In this document: one piece after another, positions 1 to 33,225 of the stretch | Numbering within the stretch: position 1 is the stretch's first letter | Layout: each line of letters begins with the position of its first letter | Source: Methanosarcinales archaeon | GTDB taxonomy: Archaea > Halobacteriota > Syntropharchaeia > Alkanophagales > Methanospirareceae | Direction: 5' to 3' | NCBI GenBank assembly: GCA_003661125.1 | Contig: QMVO01000001.1 | Location: forward strand, 1 to 33,225 | DNA: 33,225 nucleotides | Translations under genes and position numbers: made by a program | The notes under the pieces: generated by a model | Seen by the model: the letters and a program-made list of their open reading frames with translations, nothing else | What the model was told of the DNA's origin: nothing | Database searches by the model: none

Positions 1-638
1 GGCTTTGACTGCTTCATACCGCCCACAAAAGTATCCCAGTTCTTTATGCTTACATCTACCGCATCCTTCGTCACGCTCAAGCTCTTGCCTCTGTTGCGGT
101 CTTCAATTGTCGCTTCTGCGCCATACACTCTATCACCAAACACAGACCTTAGCATAGCTTCACCTTTATACAGCCGTCCCCATACTCGTATCCGGTAGTT
201 CTGCGTAATTCCGTTATCGCCCGCGCGTGTCCGTATCGAGATCGACTTCTTCGCTTTCAGTGTCGTGTTCAAGAACGGGTCTTCAACTCCAGGCGTACCG
301 AAACTGAAGACTATCCTGTTCGATTGCAGTGGTGATGGTCCACTCATCTGGTGTAGCCGCGGTGGTGCCATGTTCGATGTGTATCGCCCTGAAAGCGATA
401 CATACTCTTCTATCCGATGCCCGTCTATTACTGGTACCACATGCAGCAAGTCCTCGCCTGGCCAGCCTGCGTTCGGACTGAATATCTCAATGTATTCTAT
501 CTCTGCAACCTCGTCGCTCTCAAGCTTCTTCGCTGTGAAGTCGTAGGTGTCGCCAGCAGCCTGTGCTCCTGTATGTAGGAAGTCAGCCAGCAATGTCGGC
601 TGTAAAAGGTTACCTACCGCTCCAATTTCTTCTGCCAT
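1..638 (-). CDS. hypothetical protein, N-terminal part only (gene runs off the left edge); possibly structural
   Basis: Hand translation from ATG at 638-636 gives MAEEIGAVGNLLQPTLLADFLHTGAQAAGDTYDF.... It stays open for all 212 codons down to position 3, with no tta/cta/tca triplet in that phase. GAGAGGTGAT Shine-Dalgarno motif (rc of 645-654) lies 6 nt upstream. It is absent from the ORF track because it has no stop in the window. No family recognised. Confidence 0.6.
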   Translation of the reverse strand, partial: MAEEIGAVGNLLQPTLLADFLHTGAQAAGDTYDFTAKKLESDEVAEIEYIEIFSPNAGWPGEDLLHVVPVIDGHRIEEYVSLSGRYTSNMAPPRLHQMSGPSPLQSNRIVFSFGTPGVEDPFLNTTLKAKKSISIRTRAGDNGITQNYRIRVWGRLYKGEAMLRSVFGDRVYGAEATIEDRNRGKSLSVTKDAVDVSIKNWDTFVGGMKQSK

Positions 639-671
639 TTTTACATCACCTCTCTTATCTCTATGAACTAT

Positions 672-717
672 CTATATAAATACCCTATCACCTATATACG
701 GTATATAGAGTATATAG
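672..717. promoter_or_regulatory. array of four CTATATA/TATATAG heptamers in a divergent intergenic region (TATA boxes and/or RHH operator)
   Basis: ctatata at 672-678 and 692-698; tatatag at 702-708 and 711-717. 692-708 forms a perfect 7-bp palindrome around cgg. The array lies between the divergent starts at 638 (-) and 782 (+). Confidence 0.4.
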
Positions 718-781
718 AAAACAATGGTGTGGTGCATATACTTTAAATAGAATACTGCGCTTAATATCTTAATGAGGAGAG

Positions 782-958
782 ATGAGACGCGCGAGGGGCG
801 AGGGCGATACGATACATATCACACTTGATAGAAATAGCTATTACAAGCTCGTTGAATTGAAAGGACGATTAAAAGCCGCTACTTGGGCTGAGCTCGCAGA
901 TAAACTCGTTAATATGGTTGAGAACTGCGAGCGTAAACGCTATAAGCCTGTTTACTGA
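782..958 (+). CDS. small ribbon-helix-helix (CopG/Arc-like) DNA-binding protein, 58 aa (not in ORF track)
   Basis: Hand translation: MRRARGEGDTIHITLDRNSYYKLVELKGRLKAATWAELADKLVNMVENCERKRYKPVY*. The pattern is beta-strand (IHITLD) followed by two helices, typical of RHH. GGAGAG sits directly upstream of the ATG. Confidence 0.55.
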   Translation: MRRARGEGDTIHITLDRNSYYKLVELKGRLKAATWAELADKLVNMVENCERKRYKPVY

Positions 959-960
959 CT

Positions 961-1497
961 TCAGTACACCGGCGGGTATTTTTTCACACTCGTGCTTGAC
1001 TTACTACCGCTGCTGTTACCGCTCTCGTTCACTTCCAGCTCCTTCGCCTTCTCTATCACTGACTTCTTCGCCGCGCCTAAAGTCTTCACGCCTACAGTGC
1101 CATTACCCTTCTTCTCGGTCGGTATGGAGATATTGCTCATGGGCTCGCCGAGCAGGTCGAGCATACACGCTCGTGAAGCTAACAGTAGCGCTTCACCAAA
1201 TTTACCGTTTTGCTGTGTGCTTAACCTATCGAGTGCAAGCGCAGCTATCAGATTTGCGCGCTGTGTTGGTGTCATCTTTGCGATTCGCTGTGCGAAGTTG
1301 TTTAGAATCCGCTGTCCTAACGGGCGATAAACTATTACATCGAGTACCTCAGGATTGACGCCTTCGTTTGTATCGCTATCGCCGTTACTGCCCTTCTTGG
1401 ATAGCTGCATGAGCAGTACTGGCAGTATGCTATCAGAGTTCATGCCTGTGCCGTTCCCGCCGAGCATGCTCAAGTACAGCAAGGATTGTGCATCCAT
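961..1497 (-). CDS. hypothetical protein (178 aa)
   Basis: ORF track. It converges on the RHH gene and fills the gap. The two + strand ORFs overlapping it (918-1358, 992-1330) have implausible composition. No family recognised. Confidence 0.5.
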   Translation of the reverse strand: MDAQSLLYLSMLGGNGTGMNSDSILPVLLMQLSKKGSNGDSDTNEGVNPEVLDVIVYRPLGQRILNNFAQRIAKMTPTQRANLIAALALDRLSTQQNGKFGEALLLASRACMLDLLGEPMSNISIPTEKKGNGTVGVKTLGAAKKSVIEKAKELEVNESGNSSGSKSSTSVKKYPPVY

Positions 1498-1648
1498 GTT
1501 TTGTTATTAGATGTGAGTATATAAAAAGCTTTCGTATGAGGGGCATGGTGGGGCGGTGCGTGACAATGGATTGAAAATCCATCATATCCCACCACACCCT
1601 AAGTTTTATATTAATTACTATTCTTTATATTATTATAGGTGCGTGGCA

Positions 1649-2641
1649 ATGGAAGACGAAGCGATATATAGAGCGAATAGCGAAATCTACGCGCTAACAA
1701 AAGATGCTAGCAAACTGTCCGAAGATAGTCAAGGCAGGATTATCTTCAAGGGAAAAATCGAGAGGAAGGGCTATCACTTCGTTTGTAGAGCGTGTGGAAG
1801 AATACGATACATCCGTCCCTCAGATATAGAGAGGGGGCGAGGGAAGTATTGCTCAAGTGCTTGTTATTTTGGAACACATCCGCGGCGGTGGCTGTTTTGT
1901 CCTGTCTGTAGCACTCTATTTTCCATAAAGCCAAGCAAAGCAGAGAAATGGGAAAACCATTTTTGCTCGTTAGAGTGTTACCACAAAGCGATGTCTGACC
2001 TGAGACTTTCTGTCAATTTGAATCCATCACCGGAGCTCGCGTATATCTTAGGGGTCATTGTAGGAGACGGATGCGTGGGAGAATATACAATCAAAAGCGG
2101 TGGCAAAACAAAGAGGCGGTATCCTGTGAAGCTAGCGGTTGCAGATTACGAATTCGCTAAAAGTTTCGCAAGAGCGCTAAAGAAAATAGGCTTGCATCCT
2201 CATACATGGAAAGAGAAAAATGTCAGGAAGGGGAGAGAGAACGAACAAAAATTATGGCATACTGAAGCGAATAGTAAGACATTCGTTCGCTTTTTCCTTT
2301 CCTTAAAGAGTGATTGGGATGAATTTGAAAAGTTTGTCAGAAGTTGTCCAAAAGGAAAGGAGATGTTTCTACGCGGGTTTTATGAGAGTGAAGGGCACCA
2401 CGGAGTATATACCTATCACAGAGGAAACGGAATTCAACATGTTAGGAAGTTGCATATCACAAATACAAATCCTGACCTAATTAAAATCACTATCGCATTC
2501 TTGCGTGAATTTGGATTTCATCCATACACCTCCATGAAAAAACGAAAACAATTTGGGTGGAAAGATTGTACAACCATTTATCTCCCACCAAGAGAACATA
2601 GAAGATTTCTCGCTTTAATATCGCCCGTCGTTAAAAAATAA
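1649..2641 (+). CDS. free-standing LAGLIDADG-family homing endonuclease with two N-terminal zinc-ribbon-like repeats
   Basis: Two LAGLIDADG-type motifs: LAYILGVIVGDGCV and MFLRGFYESEGH. N-terminus has two repeats: CRACG...YCSSACY and CPVCS...FCSLECYH. I prefer the ATG at 1649 (MEDEAIY...) over the track's GTG at 1556. TATA-like ctttatattatta lies about 15-25 nt upstream. Confidence 0.75.
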   Translation: MEDEAIYRANSEIYALTKDASKLSEDSQGRIIFKGKIERKGYHFVCRACGRIRYIRPSDIERGRGKYCSSACYFGTHPRRWLFCPVCSTLFSIKPSKAEKWENHFCSLECYHKAMSDLRLSVNLNPSPELAYILGVIVGDGCVGEYTIKSGGKTKRRYPVKLAVADYEFAKSFARALKKIGLHPHTWKEKNVRKGRENEQKLWHTEANSKTFVRFFLSLKSDWDEFEKFVRSCPKGKEMFLRGFYESEGHHGVYTYHRGNGIQHVRKLHITNTNPDLIKITIAFLREFGFHPYTSMKKRKQFGWKDCTTIYLPPREHRRFLALISPVVKK

Positions 2642-2677
2642 AAGAAAAGAAGAAAGAAATTAAAGTTTTAAACCCGC

Positions 2678-3046
2678 TCAAGCCGCACGCCTGCTATACG
2701 CCGAGCCTTTAGTCGCCAATGTTCTCATAGCGCACTCTCGTGCCGCATTTAGCCTTCTCTCCCGCTCAGCGTCGTCACATGCTACGTATTTCTTACCAGG
2801 TGCGCCCGGCACGGGCATACCTATCGCAGCTTCGGACATTCCTCGCGGGAGGCACTTGTCAGGCAGTGAGCAGTTCGCCCTCATGTTCGTCGCTGTCCAC
2901 TTCGTCCTCGCTATGAGACCGGGGCTGGACACTATGTTCTTTGCTCGCCTTGTGTACTTCCCCATAGCAACGCCACCGCCAGGCTGCAGCATGCGGCTAT
3001 TCACGACCGTCTTCTGTGTGAAGTCCGCCAGTGTCAAATATGCCAT
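2678..3046 (-). CDS. hypothetical protein (122 aa)
   Basis: ORF track. It is divergent from the 3223 gene across an AT-rich promoter region. No family recognised. Confidence 0.45.
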   Translation of the reverse strand: MAYLTLADFTQKTVVNSRMLQPGGGVAMGKYTRRAKNIVSSPGLIARTKWTATNMRANCSLPDKCLPRGMSEAAIGMPVPGAPGKKYVACDDAERERRLNAARECAMRTLATKGSAYSRRAA

Positions 3047-3199
3047 TTTTCGTCAATCACCCCCTATTGCTTTCTATATTTCACTTATAAACTTCTATCA
3101 TATAAAAATAAGCATCCAGAAAGCTCTAATTGATAATTGGAATGATAATAAGATAGATAAAGGCGACGCCAAAGGTTTATATAATACATTGCTACAACC

Positions 3200-3208
3200 T
3201 TTATATAA
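3200..3208 (+). promoter_or_regulatory. archaeal TATA box candidate (tttatataa) for the 3223 gene, implying a near-leaderless transcript
   Basis: The TTTATATA consensus lies about 15-23 nt upstream of the ATG at 3223. A second copy is at 3177-3185. Confidence 0.4.
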
Positions 3209-3222
3209 GGGGTAAGATAAAA

Positions 3223-3417
3223 ATGGAAGATAGAAGCGAAAGGGCGACCCTGAGCACGAATGTGAAGAAACAAAAGGTGGAACTGGACATCCATGCCGTG
3301 ACTATCCTGAACGAGGTGCGAGACAGTATAAAAAGCGAAGGCAAGAGCGGGATAACATATTCCGATGCGATAAGATGGCTTGCTGTAAAAGCAGGCATAC
3401 GCGAAGGCACAATGTGA
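3223..3417 (+). CDS. small protein, possibly RHH-like DNA binding (64 aa)
   Basis: VELDIH strand, then helices AVTILNEVRDSIK and ITYSDAIRWLAVKAG. It is the first gene of a rightward structural-like cluster. Confidence 0.4.
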   Translation: MEDRSERATLSTNVKKQKVELDIHAVTILNEVRDSIKSEGKSGITYSDAIRWLAVKAGIREGTM

Positions 3418-3484
3418 GCACGAAAATACGAACCACCAAACGATAGGTTTTTTATATTATTATCACATAAACTAACATAAACAG

Positions 3485-3862
3485 ATGGCGACTGATATCG
3501 AACTGAGTACAGGTCAGCACACAGTGAAGTGGTCAAAGACCGGTTATGATGATTTAATAGCGACGATAAATGTAACAGATACAGGCGTCTCCTGTGTTAG
3601 TGTTCAAAATGGTGCGTGTTATAGTAGCACACCGCCAGGCGTGCTTATCCCATCGTCGTTTACAGTAGTAGGATATTTAAAAGCAAGTGGAGCAGTTACC
3701 GACTTTGATAGCTGGGTAGCGAGCAAAGGCGGTAAGGATAGTATTGAATACGCAGATGTTCTAGAAATAGGAGACGCTTATTTAGGATTTGTGGATATAG
3801 GATTTACACCTAACTATACTAATGTCTTAACTGCGGGAGATTACTATCTTGGACTGGGTTAG
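3485..3862 (+). CDS. small protein that starts inside a PEGA-like module (lacks the first strand) followed by a Cys-containing beta module
   Basis: The N-terminus MATDIELSTGQHTVKWSKTGYDDLIATINVTDTGVSCVSVQNGACYSSTPPGVLIPSSFTVVGYLK aligns with the giant protein's penultimate module GRHYIKAVASGYETLEMIISVSDSGIRCEYALSQGAVCYGSTPSTPGAHGLYSRNFIVKMYLK. An in-frame taa at 3473-3475 rules out an upstream extension. Confidence 0.65.
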   Translation: MATDIELSTGQHTVKWSKTGYDDLIATINVTDTGVSCVSVQNGACYSSTPPGVLIPSSFTVVGYLKASGAVTDFDSWVASKGGKDSIEYADVLEIGDAYLGFVDIGFTPNYTNVLTAGDYYLGLG

Positions 3863-3919
3863 AATGGCAAAACTTTATATATACAAAACGAATAATCAAG
3901 TATTTAGGAGTGGAGTGAG

Positions 3920-4999
3920 ATGACACTCACTGATGCTGGTCGTGAATACATAGCGAAGAACATAGGCGTAGGAGACTGTTGGGTTTATAGCGGCTTATCA
4001 TGGGTTGCAGAGAGCGTAACTGGCGATAGAGTTAATAGGACAGGTGGTACCGGAAAGGCAGTAAAAGATATTATTGACCCTACAACTGATCATATAGAAA
4101 TTAACGGGCTGAACATATCGAAAGCTACTTTAAGAGCTAACAATGGCGGAAATGATGTTACGATATCAGATGTAACTAACGAGATTTTAAAGAATGATGG
4201 TTATCCAGCAGGAGAAACCCAGTATTGTGTAGGTGCACCCGGACCGGGTCCAACGGGAGAGGGTGAGCTGTGTGTATTAACATCAGTAGACCTCGCTGAT
4301 GTATATATTGATGATGAGACAACTCCGAATCCTGACCTGTCGCCTTCGCGTAGTGAGCCACCGTATAAGTGTACAAAAGTAACAGCAACACCCGAAGGCA
4401 TACAGCACAAAGTTACAGTAAAGAAAACAGGCTATACGGCAGAACCAGTATATGTTATTTGCGTTGAAAACCAGAAAGCATATGTAACTATTTACTTGGA
4501 GCCTGAAGCTGGTACAGATGTAGGTACGCTAGAGTTGCGCGCATATAAAGAGGGTACAACAGAGGAGATACATGCAAACTTTGATATAGAAGGCTTAAGT
4601 GGAGAGGAGAAATTTCTCACTCCGCATACAATGAATGTCCCTGCAAAGACTTACGACTGGATACGGTTCTATTGCACCGGCTTTGAACCATACGAAGCTA
4701 CAAATGTGACCGTTGAAGAGGGTGAGACAACTACTGTAACTGCATACATGAAACCAAAAAGATTGTGGAAACAAGTGTATGTAGGACCACCAATCGCGCT
4801 TTTAGTAATTGATGACTTCGATATACCCAGTAGATTATATTGGGATAATCCATACGATTTTAGCGTAACTATAAGATGTTTTGAAGCAGGTTGGTATTAT
4901 GCTAATATAGAGCTAAGAGAGCCTGGGAACTTCATGGCAACTTACGACCCTGCAGACTTAGGACCAACGCGCTGGACGATACCTCTGCCTGAGAAATAA
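3920..4999 (+). CDS. PEGA-repeat structural-like protein (359 aa)
   Basis: GGAG Shine-Dalgarno motif upstream. At least two PEGA-like units: ...ADVYIDDETT...PEGIQHKVTVKKTGYTAEP, and ...EIHANFDIEG...VPAKTYDWIRFYCTGFEPYEATNVTV. Contains a GPGPGP linker. No signal peptide. Confidence 0.6.
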   Translation: MTLTDAGREYIAKNIGVGDCWVYSGLSWVAESVTGDRVNRTGGTGKAVKDIIDPTTDHIEINGLNISKATLRANNGGNDVTISDVTNEILKNDGYPAGETQYCVGAPGPGPTGEGELCVLTSVDLADVYIDDETTPNPDLSPSRSEPPYKCTKVTATPEGIQHKVTVKKTGYTAEPVYVICVENQKAYVTIYLEPEAGTDVGTLELRAYKEGTTEEIHANFDIEGLSGEEKFLTPHTMNVPAKTYDWIRFYCTGFEPYEATNVTVEEGETTTVTAYMKPKRLWKQVYVGPPIALLVIDDFDIPSRLYWDNPYDFSVTIRCFEAGWYYANIELREPGNFMATYDPADLGPTRWTIPLPEK

Positions 5000-5131
5000 A
5001 TTTCATATTTTGAAATTAACACAAAAGTTAAGCTTGAAACAACACGAATCGTTCCAGGACCGGATAGCTTGCCCGCAGGCACTTATGTTGCTGTTGTTGT
5101 AGGATATAGCGGTAGGAGGTAACGATAGAAA

Positions 5132-5464
5132 ATGGGAAGAAAAATCGTCGAGGTCGTGATAGGAACTGTGGAAGTCGAAAGTGGACCGGGACCAGGTCCT
5201 GGACCGGGACCATCTCCTTCTGTTATAGATTCATTCATAGAAGAACATCGCAAGCTGAAAAATATACTTGACAGATACGGTGCGCAAGGCATGTGCGTAC
5301 CGCGTAGCGCACTGGAAAGAGAAAGCGGCATAAAAGGTGAACGCCTTGACAAACACATCGAAGTGTTTCAGGCACATTCTGCTATTTCCGAAGTAGACGG
5401 GGACATTTTATGTGGTCGTGAAGCTTTATCAAAACTAAAAGAGAAAATTAAACTGGAGCTATAA
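5132..5464 (+). CDS. small protein with a (Gly-Pro)5 linker and a C-terminal winged-helix-like domain; paralog of the next gene
   Basis: TAGGAGGT Shine-Dalgarno motif at 5113-5120. IDSFIEEHRKLKNILDRYGAQGMCVPRSALERESGIKGERLDKH aligns with IDRFIGTHKTILALLDIAGSKGECMTAEALKEQTGVSIEEIKRH in 5469-5729. Confidence 0.6.
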   Translation: MGRKIVEVVIGTVEVESGPGPGPGPGPSPSVIDSFIEEHRKLKNILDRYGAQGMCVPRSALERESGIKGERLDKHIEVFQAHSAISEVDGDILCGREALSKLKEKIKLEL

Positions 5465-5468
5465 CAAA

Positions 5469-5729
5469 ATGACACCAAATGAAGAAATAGATAGGTTCAT
5501 AGGCACCCACAAAACAATTTTAGCTTTGCTTGATATTGCAGGAAGCAAAGGTGAATGCATGACAGCGGAAGCTCTTAAAGAGCAAACTGGAGTGTCAATT
5601 GAAGAAATAAAACGGCATAATACCCTCGCAGAAATTGATTTGGGAATAGTACAGCCAGCAGAGGGGCTAACATGCTCCAGACGCGCTATTGCTGTGTTAA
5701 AGCGGAAACTTGAAGCGGCGATAGAATAG
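5469..5729 (+). CDS. small winged-helix-like protein; tandem paralog of 5132-5464
   Basis: The ORF starts 4 nt after the upstream stop. The alignment is given under 5132-5464. Confidence 0.6.
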   Translation: MTPNEEIDRFIGTHKTILALLDIAGSKGECMTAEALKEQTGVSIEEIKRHNTLAEIDLGIVQPAEGLTCSRRAIAVLKRKLEAAIE

Positions 5730-5731
5730 AG

Positions 5732-7090
5732 TTATTTTCTCACTCTCTTTTTGTGTTTTTTACTCTTTGCTTCCATAAACTGTTTTACAACTTCAGCTAT
5801 TTCATTATCGGACATTTTGTCTATAACCGATTGCCATAAGATTAGCGTTTCATAGCCGTGTTGTGAAAAGATAGCTTTTCTTCCGAATTCTGTCATTTTC
5901 CACGAGTTGTTTAATGTACCGTCATGAAAGACATCACCAAAGCATTCTATAAGTTGCATTCTCCCATTTATATTAACAAAATCCGGAATAAGCCCTCCTA
6001 TAGTTATACCACAATTACAACCACCGTTATATGCCCATTCGCCAGGAATATACTTTTGTAAAACTTTGTCTATGCGATATTCAAATTTGTTTGGCTTCGC
6101 TCTAAGGCCAGCAAACATCTTTTTTGCAACCTCGCTATTTCTCCATTGTTTTAGTGCGTTTTCAGACCTTTCTTGCTTCCCTCTTTCATCATTTGCCTGT
6201 TCTTTTATAGACTTTATGGGAATCTCAAACTTTTTTAAGCTTTTTAGAATAATTGTGCGACTACATCCAATCTCCTCTGCGATTTCTGTTATACGCTTTT
6301 GCTCAACGATATATCTTTGCCATAGAAAATCCCTATCATGCGCTTTTGGATACTTGAAGTTAGGATTGTTCTCTAGTTCCATGCTTCGGATAGGTATCCC
6401 TAAAGACTTTAAAACCCTACTTACACAGGTTGGGCTACATCCTACTATTGCAGCTATTTCTGTTTGGCTTAAACCTTCGGTGACATATTTTTGTATCATC
6501 CATTCCTTATTATACAGTTGATGATATTTTCGCTGTTTTTGATGATAAGAAGAAGTGTAATAGAAAAAGGTGCTCCGCCTCTTAATCCCCGCTTTTTCGA
6601 GTGCGTTACAAACTGCTACTGGGCTACAGCCTACAATTCTCGCAATGTCGCAAGAGTCGTGTTCCCTGTCTACATATTGCTCTTTTAGCCACTCGGCATC
6701 ATGTAGTAGTGGATATTTCGTAACCCTTTCACACCCTTTGCTTACCGCTTCCGACCTCGGTCGACGCGGAATATTTAATCTCCTCATAGCCTTACCAACA
6801 ACTTGGGGACAGCAACCTAACTCTTCTGCAATATTGAAAGTACTGAGTTCTTCCATCCAATATTTTCTAAAAAGCCAATCCCTATCTTGGAGTTCTGGAT
6901 ACTTAACGGGTGTTTTTATCTTTCCTGCTTCGGATAACGAACGCCTTGGGATATTCAACTTTTCCATCCAATCCAAAACGGTGCTGTATGAGCACCCTAC
7001 TTCTTTCGCTATCTCTACACTACTTAACTTTTCCACCCAATATTTCTTATATAACCACTCCTTATCCTCAAGCTGTGGGTATTTTGACAT
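5732..7090 (-). CDS. putative homing/selfish endonuclease: five tandem HTH repeats plus a C-terminal Vsr/DUF559-like PD-(D/E)XK nuclease domain
   Basis: Five repeats of about 56-63 aa each: KYP.L.D.(E/D)WL...Y......(E/D)IA...GCS...V......L.IP.R. The C-terminus ...GGLIPDFVNINGRMQLIECFGDVFHDG...GYETLILWQSVI matches the PDF...IE.(F/D)G..(W/F)H...GY..l..W pattern of Vsr-like nucleases. Confidence 0.65.
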   Translation of the reverse strand: MSKYPQLEDKEWLYKKYWVEKLSSVEIAKEVGCSYSTVLDWMEKLNIPRRSLSEAGKIKTPVKYPELQDRDWLFRKYWMEELSTFNIAEELGCCPQVVGKAMRRLNIPRRPRSEAVSKGCERVTKYPLLHDAEWLKEQYVDREHDSCDIARIVGCSPVAVCNALEKAGIKRRSTFFYYTSSYHQKQRKYHQLYNKEWMIQKYVTEGLSQTEIAAIVGCSPTCVSRVLKSLGIPIRSMELENNPNFKYPKAHDRDFLWQRYIVEQKRITEIAEEIGCSRTIILKSLKKFEIPIKSIKEQANDERGKQERSENALKQWRNSEVAKKMFAGLRAKPNKFEYRIDKVLQKYIPGEWAYNGGCNCGITIGGLIPDFVNINGRMQLIECFGDVFHDGTLNNSWKMTEFGRKAIFSQHGYETLILWQSVIDKMSDNEIAEVVKQFMEAKSKKHKKRVRK

Positions 7091-7177
7091 CTACACACAC
7101 CACTAATAAGTTTATATTCATAGAATATAAATATTAAATTGGTATGGCGGTTGTGGATTTAAACATCTACACACACC
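7087..7177. repeat. 15-nt perfect direct repeat acatctacacacacc (7087-7101 and 7163-7177)
   Basis: Read directly. The first copy contains the start codon of the 5732-7090 gene. The second lies 76 nt away, between the arms of the 7140-7188 inverted repeat. Confidence 0.8.
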
Positions 7178-7188
7178 CCGCCATACCA
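7140..7188 (-). terminator. 11-bp inverted repeat (tggtatggcgg / ccgccatacca) downstream of the giant gene; possible terminator or recombination/homing site
   Basis: Arms at 7140-7150 and 7178-7188 are perfectly complementary, with a 27-nt loop. It sits 38 nt past the giant gene stop (7226) and is followed on the minus strand by AT/T-rich sequence. Confidence 0.3.
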
Positions 7189-7225
7189 TAATTTTATCGA
7201 GAACAAGCTATTTTTATGATTGCTT

Positions 7226-10200
7226 TTAGTCTATAACCGTTATTGTTGCATCTCCGGGTACTGACTCGAATCTAACAGTCTTTGTTACCGCCGCTTTCTT
7301 CAAATACATTTTCACTATGAAGTTACGCGAATATAACCCATGTGCACCGGGTGTTGAAGGTGTGCTACCATAACATACCGCCCCTTGCGATAATGCATAT
7401 TCACACCTGATACCCGAATCAGACACAGAAATAATCATCTCTAATGTTTCGTATCCACTGGCAACGGCTTTTATATAATGCCTGCCGAACGGTATGAGCC
7501 CGCCTGTTGCTATCTCCTTATATGTAGCGTTTGGTATATCATACGGTTTGTAATAGAACTTTGCGTTGATATTGTAGCCATCAGAGCCTGAATATGCTGA
7601 TAAATATATATATGTAGCTCTACATACTTTAGCAACTGTTGTTTCGTTTGCTTTTACATCCACATGGAACTTACATGGCGAGAAGCACTTGTCGAGTATA
7701 TTCACATAACAATAATCGTACTCTCCTTCCTTGCCCGCTATCTCTACCGTATGTGTACCTGCGGGCAATTTAGCCGTTACTGCATACCCACCGCCCTTAT
7801 CAGCCCCATCAATAAAGAAAGCAGCAACATTGCGAGGCGTAGTAAATGTAATAGTGTCGTATGTCGCTACCGTTAACTCTCCTTCTGGTGGTTTGGGTGT
7901 ACTTACCGTGATTTTCTGTGTTGTAGTCCCACAATTAGGCGGAGTTGCATCGTTACATGCTTCCAAGCGAATGCCCCACACGCCAACCTTATCAAAAGTT
8001 ATAGTTATTGTTTTACCAGTCTTCGTGGTTACAGCCCCGTCCGGGTCTGTAATTGTCCATGTCCACGACACGATTTTGTATGGCGCTTCAGTATGTGCCA
8101 TGCCTGTTAGTGTTACAGTCTCGCCTACACTAACAGTAGTAGGACCAATAATCTTTACATGATCTACACCCGGTGGCGCACCAGGACATGCGGGGAATGT
8201 GTCTCTACCAGTATCTGAACCAGCATAATATTCATAGATCATGTCAGCATCGTCACGCGTTACTTTACCGTCACCATTAACATCAGCTCGTTCCTTGAAT
8301 TCTGATTCTGATAAACCACCTACTTTATCTTTAATCGCATTCCAGCCGAGTTCTACATAATCCATAACGAGTTTTGCATCTTCGTCTGTGACATAATTAT
8401 TGGGGTCGTTGTTCACATTGCCATAGTTACTGCATGGTGATTCTCTGTATTCATACGCCCTTGATACAGTAACTGTCCTGTGCTCATCAATAGTTCCAGC
8501 ACAGATTTTGAGATGTATCTCGTAACTGCCTGCCTCAGTAAATGTGTGTGTAACTACCCGTCCAGTCTTCTTAACATCGTGCGGGAATGTCCATTCCCAA
8601 TCAGTTATTTCAGAATCAGCACAGCCTTTTGCATGCCCTTCAAAAGTTGTAGGAGTACCTACTCGTACGCTTTCACGCGCTCCTGAATAATAACTGAACC
8701 ATGCTCCCGTTGCTGGGCATACATACGCTTTAGGATTCCAGACGATAAGTTTTTCTTCTTTCGCTCTCTTCTCAGCATTTAAGAATTCTTTAGTATCTAC
8801 ATACTTGTTGCTATGGTAAAAGAAAACTTCACCTACACCGTTTCTTACTGCTTCTAAACATATATTTCTCGTTCCGTAGTAAATCGTTCCTAAGATTCTA
8901 TAATATTTGTCTAGCTGATCTAGTGGATCAACATATACTTTTACATCTGCACCGTCGATTGTACTAAACAGCCACATAGTAGCCTCGTCGTAAGCCCATT
9001 TAGTCACATCACGACAAGTTTCTGTGTTTGGAGCGTTCTCAACCTCTATCCTGCACGATACATAATGCCCCGCTATTGCGCCTTTATCTGGAGCGTTATA
9101 TCCAGTAAGTCGTATTGTAGCATATACAGGTATTCCCGGCTCCATATCAGGAGCTTTTTTAAGCCCTTCGAGAAACTTTTGGTATGTATCCCATCTCTTT
9201 TTTAACTCTTCTTGGGTCAAGCCAGTATGTATTGTATCACCGTCTATCACATCACATACATGTGTATAGAATTCACATTCATCTTCTTTCAGATGCGGTG
9301 GAACTTTATAAACTCGCGCAGCCAACATTTTGCGGCTTCTATCATGGAATTCTAAGCATGACATCGCAAATTTCCAGTATATCCCATAAAATGCTCTCCC
9401 AAACAGTGAGTTTACCCACGCTTTTGTGTCTTTTATCCACTCGGAATAAGCAAGCAGTTCCTGTTCTGCTGGTTGCCACTGCTCATCCTTTATGTAACCC
9501 TGAATCATAATTGGCCAGTTTTGAGGTAATTCTTCGATCAAAGCCCATGCGTGTGTCATCCCCCAACCAATATAAAGACCAATTGCCGATAATGCCAATG
9601 GACCAGCAATCCAAGGTTTTTTTAGATATGTCGCTGCATCTCTTATGAGTTCTTTTGCATACGATGAGAATTTTTGATCTACAAGCATAGCCGCTTTTGC
9701 ACGGCTAATACCAAAATCTTTGCTGACACAGTCAATAGCTTTATCTCGCACGCCGGGATAGAATCCAGATTTTTTGAAATCGTCTGCAAGCATATCCATC
9801 TCTGCAATGATTCTCGTTGGTCGTGTTCTTTCACTTCCAGCTCTTTTACCCCATTCATCAAACTGGTCGATAAGCGAACTTGCAAGTTGGTTCCATCCGC
9901 CTCTGAACGAACCTCTAGGTATTGGTGTATCTGTTTCGATACAAATCGAGCGCACTATGTTCATTAAGGCAGTATCTAAATCAAACCCTACATTGTTTCT
10001 TATTGCATCTAATTCTTCGTCTGTGATAGTTCTGAACCTATAAGCAAGTTTTGCCTCTGCTGGTCCTACTATCTCTCCCGTGTCCGTTACTTTACCGCCC
10101 AGCTTAGCAAAATAACGAGCAAATTCTTCGTCTGATAGCTTACGGACAGTTTTAAACATAACTTCAGGATTGTAGTATGAGAGGAATCGAATTGCTAATC

Positions 10201-13200
10201 TACCAGGATCAGATACCGCTTCTGCTCTTATAGCATTTCTTATCGTATTTATCATTAAGTTTTCTAGCGAATCATCCGTCTTCGTAAAGTGATACCACTG
10301 TATATGATTCTCTGCAACACGCGCTATTTCCTCTATCTCTTCACGGTTCGCACCTGTAGCGACGAAAATCTCATTCCATCTCTTCTCAGTGTAATGTTTA
10401 CTTAAATGTTCCTTCACATCATTGAAGAACTGTAAACGAACGCTTGGTTCTACATCTATTTCTGGAAGTTCGTTCAGTTCTGTTATTACACGATCCCAAT
10501 CTTTGGCACGCAAGGCTTGATTTATCCGTCTCAACCGTGTTTCGTCCGTGTGTGCTAACGCTTTCCAAAGTTGCGGAAATAGTGGATGTTTTGGACTGGT
10601 AATACCTTGCGCGTATAAGACTTTAGTAAGTTCAGGCAAATCAAGCTCTTCTTCTCCTCTGACAAGCTTGTTTAACGAATTAATAGCTGAGAACTTGCAA
10701 TGCCATGCCGATGGGCTACACAAAGCATCTGCGGCTTTTATGAACACCGTTATATTTTTTGCTCTATCACCATACCGCAATGTGTAGATATACGCAGGAT
10801 ATGCCTCGTCTAAGAGCTTAGCGTATTCGTCGGGGAATAAAGAAAGTTCCTCTAATGCTTCGCGATACGATTGATGTGAAAGAGACTCCTCGATCATATT
10901 CTCTAACCTTTCGAGATCGATATAAGCTAAAGTATCGTCTATCTCATCGGCATAGTCTGATACATCACGAGCACTGATCCTAATTATAGCAGCATCATCA
11001 AGCATTACCGATGCTTCTGCAAGTTCACCTTTTACTAAGTGCTTAATATACTTCTCTTTCTCCTCTGGCCGTGCTACTCTCCAGAAATGCCAGAACCTAT
11101 CTTCAGAGAACGCTTCAAAGACTGCTTTTCTAATGGCTTCTTTTGAATATGCAGCAGCTTCACTGAGGAGAAGACCCGTTTTTGAGAATTTGCCGAGTTT
11201 ATTAGCTTTATTAAATGCTGTCAATACCAATGCATAATCGTGCATAGCAGGTGTCATAGGTGTCCCATCAAGAGATTTACCGTGCTTTACAATCTCAAAA
11301 GATTCAAAAAAGTGATATTTAGGTTTTGCCCTACGCGCAAGCTTGAATGCACCATCCCAATTGTCATTTAACAATTTAGCCAATCTCTCTCCAGAACCGC
11401 GTACAAGGTCATCATCTCCTATATATGCAAGTAATTCACCAGCAGCTTCTCGCACATTGTCCCTAATATCCGCAACTACCTTCGCATAATCTGGGTGTGC
11501 AGGATCAATATTATCGATTTGCTTTTCAAGCTCGTCCAGCCACTGGTTAAACTTACTAATCGCTTCCGAATCTTTTATTGCAGGATTATTGAGAATGTCT
11601 TCTCCTAATCCTCTAGCTTTTTCTATGTCGCCATCAGCGATAGCCTTAATCCATAAATTCAATCTCGCCTCGTCACCATATACCAGTGTTCTATAAAATC
11701 TTTGTGGATCCTCTTCTATGAAATTCCTAACAGCAGCAACATCATCGCCATATTTACTGCCTTTCCTTATGACTTTACCCAGATACTTTGTTATATTGCC
11801 ACCCGGCACCATTGGCAGTAGCGAGCATACCACAACTATCGGAAACATAGCGAGGTCAAACGCATCGGGATGATACTCCGCACCATATATGTCCTTGCCC
11901 CTAAAAACACCTGAAATCACATTTGCACAATATACCGGGTCCAGCATATCTCCCCAGAACCGGCGGCATTCATCTGAATCTTTTGGTATGCCTACGAGCT
12001 CGCAAGCCTCACCAAAGACACCATAGCGAGAGTAGAGATATATTTCCTTCGTGCCCTCGAACTTACCACACCAAACAGGACCGGTAGGTAAATATCCTTT
12101 CGATACGCTAGGTCCTATGCCATATGTCTCGCCTTCTACCAGTCCATCGGCTTTAGTAAATACAGCCTTACCATCAGGATAGCTATCTGGTGATTTAAAG
12201 ATAGGCACGGCATCCGGTGTAGATAAAAAGCATCGTGCCCAGCCATACGCCTTTTTACAAAGAATTTGATCTCCTGTTTTAAATCCTCTAGTGTGTACAA
12301 TAAACTTATCCTCCTCTGTAATAAACCTGAGCGTGAACTCAAATTCATAAGTACCTTCGCCGTTCTCACCTTGGCGACGTGTTGTCACAGGCTTTGTCCA
12401 GTCCTCATGCATCTCTTCATTCAAATAGCCCGGCTTACCCGCTATGAATCCATATCTACAAGCAGCCCCGGGTAGTGATGGTAAGCCTATACTAAGAACA
12501 CCGTTATCGTCTGTCTTCAGGAGATTACCATAGCCGTTCCAGCTCTCGGTGGTGCATATACCTTGGTGCACCGTTATATCAGAGCACGGAACTTCCTGCC
12601 ATGTACCTTCAAAAATCTCTTTCGTGACACTTACATACGCGTGTTTTATACCATGACCTTTCTCGTCCTTTACGGTTATCCGTATTTCGTACGGTCTTCG
12701 TGTTTCTGTCTTGAAATCGAGCTCGTCATCTGATGGACAACCCTGTATTATCTGCCCGTCTTTGATATGGAAACTATAATCCTTGCCATATTCCATATCA
12801 ACATCGCAGCTTAAGAAGATTGTTTCGAGCTCGTCCTTGTTTAATGTTGTAGTACTGGTTTCGATACCGACTGTATTTCCAGAGCTACAGCCTGTACCTT
12901 TACGCAGCCACAGACAGCGACGGTACGATGGTAATCCACCCGTGTTCTTTACTATTAGCTTGAATAGTGGACGTTTACAATCCCCTAAATCTATTGTGCT
13001 GTTCTCTTTTAAGCCCCAGAAAGTTATACCGTTATCAATACTGTAAAAAGCCTCTACAATCTCTAACTTAGCTGGGGGTATCTTTTTTAATTTCAAGATT
13101 AGAGCCCATCCATAACAAGCGGTAAAAAGTTTACAACTCTCGCTGCCATAGGATTCGTAGCCTTCCTTTGATGCACATGCTGTGTATACTGTCCCTTTAT

Positions 13201-14269
13201 CAAGATTGCATAAATCACACTCACCATTTGCATCCGTCCCGTAGCCGCTACCGTCAGGCTTCTCGCATTGAATAGAGTAGGTGCCCATATCAATTGCTAC
13301 TGTGGCACCTTTTATGGGCTTACCCGAAGGTTCAATCACCTTAACGCGCTGTTTGCATGTGGTACTTCTAAGTTTCAGTGTTTTAAGGGATGTACAAGCA
13401 ACAAATTCTGTGCTGGAGTCTGAAATCACTTCATAACCTGAAGGTGCTGACGCTTCTGCTACACACCAAACTCCTTCTTCAATATCCTTTACTGTACATT
13501 CGCCATTAGAATCAGTTGTGCATCTACCAAGCTCTTTTGCAGTGCCTTTCTCTCTTACTATAACAACAGATTGGGAGACACGGGCACCCGTATCTTCCTC
13601 AATAACCCTAAAGGATTGGTTGCATGTAGACTTAGCCGATACTGTTATATACTCAGTTCTAGAACAGTCAGTATCATACAGACTAACCTGCCATGTGCCT
13701 GTAGTAGCATCATCAGGGATTGTATAAACCTTACCGCCAGTGCCGGACACAGTCCACGACTTGCCAGGTATCCCACTGGGATACGCACCGATATATAAAG
13801 TGCTATTTGGTGGTGCATTTTTGTAGCTTATCGCTACCGTATCGCCTTGGTAATATTCATCCTCGTCTGTCGAAACGGAGCAGGGCTTAGTTGTTTTTAC
13901 TTTCAAGTGTATAGTGCCAGCCGAATCATGATAATAGCATGTTCCACCTTCATACGAACCGCACTCTATCACCGCATCTTTGTCTGATGAGGGCATGCTG
14001 AAGGTACAATCAGGCATTTTCTCTTCCCATGCGCCTGCACTTATATACTTCTTTTTCCAGCAACGAATTTGTCCGCCCCACTTAATATAGTAGCAAGCCG
14101 TGCCTGCGGTGTTATTTGTGTTATTAACAAATGCTCTTGCGGTAAGTGTTGCCCCTGCTGGCGCTATGAGCGTATCGCCAGGATGGTATATCTTGTTATT
14201 GTACCATATATATGCACTATAAAATTCGTATGCTGGTCCTAGTGTTCGCCCTTTCGGTTTCCTCGCCAT
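7226..14269 (-). CDS. giant (2347 aa) multidomain virion/adhesin-like protein with an embedded staphylococcal-nuclease (SNase)-like domain
   Basis: A single uninterrupted ORF. All aa positions are approximate. N-terminus: Ig-like and Cna-B/transthyretin-like repeats (TTDSNGECTVKDIEEGVWCVAEASAPSGYEV; TDANGECDLCNLDKGTVYTACASKEGYES). About aa 400-520: CARDB-like module. About aa 840-1650: helical region, with hydrophobic helices FDLAMFPIVVVCSLLPMVPGG (just before it) and WIAGPLALSAIGLYIGWGMTHAWALI (inside it). About aa 1665-1825: SNase-like (VIDGDTIHTG...IRLTGYNAPDKG...DKYYRILGTIYY...EAVRNGVGEV). Then two PKD-like units, two dockerin/EF-hand loops (NNDPNNYVTDEDAKLVMDYV; DVNGDGKVTRDDADMIYEYY), PEGA units, and a truncated PEGA end VRFESVPGDATITVID*. 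No signal peptide. Confidence 0.8.
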   Translation of the reverse strand: MARKPKGRTLGPAYEFYSAYIWYNNKIYHPGDTLIAPAGATLTARAFVNNTNNTAGTACYYIKWGGQIRCWKKKYISAGAWEEKMPDCTFSMPSSDKDAVIECGSYEGGTCYYHDSAGTIHLKVKTTKPCSVSTDEDEYYQGDTVAISYKNAPPNSTLYIGAYPSGIPGKSWTVSGTGGKVYTIPDDATTGTWQVSLYDTDCSRTEYITVSAKSTCNQSFRVIEEDTGARVSQSVVIVREKGTAKELGRCTTDSNGECTVKDIEEGVWCVAEASAPSGYEVISDSSTEFVACTSLKTLKLRSTTCKQRVKVIEPSGKPIKGATVAIDMGTYSIQCEKPDGSGYGTDANGECDLCNLDKGTVYTACASKEGYESYGSESCKLFTACYGWALILKLKKIPPAKLEIVEAFYSIDNGITFWGLKENSTIDLGDCKRPLFKLIVKNTGGLPSYRRCLWLRKGTGCSSGNTVGIETSTTTLNKDELETIFLSCDVDMEYGKDYSFHIKDGQIIQGCPSDDELDFKTETRRPYEIRITVKDEKGHGIKHAYVSVTKEIFEGTWQEVPCSDITVHQGICTTESWNGYGNLLKTDDNGVLSIGLPSLPGAACRYGFIAGKPGYLNEEMHEDWTKPVTTRRQGENGEGTYEFEFTLRFITEEDKFIVHTRGFKTGDQILCKKAYGWARCFLSTPDAVPIFKSPDSYPDGKAVFTKADGLVEGETYGIGPSVSKGYLPTGPVWCGKFEGTKEIYLYSRYGVFGEACELVGIPKDSDECRRFWGDMLDPVYCANVISGVFRGKDIYGAEYHPDAFDLAMFPIVVVCSLLPMVPGGNITKYLGKVIRKGSKYGDDVAAVRNFIEEDPQRFYRTLVYGDEARLNLWIKAIADGDIEKARGLGEDILNNPAIKDSEAISKFNQWLDELEKQIDNIDPAHPDYAKVVADIRDNVREAAGELLAYIGDDDLVRGSGERLAKLLNDNWDGAFKLARRAKPKYHFFESFEIVKHGKSLDGTPMTPAMHDYALVLTAFNKANKLGKFSKTGLLLSEAAAYSKEAIRKAVFEAFSEDRFWHFWRVARPEEKEKYIKHLVKGELAEASVMLDDAAIIRISARDVSDYADEIDDTLAYIDLERLENMIEESLSHQSYREALEELSLFPDEYAKLLDEAYPAYIYTLRYGDRAKNITVFIKAADALCSPSAWHCKFSAINSLNKLVRGEEELDLPELTKVLYAQGITSPKHPLFPQLWKALAHTDETRLRRINQALRAKDWDRVITELNELPEIDVEPSVRLQFFNDVKEHLSKHYTEKRWNEIFVATGANREEIEEIARVAENHIQWYHFTKTDDSLENLMINTIRNAIRAEAVSDPGRLAIRFLSYYNPEVMFKTVRKLSDEEFARYFAKLGGKVTDTGEIVGPAEAKLAYRFRTITDEELDAIRNNVGFDLDTALMNIVRSICIETDTPIPRGSFRGGWNQLASSLIDQFDEWGKRAGSERTRPTRIIAEMDMLADDFKKSGFYPGVRDKAIDCVSKDFGISRAKAAMLVDQKFSSYAKELIRDAATYLKKPWIAGPLALSAIGLYIGWGMTHAWALIEELPQNWPIMIQGYIKDEQWQPAEQELLAYSEWIKDTKAWVNSLFGRAFYGIYWKFAMSCLEFHDRSRKMLAARVYKVPPHLKEDECEFYTHVCDVIDGDTIHTGLTQEELKKRWDTYQKFLEGLKKAPDMEPGIPVYATIRLTGYNAPDKGAIAGHYVSCRIEVENAPNTETCRDVTKWAYDEATMWLFSTIDGADVKVYVDPLDQLDKYYRILGTIYYGTRNICLEAVRNGVGEVFFYHSNKYVDTKEFLNAEKRAKEEKLIVWNPKAYVCPATGAWFSYYSGARESVRVGTPTTFEGHAKGCADSEITDWEWTFPHDVKKTGRVVTHTFTEAGSYEIHLKICAGTIDEHRTVTVSRAYEYRESPCSNYGNVNNDPNNYVTDEDAKLVMDYVELGWNAIKDKVGGLSESEFKERADVNGDGKVTRDDADMIYEYYAGSDTGRDTFPACPGAPPGVDHVKIIGPTTVSVGETVTLTGMAHTEAPYKIVSWTWTITDPDGAVTTKTGKTITITFDKVGVWGIRLEACNDATPPNCGTTTQKITVSTPKPPEGELTVATYDTITFTTPRNVAAFFIDGADKGGGYAVTAKLPAGTHTVEIAGKEGEYDYCYVNILDKCFSPCKFHVDVKANETTVAKVCRATYIYLSAYSGSDGYNINAKFYYKPYDIPNATYKEIATGGLIPFGRHYIKAVASGYETLEMIISVSDSGIRCEYALSQGAVCYGSTPSTPGAHGLYSRNFIVKMYLKKAAVTKTVRFESVPGDATITVID

Positions 14270-14281
14270 TATCTTTAACTA

Positions 14282-15109
14282 TTAAAAGTGATAAAAATAA
14301 ATATTGTTCCATTCAAAATCAGGTGTCCAGCTCTCAAAGGTAAAGTGCCTACTAATAACTCGTGCGTTACGCTTAAGATTTTCCTCTAATAAGGGTTTTA
14401 TTACTTGGTTTACACTCTGAAGAAGATAGACATAAACACAATCTGCCTTCGCTATATCCTGAGCCGCATTCATGAAGCTTTCCTCTTTAATTGTTACAGG
14501 CAAACCTTTCGTGTTCTCTCTCGCCTGTTCTGCACGCTCATGATTGAGTTCATAGCCTATGCACTTCGCACCGAACTCGCTTGCTGCTATCTTCAAGTTC
14601 CTGCCATCGCCACACCCCAGCTCCACAAAAATCTCGCCCGGTTTTAGGTTCGCTTTTTGCAGTGCTATTCTTATCTCCTCTTCAGGTGTTGGCACATACA
14701 CTACACACTCGCTATCTTGGCACTCACCTGACCACATCACATGATAGTGGCAGTGAGTAATGCCTGCAGGAAATTGCAATGTGATTGTTGTCGGTACGCC
14801 ATTCAAATTGCCTGAATAAACAAGCTTTGTCGGGTATTTCATGAATGCGAATAGATCAAAAGGTGCGTGTAGTTTATCTTGTAATAGCCATTCAAACTCC
14901 GCTGTGTAGTTGCTATCGGTTTTTGTGATATGGTCTGTGACAATCTCTTCGCTGTGTGTCGCACTATCATAATATCTAAGTGTCGTACCCTCGGCAGTTA
15001 CAGTAATAGTGCGTGCCGTACCACTTTGTGTATCTTCTGCTTTATGCTCTTGCTCTCCTGCTTTCTCCCGTTTTTCGCGTAAAATGCGTGAAATTAAGTT
15101 ATCCCCCAT
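14282..15109 (-). CDS. class I SAM-dependent methyltransferase with an N-terminal domain of about 140 aa of unknown function
   Basis: Motif I VELGCGDGRN; acidic motif II IGYELN; later CVYVYLL strand. No DPPY/NPPY-type DNA-MTase motif was seen, so the substrate is unknown. The stop is 12 nt upstream of the giant gene start. Confidence 0.7.
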   Translation of the reverse strand: MGDNLISRILREKREKAGEQEHKAEDTQSGTARTITVTAEGTTLRYYDSATHSEEIVTDHITKTDSNYTAEFEWLLQDKLHAPFDLFAFMKYPTKLVYSGNLNGVPTTITLQFPAGITHCHYHVMWSGECQDSECVVYVPTPEEEIRIALQKANLKPGEIFVELGCGDGRNLKIAASEFGAKCIGYELNHERAEQARENTKGLPVTIKEESFMNAAQDIAKADCVYVYLLQSVNQVIKPLLEENLKRNARVISRHFTFESWTPDFEWNNIYFYHF

Positions 15110-15116
15110 CTTAAAG

Positions 15117-15764
15117 CTACGATTCGCGCCTGATTACAAATACCTCCTCACCGAGTGTGGCATTCGGTGCGCCCTGATAGACAGCAGAGTTCGCGTTGTA
15201 ACGCATCCATGCTGCCATAACCTCGGCGAAGTTATCGTACTTATTAGTTTCATATTCGATCGCGTATTCACGGCACAGTCCCTGGAACGCTTCCCAAGCT
15301 TGGTGAATAGTATAACCTTCTAATAGCGAAAGCAATGGCACTGATAACGTCCTGACGAAATCAGACAGATATGCATGTTTTTCTGACGACTGGGGCAGAA
15401 GTGCGAGGTTACGGAACCCGAAGTATGCTTTTGCACCTTTTGATGCTGCGCTAAGCGCGAGCCAGTTACCACTCTCGCACGCTATTGCTATAAATATTGA
15501 ACCGCTCACATAGTCGATATTGTTATCATTAAATATCGCTCTGCCATCGCTGCCCACTAGCCTCCGCTCTTCACCATGACCCGAAAAAAGTATCAAATCG
15601 TATTTCTTATCCTTTGGGAGGTTACCACGTGTCGCTTTTTCGCCCTCAAGAGAATCCACCTCGAACGCTTCCGCTTCTAACGCCTCGATACAGACATGTG
15701 CGAGTATTGATGCCGCTTCCAATACTTTTGTTCCTTCGTACGGTGCGATTACCAGCGCGTACAT
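15117..15764 (-). CDS. putative caspase-fold (clan CD, CHAT/gingipain-like) cysteine peptidase, minimal 215-aa form
   Basis: A hydrophobic strand followed by His-Gly (YDLILFSGHGEE), then a hydrophobic strand followed by Cys (SIFIAIACESG). Order and spacing match the caspase/CHAT His-Cys dyad. Motif-level evidence only. Confidence 0.4.
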   Translation of the reverse strand: MYALVIAPYEGTKVLEAASILAHVCIEALEAEAFEVDSLEGEKATRGNLPKDKKYDLILFSGHGEERRLVGSDGRAIFNDNNIDYVSGSIFIAIACESGNWLALSAASKGAKAYFGFRNLALLPQSSEKHAYLSDFVRTLSVPLLSLLEGYTIHQAWEAFQGLCREYAIEYETNKYDNFAEVMAAWMRYNANSAVYQGAPNATLGEEVFVIRRES

Positions 15765-15778
15765 ATTTTTTCTTAGCT

Positions 15779-16114
15779 CTATTCTTCCCCTTTCTCCGTC
15801 ATCAACTCAGCAAGTCTAATCTTTATACTCTCCACTCTTATCCTCCGCCCATCCTCTGTCACAGGTGTGAATCGCCCTTCATCATCAAGTATCTTTGCCT
15901 GTACAGGCTGGTAAATCTGCCCGAACATAAGCAACTGGTAGCGTCTGCCTGCAGGTACTACAACCCGAAATTCACCGTTCATGTCCGTGCTCGTTTCCGC
16001 TACCACATTATTGCCCGCTTCATCCATTATCTTTATCGGCGCCGCAAAAATCGGTTCACCTGTCTCTGAATCTATCGCTATGCCTTCTATTACCGCCTTC
16101 TTCTCTTCTACCAT
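15779..16114 (-). CDS. stand-alone carboxypeptidase-regulatory-like / transthyretin-like beta-sandwich protein (111 aa)
   Basis: IEGIAIDSETGEPIFAAPIKIMDEAGNNVVAETSTDMNGEFRVVVPAGRRYQLLM matches the i.G.v.D..g.Pi..A.v......g......tD..G.f....p.G.Y pattern. GGGAGTGA Shine-Dalgarno motif upstream. Confidence 0.6.
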   Translation of the reverse strand: MVEEKKAVIEGIAIDSETGEPIFAAPIKIMDEAGNNVVAETSTDMNGEFRVVVPAGRRYQLLMFGQIYQPVQAKILDDEGRFTPVTEDGRRIRVESIKIRLAELMTEKGEE

Positions 16115-16164
16115 TTTTCACTCCCTAATAAGCATTATGTAAAAATAAAATAAAAACTTTTCTA

Positions 16165-16473
16165 TTAATATCGCTTCCATTTGGTTTTATATTTGCGAGC
16201 GTCCATCCGAACCATCAGAAGCCACTCTACTTTTTTCACTTTATGCGTTTCGCGCCATTCTTTGAGTTTTTTCAAGAATCCACGCGTACTACCTGTCTTG
16301 ACTTGCACGAAATCTATCTCGCTACCGTCCGGCGAAATCGCAACGAAATCAAACATGTTAAAAATATCTTGTGTGCCATATTTCGAGGTCTTTTGTGGCT
16401 TAAACACTTTCCAGCCCCGTTTCTCATATTCTTGCACGGCTTCTCGTTCATGTAAACTACCTTTTGTGGTCAT
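16165..16473 (-). CDS. Hjc/archaeal Holliday-junction-resolvase-like PD-(D/E)XK nuclease
   Basis: KGSLHEREAVQEYEKRGWKV ... DFVAISPDGSEIDFVQVK follows the Hjc pattern G...ER.....L...G ... D..A......(I)E(V)K. The usual E.K reads Q.K here. I prefer the ATG at 16473 (MTTKGS...) to the track's TTG at 16488. Confidence 0.55.
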   Translation of the reverse strand: MTTKGSLHEREAVQEYEKRGWKVFKPQKTSKYGTQDIFNMFDFVAISPDGSEIDFVQVKTGSTRGFLKKLKEWRETHKVKKVEWLLMVRMDARKYKTKWKRY

Positions 16474-16669
16474 CGTATTTCCTAACAACTAAATTCAAAA
16501 TCGCCGCTGTTATTTCACTGATAAAGGAATCTATTGGGTATTTGGTATCCAAAATCGCAATAAAAAGCGTATTTTTGTATCTTTTGAAGATAAACAATTG
16601 AGGGTTACCGCCTCTCTTCCTGAAGATGAAAGAATCGGCTTGAGCGGATACCGAGGTGCTATTTGGCAT
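16457..16669 (-). CDS. hypothetical small protein (70 aa), uncertain
   Basis: ORF track. It fills part of the gap between 16473 and 16902 in a tightly packed operon and overlaps the next gene by 17 nt. No motif. Confidence 0.3.
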   Translation of the reverse strand: MPNSTSVSAQADSFIFRKRGGNPQLFIFKRYKNTLFIAILDTKYPIDSFISEITAAILNLVVRKYDDHKR

Positions 16670-16670
16670 T

Positions 16671-16790
16671 TTACTTTTTCTTTGCTTCCCATTCCTTTAT
16701 TAAGCTTATAAGCGCTTTTAGGTTTGCTACTTTTTCTTCTATTTCCTCCACTGCTTCTTCCAGCATCTGCAAGTGCTCGCGTTCTATCAT
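16671..16790 (-). CDS. possible 39-aa coiled-coil sORF (not in ORF track)
   Basis: Hand translation: MIEREHLQMLEEAVEEIEEKVANLKALISLIKEWEAKKK*. GGAGAAGG lies just upstream. The stop is 1 nt before the ATG of 16457-16669. Confidence 0.3.
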   Translation of the reverse strand: MIEREHLQMLEEAVEEIEEKVANLKALISLIKEWEAKKK

Positions 16791-16901
16791 ATCCTTCTCC
16801 TCTTGCGCATGAAACTGAACGGGCTACTATCACATTCACGATGACTACCCAAAAATGTAAAATTACCGTTACATCTACGGCGCCTGCATAAGAACAGGAA
16901 T

Positions 16902-17585
16902 TCATGTGTCTTTTCTTCGCTCATTTTCTTTCATCTCATCCAAAAGCATTCGTATATCGATCTCAGCTTTCATTATCTCAAAAGCATCGTCCGCAATACC
17001 TATCTCATCTTTTATTAGCTCAAGAGCATCATCGAATTCTATCTTATATTTCTCTGCTAATCCCCGAATAAACTTAAGCTTTCTCTTTAGTTGTAGTTCA
17101 AGAAAATTCCTTATCTCTTTTCCAGCTACCTCTTTGATCGCATAGAAATACTCCTGCAACTCCAAAAATTTATTAATTACGCAGATTATCCCGACAATTT
17201 CAGGATTATTGACTTTGATTCTCCTTTCGTTTGGCGTCGGTTGGAGACTTTCTAATTTCACAGGGTATCTCGTTCCTTCTACTATTGTAATCAGTGCTCC
17301 ATCATCATTGAAATCAAAGATAAAACGACGAAAATTGGTATAATCCTCTCTAATATCCTCTTCAGCGAATTCGCTTTTCTCGCGCTTTATCAAGCAAGTT
17401 TTTATTTTTTCTGCTGTCCTTGAGCACACAGGAATCTCTTCTTTATCACGCAATCGAATCACTAAAGACCTGTAAGAATGACTGATAACCCCTTTCACTC
17501 CTAAAGCTTTTAGTGTTGATTTATCTCTCGTAACGACTGTTTTACTTACCATTTCTTCTATGTCTTTCTTTATCTTTTCACTCAT
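16902..17585 (-). CDS. hypothetical protein (227 aa)
   Basis: ORF track. ATGA overlap with the upstream gene. Lys/Glu-rich. No family recognised. Confidence 0.55.
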   Translation of the reverse strand: MSEKIKKDIEEMVSKTVVTRDKSTLKALGVKGVISHSYRSLVIRLRDKEEIPVCSRTAEKIKTCLIKREKSEFAEEDIREDYTNFRRFIFDFNDDGALITIVEGTRYPVKLESLQPTPNERRIKVNNPEIVGIICVINKFLELQEYFYAIKEVAGKEIRNFLELQLKRKLKFIRGLAEKYKIEFDDALELIKDEIGIADDAFEIMKAEIDIRMLLDEMKENERRKDT

Positions 17586-17926
17586 TCTCTCCTATCGCCT
17601 CCAAACATAACTCCTTTATCATCTTCCACTTCCAAATACAATATATTATTTTTGATCCACCATGATTTTATTTCGGGATGGTTAGCGAGCAACTCACGGA
17701 GTGCAGCATACTCTTCCGCAGTTAATATTCGGTCTGCGTGACTAGGGATATAATATCCTTCTTCGGTTAAAGCTTCTGAAGATGCAGAAGATGTGTCATA
17801 ACGCCAAGTGATACGATACCAAACAAAGTTAGCGGGGGCTTCGGTATACAGGCTGCTACTTTCATTATAAGCTAAAACTACTTGTTCTTCCATCCTTGGA
17901 TTTTGCTCATTGAAAGCAAACATCAT
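17582..17926 (-). CDS. hypothetical protein (114 aa)
   Basis: ORF track. 4-nt ATGA overlaps at both ends. Confidence 0.55.
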   Translation of the reverse strand: MMFAFNEQNPRMEEQVVLAYNESSSLYTEAPANFVWYRITWRYDTSSASSEALTEEGYYIPSHADRILTAEEYAALRELLANHPEIKSWWIKNNILYLEVEDDKGVMFGGDRRE

Positions 17927-18129
17927 GTTAACATATCCCTCAATATTTTTAACTTCCTTATTGTCCTTTCCCTAATAGCTTCCCTCTCTCTGGCTTTCAA
18001 TTCTTTCAATTCACTTGTGCTCATGAAAAAGGCTGCAAGTGGAAAGTCGTAGTATTCTGCGATTAGCTTCAGCTTCTCAAGTTCAATTTGTATGAACTCG
18101 CCTGAAGTTTGCTGTTTTTCTTTGCTCAT
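17923..18129 (-). CDS. hypothetical small protein (68 aa)
   Basis: ORF track. ATG start. 1-nt gap to the upstream gene. Confidence 0.5.
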   Translation of the reverse strand: MSKEKQQTSGEFIQIELEKLKLIAEYYDFPLAAFFMSTSELKELKAREREAIRERTIRKLKILRDMLT

Positions 18130-18130
18130 T

Positions 18131-18415
18131 TTATTTACCTTTTTTCCTACACGCCCTTTTCGTTCGCTTCATATGTCTTACCGTTGTACGAATTTCTTTG
18201 GCTATATCGCTAGGGAACAGCCATGCATTATCATTTCCTACAATCTCGGCTTTTCGCTCGTTCCATGCTGTATTTAGATGAGTATAGATATGACCTATCG
18301 CTATTTTGAACACCTCTTCGTCATATTCTTCATCAGTCTCGATTCTATCAATCGTCTTGTCCAGTTCTTCTTTTGCTTCTTTTAAGTGTGCAAGAATCCA
18401 CTCTCTGTTTAACAT
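18131..18415 (-). CDS. hypothetical helical protein (94 aa)
   Basis: ORF track. Its start overlaps the stop of the zinc-ribbon sORF. Confidence 0.5.
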   Translation of the reverse strand: MLNREWILAHLKEAKEELDKTIDRIETDEEYDEEVFKIAIGHIYTHLNTAWNERKAEIVGNDNAWLFPSDIAKEIRTTVRHMKRTKRACRKKGK

Positions 18416-18570
18416 TTTTCCTTCCCTCTACTATCCTCAAAACAACACTTTTTCCAACATTTCGGGCATATCTCCCACGCTTCTGCGAACGCTTTGCTCA
18501 TCTCATCACTGTATTTGCATTTGAACCTCGCACCACATAGAGAACAGGTTCTCTCAATCTCCCCCTTCAT
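18409..18570 (-). CDS. 53-aa zinc-ribbon protein (not in ORF track)
   Basis: Hand translation: MKGEIERTCSLCGARFKCKYSDEMSKAFAEAWEICPKCWKKCCFEDSRGKEKC*. Two CxxC pairs lie 22 residues apart. It overlaps both neighbours, as do other genes in this operon. Confidence 0.55.
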   Translation of the reverse strand: MKGEIERTCSLCGARFKCKYSDEMSKAFAEAWEICPKCWKKCCFEDSRGKEKC

Positions 18571-18829
18571 CTTCTTCCATTACCTCAATCATTTTTCTCT
18601 TTTCATGTCTTTGAAGTGTCTCTAACTTCAGCTTTTTGGTCAGCATTTCACCAAATGCAACTCCTTTTAAGAATATTTCAAAGTTATTAACCCATCTACG
18701 GAAATTGAAAATCCTCAGTGGATGTGGCATCTCCCCAAACTCTTCTTCAAAGAATGAAACTATTGCGGCAGCTCTGAGCGCATCGTATGCTACTTCTATC
18801 GGTATCTCTTCTTTTTCATCTTCACTCAT
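18554..18829 (-). CDS. hypothetical protein (91 aa from MSEDEKEE...)
   Basis: Same ORF-track frame as 18554-18853. I prefer the ATG at 18829 because it forms an ATGA overlap with the upstream stop (18826-18828). Confidence 0.5.
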   Translation of the reverse strand: MSEDEKEEIPIEVAYDALRAAAIVSFFEEEFGEMPHPLRIFNFRRWVNNFEIFLKGVAFGEMLTKKLKLETLQRHEKRKMIEVMEEDEGGD

Positions 18830-19239
18830 TTTCCTTCTCTCTCCATACACCACATCAACGCTTGAGCGAGCGCATCACTAAGTTTCCTATCCACAAATTC
18901 CCGCAAAACTTCGATTTCACCGTTATGGTAACGCTGGTATCTTACTACATAACCATCACTAAAATGTGACTTGTGTACAGATAGGATGTATTGTTGACCC
19001 TCGCGCAATCTCGTAGAATGTGGCAACATCTCCATTAGCTCAGGAGGCATATAGGCTGGTATTTTCTCTTTTACTTCTCTACCGGCACCACTGTAATCAA
19101 AATCGTCATCATCTTTCATCGCAAGATCGACTGATTCATCGCTCCATACTCGCCAGTAGAAGAGACTGGGTGAGTTCACACCAGCCTCTTTCAGCTCTTT
19201 TGCAAGCCCGATAGAGACAACTTGGTCTTTTATGTTCAA
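18826..19239 (-). CDS. hypothetical protein (137 aa)
   Basis: ORF track. TTG start, preceded at about 9 nt by GGAGGT. No family recognised. Confidence 0.5.
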   Translation of the reverse strand: MNIKDQVVSIGLAKELKEAGVNSPSLFYWRVWSDESVDLAMKDDDDFDYSGAGREVKEKIPAYMPPELMEMLPHSTRLREGQQYILSVHKSHFSDGYVVRYQRYHNGEIEVLREFVDRKLSDALAQALMWCMEREGK

Positions 19240-19254
19240 CCTATCTACCTCCTC

Positions 19255-19557
19255 TTATCTTACCTCTCCGTTCTTCACTAGTTCTGCTTTGAATGTCTCA
19301 ATCAAATATTCTTCCGTTGTGAAGTTAACCATAACTTCTCCACCCTTCGGTGAAACAACTGCTACAAGCCATCCGTTCTTGAAGATATGGAAGGTGAATG
19401 GTTCTATCTCCCATCCATCTTTATCCTTTGTCTTTCCGTCTGCCGTGATCTTAACGATATAATCGCCAATCTGCTTGCTGACAAGTCCTTTTCCTGTGAG
19501 TGGTGCATATTCCATGAAATGTTCTGCCAATACCGCAAAAAGTTCAGGGATTTTCAT
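19255..19557 (-). CDS. hypothetical protein (100 aa)
   Basis: ORF track. ATG start with GGAGAGG upstream. Confidence 0.5.
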   Translation of the reverse strand: MKIPELFAVLAEHFMEYAPLTGKGLVSKQIGDYIVKITADGKTKDKDGWEIEPFTFHIFKNGWLVAVVSPKGGEVMVNFTTEEYLIETFKAELVKNGEVR

Positions 19558-20044
19558 TTACTTTCGCCTCTCCAACTCTCCATCCTGACGTACCTATCAC
19601 TGTCACATCCTTTAGCGCCTCTACCGCGTTCTTAAACTCAGCAATACGCTTCGCGCTACCTTTTACTGTTGCAACCCGCATCATCTTGTTACCATCTATC
19701 ATTGTTGAAACCGAACAGGCAACATCCCTGAATTTCGCTTCACACTCCATAAGCTCTGCAATTAGTGTTTGCTTATGTTCACTGTGTTCAGCAGGTAGTA
19801 TATACACTACCACACCCATCTTCTTCGTATCTCTTTCGTGCCGTAGCCCTGAGATGTGCTTTTCGATATGAACCCTGAGCAAATCACGAATAGCTTCTGA
19901 CTTGGTTGCATAGCCCTGCTCTTTTATCACCGAATCAAAAAGTTGCAGTAACCGTAGAGGCAGTGATACTGTAAGCCTTTCTATTTTAACATCGCTTGCC
20001 TTTCTACCCTTCTTCCTTTTTAGTTCCCCTTCTCTATCCATCAT
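19544..20044 (-). CDS. NikR-like transcriptional regulator (N-terminal RHH plus C-terminal ACT/ferredoxin-like domain)
   Basis: IERLTVSLPLRLLQLFDSVIKEQGYATKSEAIRDLLR closely matches the NikR RHH signature (...tv.l...ll..ld......gy.nRSEaiRDllR). The C-terminal half has the beta-alpha-beta-beta-alpha-beta pattern of the NikR regulatory domain, but most nickel-ligand His/Cys positions look replaced. Confidence 0.65.
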   Translation of the reverse strand: MMDREGELKRKKGRKASDVKIERLTVSLPLRLLQLFDSVIKEQGYATKSEAIRDLLRVHIEKHISGLRHERDTKKMGVVVYILPAEHSEHKQTLIAELMECEAKFRDVACSVSTMIDGNKMMRVATVKGSAKRIAEFKNAVEALKDVTVIGTSGWRVGEAKVNENP

Positions 20045-20060
20045 CTTACTATCAGCCTCT

Positions 20061-20450
20061 TTAGTTTAATAGTGACTGCGCTTTTACCCACGCTTGTCCC
20101 ACTCGCAACTTCGCTAAGGCGTTACCGTGCGTGGTTAGCCGATATAGAGGAGTACCACGATGTATCCTGCGTTCTAGCGAGCCTTCTGCGATTAGAACCA
20201 TGAGAAAAAATTCTAAGACATCCACCGGTTGTTCTAACTTACCTGCTTTACTGAAATATTGTGCCCGTTTCAGACGTTCAATATAACTATCGAAAAGCAT
20301 ACAATCTGCTAATTTCTTTATCTCTGCTTCATCACTTGATTGTACTACTATACATGCAAGACATACGCGTGCTGCATCTGCTTGTTCTTCCGATATTATT
20401 CTATCTTCTATCAGCTTATCTATTACAGCGTCTAATGCTTTTCTATCCAT
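20061..20450 (-). CDS. hypothetical protein with a possible C-terminal winged helix
   Basis: ORF-track frame. I prefer the ATG at 20450 (MDRKALD...) over the GTG at 20462. The C-terminus reads VLEFFLMVLIAEGSLERRIHRGTPLYRLTTHG. Confidence 0.45.
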   Translation of the reverse strand: MDRKALDAVIDKLIEDRIISEEQADAARVCLACIVVQSSDEAEIKKLADCMLFDSYIERLKRAQYFSKAGKLEQPVDVLEFFLMVLIAEGSLERRIHRGTPLYRLTTHGNALAKLRVGQAWVKAQSLLN

Positions 20451-20481
20451 CGTTATAATCACATAGGGGTGTACATTCTTC

Positions 20482-20838
20482 CTAACTATTCCTGATTATA
20501 GAGGATTGTTCGGCTGTTTTACTCTCGATAGCTTCTTCAATCTGCTTTATCTCCTCTTCAATCTCCGGTATCGGCGCTATCTCTTCCTGATTGCTGCTGG
20601 GTAGGCTTGAGAAACCTAAAATCCTATTTATCTCATTTGATATCTGTTTTATCTCAAGCATGATATTTGTATCTTGGATTGACCCTACCTGTTTCTCTGC
20701 AAGCTCTATATACTTCCTCAAAAGGATTATCTCTGACTTTAGCTTTGTGAATAGCATCTTCCTTTTGGTATAGAGATCTGCCTTCTTCTCTCTTAGCTCC
20801 TTCAACTCCTTTTCTATCTTATCCAATTCTTCCCACAT
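20482..20838 (-). CDS. coiled-coil protein
   Basis: ORF-track frame. I prefer the ATG at 20838 (MWEELDK...), which lies 8 nt after GAGGTG. The sequence is heptad-like and Lys/Glu/Ile-rich. Confidence 0.5.
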   Translation of the reverse strand: MWEELDKIEKELKELREKKADLYTKRKMLFTKLKSEIILLRKYIELAEKQVGSIQDTNIMLEIKQISNEINRILGFSSLPSSNQEEIAPIPEIEEEIKQIEEAIESKTAEQSSIIRNS

Positions 20839-20850
20839 TTCTATCACACC

Positions 20851-21825
20851 TCACTCTTCTCTATGTACTATTTTTATTTCTCTTTCTTCCGCTTCTATCT
20901 CCGGTGCTTCACGCCACTCTTTGTTCATAATTTTCAATTGCGCTCTCCGTGCAGCTTTCGTAATCGCATCTCGAACAGCAAACATCCTGAAACGCAGAAA
21001 ACGCTCGTAGATTTTGCGTTTCGCCTCAGGCGAAAGGATAGGCCTTCCTTCATCATCCCAGCCTTCTATCGGTTTCTTACCTTCTCGTTCCATCTTCTCT
21101 ATTATTTCCAGTGCTATTGATTCCTTGTGTGTATCAAAAACATGTATCACGGATTCATCAACAAACTGTTCGCCCATACGTGCTCGTACAATAGCCTTTG
21201 CATATTCTCTTGTTTGTGTCGCTTCTATTATCTCCGTGCTAACTCCTGCTTGGTTAGCCCACTGCTGCACCAGCCACGCATCAGGCTCTTCATGACCACC
21301 TACCTTATACACACCACCTCTCTTTTCAAACGCTTTTGTCTGTATCTCCCTTCTCGGCGCTGGTACTGCAGGAAGTTCTGGCATTTTCACCTCTCCTAGC
21401 CTAAATTTACTGAACTGCTTAAATTCTTCCATCTCCTTTAGCTCGTCTGTATTGATAGGTTTATTATCGCGGAAGCCCCAGATACGCCCGTTTGGATTGG
21501 CATTATTGTATGTTATACCTATAATAACACCCTCGTCTATCCACTTGCTAAACTGTGTCTTACCGTTCTTCTCCTGTTCCTTGAACCCTATGCGCCTAAG
21601 GAACTCTTGCTCATCCTCTCGCTTGTTCATCTCTATCTCTCTTTCCATTGTTTTTTCAAATTCGTTATCACCCATCTCCTCTATATTCTTTGGTGTTACG
21701 CTTTTCTGTGGTTCTTCTTTCTTTTCTGTAACTCTTTTATCCTTGGTTTCTTGTGGTTTGCCTATTATTATTGGCTGTTGCTCTGGCTTTTCTTTTTCCT
21801 TATCCAGTTTCTTTTCTTCTTTCAT
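20851..21825 (-). CDS. hypothetical protein (324 aa) with a highly charged N-terminus
   Basis: ORF track. It is the largest gene of the small-gene operon. No motif recognised. A replication or recombination role is only a positional guess. Confidence 0.55.
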   Translation of the reverse strand: MKEEKKLDKEKEKPEQQPIIIGKPQETKDKRVTEKKEEPQKSVTPKNIEEMGDNEFEKTMEREIEMNKREDEQEFLRRIGFKEQEKNGKTQFSKWIDEGVIIGITYNNANPNGRIWGFRDNKPINTDELKEMEEFKQFSKFRLGEVKMPELPAVPAPRREIQTKAFEKRGGVYKVGGHEEPDAWLVQQWANQAGVSTEIIEATQTREYAKAIVRARMGEQFVDESVIHVFDTHKESIALEIIEKMEREGKKPIEGWDDEGRPILSPEAKRKIYERFLRFRMFAVRDAITKAARRAQLKIMNKEWREAPEIEAEEREIKIVHREE

Positions 21826-21846
21826 TTTTTCAGTTTATTTGTTTTT

Positions 21847-22053
21847 TTATTCTTTGCTTTTGCTGATGTGTACATCAACAATATCTCCAACACTGAAATC
21901 CGTAAGTACCCACGGTTTACCCTTGAGTGTTACCGACACATCTTCCGACTCAAAACTTATAGTCCGTCTCTGCGCTTCTTCTTTCTCTTCACGCTTCGTT
22001 GTTGTGTCCGTTATCTTCTTTATTTTCATCTTCTCTACCTTAAACAACTCCAT
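21847..22053 (-). CDS. hypothetical small protein (68 aa from MELFK...)
   Basis: ORF-track frame. AGGAGGTGA lies 8 nt upstream of the ATG at 22053. Confidence 0.45.
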   Translation of the reverse strand: MELFKVEKMKIKKITDTTTKREEKEEAQRRTISFESEDVSVTLKGKPWVLTDFSVGDIVDVHISKSKE

Positions 22054-22082
22054 CTTCCACATCACCTCCTCTATTTTTTCTT

Positions 22083-22235
22083 CTATCTTTCTTCCTTCTC
22101 TTCTGTCACCTTCGCCTTCGTGACACTTACCAGAACTATATCCCCCTCCTTCGCTCCTATCTCCTCAAGGAGAGAAGGCGGAAGGATTACACGCCGCTGT
22201 GAACCAACCCGAACTGGCTCTTTCTTCTCGCTCAT
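22083..22235 (-). CDS. AbrB/SpoVT/MazE-type swapped-hairpin DNA-binding protein, 50 aa (not in ORF track)
   Basis: Base-by-base translation: MSEKKEPVRVGSQRRVILPPSLLEEIGAKEGDIVLVSVTKAKVTEEKEER*. RVILPPSLLEEIGAKEGDIVLV is a classic SpoVT-AbrB signature. ATGA overlap with the upstream gene. Confidence 0.65.
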   Translation of the reverse strand: MSEKKEPVRVGSQRRVILPPSLLEEIGAKEGDIVLVSVTKAKVTEEKEER

Positions 22236-22600
22236 ATTCGCTTATCCCTCCAAATTTTTGCCTCTTCCTCTAACGGATGAGATATGATATCGACCCGCAT
22301 GACTCTCTCAAAGTATTCATGCGTGAATATCGCTTCGCCTTGTTCATTTAGCTCTCGCTTCATTACTGCCCTAAGCGGATGCACCCCTTTCTCTGTCAAT
22401 TCTGCTATCAAACCGATCGGAAGAACCGCTACCAACTCATCTGTCTCGTTCTCCTGCATCAACTTCAAAACCTCCATCGCTCCAGACACTGTTTTTGAAA
22501 CTTGCACGATCTCTATCCCACCGAACACTTTCTCAAGCTCTTTAATCTGCTTCTCCTGCGGCTCGTGCCTCGACAGCCATAACACTCTCCTTTTTCTCAT
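22232..22600 (-). CDS. hypothetical protein (122 aa), first gene of the leftward small-gene operon
   Basis: ORF track. ATG start preceded by GGTGATGGGAG, with a TATA-like element on the minus strand (rc of 22633-22640 = TTTATATA). Confidence 0.55.
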   Translation of the reverse strand: MRKRRVLWLSRHEPQEKQIKELEKVFGGIEIVQVSKTVSGAMEVLKLMQENETDELVAVLPIGLIAELTEKGVHPLRAVMKRELNEQGEAIFTHEYFERVMRVDIISHPLEEEAKIWRDKRI

Positions 22601-22762
22601 CTCCCATCACCACTAATATTATGGTAATTGGTATATAAAGCTATCTGTTTGTTATCAAAAATTGGGGTGAAATGAATATATCCAAGTTATGTATATGTCG
22701 TAGTTTTGATTGTTTAAAAATAAAAAACGAAAAATAACGAAAAATAAAAGAGGAAAAAGAAA
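22601..22762. promoter_or_regulatory. divergent promoter region
   Basis: A 162-nt AT-rich spacer between divergent starts at 22600 (-) and 22763 (+). It holds TTTATATA on the minus strand (22633-22640), tttaaaaataaaa at about 22714-22726, and tandem ACGAAAAATA x2 at 22727-22746. Confidence 0.5.
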
Positions 22763-23830
22763 ATGAAATTGGAATTGGAAAGTTTAGCTGAAGAGTTGGA
22801 ACGAGCAAAAGCGAACTCGAAGGATATAATCGTCGACACACAGAACATCCAGATGGAGTCTTGCAACAACGACACAGTACTGAACATAAACGGTGAAACA
22901 TATCCACTTACCGATTGGGCGCACACGCAAATCGCTGAAAAGCTCGGCATCCCAGTGAAATACTACAATAAAATGCGAGAATCAGGCAAAACAGAACTGC
23001 TCGCAGAAAATGTGAATGCATGGATGCCTGTACGCGAAAGGCGACTGATACGGATACTTTACAACCGCGTTAGAGCTTTCCTATCTGATAGATACCGACC
23101 TATGGACAACTACGACTTGCTGTTCTGCGCACTTGACGAATTCAGGCATCACGATGTGGAGATACACAGGTGTGATCTTACCGAGACATATATGTATATC
23201 AAAGCTTTTCAGCCAGCAGAGATCAGACAGATAGATACAGAATACGGAACTGTCAGTGTTATACCGGGATTGATATTGTCAAATAGCGAAGTGGGTGCCG
23301 GGAGCATGAAAGTAGAGCCCGCACTACTGAATATAGGCTGCAAAAATGTGTTTATAGCGTCTGCGCAGTTCAAAGCTGTGCATATCGGCAGGCGAAGGGG
23401 CGAAGGTGATATATGGGCTGATGATACACTACGATTGCAAGATGAAGTGCTGTGGCGTGAGGTACGCGATACGATTAGAGCAGCGTTCGATACCGAGCGG
23501 TTTGTTAGAGCAGTGGAGCGATTCTCGGAAGCGGCAGAGAACAAAGTTAAATCGCCAACAATTGTAGTTGACAGCATTGCCTCGCACTACAGCATAAGCG
23601 AAGAGAGAAAGAAAAAGCTGCTCTACTACTTCGCTAAAGAATCACCTACACAGCTCGGTGTAGCAAATGCTATTACGAGATTGGCACAGGACGAGGAAAG
23701 AGCAGAGGAGCAGGTAGAGTTAGAGCGATTAGGATACAACATTGTGGCAATGAAAAAGCAAGCGTTTAACAGCCTTATAAAAGAAAAGGAGGGTGATGAT
23801 AGTAAAGGGATAGAAATAACAATCGAATAG
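22763..23830 (+). CDS. hypothetical protein (355 aa), possibly DUF932-like phage/plasmid-associated protein
   Basis: ORF track. YPLTDWAHTQIAEKLGIPVKYYNKM resembles the conserved N-terminal motif I recall for DUF932-type proteins. This is from memory only. Confidence 0.5.
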   Translation: MKLELESLAEELERAKANSKDIIVDTQNIQMESCNNDTVLNINGETYPLTDWAHTQIAEKLGIPVKYYNKMRESGKTELLAENVNAWMPVRERRLIRILYNRVRAFLSDRYRPMDNYDLLFCALDEFRHHDVEIHRCDLTETYMYIKAFQPAEIRQIDTEYGTVSVIPGLILSNSEVGAGSMKVEPALLNIGCKNVFIASAQFKAVHIGRRRGEGDIWADDTLRLQDEVLWREVRDTIRAAFDTERFVRAVERFSEAAENKVKSPTIVVDSIASHYSISEERKKKLLYYFAKESPTQLGVANAITRLAQDEERAEEQVELERLGYNIVAMKKQAFNSLIKEKEGDDSKGIEITIE

Positions 23831-23842
23831 TTATGAAAAAGA

Positions 23843-23880
23843 GAAGGGGGAGCTACCCCTTCCCATTATTTTTTCTTTTT
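23843..23880 (+). terminator. GC-rich hairpin followed by a T-tract
   Basis: gaagggg (23843-23849) pairs with ccccttc (23856-23862) across a 6-nt loop, followed by ttattttttcttttt. It lies 13 nt after the stop at 23830. Confidence 0.5.
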
Positions 23881-23904
23881 GCTTAAAAACTAAATAACGA
23901 AAAA

Positions 23905-24126
23905 ATGGAAAAAAATAAAGAATTTGTCCACGAAAAGTATTTAGGTGAGTTAGAAGCACATGCAAAGACATTACTGGAAATATGCGAGGACTATGGTAAA
24001 GAAATCGGTGAGCTCGTAGCTGCGAAGAGGGGAATAGAAGCAGGCAGGATAGCGCAAGGAGATGCAGAAAAAACTATGCTACTGGGTGTGATACGATTCA
24101 TGCTGGACTGTTATATGCAAAAATGA
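23905..24126 (+). CDS. hypothetical small helical protein (73 aa)
   Basis: ORF track. ATG start preceded by the TAACGAAAAA leader motif. Confidence 0.5.
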   Translation: MEKNKEFVHEKYLGELEAHAKTLLEICEDYGKEIGELVAAKRGIEAGRIAQGDAEKTMLLGVIRFMLDCYMQK

Positions 24127-24224
24127 ATAATCGGAAAGGGGATGGGTTATGATATAGACTTATAGTCCTCCCTTCTTCCATTTTTTACATAGAGACAAAT
24201 AAAAAACAAATTCTACGAATAAAA

Positions 24225-24752
24225 ATGAAAAAAATAGAAGAGCTTGCGAAAAAGGCTAATCCTGCTCTTCGTTTATTTTTTAAGCCTGAAGGCTTAAAAC
24301 TAATGCCCGAAAAGCGATATAACGAAGTGATGAACATATTACAAAAAGAAGAACCAACGCATTACGAGCGGTTATGGATGGTGGGGTATCTTAAGTGGCT
24401 GGGATTCACCGCAGATGAGATTATGGCAATCATAGACAATCGTAACAACTGGCTCGATTATGATAGGAATATCACATGGTATCAAATATGCTCAGTATTC
24501 AAGACTAAGGCTAAAAAACCGCGCGTGGCAAGACATGAAAAGCTACACAAACGAGAAAAGATTGATTTACCACCGCTGTCCAAACGACAACAGAAAGAAT
24601 TACAGCGCGCGGCTAACTGGAAAGCTGATGAGTTAATAACACAAGCGCTTAGAGAGCAATATAATATCGTGTGGTATCCTTGGGAGAGCGAAGAGATAAG
24701 GCAGTTAGATAGTGAAATCCTACCAGATGCATATCTCGCAAGAACTACATAA
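24225..24752 (+). CDS. hypothetical protein (175 aa) with a weak resemblance to primase C-terminal (PriCT-like) helical domains
   Basis: ORF track. HYERLWMVGYLKWLGFTADEIMAIIDNRNNWLDYDRNITWYQICSVF loosely fits the R..L......L...G.s.eei......n......pl...e....i.s pattern. Low certainty. Confidence 0.45.
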   Translation: MKKIEELAKKANPALRLFFKPEGLKLMPEKRYNEVMNILQKEEPTHYERLWMVGYLKWLGFTADEIMAIIDNRNNWLDYDRNITWYQICSVFKTKAKKPRVARHEKLHKREKIDLPPLSKRQQKELQRAANWKADELITQALREQYNIVWYPWESEEIRQLDSEILPDAYLARTT

Positions 24753-24875
24753 CTATCATGCGCCACACCCACAAATTTCTACCATAGCAAAAATGTTCTA
24801 CCTTGTCACGATAAATTATATTACCCACACGTGAAAATTTCGATAGAAGCGAAAAATAACAACTATTACACAACA

Positions 24876-25865
24876 TCAACTAAGCTTCGCTGTGACTTCA
24901 AACAATCGTACAAAAATTATCTCTGCGCCACTTCTGCTCTTAAACATAAGCATGAGATGCGTCACATGATTGAGTTTGTACGGCACATAAACAGCTACCG
25001 TATTCGAACCTTTGTGTATATATCTTGGAAACGGAAATACACTCGGCTGGACACTCATCTTGAACTCCTGTGAAGACTCTATATTCAATATTAGCCTAGC
25101 GCCAAAGAACGACTTTACTACCTTATAGCTTGTGATAGTCACTGCTTTTTCTGGCTCTGGCTGTGGTTCATGCTCTTTTGGCTTGACTATCCATGCCTCT
25201 GGTATTGGATAGCTCAGTGGTAGTGTTCCATAACCATCATCACCCCAGTCATCTCCCCACGAATTCTTGAATTCAAAGACTTTATTATCGAGGTCGTATC
25301 CGGTAATAACAATCGCGTGATAACCCAAGAACTTACCCGACGGCATTTTTATCTTGCCGTTAGAGCGCCATGAAGCATCATATACAGGAACTGCTGCAAA
25401 AACAGGCAATTTATTTGCAAATATAGTGCCTGGCAAATCATAATAAACGCGATGATAACTGCCAATACGATACTGCTCCGCTTCTTTGTTCATACGCGTT
25501 GGTGAACATACTTTTTGTAGACACTTGTTAGAGATAGGGAAGCAAGCATTAACACACGTGCCTTGCTTTTTCATAATCTTCAGCGCATCCCTTAGTTCCA
25601 TCCCTCTACCTGCATTTGCACGCCGCTCATAGACCCAACATTCGGAGAGATCCACACCATCAAAGAAAGGTCGTGATTCTGCAATCGCGCAGATAGCGCA
25701 CGCTACACAAATAGGCATCCCATCCTGATCAATCACATGCGATTGACTATCTCTGAGACTGAACTTTCGCGGGATGGGTGTGGTAGTAGGTGCCGCGTAC
25801 TGCACATCTCTGAGGTCTCCCCGCGATAACAGCGCGGCACACGGATACACACGAGCTGATTTCAT
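24876..25865 (-). CDS. papain-family (C1-like) cysteine peptidase with an extra C-terminal domain of about 90 aa; no signal peptide
   Basis: Candidate catalytic Cys region DQDGMPICVACAICAIAES. His region FLGYHAIVITGYD. Asn/Trp region FEFKNSWGDDWGDDGYGTL, which matches the hallmark NSWG..WG..GY of papain-like peptidases. Confidence 0.7.
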   Translation of the reverse strand: MKSARVYPCAALLSRGDLRDVQYAAPTTTPIPRKFSLRDSQSHVIDQDGMPICVACAICAIAESRPFFDGVDLSECWVYERRANAGRGMELRDALKIMKKQGTCVNACFPISNKCLQKVCSPTRMNKEAEQYRIGSYHRVYYDLPGTIFANKLPVFAAVPVYDASWRSNGKIKMPSGKFLGYHAIVITGYDLDNKVFEFKNSWGDDWGDDGYGTLPLSYPIPEAWIVKPKEHEPQPEPEKAVTITSYKVVKSFFGARLILNIESSQEFKMSVQPSVFPFPRYIHKGSNTVAVYVPYKLNHVTHLMLMFKSRSGAEIIFVRLFEVTAKLS

Positions 25866-25868
25866 AGA

Positions 25869-26540
25869 TTACGGTTGCTCTTCCGAGAAGATGGGAGGGA
25901 GAGGTTCAACATCCTGCCATACACATAGGTGAGACAAGCCAGTTTCGGGTACGGGCGCTTCGGGCGTTGGTACAGGAATAGACCACTCAACTGAAGCTGA
26001 TAGCGCGTATTTATTCGCTCTCACTGTAGACTTTGAGATAGCATTATCAATACCGACGCCAGACTTTGCTCCACCGCGCGTACCCTCTATCAAGTACGCG
26101 TGCTGTAACGAAAATGGTACTACTTGCATGGATACTGCAACATCCATCTCGCCTTCGCTATTCGCTGCTATACCGGAGACAACTGCGTGGCATGTATCGT
26201 TAGTAAGCCTATTACCAACGCCGATGTTCTCGATATATGCACTTCCCGCGATGATGCCCTCGCCTGCGCGCGATGATAAGTTAGTAGCGAGTGTTAGCCC
26301 TGCCGAATCTACAATAGCTGATTTGGCATAGCTAAACTGAGATGCTTTCGTTATTGATAACGATGAATCGTATAACACCGATATCGAAGCATTACACAAT
26401 TGAAGGGAATCTGAAGATGTTGCATCTGATTCGCCCTCGCCCATCATCGTGACACTATAAACTAACTGCGCTGATGCACTGCCTACGAAAGCTACTACTA
26501 AAAAAAGCGCTATGGCTATCGCATATAGCTTCTTATGCAT
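25869..26540 (-). CDS. secreted protein of unknown function with a Sec-type signal peptide
   Basis: MHKKLYAIAIALFLVVAFVGSASA/Q gives a classic n-h-c signal with an A-S-A site. The rest is Ser/Ala/Gly/Val-rich and beta-like. It overlaps the upstream membrane-protein gene by 8 nt. Confidence 0.6.
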   Translation of the reverse strand: MHKKLYAIAIALFLVVAFVGSASAQLVYSVTMMGEGESDATSSDSLQLCNASISVLYDSSLSITKASQFSYAKSAIVDSAGLTLATNLSSRAGEGIIAGSAYIENIGVGNRLTNDTCHAVVSGIAANSEGEMDVAVSMQVVPFSLQHAYLIEGTRGGAKSGVGIDNAISKSTVRANKYALSASVEWSIPVPTPEAPVPETGLSHLCVWQDVEPLPPIFSEEQP

Positions 26541-26796
26541 TCTGGAACCACCTCATCACCGCCTTTAGCGCATTCTCCACAATAACAACTATACCAGCGT
26601 ATGCAGCGAACTGCGTTGCTACTGCTTCTTCTGTTATCACAGCTCCTTTGACATATAAGACCACACCAACGAGTGCCCCAACCAAGACTGTAGTCGCAAA
26701 CTTCGTAACATCGAATTCTTCATCTTTCGCTGATTTTAAATACCCGGACATTGCAAACACTATTGCCGCAACCACAGAAAATATTATCGCTTCCAT
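26533..26796 (-). CDS. small membrane protein (87 aa, 2-3 TM helices), holin-like
   Basis: TM candidates AIIFSVVAAIVFAMSGYL, FATTVLVGALVGVVLYV and FAAYAGIVVIV, with a polar/charged C-terminus. AGGTG Shine-Dalgarno motif 7 nt upstream. Confidence 0.55.
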   Translation of the reverse strand: MEAIIFSVVAAIVFAMSGYLKSAKDEEFDVTKFATTVLVGALVGVVLYVKGAVITEEAVATQFAAYAGIVVIVENALKAVMRWFQNA

Positions 26797-26852
26797 TTCG
26801 CGACACCTAATAATAGTTATGAAATTAAACTATATAAAAAGGTTTTGGTAGT

Positions 26853-29144
26853 TCAGGTCGTGCCCTTCTTTACGCCATCTATATAGACATCTACGCCTCT
26901 AAGTTCATTGCCTTGCTCGTCCTTCGTGACGAAAGTCACTTCCACTGTTGGTGAAACATTATAGAAGTCGAACTCATCATCAGAAGGACAAGTGGGCATT
27001 AGCCGCCCATCTCTGACATGGATACTATAATTCTGGTTTGACTCTATACTTGTAATATCGAATGTTATATCCTCTATATCTTGGTAATCCAATACCCTAT
27101 CGCTTTTTACTCCGGCAATAGTCCCTACCGCTGCACATCCATATTCTTTCTTCACCCATACAAAACGTTTTTTAGAAATACCACCATCATTTCTTATACG
27201 CACTTTAAATTTAAGCTCTAATCCTACTGGGATATAAGCTGTGCCACCGCGAGTGATTTCTGTCCATCTACTGCCACCATCTAGGCTGTAATACGCGTTA
27301 GTTATCTTCAATTCTGGGTTTTTAGCTTTTATGGTTACTGATAGCGTTCTCTCGTCTGTGCTCTTTCCCGTGGATGTTGGCGCTATATAGAACACTAATG
27401 AATAAGTATTAGGTATAGCATTTGAAGGAACAGCAAATGATAGCGGAGAAAATGTCTTCGTTTCATTTGGCTTTATTTCAGATATGCTGTACGTCTTGTA
27501 ACGTGACTGCGGGTCTGTATTTATTTTCACAAAAAGATTTCCTGTATCTGCCTTATCACCAACATTCTTAATTGTTACGCTCAACTGTATAGTATCCCCA
27601 GGGTGTATATCACCACCCGTTATTACAGCCGCGTTTGTAAACCTAAAGTCGGGCTTTTTAGCTACTAGCGTCTTCGTTACGGTAGTGGCAGTATTAGGCA
27701 CTGTATAATCGAATTCCACAGTGCGATAGCCTTCCTTAACTAACTTCACATGCACTGTCTTACCGGGCTCAAGCTCAATAGTAAGTGATGGCATTGTTTC
27801 TCCTTTTAGGTCTCCATCTATATAAAGCTTTACCTCGCGTAACTCACTACCATCTTCAGCTTTCGTAACAAAAGTGATTGATACTTTACTGGGACTGAAA
27901 CATTCAGGGCATTTTGCATTTATCGAGTTCTTTTCCCATGCAGCCCAAAGGAAATCTACTTCGCGTATAGTTATCTTTTTTTCGTGATAGTCGTTCCATG
28001 CAATACCCATATCAGTTATATCAATTTTACCATTACTGTCCTTATCATAGGACAGTAATAACTCACAACCGTTTGCAAACGAAGGAGTTGGCGCGCTACA
28101 GGTCAGTTCAGGCAATGTCTCACCTTCAATAATCAATGAAGGAATCAAATCGCTATGCGTATTGTTATTAGCATCCGTAAACGATACAAACGTTAGCTTA
28201 CCATCGCTATTTTCTATTGTTTCTACATCATGGAACATCTGTGGATAACCCGACAAGTGGACTTCTATGTTGTACTCCTCGGCACCTCGTTTTATCTCAT
28301 TGCCTTTGCCCGGCGAAATTGACCACGAAGTTACCTGCGCAGTCGCATCAGAACACGCACGTGTTTTTATGGCCGTTATCTTCAGATACCCTGTCCCTCT
28401 TATCGTTAGCTTGCCTTTGAACACGCCTGAGATACTTGGATATGGGCTGCTCGATTCGCCGGTATCAAAAACTGCTTTGCTACTACCAGTCACCGGAAGC
28501 GCATTCAGCGCTTCGGTTACTATTTCTTCTGGAAGCTCGTTCCATGTGTAATAAGTAGCCCAGTCTGTAAAATATATGCAATCTACATTGTCAGGCGGAT
28601 TGCTACACCCATCTGCTAATAATATTGCTATTAGAACTTTCTTGTGTTTGTATAGCTTCGAAGACCACCATCCGATATAAGAAGCTGTAGGCGGCTTGCA
28701 CCATTTATCTTGATTGCCACTACTATCGCCATATTCTTCTGGTATAACTGCCTCATTTATTGTACCTCCCTCACCTAACTTAGCCATTAAGTTGTCATAA
28801 AATTCCTGTTTCGTTATCTTCGGTATTTCAGCAACAGTAAAAGTATCTGTTACCGAATCCGTCACAGGAGTATCAAAAGGATTTACTTCAACTAACACTG
28901 TATGACTACCGTGGATATCTGAACTTACATGGATATTATATGCGCTTGAACGCTCGCCGGGAGCAAGTGCGGTTGATTGATATTGACGATAGAGGTTACC
29001 ATCTAAATACAGTTTTACCCAATATCGCGAGCTCGTGTCACCATTGTTCTCAACATAAAATGAAGCTTTTACATAGTCATCCGGTTCGATTGTGTGTAAG
29101 TCTAATAAGCTTTCTCCGGCGAGGATTATCTTCATGCTTTTCAT
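26853..29144 (-). CDS. adhesin/virion-surface-like protein (763 aa): CARDB-like domains, dockerin/EF-hand loop, PEGA-like domain, truncated PEGA-like C-terminal tag
   Basis: N-terminal CARDB pattern (DLHTIEPDDYVKASFYVENNGDTSSRYWVKLYLDGN...). EF-hand loop SYDKDSNGKIDITDM. Full internal PEGA-like unit VSITFVTKAEDGSELREVKLYIDGDLKGETMPSLTIELEPGKTVHVKLVKEGY. Further CARDB-like units (VTIKNVGDKAD; VRIRNDGGIS). A module shared with the giant protein (TCPSDDEFDF). Ends ...VEVTFVTKDEQGNELRGVDVYIDGVKKGTT*. No signal peptide. Confidence 0.75.
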   Translation of the reverse strand: MKSMKIILAGESLLDLHTIEPDDYVKASFYVENNGDTSSRYWVKLYLDGNLYRQYQSTALAPGERSSAYNIHVSSDIHGSHTVLVEVNPFDTPVTDSVTDTFTVAEIPKITKQEFYDNLMAKLGEGGTINEAVIPEEYGDSSGNQDKWCKPPTASYIGWWSSKLYKHKKVLIAILLADGCSNPPDNVDCIYFTDWATYYTWNELPEEIVTEALNALPVTGSSKAVFDTGESSSPYPSISGVFKGKLTIRGTGYLKITAIKTRACSDATAQVTSWSISPGKGNEIKRGAEEYNIEVHLSGYPQMFHDVETIENSDGKLTFVSFTDANNNTHSDLIPSLIIEGETLPELTCSAPTPSFANGCELLLSYDKDSNGKIDITDMGIAWNDYHEKKITIREVDFLWAAWEKNSINAKCPECFSPSKVSITFVTKAEDGSELREVKLYIDGDLKGETMPSLTIELEPGKTVHVKLVKEGYRTVEFDYTVPNTATTVTKTLVAKKPDFRFTNAAVITGGDIHPGDTIQLSVTIKNVGDKADTGNLFVKINTDPQSRYKTYSISEIKPNETKTFSPLSFAVPSNAIPNTYSLVFYIAPTSTGKSTDERTLSVTIKAKNPELKITNAYYSLDGGSRWTEITRGGTAYIPVGLELKFKVRIRNDGGISKKRFVWVKKEYGCAAVGTIAGVKSDRVLDYQDIEDITFDITSIESNQNYSIHVRDGRLMPTCPSDDEFDFYNVSPTVEVTFVTKDEQGNELRGVDVYIDGVKKGTT

Positions 29145-29461
29145 CCTGTTTCTCCTATTAGTTCACCGTTAATATAAACGCTAACATCTGCTAGTTCTAC
29201 ACCTGATTCGTCATGGACGATGAAAGTAATTGGTACATTTTGCGGTGTGCCACCACCTCCCCCTTCTTTAGCGAGGACAAGCTCGATAACAACGCAAAAC
29301 TGACAACATCCATGCGAACCCACAGGGGCATAGCCGCACGATACAACTTTCCAGCCATCTGGTGGGCTATAGCTAACACAGGATTCGCCACATGCATACC
29401 CGTGTATTTTCGTTGGGTTGCCGTTCTCATCGCGTTCCAAAACTGTTTCATCATTGAGCAT
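29141..29461 (-). CDS. small Cys-rich protein (106 aa) ending in a poly-Gly linker and a truncated PEGA-like tag
   Basis: ORF track. ATGA overlap with the downstream 763-aa gene. The C-terminus is GGGGGTPQNVPITFIVHDESGVELADVSVYINGELIGETG*. Confidence 0.6.
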   Translation of the reverse strand: MLNDETVLERDENGNPTKIHGYACGESCVSYSPPDGWKVVSCGYAPVGSHGCCQFCVVIELVLAKEGGGGGTPQNVPITFIVHDESGVELADVSVYINGELIGETG

Positions 29462-29468
29462 AGAAGCA

Positions 29469-30440
29469 TCATGTTGTTCCTTTTAGTGCACCATCCACAC
29501 GAATTTCAACGCCTGATATTTCTGTACCATTATTGTCTTTTGCGATAAAAGTCACCTTTTTCTTGCCTTTATAACATCCCGGACAGAGTTTGTTAATTGA
29601 TTTGCGATAGTATGCCTCACCAACATAATCAAATTCAGGTTCGGCTATTTTGCCATTGACCCAATCCTTATGGCAAGCATCTAGCTCGTTAACATCTATT
29701 ACCCCATCATTATTCTTGTCATAGTAAAGGATTAGCTCACAGCCTGTTTCAAGCAATAAGCTCCCATAAGGGTTGTTATCACACAGAATCTCACCAGGAC
29801 ATTTTGCATTTATACTACCATATCGCGGATCAGAGCTAGGATACGCAAATAAAGAACTTATAAAGTGGAACTCTTCCTCTGTTAGTTTACCTTGGTGAAA
29901 CATTTCATCTGCTTTAGCAAGATCTGAAGACGTTAGATATCCATCATTGTCTGTATCGAAGTATTCAAGCATCGCATAGCCTGACTCAAAGTGTGGTGTT
30001 GGTGCATAACACCCTAAAGGTCTCTCTAACCAGTAGGCTTTCCCTACTTCTAAAGTATTTGTGTAAATAAACCTGCCTTCATCATAGTTATACCCCTGTA
30101 CATGCCATTCCAACCCTGTACCTTCCACGTTTATAGGTTCTGTACCGGGTCCAACCAGCGCCCACTCGCCATGCTTTAATGATCTATAAATTGTTAGCAA
30201 GTCATCAAATGTTACTGTACAATCCGTTCCGCTTATTGTTATCTCTCTAGTTCCCCACGGAACATATACATAATAGCCTTTTGAACATTCTAGGTTCGTC
30301 GCGTGAACCCACTTACCTTCCTTATACTCCCATACCTCTACATCTGGACCGAAAACGCTGGCGGGGTCGGATGGCGAAGGTATCACCGGTATTGATATAT
30401 AATTCTCGAGGGTTCTGAGGTTGATCGTATATTCTGACAT
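29469..30440 (-). CDS. surface/virion-like protein (323 aa) with two EF-hand/dockerin-like loops and a truncated PEGA-like tag
   Basis: YFDTDNDGYLTSSDLAKADEMF and YYDKNNDGVIDVNELDACHKDW. The module SINKLCPGCY is shared with the 763-aa protein. Ends KKVTFIAKDNNGTEISGVEIRVDGALKGTT*. No signal peptide. Confidence 0.7.
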   Translation of the reverse strand: MSEYTINLRTLENYISIPVIPSPSDPASVFGPDVEVWEYKEGKWVHATNLECSKGYYVYVPWGTREITISGTDCTVTFDDLLTIYRSLKHGEWALVGPGTEPINVEGTGLEWHVQGYNYDEGRFIYTNTLEVGKAYWLERPLGCYAPTPHFESGYAMLEYFDTDNDGYLTSSDLAKADEMFHQGKLTEEEFHFISSLFAYPSSDPRYGSINAKCPGEILCDNNPYGSLLLETGCELILYYDKNNDGVIDVNELDACHKDWVNGKIAEPEFDYVGEAYYRKSINKLCPGCYKGKKKVTFIAKDNNGTEISGVEIRVDGALKGTT

Positions 30441-30510
30441 TGCACGCTACACTATATTTTTTAAATAAACAGCATATATAAAAAACTATCTGTCGCAAAT
30501 ACTGAGAAAG

Positions 30511-30864
30511 ATGAGAGAAAGGTTAGTGGTCAGCAAAACACAACTTGAGGAAGAATATGGCTGCAAGCTACCTATCAGTACAGGTAACCATAAAGTGGCT
30601 ACATTGACTCGTACCTTGATACCCGAACTGAAGAGAAAAGCAGTACTTCGATATGACAAGTATAAAGAAGTACTATTGAAAGAAATCAAAGCGAAGGGCG
30701 AAATAGCAACCAGAGAGCTATATAACAGGACCTTCGCAAATGAGTTATCATACAGAAGATTTAGTGAAATAATCAAGCGTATGGTAGCAGAGGGGTTAGT
30801 GGACAGGAAAGTTATATCTAAGGGCAGGCAGGGGCGCGAGTCGATAGTTAGAGCGCGAACATAG
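30511..30864 (+). CDS. winged-helix (MarR/ArsR-like) DNA-binding protein (117 aa)
   Basis: GEIATRELYNRTFANELSYRRFSEIIKRMVAEGLVDRKVISKGRQGRESI reads as HTH plus a beta-wing. It is divergent from the adhesin operon across an AT-rich promoter region (30441-30510). Confidence 0.55.
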   Translation: MRERLVVSKTQLEEEYGCKLPISTGNHKVATLTRTLIPELKRKAVLRYDKYKEVLLKEIKAKGEIATRELYNRTFANELSYRRFSEIIKRMVAEGLVDRKVISKGRQGRESIVRART

Positions 30865-30865
30865 T

Positions 30866-30985
30866 CAACTACCCACCGTTAAAACGGTAGGCTTGCGGGT
30901 GAATCATCATGCACCGCACTCATCCCCGCCTCAGGCTGGTTGACAACAACCCTGTGAGTTGGAGCCCGCTCCCAACTCACTCAGG
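30866..30985 (-). ncRNA. candidate omega-RNA (reRNA) scaffold overlapping the tnpB 3' end and right end
   Basis: In characterised TnpB systems the guide RNA derives from the 3' end of tnpB plus the right end. Stem-loops here are at 30954-30979 (gtgagttgg..ccaactcac) and 30871-30890. The extent and guide cannot be set without RNA data or a covariance model. Confidence 0.35.
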
Positions 30986-32025
30986 TTCATAGAGGCAACA
31001 AGGTCCGCATTATCTTGGAAACCGCAGTTGATACACCGGAACAGCGCCTGCGTCCTCCTGTTCCTCTTGTCTATCACACCACATCTTGGACAATGCTGCG
31101 ATGTATACGCGGGATCCACTCGGATAACGGGTATACCTCTTTCAGAGCATTTGTATTCTATCATTGTGCTGAGCTTTCTGAACGCCCAGCTATGGAAGTT
31201 CGCTCTGTCATTCTTCCGTCTCTTGACGCGGTCTCTTATGCCCGTGAGATCCTCCAGCACCACTACATCGCCTTCCTTGAGGCTGTCAACGAATTCTCTG
31301 CTTATCTGGTGCAAGACGGTATTTGCCCATCGATTCTCCTTACCACTAAGCCGTTTAAGCTTCCTCTTCGCAGAGGAAGTGCCTATTTTCTGGAGTGTTT
31401 GCCTCTGTTTCCTATAATGTTCCCTCTTCGCTTTTATATCACCCCCTTTTCGTTTAAATCCGTTGGAAGCGACAAGAATATTTCGTTCGCCGATGTCCAC
31501 ACCCACATAATTGCTCCCTTCAGGATCAGGAAGCTCGTATCTGACGGTGATATGGACATAGATGTCATCATCTCTGAAAGTAATCTTGGCATCTCTTACG
31601 GGATTATTCAGGAGCTGTCGCTGATAATCGCCTATGTCAAGTGCGAGTTTCACGCGTCCATGAAGGGTAGCAATAGAGATTCTGAAATCGCCATTGTTCC
31701 TGAGCAGAGTAAAGAGTTTCTTATCCAGATCCATACTAAGCTGTCTAAACTTGTGTTGCCTGTGCCGGTTCTGTTTATACGATTTCGCTACGCGGTCACG
31801 CGCCCGGACTGCGAGATTCGCAGGGAGTTTGTAGCGCTCTCTTACCGTTCTGTAAGTGAAATGGTGCAATGCGACGGAGTTGAAACACCTCTTGGTAAAA
31901 GCAACCTCGCTGATATAGTTACAGGCATCTCTGAAAGCTATTGCAGTCTCCCTTATCTTCTCCGCTTCCTCTTCCATCTCGCGCAGCTTACATACTACCG
32001 TCTTTATCGCTTCCATCATGTTCAT
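30931..32025 (-). CDS. tnpB: TnpB (OrfB) RNA-guided RuvC-like nuclease
   Basis: RuvC-I YVGVDIGERN, RuvC-II VVVLEDLTG, zinc finger CPRCG...CINCG, RuvC-III QDNADLVASMNL. The catalytic D/E/D all appear intact. 364 aa is typical for TnpB. Confidence 0.85.
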   Translation of the reverse strand: MNMMEAIKTVVCKLREMEEEAEKIRETAIAFRDACNYISEVAFTKRCFNSVALHHFTYRTVRERYKLPANLAVRARDRVAKSYKQNRHRQHKFRQLSMDLDKKLFTLLRNNGDFRISIATLHGRVKLALDIGDYQRQLLNNPVRDAKITFRDDDIYVHITVRYELPDPEGSNYVGVDIGERNILVASNGFKRKGGDIKAKREHYRKQRQTLQKIGTSSAKRKLKRLSGKENRWANTVLHQISREFVDSLKEGDVVVLEDLTGIRDRVKRRKNDRANFHSWAFRKLSTMIEYKCSERGIPVIRVDPAYTSQHCPRCGVIDKRNRRTQALFRCINCGFQDNADLVASMNLSELGAGSNSQGCCQPA

Positions 32026-32141
32026 ATAGGTTTTTTATATATAAAACCTTAATATTAAAAACAAAAGAGGTGAGAGAGGGCGAATTCCTCACACCTACAA
32101 GTAGGTGTGTCTCCTTCGCCCGTGTACTATGAAAGGCAGTT

Positions 32142-32336
32142 CTACTCTCTTCTGTGTTTCTTCAAGAGCAGTGAGATGTCGTCTTCTTCAAGCGATGCGA
32201 GTATATCAAGTGTTATCCGCAGCACTTCTTTTACTTGTGCGATGTTGACACTCTCTTTCTTGCCTTCTGCTTTGGTTATTTCCTCAGCAAGCCACTCTTC
32301 ACTTATTATCCCTTTTTTGGTATACTTTGCGCACAT
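32142..32336 (-). CDS. hypothetical small helical protein (64 aa from MCAKYTKKG...)
   Basis: Shortened version of track ORF 32142-32561, chosen so that it does not overlap the divergent + gene. The start is uncertain. Confidence 0.4.
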   Translation of the reverse strand: MCAKYTKKGIISEEWLAEEITKAEGKKESVNIAQVKEVLRITLDILASLEEDDISLLLKKHRRE

Positions 32337-32373
32337 AATATTATTTATCTGCTTTGATAATAAAAACATATTC

Positions 32374-33111
32374 ATGAATGAGATAGTTGTCCCTGTAAAA
32401 GTGAAGATATGTTCGCCTGATGATAACACTATCGCAAATTGTAAAAAAGCGTGGGAGTGGCTGCACACAATCTTCATACCAATAGATAAGCTGAAATACC
32501 AGCCTGAATATATCGTTAAGAAATCGAATTTTTTCACATGGTATAACGACGAGAAGAACACAGAAGAATGGGATTATTTCAAAGAGTTGGATGAGTTGCC
32601 GCGTACAGGCGCGCTTCGCTTACTTATATTAGATTGTTTTTCAACTGGCTATCGTACACCGTGGGGGCTTGCAGGAGGATGTTTCGGTATTGGAAATAAC
32701 TGGTATGAGCCTTCAGTATTTGTCGGTTGTTTTCAAGACTCGTTTGCTGTACATAACAACTGCGGTGTGCTAAAACTATCGAAAGCTTTGCAACACGAAC
32801 TGCATCATACACTCGAAAGCTGTGCAGAGAAAAGTGCAGACTATATCGTTTCGCATTCTGTCGATGAATACACAAACAACAAGGCTAAGGCGATAGCGGG
32901 TGCTGACTATGCTGAAGCGCATAGACCACTGTGGGAGAATACATGCCCGTATGGCTATTCTGATAACAACTATTGCGTGTTCGATTGTTGGTCGTGGCGT
33001 GAATGCACTATTTTAAAAGAGCTTGCTATGATGTTCCTCAAGGAAATTGGTGTCTATATCGTGACATTTTCAAGTGAACCGGAAGGTGCAACGATCGAAC
33101 TAATAGAATGA
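32374..33111 (+). CDS. putative zinc metallopeptidase (HExxH) with a truncated PEGA-like C-terminal tag
   Basis: LSKALQHELHHTLES contains HExxH in a helix-like context. The C-terminus is VYIVTFSSEPEGATIELIE*. I prefer the ATG at 32374 (MNEIVVPVKV...). The 89-codon upstream extension in the track is Ser/Phe-rich and antisense to 32142-32336. Confidence 0.5.
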   Translation: MNEIVVPVKVKICSPDDNTIANCKKAWEWLHTIFIPIDKLKYQPEYIVKKSNFFTWYNDEKNTEEWDYFKELDELPRTGALRLLILDCFSTGYRTPWGLAGGCFGIGNNWYEPSVFVGCFQDSFAVHNNCGVLKLSKALQHELHHTLESCAEKSADYIVSHSVDEYTNNKAKAIAGADYAEAHRPLWENTCPYGYSDNNYCVFDCWSWRECTILKELAMMFLKEIGVYIVTFSSEPEGATIELIE

Positions 33112-33225
33112 AGTTATACAAGAAAATGTACAAGCCTATAAAAATCCATGCACATAAAAATGTATAAGAATGCCGAAAAATATATAAAAGAAAAATATAA
33201 AAGATAAAGTGTAACATTAGAACAC

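Follow-up and report, generated by a model that had tools for sequence, protein, structure and literature searches.

The window (the whole stretch of DNA that was analysed, 33,225 nucleotides) carries on its forward strand, at 3485-3862, a small gene coding for a protein of 125 amino acids, whose open reading frame opens with MATDIELSTGQH and whose N-terminus reads MATDIELSTGQHTVKWSKTGYDD. The first-pass annotation had placed this ORF and its ATG correctly, as well as the in-frame stop codon found 9 nt 5' of the ATG (TAA, 3473-3475). An A/T-rich TATA-like box, gttttttatattatt (3448-3462, forward strand), lies about 25-35 nt 5' of the ATG and probably acts as a promoter; the box, the ATG and the upstream in-frame stops are kept in 20 loci. 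The start point of the protein is the same in 15 of its 16 close homologues; these derive from metagenomes of the ANME-1 / Methanophagales type, and one is named 'Methanophagales archaeon'.

The small protein has two parts: residues 1-66, which include a conserved Cys37/Cys45 hairpin, are the back half of a PEGA-like domain, and residues 67-125 form a helical C-terminal module; the invariant residues of the family include L, G, H and C, among others. According to a six-frame HMM scan, the window holds a single free back half and a single C-terminal module, both in the small protein. Of about 100 full-length relatives (less than 50% mutual identity), some 70 have the back half at their N-terminus, where it starts no later than residue 5, and about 30 are multidomain proteins that have it behind Pro/Thr/Gly linkers.

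The corresponding front half is found elsewhere in the window, at the very end of other proteins. The first-pass annotation had described two proteins with 'first strands only', the giant protein and the 'HExxH' protein, and had given their C-terminal sequences, VRFESVPGDATITVID and VTFSSEPEGATIELIE. This is right for both, but the count is larger: when the C-termini of all ORFs are listed, five proteins of the window terminate in a PEGA front half. The giant protein (2347 aa, 7226-14269, reverse strand) is a nuclease/PKD/dockerin protein, the dockerin being matched by Pfam, whose C-terminus reads KTVRFESVPGDATITVID. Its tail, AAVTKTVRFESVPGDATITVID (7226-7294, reverse strand), comprises two strands, and is preceded by the last complete module of the protein (7295-7618, reverse strand), in which a front half and a back half of the small-protein type are part of one chain; the back-half HMM matches residues 2261-2325 of the giant protein with 29 bits. 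The ORF of the 'HExxH' protein spans 32107-33111 and ends with the tail IGVYIVTFSSEPEGATIELIE (33046-33111, forward strand).

The three other tailed proteins are encoded by adjacent genes, and their tails, longer than the former two, are paralogous. The 323-aa protein (ORF 29469-30440), which carries EF-hand pairs, ends with KKVTFIAKDNNGTEISGVEIRVDGALKGTT (29469-29561, reverse strand). The 106-aa Cys-rich protein (ORF 29141-29461) has the tail VPITFIVHDESGVELADVSVYINGELIGETG (29141-29236, reverse strand), in which five glycines precede the front half, the end being G5-TPQNVPITFIVHDESGVELADVSVYINGELIGETG. Last, the 763-aa CARDB-domain protein (ORF 26853-29144) ends with VEVTFVTKDEQGNELRGVDVYIDGVKKGTT (26853-26945, reverse strand) and also contains an intact internal PEGA module (27654-27884, reverse strand), which matches positions 13-68 of the PEGA profile. 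The presence of a Gly5 or a Pro/Thr linker before some of the tails gives these proteins a tag-like build.

The two pieces on the PEGA fold

The split module is a PEGA / carboxypeptidase-regulatory (prealbumin-like) domain. The Pfam PEGA profile (PF08308) matches the small protein with 23.9 bits (E 3.8e-5), above the cut-off of 20.8, and residues 5-33 align with positions 29-58 of the 71 positions of the profile; the small protein alone does not cover the N-terminal 'PxGA...DG' strands. When a tail is appended to it, the match widens to positions 9-58 (tail of the 323-aa protein), 3-58 (giant) or 2-58 ('HExxH'), and these fusions outscore the small protein trimmed to 71 residues (18.3 bits in the same search). 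Because the tail fusions extend the PEGA match towards the N-terminus, the tails correspond to the first two strands of the domain, with the eponymous P-x-G-A motif, and the small protein opens at the third strand. The 'P-x-G-A-T-I-x-[LV]-I-[DE]' of the tails is the PEGA-motif strand, and the 'ATDIEL' of the small protein is the next (third) strand, starting from profile position 29 or so. The extent of the giant and 'HExxH' tails on the profile, about 2-20, is an estimate, the matches of their fusions beginning at positions 3 and 2, respectively.

These coordinates correct the strand registration of the first-pass annotation, in which the small protein was aligned residue for residue with the last complete module of the giant protein. 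The likeness itself is real (BLASTP, 40% identity over 70 aa, E 1e-10, starting from G10), but the registration was off by one strand: that 'MATDIEL' is the same strand as 'GATIELIE' is rejected both by the PEGA profile coordinates and by the alignment with P0091, a relative in which the domain is intact. Nor does the small protein begin exactly where the giant and 'HExxH' tails stop, as had been claimed: these two tails neither share nor abut a strand with the small protein, and about six loop residues are absent from both pieces, so that the joins are less seamless than those of the other three tails. Comparison with the intact internal module of the 763-aa protein indicates that the tails of the 323-, 106- and 763-aa proteins are longer front halves, which end exactly at the point where the small protein starts. 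With the junction marked by a slash, this internal module reads ...LYIDGDLKGET/MPSLTIELEPGKTVHV, the residues on either side of the junction being ...KGET/MPSLTIELEPG; over a longer stretch, the internal copy reads KLYIDGDLKGET/MPSLTIELEPGKTVHVKLVKEGY.

We modelled with AF2 the fusion of the 30-residue tail of the 323-aa protein and the small protein, using an alignment of 54 sequences. The mean pLDDT is 93.1 and the pTM 0.68, tail residues scoring 94, 90 and 89; these values speak for the compatibility of the two pieces and not for binding in trans, since the model is that of a covalent fusion and the alignment includes natural full-length domains. Predicted from the single sequence, the fusion reaches a pLDDT of 42, too low to be informative. 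In the model, helices at 104-110, 119-129 and 141-152 come after nine strand segments, and the fusion is confidently predicted to form a whole transthyretin-like domain and three helices. The Foldseek matches of the model include CnaB2 of FbaB (2x5p, TM 0.55 by target length) and, with a TM of 0.72 by target length, the transthyretin-like domain of carboxypeptidase D (5aq0); X-dockerin (XDoc) structures resemble it weakly (5m0y_B and 2b59_B, probability 0.66-0.69). Among viral models, baseplate proteins are matched, as is a carboxypeptidase-regulatory-like protein of a phage (TM 0.65).

Transthyretin is made of the sheets DAGH and CBEF, in which the first two strands are interior. Because of this position, the loss of these two strands should leave the back half with an open core. 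As far as can be judged from the sequence, the acceptor does lack strands of its fold, and the missing strands are present on other polypeptides of the same element, on five tails in the window and on more in related loci.

Fused, split and inverted arrangements in relatives

The two halves occur in five arrangements across lineages. In P0091, P0104 and P0151, the front half, the back half and the C-terminal module make up a single chain. The natural order in P0091 is SDPVNAIIYIGGELIG-KAMLTYSLSRGEY, and the BLASTP alignment of an artificial fusion with this protein spans the junction (E 8e-18), with one gap of a single residue, four residues past the junction. P0024 is a homologue of the giant protein, which continues through ILTIESIPAGATIYID into a homologue of the small protein. 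A front half is therefore found upstream of 4 of the approximately 100 back-half domains, immediately in P0091, P0104 and P0151 and after a 50-aa insert in P0024; most of the full-length relatives have no front half in cis. By the first-pass annotation, homologues with the complete N-terminal strand would count against reconstitution. Such homologues do exist, but we read them as Rosetta-stone support, since they show that a back half is normally one of the two parts of a domain.

In the locus of P0024 (L035), the gene order is giant::small-452-109-112, the counterpart of the small-359-110-86 order of the window. Compared with L035, the corresponding block of the window (small-359aa-110aa-86aa, 3485-5729, forward strand) has the reverse orientation with respect to the giant gene. 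In L044, the halves are in frame and only parted by one in-frame TAA and 6 nt (...ILYIDGSEI-TAA-aacaag-ATG-TETIDLTLGDH). In L038, the small gene is collinear with the giant gene and lies 43 nt 3' of it, with its own TATA box and several in-frame stops between the two genes. The convergent orientation of the window is the same in nine loci of its lineage (the window and eight related loci, from different samples), and the collinear or fused forms are seen only in the divergent lineages of L035, L038 and L044. These gene orders support an evolutionary inversion of the block 3485-5729 relative to L035, with which the split between the giant and the small protein arose in the window lineage. The same loop was split independently in L044, in L038 and in the window lineage. 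The comparative series is a clean natural case of domain fission, from the fused form to one stop codon, then to separate genes and to an inverted gene.

The opposite strands of the small and giant genes, together with the fused order in L035, are also what one would expect of a DNA inversion of the type of the Mu G and P1 C segments. This would be one programmed way of joining the pieces covalently; others would be read-through of a stop codon, joining of RNAs or post-translational ligation (by a papain-like protease, for instance). In L044, read-through of the single in-frame TAA would give an intact domain, and the window does encode a Peptidase_C1 protein (24876-25865). We consider this explanation as very improbable, on several grounds. 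The Mu/P1-like inversion proposed in the first-pass annotation finds no echo in the sequence: a search for direct and inverted repeats over the whole window reveals nothing that links 3485 with 7226 or 33111, and no serine (Gin/Cin/Hin) or tyrosine recombinase domain, which had been suggested as a check, is detected by Pfam in the 28 larger ORFs of the window. The mobile-element genes of the window are those of a LAGLIDADG endonuclease, of TnpB and of an HTH-rich protein, the last of which resembles an invertase PHROG in the HTH part only. Shared recombination sites and RNA pairing were considered and rejected, the longest common or complementary words between the 5' region of the small gene and the 3' regions of the five tails being no longer than in shuffled controls.

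Frameshifting or read-through in the window is likewise ruled out by the six-frame HMM scan, which detects no hidden back-half coding sequence 3' of any tail in any frame. The several in-frame stops between the two genes in L038 argue in the same direction, and read-through is conceivable in L044 only. Moreover, the small gene has a TATA-like box, an ATG and upstream stops of its own, all conserved. The absence of repeats between the junctions and of a recombinase in the 28 ORFs scanned, the single orientation in nine loci and the fact that one cassette cannot serve five genes at the DNA level lead us to consider the inversion as an evolutionary event and not as a switch. That the tails are ligated to the small protein, by the Peptidase_C1 protein for example, is pure speculation.

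Several relatives have the C-terminal module covalently attached to the equivalents of tailed proteins. The Cys-rich domain of the 106-aa protein is fused to this module in P0072 and P0021, a domain of the 763-aa protein in P0022 and P0030, and the cargo domain of the 323-aa protein in a 412-aa protein of L028. Genes for free front halves adjoin genes for free back halves in L024, L030, L034, L038 and L044. Front halves are also found at the N-terminus of proteins of about 250 aa and of one 96-aa protein.

Conservation of the tails

The tail of the giant protein is present in every locus that has a giant gene. Compared with the divergent locus L002, its last 22 aligned columns are 72% identical, and the values for the preceding windows of 22 columns are 50, 31, 22, 27 and 18%; no other stretch within the last 440 aligned columns is as well conserved as the tail. 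The homologues of the 323-aa protein (P0017-P0020) all end in a front-half tail, three of the four with ...VDGxLKGxx or ...DGxLKGxx and P0020, which is two residues shorter, with ...IDGELKG. The homologues P0170 and P0171 of the 'HExxH' protein also terminate in front halves, SFSSEPEGAIVELIE and KTVTIECDTCSEIYVNGKKI, respectively. Hence these two families keep their tails in homologues at 58-90% identity, with end points that shift by 2 residues in P0020 and by about 4 in P0171. We read this pattern as purifying selection on the tails.

Selection of this kind is difficult to reconcile with the idea that the tails are evolutionary debris, that is, that recombination or inversion among repeated PEGA modules has shuffled the cargo and left truncated ends that do not interact. 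There are observations in favor of this idea: the inversion of the block 3485-5729 compared with L035 is real, the three long tails are paralogous and in adjacent genes, and the junction by the end of the giant gene is a hot spot of insertion, occupied by the HTH-rich gene in the window, by TnpB in L001 and L004, and by nothing in L002. However, the tail of the giant protein is much better conserved than the C-terminal region that precedes it (72% against 18-50%), the front-half tail is kept in the homologues of three families with end points within a few residues, and the same loop is split in independent lineages. In addition, some ORFs consist of nothing else than a tail joined by a linker to a dockerin or EF-hand (a 157-aa protein in L036, p100 in L035 and a 90-aa protein in L034). 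All in all, we find it improbable that the tails are mere debris.

Proposed docking of the halves and comparison with known systems

Non-covalent docking of the two parts of a split domain is the reading that is best supported by the data, and we give it a probability of roughly 0.5. The arguments are that the pieces are contiguous on the PEGA profile, that the two halves belong to one polypeptide in P0091, P0104, P0151 and P0024, that the same loop has been split independently in L044, L038 and the window, that the tails are under purifying selection and that the covalent fusion folds confidently in AF2. Non-covalent reconstitution of the domain was already put forward in the first-pass annotation; the complementary and contiguous halves, the fused relatives, the conserved tails and the fold of the fusion now strengthen the proposal. 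We infer that binding occurs in trans, and the same applies to the stoichiometry and to the target to which the C-terminal module attaches.

In the mechanism that we propose, the front piece (strands 1-2, about 20-30 residues) would be a tethered C-terminal tag, carried by at least five proteins of an ANME-1 (Methanophagales) virus, the tagged cargo being the giant, 'HExxH', 323-, 106- and 763-aa proteins. The back piece, consisting of strand 3 onward and of the disulfide-type hairpin, would form the N-terminal part of the 125-aa protein, before the three-helix C-terminal module. The small protein would be translated independently, and its incomplete sandwich would take the hairpin of a tag in trans, which would close the fold. 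Each tagged protein would thereby gain the C-terminal module, presumably an anchoring or docking element, that relatives have covalently on equivalent proteins. The complementary distribution in the window, five tails against one back half and one C-terminal module, is a point for docking; that there are five tail genes and a single acceptor gene is a point against it.

Two features of the relatives invite another interpretation. In most members of the family, no front half accompanies the back half on its chain; the latter, which has an extra Cys hairpin, may therefore fold autonomously and dispense with a partner. The tails, for their part, may bind another acceptor, because L035 and L036 contain tailed proteins in stretches of 18-21 kb where the back halves that can be seen are already complete in cis, with no free back half nearby. 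The tails would then be functional beta-hairpin tags for a different partner (a component of the capsid or virion, a surface protein of the host, or the tail itself by self-association), and the complementarity of the two pieces would reflect nothing but their common PEGA descent. That some of the approximately 100 back halves without a cis front half lie inside multidomain proteins, behind flexible linkers, agrees with such an autonomy, as does the existence of N-terminal front halves in the proteins of about 250 aa and in the 96-aa protein, which suggests a generic hairpin module. We nevertheless regard this interpretation as rather unlikely, since P0091, P0104, P0151, P0024 and L044 tie the tail specifically to this type of back half, the distribution of the C-terminal module in the window is complementary to that of the tails, and a gene for a free front half often has a gene for a free back half as its neighbour.

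Docking of split halves may extend beyond this locus. An exhaustive search with a back-half profile retrieves 382 representative clusters (E <= 0.001), and the PEGA-like back half with the extra Cys-Cys hairpin is a distinct subfamily of that size. It is tempting, if tentative, to propose that ANME-1 viruses use a natural tag-and-catcher code, in which a two-strand front-half hairpin, at the N- or C-terminus of many unrelated proteins, inserts into PEGA-like domains devoid of their front half; the acceptor family would comprise at least 382 representative clusters, often with dockerin-like or EF-hand modules, and what would be assembled on the virion or on the infected cell is a modular surface or adhesion complex reminiscent of the cellulosome. 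A more radical variant, in which the docked halves are subsequently joined covalently, is speculation.

Complementation of a fold in trans is already known as a principle. In donor-strand complementation (chaperone-usher pili, archaeal threads and bundling pili), an incomplete beta-sandwich is completed by one or several strands of another polypeptide, as is proposed here. However, the donor would here be a two-strand hairpin from the N-terminal side of the domain instead of a single strand, the fold is prealbumin/PEGA-like and not the Ig fold of pilins, the donors are C-terminal tags on unrelated cargo and not the next subunit of a homopolymer, and there is no chaperone or usher. CnaB2 of FbaB (2x5p), the source of SpyTag/SpyCatcher, belongs to the prealbumin-like fold class and has been divided in two, the short tag and the larger 'catcher' reconstituting the domain. 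In this engineered pair, SpyTag is the C-terminal strand and an isopeptide bond locks the complex, whereas the present system is natural and uses the N-terminal hairpin as its tag; its conserved residues are Gly, His and two Cys, and do not evidently include an isopeptide triad. The likeness to CnaB-type isopeptide domains is limited to the similarity of fold between 2x5p and the model of the fusion, with no obvious triad, in the sense of a Lys-Asp/Asn pair and a catalytic Glu, among the invariant residues.

Cohesin-dockerin and X-module-dockerin systems likewise attach diverse cargo in a modular manner by means of small docking modules, but the connector proposed here is a split domain and does not involve dockerin-cohesin binding. 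The C-terminal module of the small protein gives no match to the Pfam dockerin (PF00404) at E values up to 0.1 and, judging by eye, is without the calcium-binding D-x-D-x-D pattern. The resemblance to the Mu (G/Gin) and P1 (C/Cin) segments is that a C-terminal coding piece is found on the other strand, close to the 3' end of a large structural or adhesion gene, and that a relative (L035) has the fused order; here, on the contrary, the piece is not flanked by inverted repeats, an invertase and an alternative cassette in the opposite orientation are lacking, a promoter-like box and a start codon belong to the piece itself, and a single orientation is seen in nine loci. As for canonical PEGA (PF08308) and carboxypeptidase regulatory-like (PF13620) domains, the reconstituted module matches them in sequence and in its predicted transthyretin-like fold, but they are single contiguous domains, whereas the halves are here on separate polypeptides and the back half has an extra Cys-Cys hairpin. 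What is new is therefore the form that complementation would take, with an N-terminal two-strand hairpin as the tag shared by the cargo, a prealbumin-like acceptor and a single adaptor protein.

In the literature that we searched, we came across no split PEGA domain. ANME-1 viruses have been described (PMC9894754), and the word PEGA does not occur in the passages of that text that were searched. Dockerin and cohesin proteins are abundant in ANME genomes (PMC9012536), and a split PEGA domain, if it does reconstitute, would be a third type of connector in the biology of ANME, beside dockerin/cohesin and EF-hand modules (PMC9012536). Reconstitution would also mean that split-domain docking has evolved naturally on a prealbumin-like fold and in a combinatorial form, with many cargo proteins and one adaptor, and it would explain how large adhesin-like proteins are assembled in viruses of methane-oxidising archaea. 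The two halves would then be a ready-made, non-covalent and possibly thermostable tag-and-catcher pair for protein engineering.

Regarding the nature of the element, PHROGs and Pfam searches of its central gene block revealed neither a capsid protein nor a terminase, blastn against GenBank phages gave no match, and scans of IMG/VR with the 323-aa protein and the small protein returned no relatives. The element is related to contigs that were binned with Methanophagales, and a scan of the GTDB genomes found only one 82-kb contig of a Methanophagales MAG and one 2-kb contig.

Front-half tails in the window proteins

The giant protein (gene at 7226-14269, minus strand) ends in a front half, the first two strands of a PEGA domain. 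SpaA/CarboxypepD_reg-like domains lie in its N-terminal part, and it also contains two PKD domains, a staphylococcal-nuclease domain (residues 1746-1845) and a type I dockerin (residues 1952-2012). Three successive genes (323, 106 and 763 aa) have products that share one front-half tail, and the last two of them overlap: the ATGA at 29141-29144 combines the stop codon of the 106-aa gene with the start codon of the 763-aa gene.

The tailed 'HExxH' protein is encoded by an ORF at 32107-33111 (plus strand), whose true start is probably Met90, at about nt 32374; this would give a protein of 245 aa, which is the length of its homologues P0170 and P0171. Its assignment as a zincin protease is doubtful, since both homologues have HELHL, where Leu replaces the second His.

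Front and back halves in other settings

In related loci, the front-half tail also occurs in minimal ORFs with only three parts, namely a module (dockerin or EF-hand-like), a linker and the tail (L035 17335-17637, L034 8595-8867 and L036 13539-14012, plus strand). The last of these overlaps an opposite-strand gene call that is probably erroneous. Conserved proteins about 250 aa long (MKKVAFSSVPE..SIYIDGTPIEDYE...) and a 96-aa protein carry the front-half hairpin at their very N-terminus; the genes are L024 95-853, L027 1686-2438, L030 9085-9843, L031 154-912, L033 1545-2285 and L002 7247-7537, and they usually have a tailed gene on one side and a back-half gene on the other.

In locus L044 (740-800), a single in-frame TAA and two codons lie between the front and back halves. 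The L-Y-I-D codons (cta tat ata gat) form a TATATATA stretch about 25-33 nt 5' of the ATG of the small gene, which encodes the back half; the stretch could double as the promoter of that gene. Alternatively, the in-frame TAA might be read through.

The C-terminal module that follows the back half belongs to the class ending in ...DYYLGLG* in the window small protein, and not to a second class with a conserved near-terminal Cys (endings ...GNxKTGC(N/S/G)(Y/F)*, ...SLWGC* and ...KCGW*), which includes the homologues P0010, P0012-P0015, P0034, P0047, P0061, P0066, P0073 and others.

The junction beside the giant gene and other window genes

No capsid or terminase gene was recognised among the window genes. 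These include genes for a LAGLIDADG homing endonuclease (1556-2641, plus strand) and, on the minus strand, a SAM methyltransferase (14282-15109), a NikR-like RHH regulator (19544-20044), a papain-family cysteine protease (24876-25865) and a TnpB (OrfB_IS605/Cas12f-like TNB, 30931-32025).

Just 3' of the giant gene, the convergent junction is a hot spot for insertions. In the window it holds an HTH-rich gene (5732-7090, minus strand) that matches PHROGs annotated as HNH endonuclease, and in L001 (12316-13722) and L004 (12489-13658) it holds TnpB genes of opposite orientations, and in L002 it is only a 45-nt gap (13115-13160).

Follow-up and report, generated by a model that had tools for sequence, protein, structure and literature searches.

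We describe a giant modular protein that, as far as sequence comparison can tell, exceeds in length all other known members of a small undescribed family and that we tentatively interpret as a surface or envelope protein of host interaction, encoded by an unclassified, probably virus-like, mobile genetic element (MGE) of ANME-1 archaea. The ANME-1 archaea consume much of the methane made in marine sediments. Many of the mobile elements targeted by their CRISPR systems are unclassified because the structural proteins of these elements went unrecognized, and the giant protein, together with its gene cassette, is the most conspicuous conserved module of one unclassified element group.

The giant gene and its relatives

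The whole stretch of DNA analyzed here (33,225 nt, hereinafter the window) has been published as contig GBM163, which belongs to the ANME-1 mobile elements of 'Unclear' morphology (Laso-Perez et al. 2023). The giant gene is located on a mobile element of archaea, in line with a preliminary description of this DNA, in which its product was taken for a virion protein. In the study of Laso-Perez et al., MGEs were retained only when they carried at least three ANME-1 CRISPR protospacers, and GBM163 was retained for this reason alone; as regards the spindle-shaped ANME-1 viruses (Itzamnaviridae, Tepeuviridae), which have a hydrophobic, alpha-helical major capsid protein, the screen of the same authors left it 'Unclear'. 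The supplements of that paper do not mention PEGA, SNase, PKD or dockerin domains, and a 2026 paper on ANME-1 hotspots mentions nothing relevant to the giant protein.

The giant ORF begins with ATG and comprises 2347 codons with no internal stops (7044 nt, 21.2% of the window); given the base composition, the chance of encountering this number of stop-free codons is about 1e-68. Both halves of the ORF are present with 100% identity in an independent ENA assembly (P0001, P0002), in which the contig carrying the N-terminal half ends in a Nextera adapter (ctgtctcttatacacatct), and orthologs of 2024-2304 aa are uninterrupted in other assemblies. The single frame of ~7 kb reported in the preliminary description is thus confirmed from the sequence, and the possibility of a broken frame that was raised there is contradicted by the identical halves and the intact orthologs.

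A search of 1.84 billion representative sequences yielded 17 relatives of the giant protein, every one unnamed, in agreement with the original statement that it matches no described family. A word-indexed protein search initiated with the core retrieved the same protein only, and with the module alignment A1 it retrieved nothing. Scanning IMG/VR with the core, with the module alignment and with an 87-aa ORF revealed no relatives, and tblastn of the core, a 324-aa ORF and the 87-aa ORF gave no matches among GenBank phages, a collection without ANME-1 viruses (OP413839 is absent from it). The 87-aa product, encoded at 26533-26796, contains three hydrophobic segments.

Relatives of the element are found on contigs of 48-91 kb; complete relatives include JAPDIG010000001.1 (82 kb), Ga0466254_023870 (91 kb) and ZHAN22-2 scaffold_86 (80 kb). 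All family members share the same landmarks in the same order, namely a variable N arm, a Cys/Asp-Pro module with helix 1, a Cys-poor helical core, helix 2 with an EExPQ motif, an SNase domain, a PKD-dockerin-PKD array and a half-PEGA tail. As would befit a protein of host interaction, the sets of N-terminal domains vary from relative to relative, and the identity between the giant protein and its closest relative is mosaic, ranging from 2% to 89% along the protein, with residues 100-400 of the N arm swapped (2-25% identity). A module with 84% identity is present on an 82-kb contig of a Methanophagales metagenome-assembled genome (MAG), the largest contig of this ANME-1 MAG.

Domain architecture of the giant protein

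The giant gene and the parts of its product are as follows.

7226..14269, reverse strand: giant ORF, 2347 aa, ~262 kDa, pI 5.4
12038..14269, reverse strand: N arm, aa 1-744, a Cys-rich (4.1%) beta-sandwich array including the next two domains
aa 238-291, reverse strand: SpaA/prealbumin-like domain (Pfam)
aa 309-375, reverse strand: CarboxypepD_reg domain (Pfam)
11864..12037, reverse strand: pre-helix module, aa 745-802 (family alignment A1), N-side flank acidic
11798..11863, reverse strand: hydrophobic segment 1, aa 803-824 (AFDLAMFPIVVVCSLLPMVPGG), three near-invariant prolines, then a K/R-rich flank
9614..11797, reverse strand: all-alpha core, aa 825-1552, Cys-poor (0.7%), mildly acidic (pI 5.5)
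9521..9613, reverse strand: segment 2 and conserved EExPQ motif, aa 1553-1583, K/R-rich flank before, acidic flank after
9275..9520, reverse strand: helical stalk of two long helices, aa 1584-1665, joining segment 2 to the nuclease (pLDDT ~80-90)
8732..9274, reverse strand: SNase/thermonuclease-fold domain, aa 1666-1846, in which the DGDT motif is followed by a helical insert of 30 aa
8492..8701, reverse strand: PKD domain 1, aa 1857-1926 (Pfam match aa 1862-1926)
8228..8437, reverse strand: dockerin type I-like module, aa 1945-2014, two Ca-binding repeats (Pfam and sequence)
7922..8158, reverse strand: PKD domain 2, aa 2038-2116 (Pfam match ~2045-2096; PDB sequence search)
7280..7912, reverse strand: PEGA-like beta domains, aa 2120-2330, weak in Pfam, the last one homologous to the head of the 125-aa protein
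7229..7276, reverse strand: C-terminal 16-residue tail VRFESVPGDATITVID, the first half of a PEGA domain, with the stop codon directly after it

The chimeric build proposed originally holds: adhesin-type arms surround the helical core, and the protein also contains a nuclease and two helices of the membrane type. Of the outer domains listed at that stage, Pfam recovers the PKD and dockerin domains, the dockerin narrowly (Dockerin_1, aa 1952-2012, 23.5 bits with the cutoff at 22.9, both D/N-rich loops being visible in the sequence), and it adds the SpaA-like and CarboxypepD_reg domains. The PEGA assignment is weak (E = 0.13), the best PF08308 stretch (aa 2259-2285, 12.7 bits) being below the Pfam threshold of 20.8, and CARDB is not detected by Pfam in the giant ORF and is instead present in the neighboring 763-aa ORF. 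The pre-helix module contains residues that are invariant across the family (Cys755, Cys767, Phe770, Asp776-Pro777, Pro800). The AlphaFold2 (AF2) model contains helices at about aa 750-1653, consistent with the predicted helical center; the confidence of the model is good only at aa 1336-1846 and is low at aa 920-1330. The core varies in length across the family from 210 to 757 aa, Foldseek detected no fold relatives of it, and BLAST comparison of the core and of the complete protein with themselves revealed no internal repeats.

For the nuclease domain, already recognized after the core in the preliminary description, Pfam (PF00565, aa 1746-1845, E = 1e-9, 39.2 bits against a cutoff of 21), a PDB sequence search and Foldseek (TM scores of 0.79-0.86 with Staphylococcus aureus nuclease structures) agree on the SNase fold. 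In S. aureus numbering, the active-site positions of the giant protein include D21, R35, N40, D43 and R87, that is, compared to the canonical catalytic and Ca-binding set D21/R35/D40/T41/E43/R87, D40 is replaced by N (N1724 of the giant protein), T41 by A and E43 by D (D1727). All 13 family members compared retain D21, R35 and R87; an acidic residue invariably occupies position 43, and either D, N or Q is found at position 40. Because N40 and D43 replace the canonical D40 and E43, the nuclease activity of the window protein may be reduced. With the staphylococcal/micrococcal nuclease family (PF00565; calcium-activated nuclease EcnA in NCBIfam), the domain shares the fold (TM ~0.8), the DGDT motif, R35, R87 and the acidic position 43; unlike those nucleases, it is embedded in a 2347-aa protein, contains the 30-aa insert after DGDT, has N for D40 and D for E43, and scores 31 bits against the NCBIfam equivalog cutoff of 180.

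The presence of a nuclease domain, along with the observation that aa 1200-1800, including the start of this domain, is the region most divergent between close relatives (16-30% identity vs 60-89% in the flanks), could point to a polymorphic toxin or contact-dependent effector, in which the repeats would present a nuclease toxin and the hydrophobic helical region would move it into competitor cells. We find this very improbable given that the nuclease does not form the C-terminus but has another 500 aa of PKD, dockerin and PEGA domains after it, that there is no conserved small immunity-like gene downstream, where the genes differ between loci, and that no known toxin-delivery domain (Rhs, PAAR, filamentous haemagglutinin) was matched.

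Membrane topology

The two hydrophobic segments singled out in the preliminary description are the sole ones in the giant protein by the Kyte-Doolittle scale (2.14 for aa 803-821 and 1.33 for aa 1554-1572), and segment 2 lies within a 43-residue helix in the AF2 model. As also stated originally, there is no signal peptide: an N-terminal hydrophobic region is absent, with a maximum 12-residue hydropathy of 1.27 in the first 50 aa, compared to 3.35 in the 223-aa secreted-type protein of the window, and none of the 10 examined N-termini of family members has a Sec signal. The giant protein also lacks the C-terminal PGF-CTERM or transmembrane anchor that could be expected of a secreted archaeal S-layer protein or adhesin, its C-terminus being a polar beta tail, and its match to the NCBIfam S-layer profile SlaB is at 15 bits against a cutoff of 700.

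The charges that flank the two segments are strongly asymmetric across the family. Segment 1 (13 members) is preceded by 12 K/R and 48 D/E residues and followed by 64 K/R and 6 D/E, and segment 2 (11 members) is preceded by 38 K/R and 17 D/E and followed by 3 K/R and 19 D/E. In all 10 members compared, cysteine accounts for 2.5-4.7% of the N arm, for 0-0.9% of the core and for 1.8-2.6% of the C arm. The charge flanks and the cysteine distribution fit a predicted membrane hairpin that would place the core on the inside and the two arms on the outside, and the family-wide charge asymmetry fits a stably anchored hairpin rather than a protein threaded through the envelope.

Some observations run against this topology. 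With the N-terminus outside, a folded arm of ~800 aa would have to cross the membrane without a signal peptide, and to our knowledge, there is no standard pathway that moves such a large folded N arm across a membrane in this manner. Segment 1 combines three conserved prolines with low AF2 confidence, and segment 2 of the window protein is only marginally hydrophobic (1.33).

The preliminary description likened the giant protein to tape-measure or ejection proteins. Under this interpretation, the giant protein would belong to a tailed or another DNA-injecting virus, with the core setting a length or forming a conduit and the hydrophobic segments entering the host membrane during genome delivery. 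As in phage tape-measure proteins, there is a long, all-helical region of variable length, with hydrophobic segments on either side (a mostly alpha-helical composition, seen here at aa 750-1653 of the AF2 model, is not specific to that family), and the best BFVD match is a 1342-aa SNase-containing protein from an uncultured tailed phage (E = 4.7e-5, with a TM score of only 0.1). The analogy is nevertheless not supported, and we consider this interpretation very unlikely. Neither the window nor the relatives yielded genes for a tail tube, chaperone, baseplate, portal or terminase, there are no matches to Pfam or PHROGs tape-measure families, and Foldseek matches to tape-measure proteins in BFVD have probabilities below 0.15 and TM scores below 0.1. 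Tape-measure genes of tailed viruses are positioned between the genes for tail chaperones and those for the distal tail or baseplate; the genes around the giant encode a methyltransferase fusion, an HTH protein, small beta proteins and the caspase-fold protein. The pattern of charges is that of a static hairpin, and tape-measure proteins are not known to carry large adhesin arms at both ends.

A conserved gene cassette with a candidate caspase-fold peptidase

The giant gene is the last in a conserved cassette; also listed are the gene directly downstream of it and a set of conserved convergent genes.

15779..16114, reverse strand: 111-aa CarboxypepD_reg-like protein, conserved, first cassette gene
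15117..15764, reverse strand: caspase-fold protein of 215 aa, conserved upstream neighbor, invariant His63 and Cys96, candidate clan CD peptidase
14282..15109, reverse strand: 275-aa protein directly upstream of the giant, its N-terminal ~135 aa conserved in all cassettes and here fused to a protein-lysine-methyltransferase-like domain
5732..7090, reverse strand: 452-aa multi-HTH protein directly downstream of the giant gene, with a 472-aa counterpart in L010 and L011
3920..5729, forward strand: conserved convergent genes for a 359-aa beta-rich protein (3920-4999), a 110-aa protein (5132-5464) and an 86-aa HTH-like protein (5469-5729)

The order of a ~100-aa protein, the 215-aa protein, a ~120-135-aa domain with or without a fused enzyme, and the giant is kept in the window and in the loci L003, L006 and L008, and gene sizes and order in L012 also match the cassette. 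The third slot is occupied by a DUF498 protein in L002 and by a 200-aa protein together with a radical SAM enzyme in L010 and L011. The upstream genes at 14.3-22.9 kb were also considered as a tailed-virus structural module, and this was rejected: their products comprise small regulators, one protein resembling PD-(D/E)xK and unknowns, none of which matched a structural protein.

The AF2 model of the 215-aa protein (pLDDT 78, pTM 0.80) produced best Foldseek matches to caspase-6, -4 and -3 (E = 9e-4, TM 0.4-0.5), with flavodoxin-like folds also among the matches. His63 and Cys96 are invariant in 25 homologs and follow the strands 57-61 and 90-94, respectively, in the model, in keeping with clan CD peptidases, where the His comes after strand 3 and the Cys after strand 4 of the caspase/haemoglobinase fold. 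The Pfam family Peptidase_C25 matches two of five members of this family (E = 0.006), and one homolog is named a CHAT-domain protein in UniRef; a profile search of the PDB with the family found nothing. Altogether, the 215-aa protein is a candidate caspase-fold, clan CD peptidase, with moderate support from Foldseek.

Half-PEGA tails and the 125-aa protein

Five proteins in the window end in half-PEGA tails, and a 125-aa protein starts with the missing half. The genes involved, in addition to the giant gene, are the following.

3485..3862, forward strand: 125-aa protein, its N-terminus corresponding to the second PEGA half, a candidate partner onto which the half-PEGA tails would dock
26853..30440, reverse strand: three proteins with truncated PEGA/CarboxypepD_reg tails (...IDGxxKGTT, then stop), of 323 aa (EF-hand/dockerin-like loops), 106 aa and 763 aa (CARDB)
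32107..33111, forward strand: 334-aa protein with a tail of the class found in the giant (...IVTFSSEPEGATIELIE, then stop)

Of 309 open frames, 12 end in half-PEGA tails, always at the same distance from the stop codon, and the 16-residue tail of the giant protein is both kept in its orthologs and shared with other proteins. When tails were joined in silico to the head of the 125-aa protein, the PEGA score increased from 17.9 to 21.5-36.6 bits in a single contiguous match, compared to 17.1-17.4 bits with shuffled tails; the chimera with the giant's own tail reached 21.5 bits against the PEGA cutoff of 20.8. An invertible DNA segment joining the giant tail to the 125-aa ORF was rejected: inverted repeats are present at chance level only, the single 17-nt inverted match reflects common coding sequence, and the position and orientation of the 125-aa gene vary between loci.

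A shared C-terminal element on unrelated cargo is also characteristic of sorting tags cut by clan CD enzymes, such as the C-terminal domain of the Type IX secretion system (T9SS) with PorU (family C25) and the GPI signal with GPI8 (family C13), and the caspase-fold (C25-like) protein of the window is encoded beside the main cargo. Unlike those tags, the tail in the window consists of just 16-30 residues, half of a PEGA sandwich, with no secretion system, and the peptidase candidate lacks a signal peptide; the likeness is one of logic, not homology. A far-reaching interpretation of these features, which we regard as quite improbable, is that the giant protein is the central organizer of a new archaeal virus-like particle, with the membrane hairpin, the core as an inner layer, the arms as an outer layer, at least five proteins fixed to the 125-aa hub through split PEGA domains completed in trans, and the caspase-fold neighbor trimming or ligating the tails in the manner of PorU and GPI8.

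Virus-like particle or cell envelope

The preliminary description took the giant protein for a virion protein that binds the host surface. With no capsid or packaging genes found, virion membership is something that we infer, and those who published the contig were unable to assign it to the viruses. Capsid, portal, terminase and packaging ATPase genes were detected neither in the window nor in the 20-26 kb around the gene in the relatives, and the window has no terminal repeats.

The lack of virion hallmark genes fits an element that is a plasmid or is integrated, with the giant protein located in the ANME-1 cell envelope, where, similarly to an aggregation substance, it would aid cell-cell contact for transfer or consortium life, and the nuclease would act on extracellular DNA. 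Likely plasmids are counted among the unclassified MGEs (Laso-Perez et al. 2023), a close relative resides on the largest contig of an ANME-1 MAG, a positive-inside pattern is expected from insertion into the cell membrane at synthesis, and ANME-1 cells display many dockerin and cohesin proteins (PMC9012536). We nonetheless consider this scenario somewhat unlikely. Signal peptides are missing not only from the family N-termini, but also from the other beta-rich proteins of the module, except for the 223-aa protein; no conjugation ATPase or relaxase is seen in the window or in the flanks of the relatives; and the tails, shared by several proteins along with one partner, suggest that a particle of multiple proteins is put together in the cytoplasm. 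If the giant is a plasmid-borne cell-surface protein, it bears on cell adhesion and DNA exchange in ANME-1.

Under the interpretation that we tentatively favor, a host-interaction protein in the envelope of a probably virus-like element, the two hydrophobic helices would form a membrane hairpin, with the Cys-poor helical core on the cis side (the cytoplasm or the particle interior) and with the N-terminal adhesin array and the nuclease-PKD-dockerin-PKD-PEGA arm both exposed. The exposed arms would bind the ANME-1 cell surface, and the Ca-type nuclease would cut extracellular or incoming DNA. The last 16 residues are predicted to dock the giant onto the 125-aa protein, which would supply the other PEGA half, as it might for at least four other proteins of the element with similar tails. 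The caspase-fold neighbor and the variable enzymes of the adjacent slot (lysine methyltransferase, radical SAM/SPASM) might be involved in maturation of the giant protein. In this case, the giant could serve as a marker for finding and classifying such elements and would offer a candidate receptor-binding and DNA-degrading activity, along with a possible new assembly principle, that is, split PEGA domains common to several proteins.

Prokaryotic viruses possess receptor-binding fibers and spikes, such as the phage tail fibers that contain Ig-like or PKD domains and the terminal-fiber proteins of spindle-shaped archaeal viruses. These resemble the giant protein in being very large and modular, with arrays of beta-sandwiches, in the mosaic sequence that recombines between relatives, in combining a conserved end for attachment with distal parts that vary, and in lacking a signal peptide. 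The giant protein differs from them in its SNase domain, its two membrane-type helices at internal positions and its orphan helical core, which reaches ~750 aa, in showing no sequence or fold match to a known fiber, and in being encoded by an element without a recognized capsid gene.

The dockerin module in the C arm, of type I with two Ca-binding repeats, invites comparison with dockerin-cohesin assemblies, both of the cellulosome type and of the non-cellulosomal type found in ANME archaea; cohesin and dockerin proteins are numerous in ANME-1 genomes (PMC9012536), and the module could engage the abundant host cohesins. Unlike in such assemblies, the dockerin is internal rather than terminal. 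Within the window, the 763-aa neighbor shows a weak cohesin-like match (E = 0.008, 16.8 bits against a cutoff of 24.1).

Architecture of the giant protein and its family

The minus-strand ORF at 7226-14269, which encodes the giant 2347-aa protein, starts with ATG, contains 2347 codons with zero internal stops and takes up 21.2% of the window; given the base composition of the window, the probability of an open frame of this length is about 1e-68. Both GC and AT skew are negative throughout 6-22.6 kb, in agreement with coding on the minus strand. An independent ENA assembly encodes the first 1436 residues of the protein (P0001) and the last 912 residues (P0002) on separate contigs, both with 100% identity. 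Because the contig with the N-terminal part terminates in the Nextera adapter ctgtctcttatacacatctgacgctgccgacga, this split is an assembly artefact and, given also the uninterrupted orthologues of 2024-2304 aa in other assemblies, the possibility of a broken ORF raised in the preliminary description does not apply.

When 1.84 billion representatives were searched exhaustively with HMMER, starting from the helical core located between the two hydrophobic segments, 17 related proteins were identified, all unnamed, in accord with the earlier failure to assign the giant protein to any described family. The sole match in a word-indexed search of 5.8 billion clusters was the protein itself, and no relatives were detected in IMG/VR or among GenBank phages. 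Family members carry common landmarks in one order:

1, a variable beta-sandwich N arm
2, a module in which two Cys and one Asp-Pro are invariant, with a DPxYxAN motif
3, hydrophobic segment 1, in which three prolines are nearly invariant
4, the helical core, 210-757 aa across the family, longest in the window
5, hydrophobic segment 2, followed by EExPQ
6, SNase
7, PKD and PEGA-type domains

In the giant protein of the window, Pfam places the following domains:

aa 238-291, SpaA-like domain
aa 309-375, CarboxypepD_reg domain
aa 1746-1845, SNase domain (E 1e-9)
about aa 1862-1926 and 2045-2096, two PKD domains
aa 1952-2012, type I dockerin (score barely over the cutoff)

Among the arm domains previously proposed from the sequence, PKD and dockerin are recovered, PEGA yields a weak Pfam match and CARDB has no match in this ORF. 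Identity to the closest relative is a mosaic (63% over aa 1-100, 2-25% over 100-400, 69-86% over 400-900, 16-30% over 1200-1800 and 62-89% over 1800-2347), which points to recombination of the kind known from host-interaction proteins. A stand-alone 342-aa ORF (P0009; L013, 1462-2490) aligns only with part of the core, about aa 1213-1515; its contig is 2.7 kb long and may carry a fragmented or split giant gene of another element.

We modeled aa 697-1854 with AlphaFold2, using 15 relatives (mean pLDDT 61.5). Helices extend from about aa 750 to 1653 in this model, in agreement with the helical center originally suggested; model confidence is good at aa 1336-1846 and poor at aa 920-1330. Foldseek detected no significant structural relative of the core in PDB or BFVD, with tape-measure and other long helical proteins matching at probability <0.15 only. 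A mildly acidic pI (5.5) rules out the core as a basic DNA-binding matrix.

Predicted membrane topology

Hydropathy analysis places hydrophobic segments at aa 803-821 and 1554-1572 and nowhere else in the protein, in line with the two hydrophobic helices noted at the outset. We counted charges on each side of these segments across the family. For segment 1 (13 members), the preceding 15 residues contain 12 K/R and 48 D/E, and the following 15 residues 64 K/R and 6 D/E; for segment 2 (11 members), the flanks contain 38 K/R and 17 D/E before it, and 3 K/R and 19 D/E after it. Cys makes up 2.5-4.7% of the N arm, 0-0.9% of the core and 1.8-2.6% of the C arm (10 of 10 full-length members). Charge asymmetry reports membrane orientation (the positive-inside rule), and both distributions fit a predicted membrane hairpin with the core cis and both arms trans. 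None of the 10 family N-termini has a signal-peptide-like hydrophobic stretch, which extends to the family the lack of a signal peptide initially observed. The hairpin reading would require an 800-aa N arm to cross a membrane, and segment 1 may be something other than a classical transmembrane helix.

The SNase domain

The nuclease domain expected downstream of the helical center is supported, beyond the Pfam match, by PDB sequence search and by Foldseek on the model (TM about 0.8); the sole PHROGs match of the giant protein, an endonuclease family, falls over the same region. In the family alignment, which is consistent with the PDB match and includes a Staphylococcus aureus nuclease reference sequence, all 13 members retain D21, R35 and R87 (S. 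aureus nuclease numbering). Residue 43 is E or D in every member aligned, and D, N and Q all occur at position 40; the protein of the window has N40 and D43. The conservation of D21, R35, R87 and an acidic residue 43 speaks for a metal-dependent nuclease or nucleic-acid-binding site that is functional, as predicted from these residues.

A conserved cassette with a predicted caspase-fold protein

In the window, L003, L006 and L008, the giant gene is preceded by genes for a CarboxypepD_reg-like protein of about 100 aa, a 214-216-aa protein and a domain of about 120-135 aa; in L012, the preceding genes match this cassette in size and order. The last two cassette genes of the window are:

15117-15764, minus strand, 215-aa protein
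14282-15109, minus strand, third slot, the domain of about 120-135 aa fused to a protein-lysine-methyltransferase-like domain (NCBIfam NF041081, 72.7 bits)

The third slot holds this fusion in L008 as well, the free-standing domain in L003, L006 and probably L012, a DUF498 protein in L002, and a 200-aa protein with a radical SAM/SPASM enzyme in L010 and L011 (L010, 11357-12346). The protein-modifying enzymes encoded at this position, flanked by the genes for the 215-aa protein and the giant protein, thus vary among relatives. The opposite strand encodes a PEGA protein and proteins of about 110 and 86 aa at the loci with enough fetched sequence.

The 215-aa protein, conserved beside every giant gene, is nameless in all libraries searched; His63 and Cys96 are invariant in its 25 close homologues. 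In its AlphaFold2 model (pTM 0.80), the His follows strand 3 and the Cys follows strand 4, and the best Foldseek matches are caspases (E 9e-4, TM 0.4-0.5). Two of five family members touch Pfam Peptidase_C25 (E 0.006), and one homologue is labeled a CHAT-domain protein in UniRef. This protein is probably a clan CD peptidase, and the conserved adjacency suggests that the giant protein may be its substrate.

The gene immediately downstream of the giant (5732-7090, minus strand) encodes a 452-aa protein with several helix-turn-helix units and without a catalytic recombinase domain; L010 and L011 have a 472-aa counterpart in the same place. Just past the giant's stop codon lies a hairpin (7140-7190; ggtatggcgg ... 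ccgccatacc), and its loop contains a 26-nt sequence that recurs 76 nt farther on (7076-7101 and 7152-7177, 85% identity), where it overlaps the beginning of the following gene.

Half-PEGA tails and a putative partner

The C-terminus of the giant protein, VRFESVPGDATITVID directly before the stop codon, matches the opening of a PEGA domain. Similar tails at equal distance from the stop are present in the giants of L002, L003, L008 and L009 and in unrelated proteins. Five proteins of the window (the giant and those of 334, 763, 323 and 106 aa) end in truncated PEGA/CarboxypepD_reg openings; the features concerned are:

7229-7276, tail of the giant protein
26853-26945, 29141-29235, 29469-29560 and 33061-33111, the other four tails
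3485-3862, plus strand, 125-aa protein starting with the second PEGA half (head at 3485-3590)

In silico, the head alone scores 17.9 bits against PEGA, its chimeras with the three longer tails 30.6-36.6 bits and those with giant-type tails 21.5-24.7 bits, every chimera giving one contiguous profile match; shuffled tails yield zero gain on this head, and tails by themselves do not match PEGA. The simplest reading is that the tails would dock in trans on the 125-aa protein. DNA inversion joining the two halves is unlikely, since the partner gene is placed differently from locus to locus and no meaningful inverted repeats flank it.

Nature of the element

In a k-mer look-up, the window proved to be contig GBM163 in its entirety (FWV0163; 33,225 bp; from the Guaymas Basin; JGI assembly 3300014911). 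This contig was published by Laso-Perez, Wu et al. [quoted passage not shown] Its morphology entry is 'Unclear', and the supplements nowhere mention the domains of the giant protein. In a genome scan, the same module was detected in a Methanophagales (ANME-1) MAG, on an 82-kb contig (84% identity) that is syntenic with window positions 1556-19239, and on a contig of a Pescadero Basin MAG (83% identity).

We tentatively propose, at slightly below an even chance, that a membrane hairpin anchors the giant as a surface or envelope protein and that the ANME-1 element encoding it, so far unclassified, is probably virus-like. On this best-supported reading, the arms would be exposed, bear the nuclease and attach to the surface of the host; the dockerin could bind cohesins of the host, a protein class abundant in ANME-1 (PMC9012536); the C-terminal tail would dock the protein and the adjacent enzymes would mature it. 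Genes for capsid, portal, terminase or packaging ATPase were not found in the window or the flanks of relatives, which favors the main rival, a plasmid-borne cell-surface adhesin, on the whole an unlikely explanation. The tape-measure or ejection function first envisaged is poorly supported given the low-probability structural matches and the lack of portal and terminase genes there; a polymorphic toxin is poorly supported as well. The contig, the component domains and giant modular host-interaction proteins of mobile elements as a kind are already known; the sources searched contain no description of the giant protein, its family, its cassette or the split-PEGA tails. What is new in the giant is the architecture, a predicted membrane hairpin round a large orphan helical core, with an internal SNase and a half-domain tail.

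Other genes

Between large beta-rich genes, an 87-aa ORF (26533-26796, minus strand) with three hydrophobic helices resembles spindle-virus capsid proteins in size and character; no relatives of it were detected in IMG/VR, GenBank phages or Pfam. A 355-aa protein (22763-23830, plus strand) belongs to PHROG 1362, of unknown function (E 1.7e-45), with relatives in 243 phage records, mainly of actinobacteriophages; L002 likewise encodes it close to the cassette, and L010-L012 probably do so too, with 370-aa genes at the corresponding position. A 361-aa ORF resembling LAGLIDADG homing endonucleases is located at 1556-2641 (plus strand), and a LAGLIDADG_2 gene adjoins the giant gene in L007. Scattered TnpB/Cas12f-like (OrfB_IS605) genes (window 30931-32025, minus strand; L004 7216-8280; L008 15235-16641) suggest IS200/IS605-type insertions in the giant-bearing elements. 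Finally, a papain-family (C1) cysteine peptidase adjoins a 223-aa protein (genes at 24876-25865 and 25869-26540, both minus strand), the latter having the sole classical signal-peptide-like N terminus in the structural-looking region.

Follow-up and report, generated by a model that had tools for sequence, protein, structure and literature searches.

Organization of the locus

The window, by which we denote the whole stretch of 33,225 nucleotides analysed here, is GBM163, a published mobile element of methane-oxidising ANME-1 archaea that is virus-like and of unclear type. A nucleotide comparison with the INPHARED phage collection gave no match. Three adjoining open reading frames on its minus strand encode proteins of 87, 223 and 329 amino acids: a small membrane protein and holin-like candidate, recognized from the reading frame and its hydropathy (26533–26796), a predicted Sec-exported all-beta protein (25869–26540), and a cysteine peptidase (24876–25865). 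The junctions are as tight as the first-pass annotation had described them. The stop codon of the 87-aa gene (26533–26535) lies within the next gene, whose ATG is at 26540, resulting in an overlap of 8 nt, and the stop codon of the 223-aa gene (25869–25871) is separated by 3 nt from the peptidase ATG at 25865. The whole triad is kept in three diverged lineages at 32–57% identity, with an identical 8-nt overlap. Since conservation at this level is found in other viral contigs, with order and overlap unchanged, we consider the genes to be real, and the cassette proposed earlier holds in this respect. The three genes are translationally coupled. The module is located after genes resembling those for tail fibres or adhesins and moves among viral genomes that otherwise differ, supporting its description as a conserved, mobile cassette.

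The triad had initially been placed at the end of an adhesin operon. The module does follow adhesin-like genes, but has TATA-like and Shine-Dalgarno-like signals of its own in the 56-nt intergenic stretch before the 87-aa gene. The TATA-box-like element TTTTTATATA (26831–26840, minus strand), read from the sequence by resemblance to the consensus only, is preceded by a purine-rich, BRE-like stretch and is kept in the close relatives L009 and L010 despite differing flanking bases. A Shine-Dalgarno-like AGGTG (26804–26808, minus strand) is found 7 nt upstream of the ATG; L001, L175 and L009 likewise have GGTG-type motifs ahead of the module. At the other end, 20 nt past the peptidase stop codon, an oligo-T tract (T5 within TTATTTTTC, 24852–24856, minus strand) resembles an archaeal terminator by sequence, with T-rich tracts at the matching place in L009 and L010; the triad converges here on a plus-strand gene (24225–24752). 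These archaeal-type signals were read by eye, a scan for sigma-70 promoters and terminators being uninformative for an archaeal element. Judged from the sequence, the triad is equipped with promoter-like as well as terminator-like signals of its own.

A search with PADLOC returned no matches for the three triad proteins or their neighbours, which rules out a known anti-phage defence system. One neighbouring gene encodes a DUF932 protein, whose homologs were found by tblastn only in bacteriophages and which is of no use as a classifier.

The sheath-like protein

The 223-aa protein (25869–26540, minus strand) has the same sequence as GBM163_37, an entry of Supplementary Data 1 in PMC11576556. 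In that study on viruses of sheathed archaea, Medvedeva, Borrel and Gribaldo (ISME J 2024) described GBM163_37 as a viral sheath-like (SH-like) protein and proposed egress via a weakened or disturbed host sheath. The protein carries a typical Sec signal peptide, consisting of MHKK, a hydrophobic core and the cleavage site SASA|Q, with a maximal Kyte-Doolittle value over 10 residues of 3.39, as compared to 1.23 for the N-terminus of the peptidase. A signal peptide is present in 16 of 16 aligned members of the family. The secreted protein noted in the first-pass annotation therefore does possess a Sec signal, but it is more than a generic secreted protein, being the invariant partner of a peptidase and already published as GBM163_37.

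With its signal peptide and a length of 223 aa (within 150–350 aa), the protein agrees with the definition of SH-like proteins, and it shares with the published representatives the range of 159–288 aa, the all-beta structure and the lack of a cap domain (PMC11576556). An AlphaFold2 model (pLDDT 82, pTM 0.75) consists of a signal helix, eight long antiparallel strands, four of which are 21–26 residues long, and a disordered tail. The model is compatible with the published description of the SH-like core as amyloid-like, with two antiparallel beta sheets of six strands each (PMC11576556), bearing in mind that the published label "sheath-like" is based on manual inspection of AlphaFold models. 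A Foldseek search of the model against PDB and BFVD gave no significant match (TM-scores below 0.25), and we do not consider the resemblance to pore-state MACPF/CDC toxins suggested by the top, non-significant entries (TM-scores of 0.2 or below, rmsd above 30 Å) to be real.

An exhaustive HMMER search of 1.84 billion representative proteins groups the family into 11 clusters at 50% identity, with members of 214–247 aa that, where examined, are all encoded on small virus-like metagenome contigs. Following a Pro-rich linker, the proteins end in an invariant tail (LCVW, 6–8 residues, PIF), in which C205 and W207 are invariant throughout the alignment. The family of ANME viruses has this tail to itself: it is absent from the host sheath-protein files, and the family shows no homology in sequence to cellular sheath proteins. 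Likewise, a profile search of the PDB gave no sequence matches, and an hhalign comparison of the ANME-virus and Methanothrix-virus SH-like families resulted in a probability of 2%. According to the authors of the original study, sequence comparison may fail for viral SH-like proteins owing to their divergence (PMC11576556); because such extreme divergence is allowed for, sequence homology is not required for membership.

A cysteine peptidase of family C1

The gene at 24876–25865 (minus strand) encodes the 329-aa peptidase. Its papain hallmarks, the lack of a signal peptide and an extra C-terminal domain, all pointed out in the first-pass annotation, are borne out: profile match, catalytic residues and predicted fold agree, the N-terminal hydropathy maximum is 1.23, and the additional domain is modelled as a beta domain (residues 242–326). 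The catalytic domain (approximately residues 31–228; 25182–25775, minus strand), assigned by profile and conserved residues, matches Pfam Peptidase_C1 (PF00112) with 38 bits at a gathering cut-off of 20.7 (E = 2.5e-9) and phrog_16701, annotated as "peptidase", at E = 4.2e-20. Gln47, Cys53, His183, Asn201, Ser202 and Trp203 are invariant or nearly so, and the motifs GYHAIVITGY and FKNSWG align to xylellain (PDB 3OIS) and cathepsin B. Xylellain is the best match by sequence (E = 2.7e-11, approximately 23% identity) as well as by fold (Foldseek E = 3e-11, target-normalised TM-score 0.65), and shares a conserved N-terminal segment, xDxRDxxY; Der p 1, cathepsin B and falcipain are also matched by the model (pLDDT 74.6), all with a Foldseek probability of 1.00. 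Judged from sequence and model, the peptidase is an intact enzyme of the papain family C1. The apparent truncation in L009 is a gene-calling artefact, as the full frame is open.

The catalytic domain is preceded by a conserved 30-residue extension and is joined by a Pro-rich linker, PKEHEPQPEPEK, to a C-terminal beta domain (approximately residues 242–329; 24879–25142, minus strand), a putative targeting domain with predicted strands at residues 242–326 (pLDDT approximately 73–90). This domain is kept only within the subfamily of ANME viruses (37% identity, E ~4e-14), whereas generic C1 peptidases are without it. The resulting layout of catalytic domain, Pro-rich linker and beta domain supports a comparison with endolysins. 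Among 185,579 species genomes, the peptidase has no close cellular relatives, the best being bacterial C1 enzymes with approximately 30% identity, and the same search revealed neither an integrated copy nor a host link.

The Foldseek matches also include Cwp84 of Clostridioides difficile (PDB 4CI7), an S-layer-processing C1 protease that contains an additional lectin-like domain. The action of a C1 enzyme on a surface layer has a precedent in Cwp84. Cwp84 is, however, a secreted housekeeping enzyme of a cell, whereas the peptidase of the window is viral and signal-less, and its C-terminal domain is of a different kind.

Linkage of sheath-like and peptidase genes

In all 11 clusters of the SH-like family, one cluster being assigned from a 30-aa fragment, the SH-like gene is followed by a gene for a papain-fold cysteine peptidase within 0–1 genes downstream. 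The genes overlap or stand 3–4 nt apart, and a signal peptide is confined to the SH-like protein, being absent from every one of the paired peptidases. In six clusters (the window with L009–L011; L001–L005; L209/L210; L006–L008; L012/L014/L015, the GBV302 lineage; and L181) the peptidase is of the C1 type. The other five (L175/L176, L177, L178, L179/L180 and L013) harbor an unrelated type with the motif FDCDDFA...H...EPQ, which presumably marks the positions of the catalytic triad. This motif is shared with the C-terminal papain-like domain of MOA/PSL1a (PF18021) and with LapG-type proteinases, at scores below threshold: the match to Pfam Agglutinin_C (PF18021) reaches 1.1e-4 and 23 bits, below the curated 26.8, and PDB 3PHZ aligns over the same motif below significance (E = 0.13). 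LapG, a bacterial transglutaminase-like cysteine proteinase, cleaves a cell-surface adhesin. The Agglutinin_C-like domain is absent from the window itself.

By sequence, the two peptidase types at one position represent a non-orthologous replacement. Because one family replaces the other at the same position, we infer a functional pairing of SH-like protein and peptidase. The linkage appears to be unreported. The original study treats SH-like proteins as stand-alone markers, whereas the protein of the window is the center of a conserved module of two to three genes; an adjacent peptidase or membrane protein is not mentioned there, the word "peptidase" occurring 0 times and "protease" once, hypothetically (PMC11576556). 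A 331-aa protein of GBV302, WAE39590.1, has been listed as a structure-predicted putative endolysin ("PET_C39-like endopeptidase", TM-score 0.556; ISME J 2025, PMC12596118). It was listed alone, with no tie to an SH-like gene and no family-wide pairing noted. L014 encodes a C1 peptidase of 331 aa beside its SH-like gene, and the similarly arranged L015 encodes an SH-like protein 94% identical to GBV302_061; by length and arrangement, WAE39590.1 is probably an ortholog of the window peptidase. In 27 loci of Methanothrix viruses, local HMMs found no C1 peptidase and weak MOA-like matches in three, and Pfam recognized no peptidase among 54 neighbour proteins.

The small membrane protein

The 87-aa protein (26533–26796, minus strand) had been described as having two to three transmembrane helices and a polar tail, which is what we find: two clear hydrophobic segments (approximately residues 3–20 and 33–49), a third, amphipathic one (residues 62–80), and a short tail of basic character, which reads LKAVMRWFQNA (+2) in the window and LKGLLRRIRNG (+4) in L001. 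The predicted topology has two to three transmembrane segments, N-out and C-in. L001–L005 and L209/L210 encode homologs of exactly 87 aa, 53–57% identical, whose genes likewise run 8 nt into the SH-like gene. Where present, the protein is thus strongly conserved, always in length and always in its overlap. Analogous small proteins with two transmembrane segments fill its position in L177 and L013. Altogether, the protein or an analogue is present in five of the 11 lineages and absent beside the pair in the other six, and it is an accessory part of the module.

Its suggested designation as holin-like is supported in part. In accordance with holins, the protein is small, has at least one transmembrane segment and is encoded in the same unit as a peptidase. 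On the other hand, it shows no significant similarity to holin families (the best being phrog_1299 holin at E = 0.21, with the L001 homolog as query), matches no family in Pfam, PHROG or PADLOC, and occurs in only five of 11 lineages. Judging from its size, topology and position, the protein may act as a holin. The protein was also considered as a virus-associated pyramid protein. These proteins have approximately 90–100 aa and a single N-terminal transmembrane helix, and are homologous to STIV C92 or SIRV2 P98. Its two to three hydrophobic segments, together with the lack of matches in PHROG and Pfam, probably set the 87-aa protein apart from this description.

A putative egress module

Bacteriophages provide a distant precedent for an association of C1 peptidases with lysis. 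Distantly related phage C1 genes adjoin genes for peptidoglycan hydrolases or holins in 10 of 132 cases, as compared to 0 of 115 controls (p = 0.0016), although lysis genes adjoin only about 13% of the generic C1 peptidases of phages. For example, in phage THSA-485A, whose host is an S-layered bacterium, the C1 peptidase gene directly follows a GH25 endolysin.

Our preferred interpretation, to which we give about even weight, is that the triad is a self-contained, protease-based module by which a virus of ANME-1 breaches the cell envelope. In such a module, the SH-like protein would be exported and, following the proposal of Medvedeva et al. (2024), would insert into, or dock onto, the proteinaceous host sheath and weaken or mark it. 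The cysteine peptidase would build up in the cytoplasm, possibly restrained, as xylellain is, by its conserved N-terminal extension of 30 residues. In lineages that encode it, the 87-aa protein would collect in the membrane and permeabilise it like a class I holin (three transmembrane segments, N-out, C-in). The freed peptidase, steered by its C-terminal beta domain and possibly via the LCVW...PIF tail of the SH-like protein, would then cut sheath and/or S-layer protein, and the cell would open.

Several observations point towards egress, namely the conservation of the whole triad, the pairing in all 11 lineages, the missing export signal of the peptidase and its endolysin-like layout. Independent work adds the egress proposal for GBM163_37 (PMC11576556) and the listing of WAE39590.1 as an endolysin (PMC12596118). 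Arguments against it are the absence of the 87-aa protein beside the pair in six of 11 lineages, the missing similarity of this protein to holin families, and the failure of the SH-like protein to match cellular sheath proteins by sequence or any known fold significantly in Foldseek. As to the substrate, the first-pass annotation had named the S-layer. Given that the constant partner of the peptidase is a viral sheath-like protein, the target likely includes the ANME-1 sheath, and is probably sheath and/or S-layer rather than simply the S-layer. Sheaths are patchy in ANME-1, being found in approximately 40% of genomes, which weighs against the egress interpretation.

A peptidase that resides in the cytoplasm could equally act inside the cell. 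In one alternative, its substrate would be the SH-like protein, whose LCVW...PIF tail, for instance, would be trimmed or transpeptidated before or during export, such that the host surface is remodelled without lysis. The outcome would be superinfection exclusion, receptor masking or altered cell-cell contacts, and the 87-aa protein would be the membrane assembly partner of the SH-like protein. We regard this explanation as unlikely, although several features agree with it: the invariants are the gene pair and a conserved disordered tail with invariant Cys and Trp that host sheath proteins lack, and the 87-aa gene is coupled to the SH-like gene instead of the peptidase gene and dispensable in six of 11 lineages. 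Non-lytic alternatives were also listed by Medvedeva et al. themselves (PMC11576556). However, the peptidase lacks a signal peptide and its proposed substrate leaves the cell unfolded via Sec, which would confine their encounter to the cytoplasm. Moreover, the same tail would need to be recognized by two unrelated peptidase families, the targeting-like domain of the C1 type is not obviously needed for a dedicated processing enzyme, and in the phage precedents C1 peptidases are found beside lysis genes. The frequent absence of the 87-aa protein beside the pair would also be accounted for if the lesion were made by another component, either by the SH-like protein from outside, as a beta-hairpin pore former, or by an unlinked holin, leaving the 87-aa protein to another role, such as timing, antiholin-like control or anchoring. 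Very long beta hairpins in the SH-like model, the pore-state toxins among the top Foldseek entries, and three unlinked holin candidates predicted in GBV302 by the 2025 survey (PMC12596118) are in line with this scenario. We nevertheless hold it to be rather improbable, as the toxin entries amount to no real structural match, and the 87-aa protein is strongly conserved in length and overlap and is replaced at its position by two-segment analogues in L177 and L013.

There is only a slight chance that the peptidase serves host takeover or anti-defence by acting on cytoplasmic proteins of host or virus, with its adjacency to the SH-like gene mechanistically meaningless. The missing signal peptide and the location of most generic phage C1 peptidases away from lysis genes agree with such a function. 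It is difficult to reconcile with adjacency in 11 of 11 lineages including a non-orthologous replacement, with genes that overlap or are 3–4 nt apart, and with the lack of any PADLOC match. A protease for capsid or prohead maturation, or a virion-associated entry enzyme, is highly improbable, even though capsid-maturation proteases are common in viruses and the module is near adhesin- or tail-fibre-like genes. The enzyme is of family C1, and prohead proteases are not known from this family. The prohead assignment, raised as a caveat in the first-pass annotation, also disagrees with gene context: in L001, the gene for an HK97-type capsid protein and its neighbours form a separate block approximately 7 kb away on the opposite strand. 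The constant partner is exported and hence unpackageable into particles assembled in the cytoplasm. In addition, ANME-1 ekchuahviruses have their own capsid maturation proteases beside the capsid genes (PMC9894754).

Relation to known lysis systems

The putative egress module resembles the holin-endolysin cassettes of tailed bacteriophages in that a small gene with several transmembrane segments adjoins a gene for a signal-less, envelope-degrading enzyme, that the enzyme joins its catalytic domain by a linker to a putative binding domain, and that the module follows tail-fibre-like genes and is mobile. It differs in its enzyme, a papain-family protease instead of a peptidoglycan hydrolase, in a third, exported protein that mimics a structural component, lies between the two and is the most conserved partner, and in a membrane protein that matches no holin family and is often absent. 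Among archaeal viruses, comparable enzymes are PeiW, PeiP and PeiR of methanogen viruses, lytic cysteine peptidases with no signal peptide, a wall-binding module and no identified holin (PMC10791045). Like these, the triad peptidase is a signal-less cysteine peptidase of an archaeal virus with an extra domain next to the catalytic one, in this case a putative targeting domain. The Pei enzymes are of family C71, possess a transglutaminase-like fold and cut the peptide cross-link of pseudomurein, whereas the triad peptidase is of family C1 and would have to cut protein layers of the envelope; to our knowledge, ANME-1 archaea are without pseudomurein. A membership of the triad peptidase in C71 was rejected, with only C1-type families being matched by Pfam profiles and neither the Pei catalytic domain nor pseudomurein-binding repeats.

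Significance

The exit of lytic viruses from archaeal hosts without pseudomurein is an acknowledged gap. According to a 2024 review, holins of archaeal viruses remain elusive, and a holin-endolysin system of the murein type is unworkable in such hosts (PMC10791045). The module joins two isolated published hints, an SH-like protein and a single structure-predicted endopeptidase, into a recurrent set of two to three genes, and offers a candidate enzyme for the degradation of archaeal sheath or S-layer protein as well as a candidate family of archaeal-virus holins. That the triad constitutes the first lysis system by which an archaeal virus uses a protease against a proteinaceous envelope, comprising a mimic of the sheath subunit, a tail as landing site for the protease and a new family of pore formers, is a tentative and rather doubtful proposal. 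If so, the independent filling of the protease slot by two unrelated papain-fold families would imply strong selection for this exit route. An SH-like gene followed by a cysteine peptidase gene may serve as a genomic marker for egress genes in uncultured archaeal viruses. ANME-1 archaea control the release of methane from marine sediments, and lysis by viruses is a major term in their turnover.

Gene anatomy and expression signals

The module consists of three minus-strand genes, which encode an 87-aa membrane protein (26533-26796), a 223-aa sheath-like (SH-like) protein (25869-26540) and a 329-aa peptidase (24876-25865), respectively. The first two genes overlap by 8 nt and the latter two are separated by 3 nt, as described in the first-pass annotation. 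The triad had been placed at the end of an adhesin operon, but is probably more than an operon tail, namely a transcription unit of its own, as judged from promoter-like elements upstream, a T5 tract downstream and a convergent plus-strand gene. The 56-nt gap upstream of the membrane protein gene holds, on the minus strand, a BRE-plus-TATA-like element (AAAACC-TTTTTATATA) approximately 35-40 nt before the ATG and an AGGTG between this element and the ATG, and the T5 tract follows the stop codon of the peptidase gene; all three are assigned by resemblance to the archaeal consensus only. The TATA-like element is kept in the related contigs L009 and L010. In the contigs L001, L175 and L178, an AT-rich TATA-like stretch followed by a GGTG-type motif precedes the module.

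In three lineages the module is followed by a gene for a winged-helix DNA-binding protein of 97-101 aa (L001:9410-9703, L209:2379-2672, L175:7917-8219), which may be a dedicated regulator; the proteins of L001 and L175 are homologous (E = 1.5e-15). Directly downstream of its module, the window lacks such a gene. In L001:8295-8372 and L005:1066-1143, gene calling places an ORF of 25 codons with an extremely basic product (VKERKGEKRKKAKEGEGGKSKRERG) between the SH-like gene and the peptidase gene. This ORF is unlikely to be a real gene; the region is a purine-rich spacer that the window does not have.

The SH-like protein

The 223-aa protein is identical in sequence to GBM163_37, a viral SH-like protein of Medvedeva, Borrel and Gribaldo (ISME J 2024, PMC11576556). 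In their proposal, proteins of this kind are exported, assemble jointly with the sheath subunits of the host and weaken this layer when the virus exits. Among 1.84 billion representative proteins, an exhaustive HMMER search yielded only 11 clusters of this family, all of 214-247 aa. Common to all members are a signal peptide (in the window protein of the classical Sec type), a body rich in beta structure, a Pro-rich linker and a tail at the C-terminus that is invariant (LCVW, 6-8 residues, P[IVL]F). AlphaFold2 gives a confident all-beta model with eight long antiparallel strands, for which Foldseek found no significant match in PDB or BFVD. Since the published assignment is based on signal peptide, protein size and manually inspected AlphaFold models (PMC11576556), and HMMER, PDB profile searches and comparison with host sheath proteins revealed no homologous sequence among cellular sheath proteins, "sheath-like" stands as a published structural hypothesis.

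Likewise, no sequence homology was found to the SH-like family of Methanothrix viruses. Their loci (L182-L208) contain a different recurrent cluster, in which the SH-like gene is accompanied by an overlapping gene for a TM or secreted protein (~106-135 aa) and by genes for a ~170-190-aa protein and for a 2-TM protein (64-88 aa). A 144-aa signal-peptide protein with the pattern WDC...GHSW...IEAT is encoded just upstream in L192, L193 and L195 (local HMM E ~1e-3). Pfam recognised no family among these proteins.

The peptidase and its pairing with the SH-like gene

The first-pass annotation of the 329-aa protein as a papain-family peptidase without signal peptide is borne out: it exceeds the Pfam gathering threshold for Peptidase_C1, matches a PHROG annotated as peptidase, conserves Gln47, Cys53, His183, Asn201, Ser202 and Trp203, and has xylellain (PDB 3OIS) as its top match in both sequence and fold. 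The suspected extra C-terminal domain is a beta domain of ~90 residues behind a Pro-rich linker and is restricted to the ANME-virus subfamily. No close relatives were found among 185,579 species genomes; IMG/VR contains two, together with hundreds of distant phage C1 peptidases. A probable ortholog, by length and lineage, is the 331-aa protein WAE39590.1 of GBV302, which a 2025 survey of lytic proteins lists alone, as a structure-predicted "C39-like" endolysin (PMC12596118).

We inspected the genomic context of every SH-like cluster. In 11 of 11, a papain-fold cysteine peptidase without signal peptide is encoded 0-1 genes after the SH-like gene. Six clusters have the C1 type with C-terminal domain (the window with L009-11, L001-5, L209/210, L006-8, L012/14/15 and L181); the SH-like protein of L015 is 94% identical to GBV302_061. 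The other five have an unrelated small peptidase of 126-157 aa (L175/176, L177, L178, L179/180 and L013, the last assigned solely from a 30-residue N-terminal fragment). The small type has an invariant Cys, followed after ~33 residues by His and after ~16 more by Glu-Pro (FDCDDFA...H...EPQ). The L178 protein matches Pfam Agglutinin_C, the C-terminal papain-like protease domain of MOA, with E = 1.1e-4, below the gathering cut-off; with the profile of the family, this motif also aligns to PDB 3PHZ (E = 0.13). In L179:3251-4750 the gene is apparently split: an intein-like insert (~340 aa, weakly matching LAGLIDADG) sits right in front of the putative catalytic Cys (...EGRD|CLLPET...NNLCSN|CDDYA...); once the insert is taken out, the protein aligns cleanly to the MOA-like family.

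What argues most strongly for a joint function of the SH-like protein and a cysteine peptidase is this non-orthologous replacement, with two unrelated peptidase types at one fixed position. The linkage is not reported in the searchable literature, and the word "peptidase" is absent from the SH-like paper (PMC11576556).

In three lineages, the MOA-like peptidase also has an N-terminal extension rich in Cys, with a twin CX3C pattern (e.g. QCVRDCKKAGGSLFTCIRKC; L178:1807-2280, L179:3251-3340, L013:945-1031); it might serve as a metal-binding site or a disulfide hairpin.

The source element

The window is GBM163, its first bases agreeing with the supplementary FASTA of Laso-Pérez et al. 2023, where this Guaymas Basin mobile element of ANME-1 (Alkanophagales), 33,225 bp long, is typed as "Unclear". 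Its close relative L009 (Ga0116200_10000007, 42.5 kb) is classified as Caudoviricetes with ~28% completeness by the IMG/VR geNomad annotation (PMC11576556). The window therefore probably represents only part of a large head-tailed virus; this would account for the fact that neither a capsid nor a terminase gene was found in it.

A TnpB/IS605 OrfB-type gene (30931-32025; Cas12f1-like_TNB, OrfB_IS605) lies directly upstream of the adhesin-like operon; L009 and L010 carry a TnpB at another position, pointing to actively moving IS elements in this virus group. ORFs at 1556-2641 and 5732-7090 encode a stand-alone LAGLIDADG-type endonuclease and a 452-aa protein with several helix-turn-helix modules that matches HNH or DNA-binding PHROGs. 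A DUF932 protein (phrog_1362), with homologs common in actinobacteriophages, is encoded near the module at 22763-23830 on the opposite strand, and in L006:7652-8710 on the same strand. Upstream of the triad, a 323-aa protein (29469-30440) has EF-hand or dockerin-like calcium loops; a giant protein of 2347 aa (7226-14269) combines Dockerin_1, PKD and SNase domains; and L175:6878-7528 encodes a secreted cohesin-plus-dockerin-like protein, flanked by two MOA-like peptidase genes. Taken together, these proteins raise the possibility that docking of the cohesin-dockerin type takes place on the surface of ANME-1 cells.

The membrane protein and a putative role in egress

Two clear hydrophobic segments, a third, amphipathic one, and a short basic tail can be made out in the 87-aa protein, in line with the 2-3 TM helices and polar tail described earlier; its charge distribution would place the N-terminus outside and the C-terminus inside. 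Homologs of exactly 87 aa (53-57% identity) are encoded in the window clade, L001-5 and L209/210, and in every case the gene overlaps the SH-like gene by 8 nt. L177 (also with an 8-nt overlap) and L013 have small 2-TM proteins in the same position that are not detectably homologous. Size, topology and position suggest a holin, as the first-pass annotation proposed, but no holin family matches, and in the other six of the 11 lineages no small membrane protein adjoins the pair. A lesser rival is that another protein forms the pore.

The triad is best read as a protease-based egress module; the analysis establishes its gene anatomy, protein families and conservation, and export, release, substrate and timing are inferred. 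The SH-like protein would be exported to the sheath while the peptidase builds up in the cytoplasm; the peptidase would then be freed through a lesion in the membrane, caused by the 87-aa protein in lineages that have it, and cut sheath and/or S-layer protein, possibly targeted by its own C-terminal domain and the SH-like tail. Chief among the rival readings is maturation of the SH-like protein by the peptidase, or a non-lytic remodelling of the cell surface by the pair; the peptidase, having no signal peptide, might also act in the cytoplasm. Its reading as a prohead protease is rejected, being effectively excluded by gene context.

Egress finds a precedent in Thermoanaerobacterium phage THSA-485A (NC_018264.1, 4864-6618), in which a C1A papain-type peptidase gene directly follows a GH25 endolysin gene; its host is an S-layered Gram-positive bacterium. 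Of the 132 genes adjacent to a C1 peptidase gene in 77 IMG/VR loci, about 10 encode peptidoglycan hydrolases or holins, versus 0 of 115 genes five positions away (Fisher one-sided p = 0.0016; counts among the 25 most frequent families listed per scan).

The cassette of the first-pass annotation is real, conserved and plausibly lytic, with a putative holin. The S-layer had been named as target; the target likely includes the sheath, the central protein of the cassette being an already published sheath-like protein. The logic is that of a holin-endolysin system, whereas a protease and a structural mimic take the place of the murein hydrolase. The main new result is the linkage of the SH-like protein to a cysteine peptidase.

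Follow-up and report, generated by a model that had tools for sequence, protein, structure and literature searches.

Domains that have been cut into a short and a larger fragment can reassemble, as in split GFP (strands 10-11) or in SpyTag/SpyCatcher, a split CnaB2 domain in which the bond formed is a covalent isopeptide. Natural gene fissions usually affect a single enzyme. Donor-strand complementation between subunits is already known in archaea, namely in threads and bundling pili (PMC9715654; PMC12337348), and in type V pili, whose strand exchange requires a cysteine protease, the absence of donor strands from the tip and adaptor subunits gives the fibre its polarity (PMC13655056). Here, we analysed a stretch of 33,225 nucleotides from a Methanosarcinales archaeon (the window, contig QMVO01000001.1), in which a PEGA/transthyretin-like β-sandwich appears to be divided between separate genes.

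Half-PEGA tails and their end point

A first-pass annotation of the window had proposed that three consecutive genes all terminate at the same point inside a PEGA domain, and the translations confirm it: genes 1, 2 and 3 end in ...VDGALKGTT, ...INGELIGETG and ...IDGVKKGTT, respectively, each followed by TGA (Table 1). The stop of gene 1 and the start of gene 2 are separated by 7 nt, genes 2 and 3 overlap by ATGA, and no missing PEGA half is encoded 3' of the three stops in any frame. The tails are not confined to these genes but also terminate the giant protein and the ORF ending at 33111; the tails of these two (type B) are cut off 6-7 residues earlier in the domain than those of type A. With 16-31 residues, the tails comprise about a third of a PEGA domain. 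The tail of gene 1 scores 53-59 bits against our own first-half HMM, with 0 residues between match and stop.

The complete internal PEGA copy of the 763-aa protein is as described in the first pass and reaches 21.8 bits by itself (Pfam cut-off, 20.8). Its position equivalent to the break is the junction KGET/MPSL between residues 450 and 451, and the codon of Met-451 (27792-27794) is preceded by AAGGAG plus 5 nt. The parts upstream of the tails, which had been called unrelated, are not wholly so: a common EF-hand-like unit immediately precedes the start of PEGA both in gene 1 and in the internal module of gene 3 (...GCEL(I/L)L.YDK..(N/S)G.ID...IN(K/A)(L/K)CP.C(Y/F)...). Pfam finds EF-hand_1 in gene 1 (E=4.2e-9) and CARDB in gene 3 (E=4.5e-11). 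The penultimate domain of the giant protein is a full-length homologue of a first half combined with the β domain of gp3485, and the L005 homologue of the ORF ending at 33111 starts MDEIVIPV. Despite their extracellular-type domains, the tagged proteins have no signal peptide that is obvious by eye.

Table 1. Positions in the window of the split-domain genes, their tails and neighbouring genes
Feature	Position	Strand	Description
Gene 1	29469..30440	-	323 aa; beta-rich N-terminal part, two EF-hand/dockerin-like modules, type A half-PEGA tail (putative donor)
Gene 1 type A tail	29472..29561	-	KKVTFIAKDNNGTEISGVEIRVDGALKGTT, then TGA stop
Gene 2	29141..29461	-	106 aa; Cys-rich N-terminal part, Gly-rich linker EGGGGGTPQN, type A tail
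Gene 2 type A tail	29144..29236	-	VPITFIVHDESGVELADVSVYINGELIGETG
Gene 3	26853..29144	-	763 aa; CARDB-like domains, EF-hand-like module, intact internal PEGA, more CARDB-like domains, type A tail
Gene 3 type A tail	26856..26945	-	VEVTFVTKDEQGNELRGVDVYIDGVKKGTT
Intact internal PEGA of gene 3	27654..27884	-	residues 421-497, VSITF...KGET/MPSLTIELEPGKTVHVKLVKEGY...
Giant protein	7226..14269	-	2347 aa; PKD, SNase, dockerin, CarboxypepD_reg-like domains, type B half-PEGA tail; ends ...VRFESVPGDATITVID, then stop
Giant protein type B tail	7229..7282	-	KTVRFESVPGDATITVID
ORF ending at 33111	32374..33111	+	likely start MNEIVVPV at 32374; longest ORF starts 32107; ends ...VTFSSEPEGATIELIE, then stop
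Type B tail of ORF ending at 33111	33055-33108	+	YIVTFSSEPEGATIELIE, then stop
gp3485	3485..3862	+	125 aa; residues 1-34 second half of PEGA, 35-66 extra strands, 67-125 three-helix domain
359-aa protein	3920..4999	+	PEGA/CarboxypepD_reg-like domains; Pfam matches weak
Papain-like protease	24876-25865		Peptidase_C1, E=2.5e-9 (Pfam)
87-aa protein	26533..26796	-	very hydrophobic, helical; directly 3' of gene 3

Orthologues of genes 1-3 stop at the same residue, and the truncation is therefore neither a matter of chance nor an assembly error. The gene 1 orthologues P0001-P0003 end in KGMT, KGTT and KGTA. Gene 2 belongs to a cluster (90% identity) of 36 proteins with 105-106 aa; nine of these were read, and each ends in ...IGET(G/E/R). 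Relatives of gene 3 (L005-L007, P0023, P0028, P0038) share the C-terminus ...VKKGTT, and nine orthologues of the giant protein end in ...ATITV(I/L)D. While the position of the stop is constant, the codon used is TAA, TGA or TAG. Between the window and L005, the tail of gene 3 differs by 8 synonymous and 2 non-synonymous codon changes, and the giant-protein tails, summed over all pairs, by 315 synonymous versus 126 non-synonymous ones. Judged from these substitutions, the tail is under purifying selection, which together with the fixed stop speaks for the first-pass view that it is not a decayed domain.

The tail is also widespread. A tail profile run against 1.84 billion proteins gave 31 single-stretch matches, 30 of which end at most 1 residue from the C-terminus. 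About 30 distinct protein clusters, unrelated in their N-terminal domains, have it at their very C-terminus, among them PEGA, CARDB, EF-hand/dockerin, LVIVD-propeller and GH42-like proteins. First-half matches in 45 loci lie within 2 residues of a stop in 23 of 28 cases for type A and in 13 of 14 for type B, the remainder being unsplit internal copies or weak partial matches; in the same loci, 32 second-half matches begin no more than 10 residues after an upstream in-frame stop.

A putative acceptor that starts at the break

Where would the missing half of the domain come from? The product of 3485-3862 (gp3485), one of two candidate acceptors named in the first pass, begins at the complementary PEGA point. 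Its residues 5-33 match positions 29-58 of the 71 positions of the Pfam PEGA profile (E=3.8e-5), and 15 of 16 family members match PEGA. The N-terminus lies exactly at this point in gp3485 and about 45 relatives; among 16 database homologues, all but P0022 begin at the break. Upstream of these starts an in-frame stop is close by and no first half is encoded. The tails by themselves do not match Pfam PEGA and gp3485 alone scores 23.9 bits, whereas four tails concatenated to gp3485 give 37.0, 31.1, 29.6 and 26.1 bits, tail and gp3485 forming one ungapped alignment that spans the junction. Indeed, the unsplit copy reads ...IDGDLKGET followed directly by MPSLTIELEPGKTVHVKLVKEGY, and the split pair ...IDGVKKGTT, stop, plus MATDIELSTGQHTVKWSKTGY. 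We consider gp3485 the likely acceptor.

The other candidate, the product of 15779-16114, was rejected: it covers positions 2-64 of the 82 positions of the CarboxypepD_reg-like profile and is a complete domain of this type, hence not an acceptor.

Related contigs contain pairs of neighbouring genes, 4-56 nt apart, of which the first ends in the tail and the next begins with the second half; the acceptors are gp3485-like or 'MPSL...' proteins. L041 has a donor-only gene, 12 nt, P0094 (acceptor at the start, donor at the end), 56 nt and a gp3485-like acceptor; in L039, P0085 follows P0067 after 6 nt, and in L042 a tail ends 6 nt 5' of P0075. Among relatives, the proteins P0075, P0081, P0085 and P0094 carry both halves. 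In the AF2 model of P0094, which is mediocre overall (mean pLDDT 67), the terminal halves are the best predicted parts (pLDDT 71-83) and are assigned as strands.

The same division separates orthologues. In L043, a Syntropharchaeia contig that also carries a gp3485-like gene, the orthologue of gene 3 consists of two genes broken exactly at the internal-PEGA junction: a 235-aa protein matching residues 221-450 (55% identity, E=1e-84) and, 4 nt on, P0081, which aligns from residue 453. Conversely, the giant-like protein of L043 has both halves in succession at its C-terminal end, followed by a helical domain with homology to the gp3485 C-domain (E=1e-5), an arrangement that at least nine other elements divide into giant protein and gp3485. 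A gene of the 359-aa family lies directly 3' of the acceptor gene in L001-L003, L016, L025, L027, L038 and L043 among the related loci examined, and from this synteny the 359-aa protein may belong to the same assembly.

The conserved stop, the portability of the tail, the complementary starts and the adjacent colinear pairs support the first-pass proposal of a shared C-terminal tag that would donate strands to a common acceptor. On balance, and by a little better than an even chance, we regard the gene-split PEGA as a non-covalent head-to-tail docking module that would work by donor-strand or fragment complementation; we infer the physical complementation of tail and acceptor from sequence. 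The tails are the N-terminal fragment (strands 1-2 and the next loop) of a sandwich split at the level of the gene, and the C-terminal fragment would come from another polypeptide starting exactly at the break. By slotting into the incomplete sandwich of the acceptor, the tail would restore a whole PEGA and join two proteins non-covalently, with a polarity from C-terminal donor to N-terminal acceptor. Genes 1, 2 and 3, the giant protein and the ORF ending at 33111, which carry the tail only, would be terminal cargo with CARDB, PKD, EF-hand/dockerin-like, beta-propeller or nuclease domains, while P0075, P0081, P0085 and P0094 could form chains and gp3485 could serve as adaptor or terminator, its three-helix domain binding something else.

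More tentatively, the assembly might be a fibre or appendage for host recognition, belonging to a virus-like element of methane-oxidising archaea (ANME-1/Syntropharchaeia). We identified no capsid hallmark in the element. The 87-aa protein, conserved in L005 and L007 and without a match in Pfam, PHROG or NCBIfam, may in our reading be similar to the capsid proteins, likewise small and hydrophobic, of spindle-shaped archaeal viruses. If the docking proposal is true, modular surface or fibre proteins would be assembled from pieces that snap together. Limited literature searches found no description of such a split-domain principle for archaeal viruses and agree with the first-pass remark that no archaeal sorting or assembly signal of this kind has been described.

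Alternative readings of the tail

Could the tail function without gp3485? As a self-contained module, its β-hairpins would pair with each other or with another virion or host surface, and the β domain of gp3485 would be an autonomous lookalike of a PEGA second half. Several observations fit: gp3485 alone is modelled at pLDDT 92 (AF2) and its extra β strands could make the β domain self-sufficient, the second-half unit with its extension is found inside P0006, P0022 and L038 with no first half before it, the window has five donors and one recognizable acceptor, P0035 has two tandem first halves, and a 250-aa protein in L031-L037 has the first half at its N-terminus followed by unrelated sequence, which the docking model does not explain. 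A further point against the docking model is that the junction of the type B tails with gp3485 is not exact. However, a self-contained tail leaves unexplained why acceptor starts coincide with donor ends, why donor and acceptor genes follow each other in the predicted order at a spacing of 4-56 nt and why fused orthologues have an intact PEGA at the junction. Strands 1 and 2 of a transthyretin-like fold belong to opposite sheets, so that a lone first half is unlikely to fold. We therefore regard this reading as improbable, though to be taken seriously.

The tail could also be a packaging, export or processing signal read by a machine, without a structural partner; for instance, the papain-like protease could recognize and perhaps cut it, or act as a transpeptidase that ligates the protein. 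The Peptidase_C1 gene adjoins the tagged genes in the window, L005 and L007, type V pili offer a precedent for a cysteine protease (PMC13655056), and none of the tagged proteins, extracellular-type by their domains, has a signal peptide evident by eye. Nevertheless, the tail has no hydrophobic segment and resembles no curated sorting signal in NCBIfam, the protease is missing from other donor-acceptor contigs (L039, 16.5 kb), and the complementary N-terminal halves are left unexplained, which makes a pure signal unlikely.

Joining of the halves on the ribosome, by stop-codon read-through or termination-reinitiation, would yield a covalent PEGA and turn the split into a regulatory device. Four adjacent donor-acceptor junctions do have a TAG stop, the downstream ATG is in frame and 2-4 codons away in L039, L041 and L042, and two L005 ORFs are in frame too. 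The calculated chance probability of four in-frame cases out of five is about 0.05, though, and an origin by nonsense mutation could suffice. In L043 the two halves are not in the same frame, 3.3 kb separate the giant gene from gp3485, which is on the other strand, and for genes 1-3, with TGA stops and no second half behind them, this reading is inapplicable; we consider it very unlikely overall.

Equally doubtful is that the tails are neutral debris, left by the decay of domains or by recombination among PEGA repeats. Such repeats are common in the genes concerned, and relative to the window L005 has a deletion that lies between the tail of gene 1 and the PEGA copy inside gene 3. Debris would be expected to have variable end points, whereas the stop is fixed in 36 relatives of gene 2, nine giant orthologues and about 30 unrelated clusters while its codon varies, and synonymous changes are in excess; this reading is disfavoured. 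Finally, a DNA-inversion switch of the phage Mu G segment or shufflon type, which would connect the truncated genes with one or another 3' cassette (3485-3862, for example), is hardly credible: flipping 3485-7225 would place the convergent giant gene (-, end 7226) and gp3485 (+, start 3485) head to tail, but the two junctions have no inverted repeat (best pair 14 nt, 86%, outside both ORFs), an invertase is absent, the orientation is identical in at least nine related contigs, gp3485 begins with an ATG of its own behind an AT-rich region, and genes 1-3 have no cassette partner.

Proposed split-PEGA docking and described systems

Among the systems closest to the proposed docking by a split PEGA are type V pili, where a C-terminal donor of two β-strands fills the positions vacated N-terminally in the β-sandwich of the next subunit (PMC13655056). 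Like these pili, the system of the window has donor-only and acceptor-only proteins, with proteins carrying both in relatives. Unlike in type V pili, the acceptor is made without its first strands from a gene starting at the break, and cleavage is thus unnecessary here. The fold is PEGA/transthyretin-like instead of a pilin, lipoprotein and signal sequences are lacking, and the tag, which belongs to a mobile element of archaea, is portable over unrelated proteins. Sequence homology between type V pili and the system of the window was not detected.

As in chaperone-usher pili and the archaeal threads and bundling pili, the strand of a neighbour would complete an incomplete Ig-like sandwich and give non-covalent head-to-tail chains. 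Those subunits, however, donate one N-terminal strand, are secreted by Sec or Tat and form their polymers extracellularly, whereas here 2-3 strands would be donated from the C-terminus of proteins in which we saw no signal peptide. With split genes and split-domain tags the system shares a domain cut into a short and a larger fragment, and the coexistence of fused and split orthologues recalls gene fission. Residues that could form an isopeptide, as with SpyTag, are not evident, and in contrast to natural gene fission the tag is reused on about 30 different protein families. As in cohesin-dockerin systems, a short module on many cargo proteins would dock to a common partner, and EF-hand/dockerin-like modules are indeed present in the tagged proteins. 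The tail itself, unlike dockerin, has no Ca-binding loops, and whereas cohesin and dockerin are two complete, independent folds, the partners proposed here would be fragments of one and the same domain.

C-terminal tails and their spread

Three consecutive genes of the window (genes 1, 2 and 3) end at one and the same point of a PEGA domain, and gene 3 additionally carries a full internal copy; translation and Pfam confirmed this first observation. All three genes stop with TGA, only 7 nt separate the stop of gene 1 from the start of gene 2, genes 2 and 3 overlap by ATGA, and the rest of the PEGA domain is not encoded 3' of the stops in any frame. The intact copy (gene 3 residues 421-497, VSITFVTKAEDGSELREVKLYIDGDLKGET and then MPSLTIELEPGKTVHVKLVKEGYRTVEF...) scores 21.8 bits on its own over profile positions 13-68, above the Pfam PEGA threshold. 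The first-pass annotation had described the upstream parts of the three proteins as unrelated, which holds except for an EF-hand-like unit that gene 1 shares with the internal gene 3 module, immediately N-terminal of the PEGA start. We saw by eye no N-terminal hydrophobic signal in genes 1-3, as it had also stated; the 125-aa protein gp3485 discussed below has none visible either.

Features of the window with their positions, strands and products (L numbers denote related metagenome contigs)
Feature	Position	Strand	Product or observation
Gene 1	29469-30440	minus	323 aa, ends ...KKVTFIAKDNNGTEISGVEIRVDGALKGTT
Gene 2	29141-29461	minus	106 aa, ends ...VPITFIVHDESGVELADVSVYINGELIGETG
Gene 3	26853-29144	minus	763 aa, ends ...VEVTFVTKDEQGNELRGVDVYIDGVKKGTT
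Gene 3 Met-451, at the split point	27792-27815	minus	codons of ...LKGET read CTAAAAGGAGAAACA-ATG; Shine-Dalgarno-like AAGGAG 5 nt 5' of the ATG
Giant protein	7226-14269	minus	2347 aa, ends ...KTVRFESVPGDATITVID, type B tail
ORF with type B tail	ending at 33111		ends ...YIVTFSSEPEGATIELIE
gp3485, putative acceptor	3485-3862	plus	125 aa, N-terminus MATDIELSTGQHTVKWSKTGYDDLIATINVTD
Candidate acceptor, rejected	15779-16114		complete domain
Hydrophobic protein	26533-26796	minus	87 aa, nearly all hydrophobic helices; conserved in L005 and L007; no family match; likeness to spindle-shaped archaeal virus capsid proteins by eye only
Signal/anchor protein	25869-26540	minus	223 aa, clear N-terminal signal/anchor sequence; no family match; follows the 87-aa gene
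Cysteine protease	24876-25865	minus	papain family (Peptidase_C1, E=2.5e-9) with C-terminal beta-rich extension; lies two genes 3' of the tag-bearing ones; also present in L005 and L007, conserved
Helix-turn-helix protein	5732-7090	minus	452 aa, five or six tandem repeats (HTH_23 E=1e-13), nuclease-like-looking C-terminal part; between the gp3485 module and the giant gene, a position that holds a TnpB gene or nothing in relatives
TnpB/Cas12f-like	30931-32025	minus	OrfB_IS605 gene (TNB domain E=5.8e-24)
LAGLIDADG-like	1556-2641	plus	homing-endonuclease-like ORF (E=5e-11)
(GP)5 protein	5132-5464	plus	small protein with (GP)5 run (VESGPGPGPGPGPSPS); conserved in L016

Relatives of all three genes stop at the same residue, the behaviour by which the proposed tag was to be judged. 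Gene 1 orthologues from independent assemblies end in KGMT, KGTT or KGTA; the 90%-identity cluster of gene 2 comprises 36 members of 105-106 aa, with an ...IGET end followed by G, E or R in 9 of the 9 read; and gene 3 relatives terminate in ...VKKGTT. Codon differences between the gene 3 tail and its L005 orthologue are 8 synonymous and 2 non-synonymous. A sequencing or assembly error or a frameshift was rejected, since orthologues from independent assemblies share the stop residue and the domain is not continued in downstream frames.

The tails of genes 1-3, which we call type A, stop after a ...(V/I)DG..KG(T/E)T loop. In type B tails, found at the C-termini of the giant protein and of the ORF ending at 33111, the classical PEGA motif is cut 6-7 residues earlier, after ...ITV(I/L)D. 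Nine orthologues of the giant protein share its end residue with stop codons that vary between TAA, TGA and TAG; the codon differences among them, taken over all pairs, are 315 synonymous versus 126 non-synonymous.

Is the type A tail a common motif? A profile of eight tails (34 positions), searched against 1.84 billion representative proteins, gave 115 matches at E<=0.001, 31 of them single-stretch. In 30 of these 31 the protein ends within one residue of the end of the match; the sole exception, the database protein P0097, holds an unsplit internal copy and itself terminates in a type B tail. The other matches were long proteins with numerous generic repeats. Tagged proteins measure 105-656 aa and carry N-terminal PEGA, CARDB, EF-hand/dockerin, LVIVD beta-propeller, glycoside-hydrolase-like or unannotated parts; because C-terminal matches occur on proteins with such differing N-terminal parts, the tail is a portable C-terminal module. 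Among the proteins collected, 47 have the C-terminal tag only, 16 an N-terminal second half only and 5 both. The selection data, the fixed boundaries and the C-terminal position of nearly all single-stretch matches argue for a functional shared tag and not a decayed domain, as first suggested, and with confidence we regard the tail as a conserved piece, with a function of its own, of a PEGA domain that has been split. For the annotation of these genomes, PEGA or CarboxypepD_reg ends that look 'truncated' are not to be taken for pseudogenes or assembly errors.

Several variants accompany this pattern. P0035 (656 aa) has a membrane anchor or signal at the N-terminus, a GH42-like domain and, at the C-terminus, two first halves in tandem (...VIFDARDENDEEVRGVKLYIDGELKGDT-LELTKIVTFEAR-TVTFDARDKSDTEVKGVKLYIDGELRGET). 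The giant protein (residues ~395-520) and gene 3 (residues ~615-733) have in common a distinctive CARDB-like domain ending ...CPSDDE(L/F)DF, followed by a complete CarboxypepD_reg-like domain in the former and by the truncated tail in the latter. In a related clade, a ~250-aa protein (L034 9097-9843, L037 1545-2285, L031 1686-2438, L035 154-909) begins with a PEGA first half (MKKKVTFSSVPEQASIYIDGTP...) and continues into unrelated Cys-rich sequence; its gene lies directly 3' of a propeller protein with the type A tail ...LYVDGALIGEI, and a long acceptor protein is encoded two genes further on. A protein that starts with a first half is unexplained by a simple donor-acceptor model.

The complementary half and its arrangement in relatives

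The product gp3485, one of two window products that the first-pass annotation had put forward as candidate acceptors, matches on its own only positions 29-58 of the 71 in the PEGA profile (23.9 bits, E=3.8e-5, above the family cut-off), positions 1-28 being absent at the sequence level. An in-frame stop lies three codons 5' of its Met, and 15 of 16 database homologues have the same start point. Relatives at 30 metagenome loci likewise share this start point, with an in-frame stop 3-10 codons upstream or a match from the first Met, and at none of these loci is a first half encoded 5' of the gene. The boundaries of the type A tail and of gp3485 abut exactly. Upon concatenation, tail and gp3485 give one continuous PEGA alignment over the junction, from position 2 or 12 to position 57 or 58, scoring 37.0 bits with the tail of gene 3, 31.1 with gene 1, 29.6 with the ORF ending at 33111 and 26.1 with the giant protein. 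The tails alone do not match the Pfam PEGA profile: over most positions the gathering score is reached only by a reconstituted or unsplit unit, gp3485 alone covering just its own segment, and neither the tails nor gp3485 comprise the complete seven-stranded PEGA sandwich in one polypeptide. The giant protein has as its penultimate domain a homologue, over the full length, of a first half joined to the gp3485 beta domain (...GRHYIKAVASGYETLEMIISVSDSGIRCEY...GSTPSTPG...FIVKMYLKK), which shows that the gp3485 fold can hold the first-half strands in a single chain. Judged from these alignments, gp3485 is the likely acceptor. The other candidate, the product of 15779-16114, was set aside as a complete domain. 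A dockerin-like nature of the gp3485 C-terminal helices found no support in Pfam. A profile of the N-terminal 'MPSL' half retrieved one 34-aa fragment only from a 5.8-billion-protein index, whose word index is too coarse for a 46-residue motif.

The AF2 model of gp3485 alone (16-sequence alignment, pLDDT 92) consists of residues 1-9 in coil, a five-strand beta domain (residues 10-64) and three helices. P0094, which comprises a second half, a full PEGA domain and a first half, was predicted from an 8-sequence alignment with a mean pLDDT of 67 and a linker below 50; its two terminal halves, modelled as strands, reach the highest confidence of all segments (71-83), a model compatible with pairing of the halves. 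Foldseek found nothing in the PDB with E<0.4 for gp3485, or with E<0.2 for both models, and a profile search of PDB sequences gave no match.

In relatives, donor and acceptor genes are adjacent and colinear at four loci (L039, L041-L043). At L041, three genes follow in series: a 122-aa protein with the C-terminus ...YIDGEYKGIT; P0094, which begins 12 nt on with MPSLNVQLEPGK... and ends in ...VDGDKKGIT; and, after a further 56 nt, a gp3485-like protein starting MSLEAELSLGTHSVRF.... At L039, P0067 ends ...INQELKGET and 6 nt on P0085 starts MPSLNVDLEPGK..., its own C-terminus being ...VKKGTT; at L042, P0075 begins 6 nt after the end of a tail. At L043 (Ca. Syntropharchaeia), a 235-aa protein with the C-terminus ...YIDEKLKGET can be aligned with residues 221-450 of gene 3 (55% identity, E=1e-84), and P0081, encoded directly after it, has the N-terminus MSLKVDLEPGK and matches gene 3 from residue 453 onwards. 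By these alignments, the intact PEGA domain of gene 3 is divided in L043 exactly at the tail boundary. The same locus encodes a giant-like protein with a C-terminus built from a first half, a second half and a homologue (E=1e-5) of the helical gp3485 C-domain; it is the unsplit counterpart of the giant-gp3485 pair, whose genes lie apart and convergent both in the window and in nine or more relatives.

The donor-acceptor junctions (L039 5530-5550, L041 500-520, L042 45-62, L043 835-850) all have a TAG stop, often within a TAGGA/AGGA motif, then 4-12 nt and an ATG, in frame in three of the four; this could reflect read-through or a stop codon doubling as a ribosome-binding site. In the window, an internal start at gene 3 Met-451 could yield a 313-aa 'MPSL...KKGTT' protein with both halves, a second acceptor. 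L038 encodes adjacent paralogues (8595-8867 and 8883-10004) with the common EF-hand-like N-terminus MAVTLEW(I/V)RDNYD..., the first ending in a first half (...IHIPTGATLEVDGVEVI), the second holding an internal second half only and then a gp3485-type helical domain.

A proposed docking model and its alternatives

We propose that the halves of the PEGA domain, which is split at the gene level, rejoin as a docking device, a model towards which we lean with some reservation and which bears out the strand-donor reading of the first-pass annotation. The halves presumably complement each other physically: the tail would supply strands 1-2 of the sandwich, the other strands would come from the N-terminus of another polypeptide, and the rebuilt domain would be a non-covalent link between the two. 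The window would have five donors that attach to gp3485 (genes 1-3, the giant protein and the ORF ending at 33111), and the helical domain of gp3485 would in turn contact another partner; those proteins of relatives that have both halves may join into chains, with donor-only and acceptor-only proteins as caps.

The strongest competitor holds that tails associate with each other or with another partner and that gp3485 is autonomous. The confident model of gp3485 alone, internal second halves without first halves (P0006, P0022, L038) and the ratio of five donors to one acceptor in the window speak for it, but the abutting boundaries, gene adjacency and fused orthologues would go unexplained, and we consider it rather unlikely. 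More improbable still seems a tail that serves the adjacent protease, or some other machine, as a signal for recognition or processing. Read-through or reinitiation at the break could draw on the TAG stops and in-frame ATGs of the adjacent junctions, yet it is inapplicable to the window genes, with their TGA stops and unrelated 3' sequence, and we give it very little credence. Equally little is due to the view of the tails as neutral debris, which selection data and fixed boundaries contradict. A DNA inversion joining the giant gene to 3485-3862 can practically be dismissed, as junction inverted repeats are lacking, orientation is constant in relatives, and Pfam scans of the window found no recombinase.

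What would such docking assemble? The adhesin-like cargo, the absence of evident signal peptides and the hydrophobic-protein and protease neighbours lead us to favour, tentatively, a virion or particle appendage for host recognition. The element itself gave no nucleotide or protein match in megablast and tblastn searches of a phage and virus collection and none in IMG/VR scans; PHROGs yielded one family match of unknown function, species-representative genomes two matches only, and the contig has no terminal repeats. A comparison with the ANME-1 spindle-shaped viruses (Itzamnaviridae and relatives) turned up only the by-eye likeness of the 87-aa protein to a capsid protein. Relatives lie on contigs labelled Methanophagales and Ca. 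Syntropharchaeia. TnpB-like and LAGLIDADG-like genes recur at variable positions in L001, L002, L003 and L039, and the (GP)5-type gene, always located downstream of the acceptor gene and the 360-410-aa gene, is followed in relatives by a paralogous ~85-aa protein. Between 6000 and 23000, coincident with a long minus-strand gene block, both GC and AT skew of the window stay strongly negative (GC skew -0.11 to -0.31); the sign flips at about 6 kb and again at about 23 kb.

A broader proposal, about which we are more doubtful, is a general assembly code in which a 16-31-residue C-terminal PEGA fragment serves as a portable, self-sufficient tag plugging into N-terminal acceptor fragments; this would add a third form of donor-strand complementation, of independent evolutionary origin and the earliest case from viruses. 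The tag would work without chaperone, protease or covalent bond, and the modular fibre or adhesin complexes of archaeal viruses would be put together in the cytoplasm by head-to-tail docking, at some loci in gene order; donor-only proteins would form the tips, and proteins of the gp3485 type the adaptors. Such a code, if true, would be a natural counterpart of engineered split-domain tags.

Comparison with known systems

Archaeal PGF-CTERM, PEF-CTERM and similar signals, which go with an archaeosortase, combine a short motif, a hydrophobic TM helix and a basic tail, whereas the window tails are amphipathic beta sequences without a hydrophobic stretch, ending KGTT or GETG; a known sorting signal was rejected, NCBIfam and Pfam giving nothing for the tails. 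Shufflons and invertible tail-fibre cassettes have inverted repeats at junctions inside the coding sequence and a site-specific invertase; the window junctions gave no such repeats and Pfam scans no recombinase. Dockerins of the cohesin-dockerin system are duplicated Ca-binding loop-helix segments of ~60-70 aa, whereas the tails have no dockerin or EF-hand match; EF-hand/dockerin-like modules lie N-terminal of the tail, outside it (gene 1 residues 157-255). In limited literature searches, which included the ANME-1 virome paper (PMC9894754), we found no description of a split PEGA domain or of strand complementation in archaeal viruses, and Pfam scans revealed no usher or chaperone homologue and Pfam and NCBIfam no pilin match.

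By analogy, the nearest mechanism is that of the type V pilus, in which two C-terminal donor strands of one pilin take the place of N-terminal strands in its neighbour, donors are absent from tip and adaptor pilins, and a cysteine protease primes strand exchange (PMC13655056). Chaperone-usher pili and the threads and bundling pili of archaea share this principle but use a single strand, from the N-terminus (PMC9715654, PMC12337348). As in these fibres, the type A tail is a donor at the subunit terminus that appears, from its alignment, complementary to a putative vacancy. The window system differs in its PEGA fold, of which about a third is donated, and in a vacancy that is set by the position of the gene start, neither protease-made nor chaperone-held as in pili; it has no evident secretion signals, unlike those fibres, whose subunits are secreted by way of a signal peptide or lipobox, reuses its tag on many unrelated proteins, and belongs to a mobile element of ANME-1/Syntropharchaeia.

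If the halves reassemble, this would show how uncultivated viruses or mobile elements of the methane-oxidising ANME-1/Syntropharchaeia build and exchange host-interaction modules: a gain of ~30 codons would make any protein attachable to a common adaptor, which would account for why these elements carry so mosaic and rapidly changing a repertoire of CARDB, PKD, propeller and dockerin-like proteins. The short peptide-acceptor pair would be naturally optimised, possibly thermostable, and a potential protein-assembly tag. Strand complementation, so far a property of secreted bacterial and archaeal pili, would then extend to viral proteins made in the cytoplasm and to another fold.
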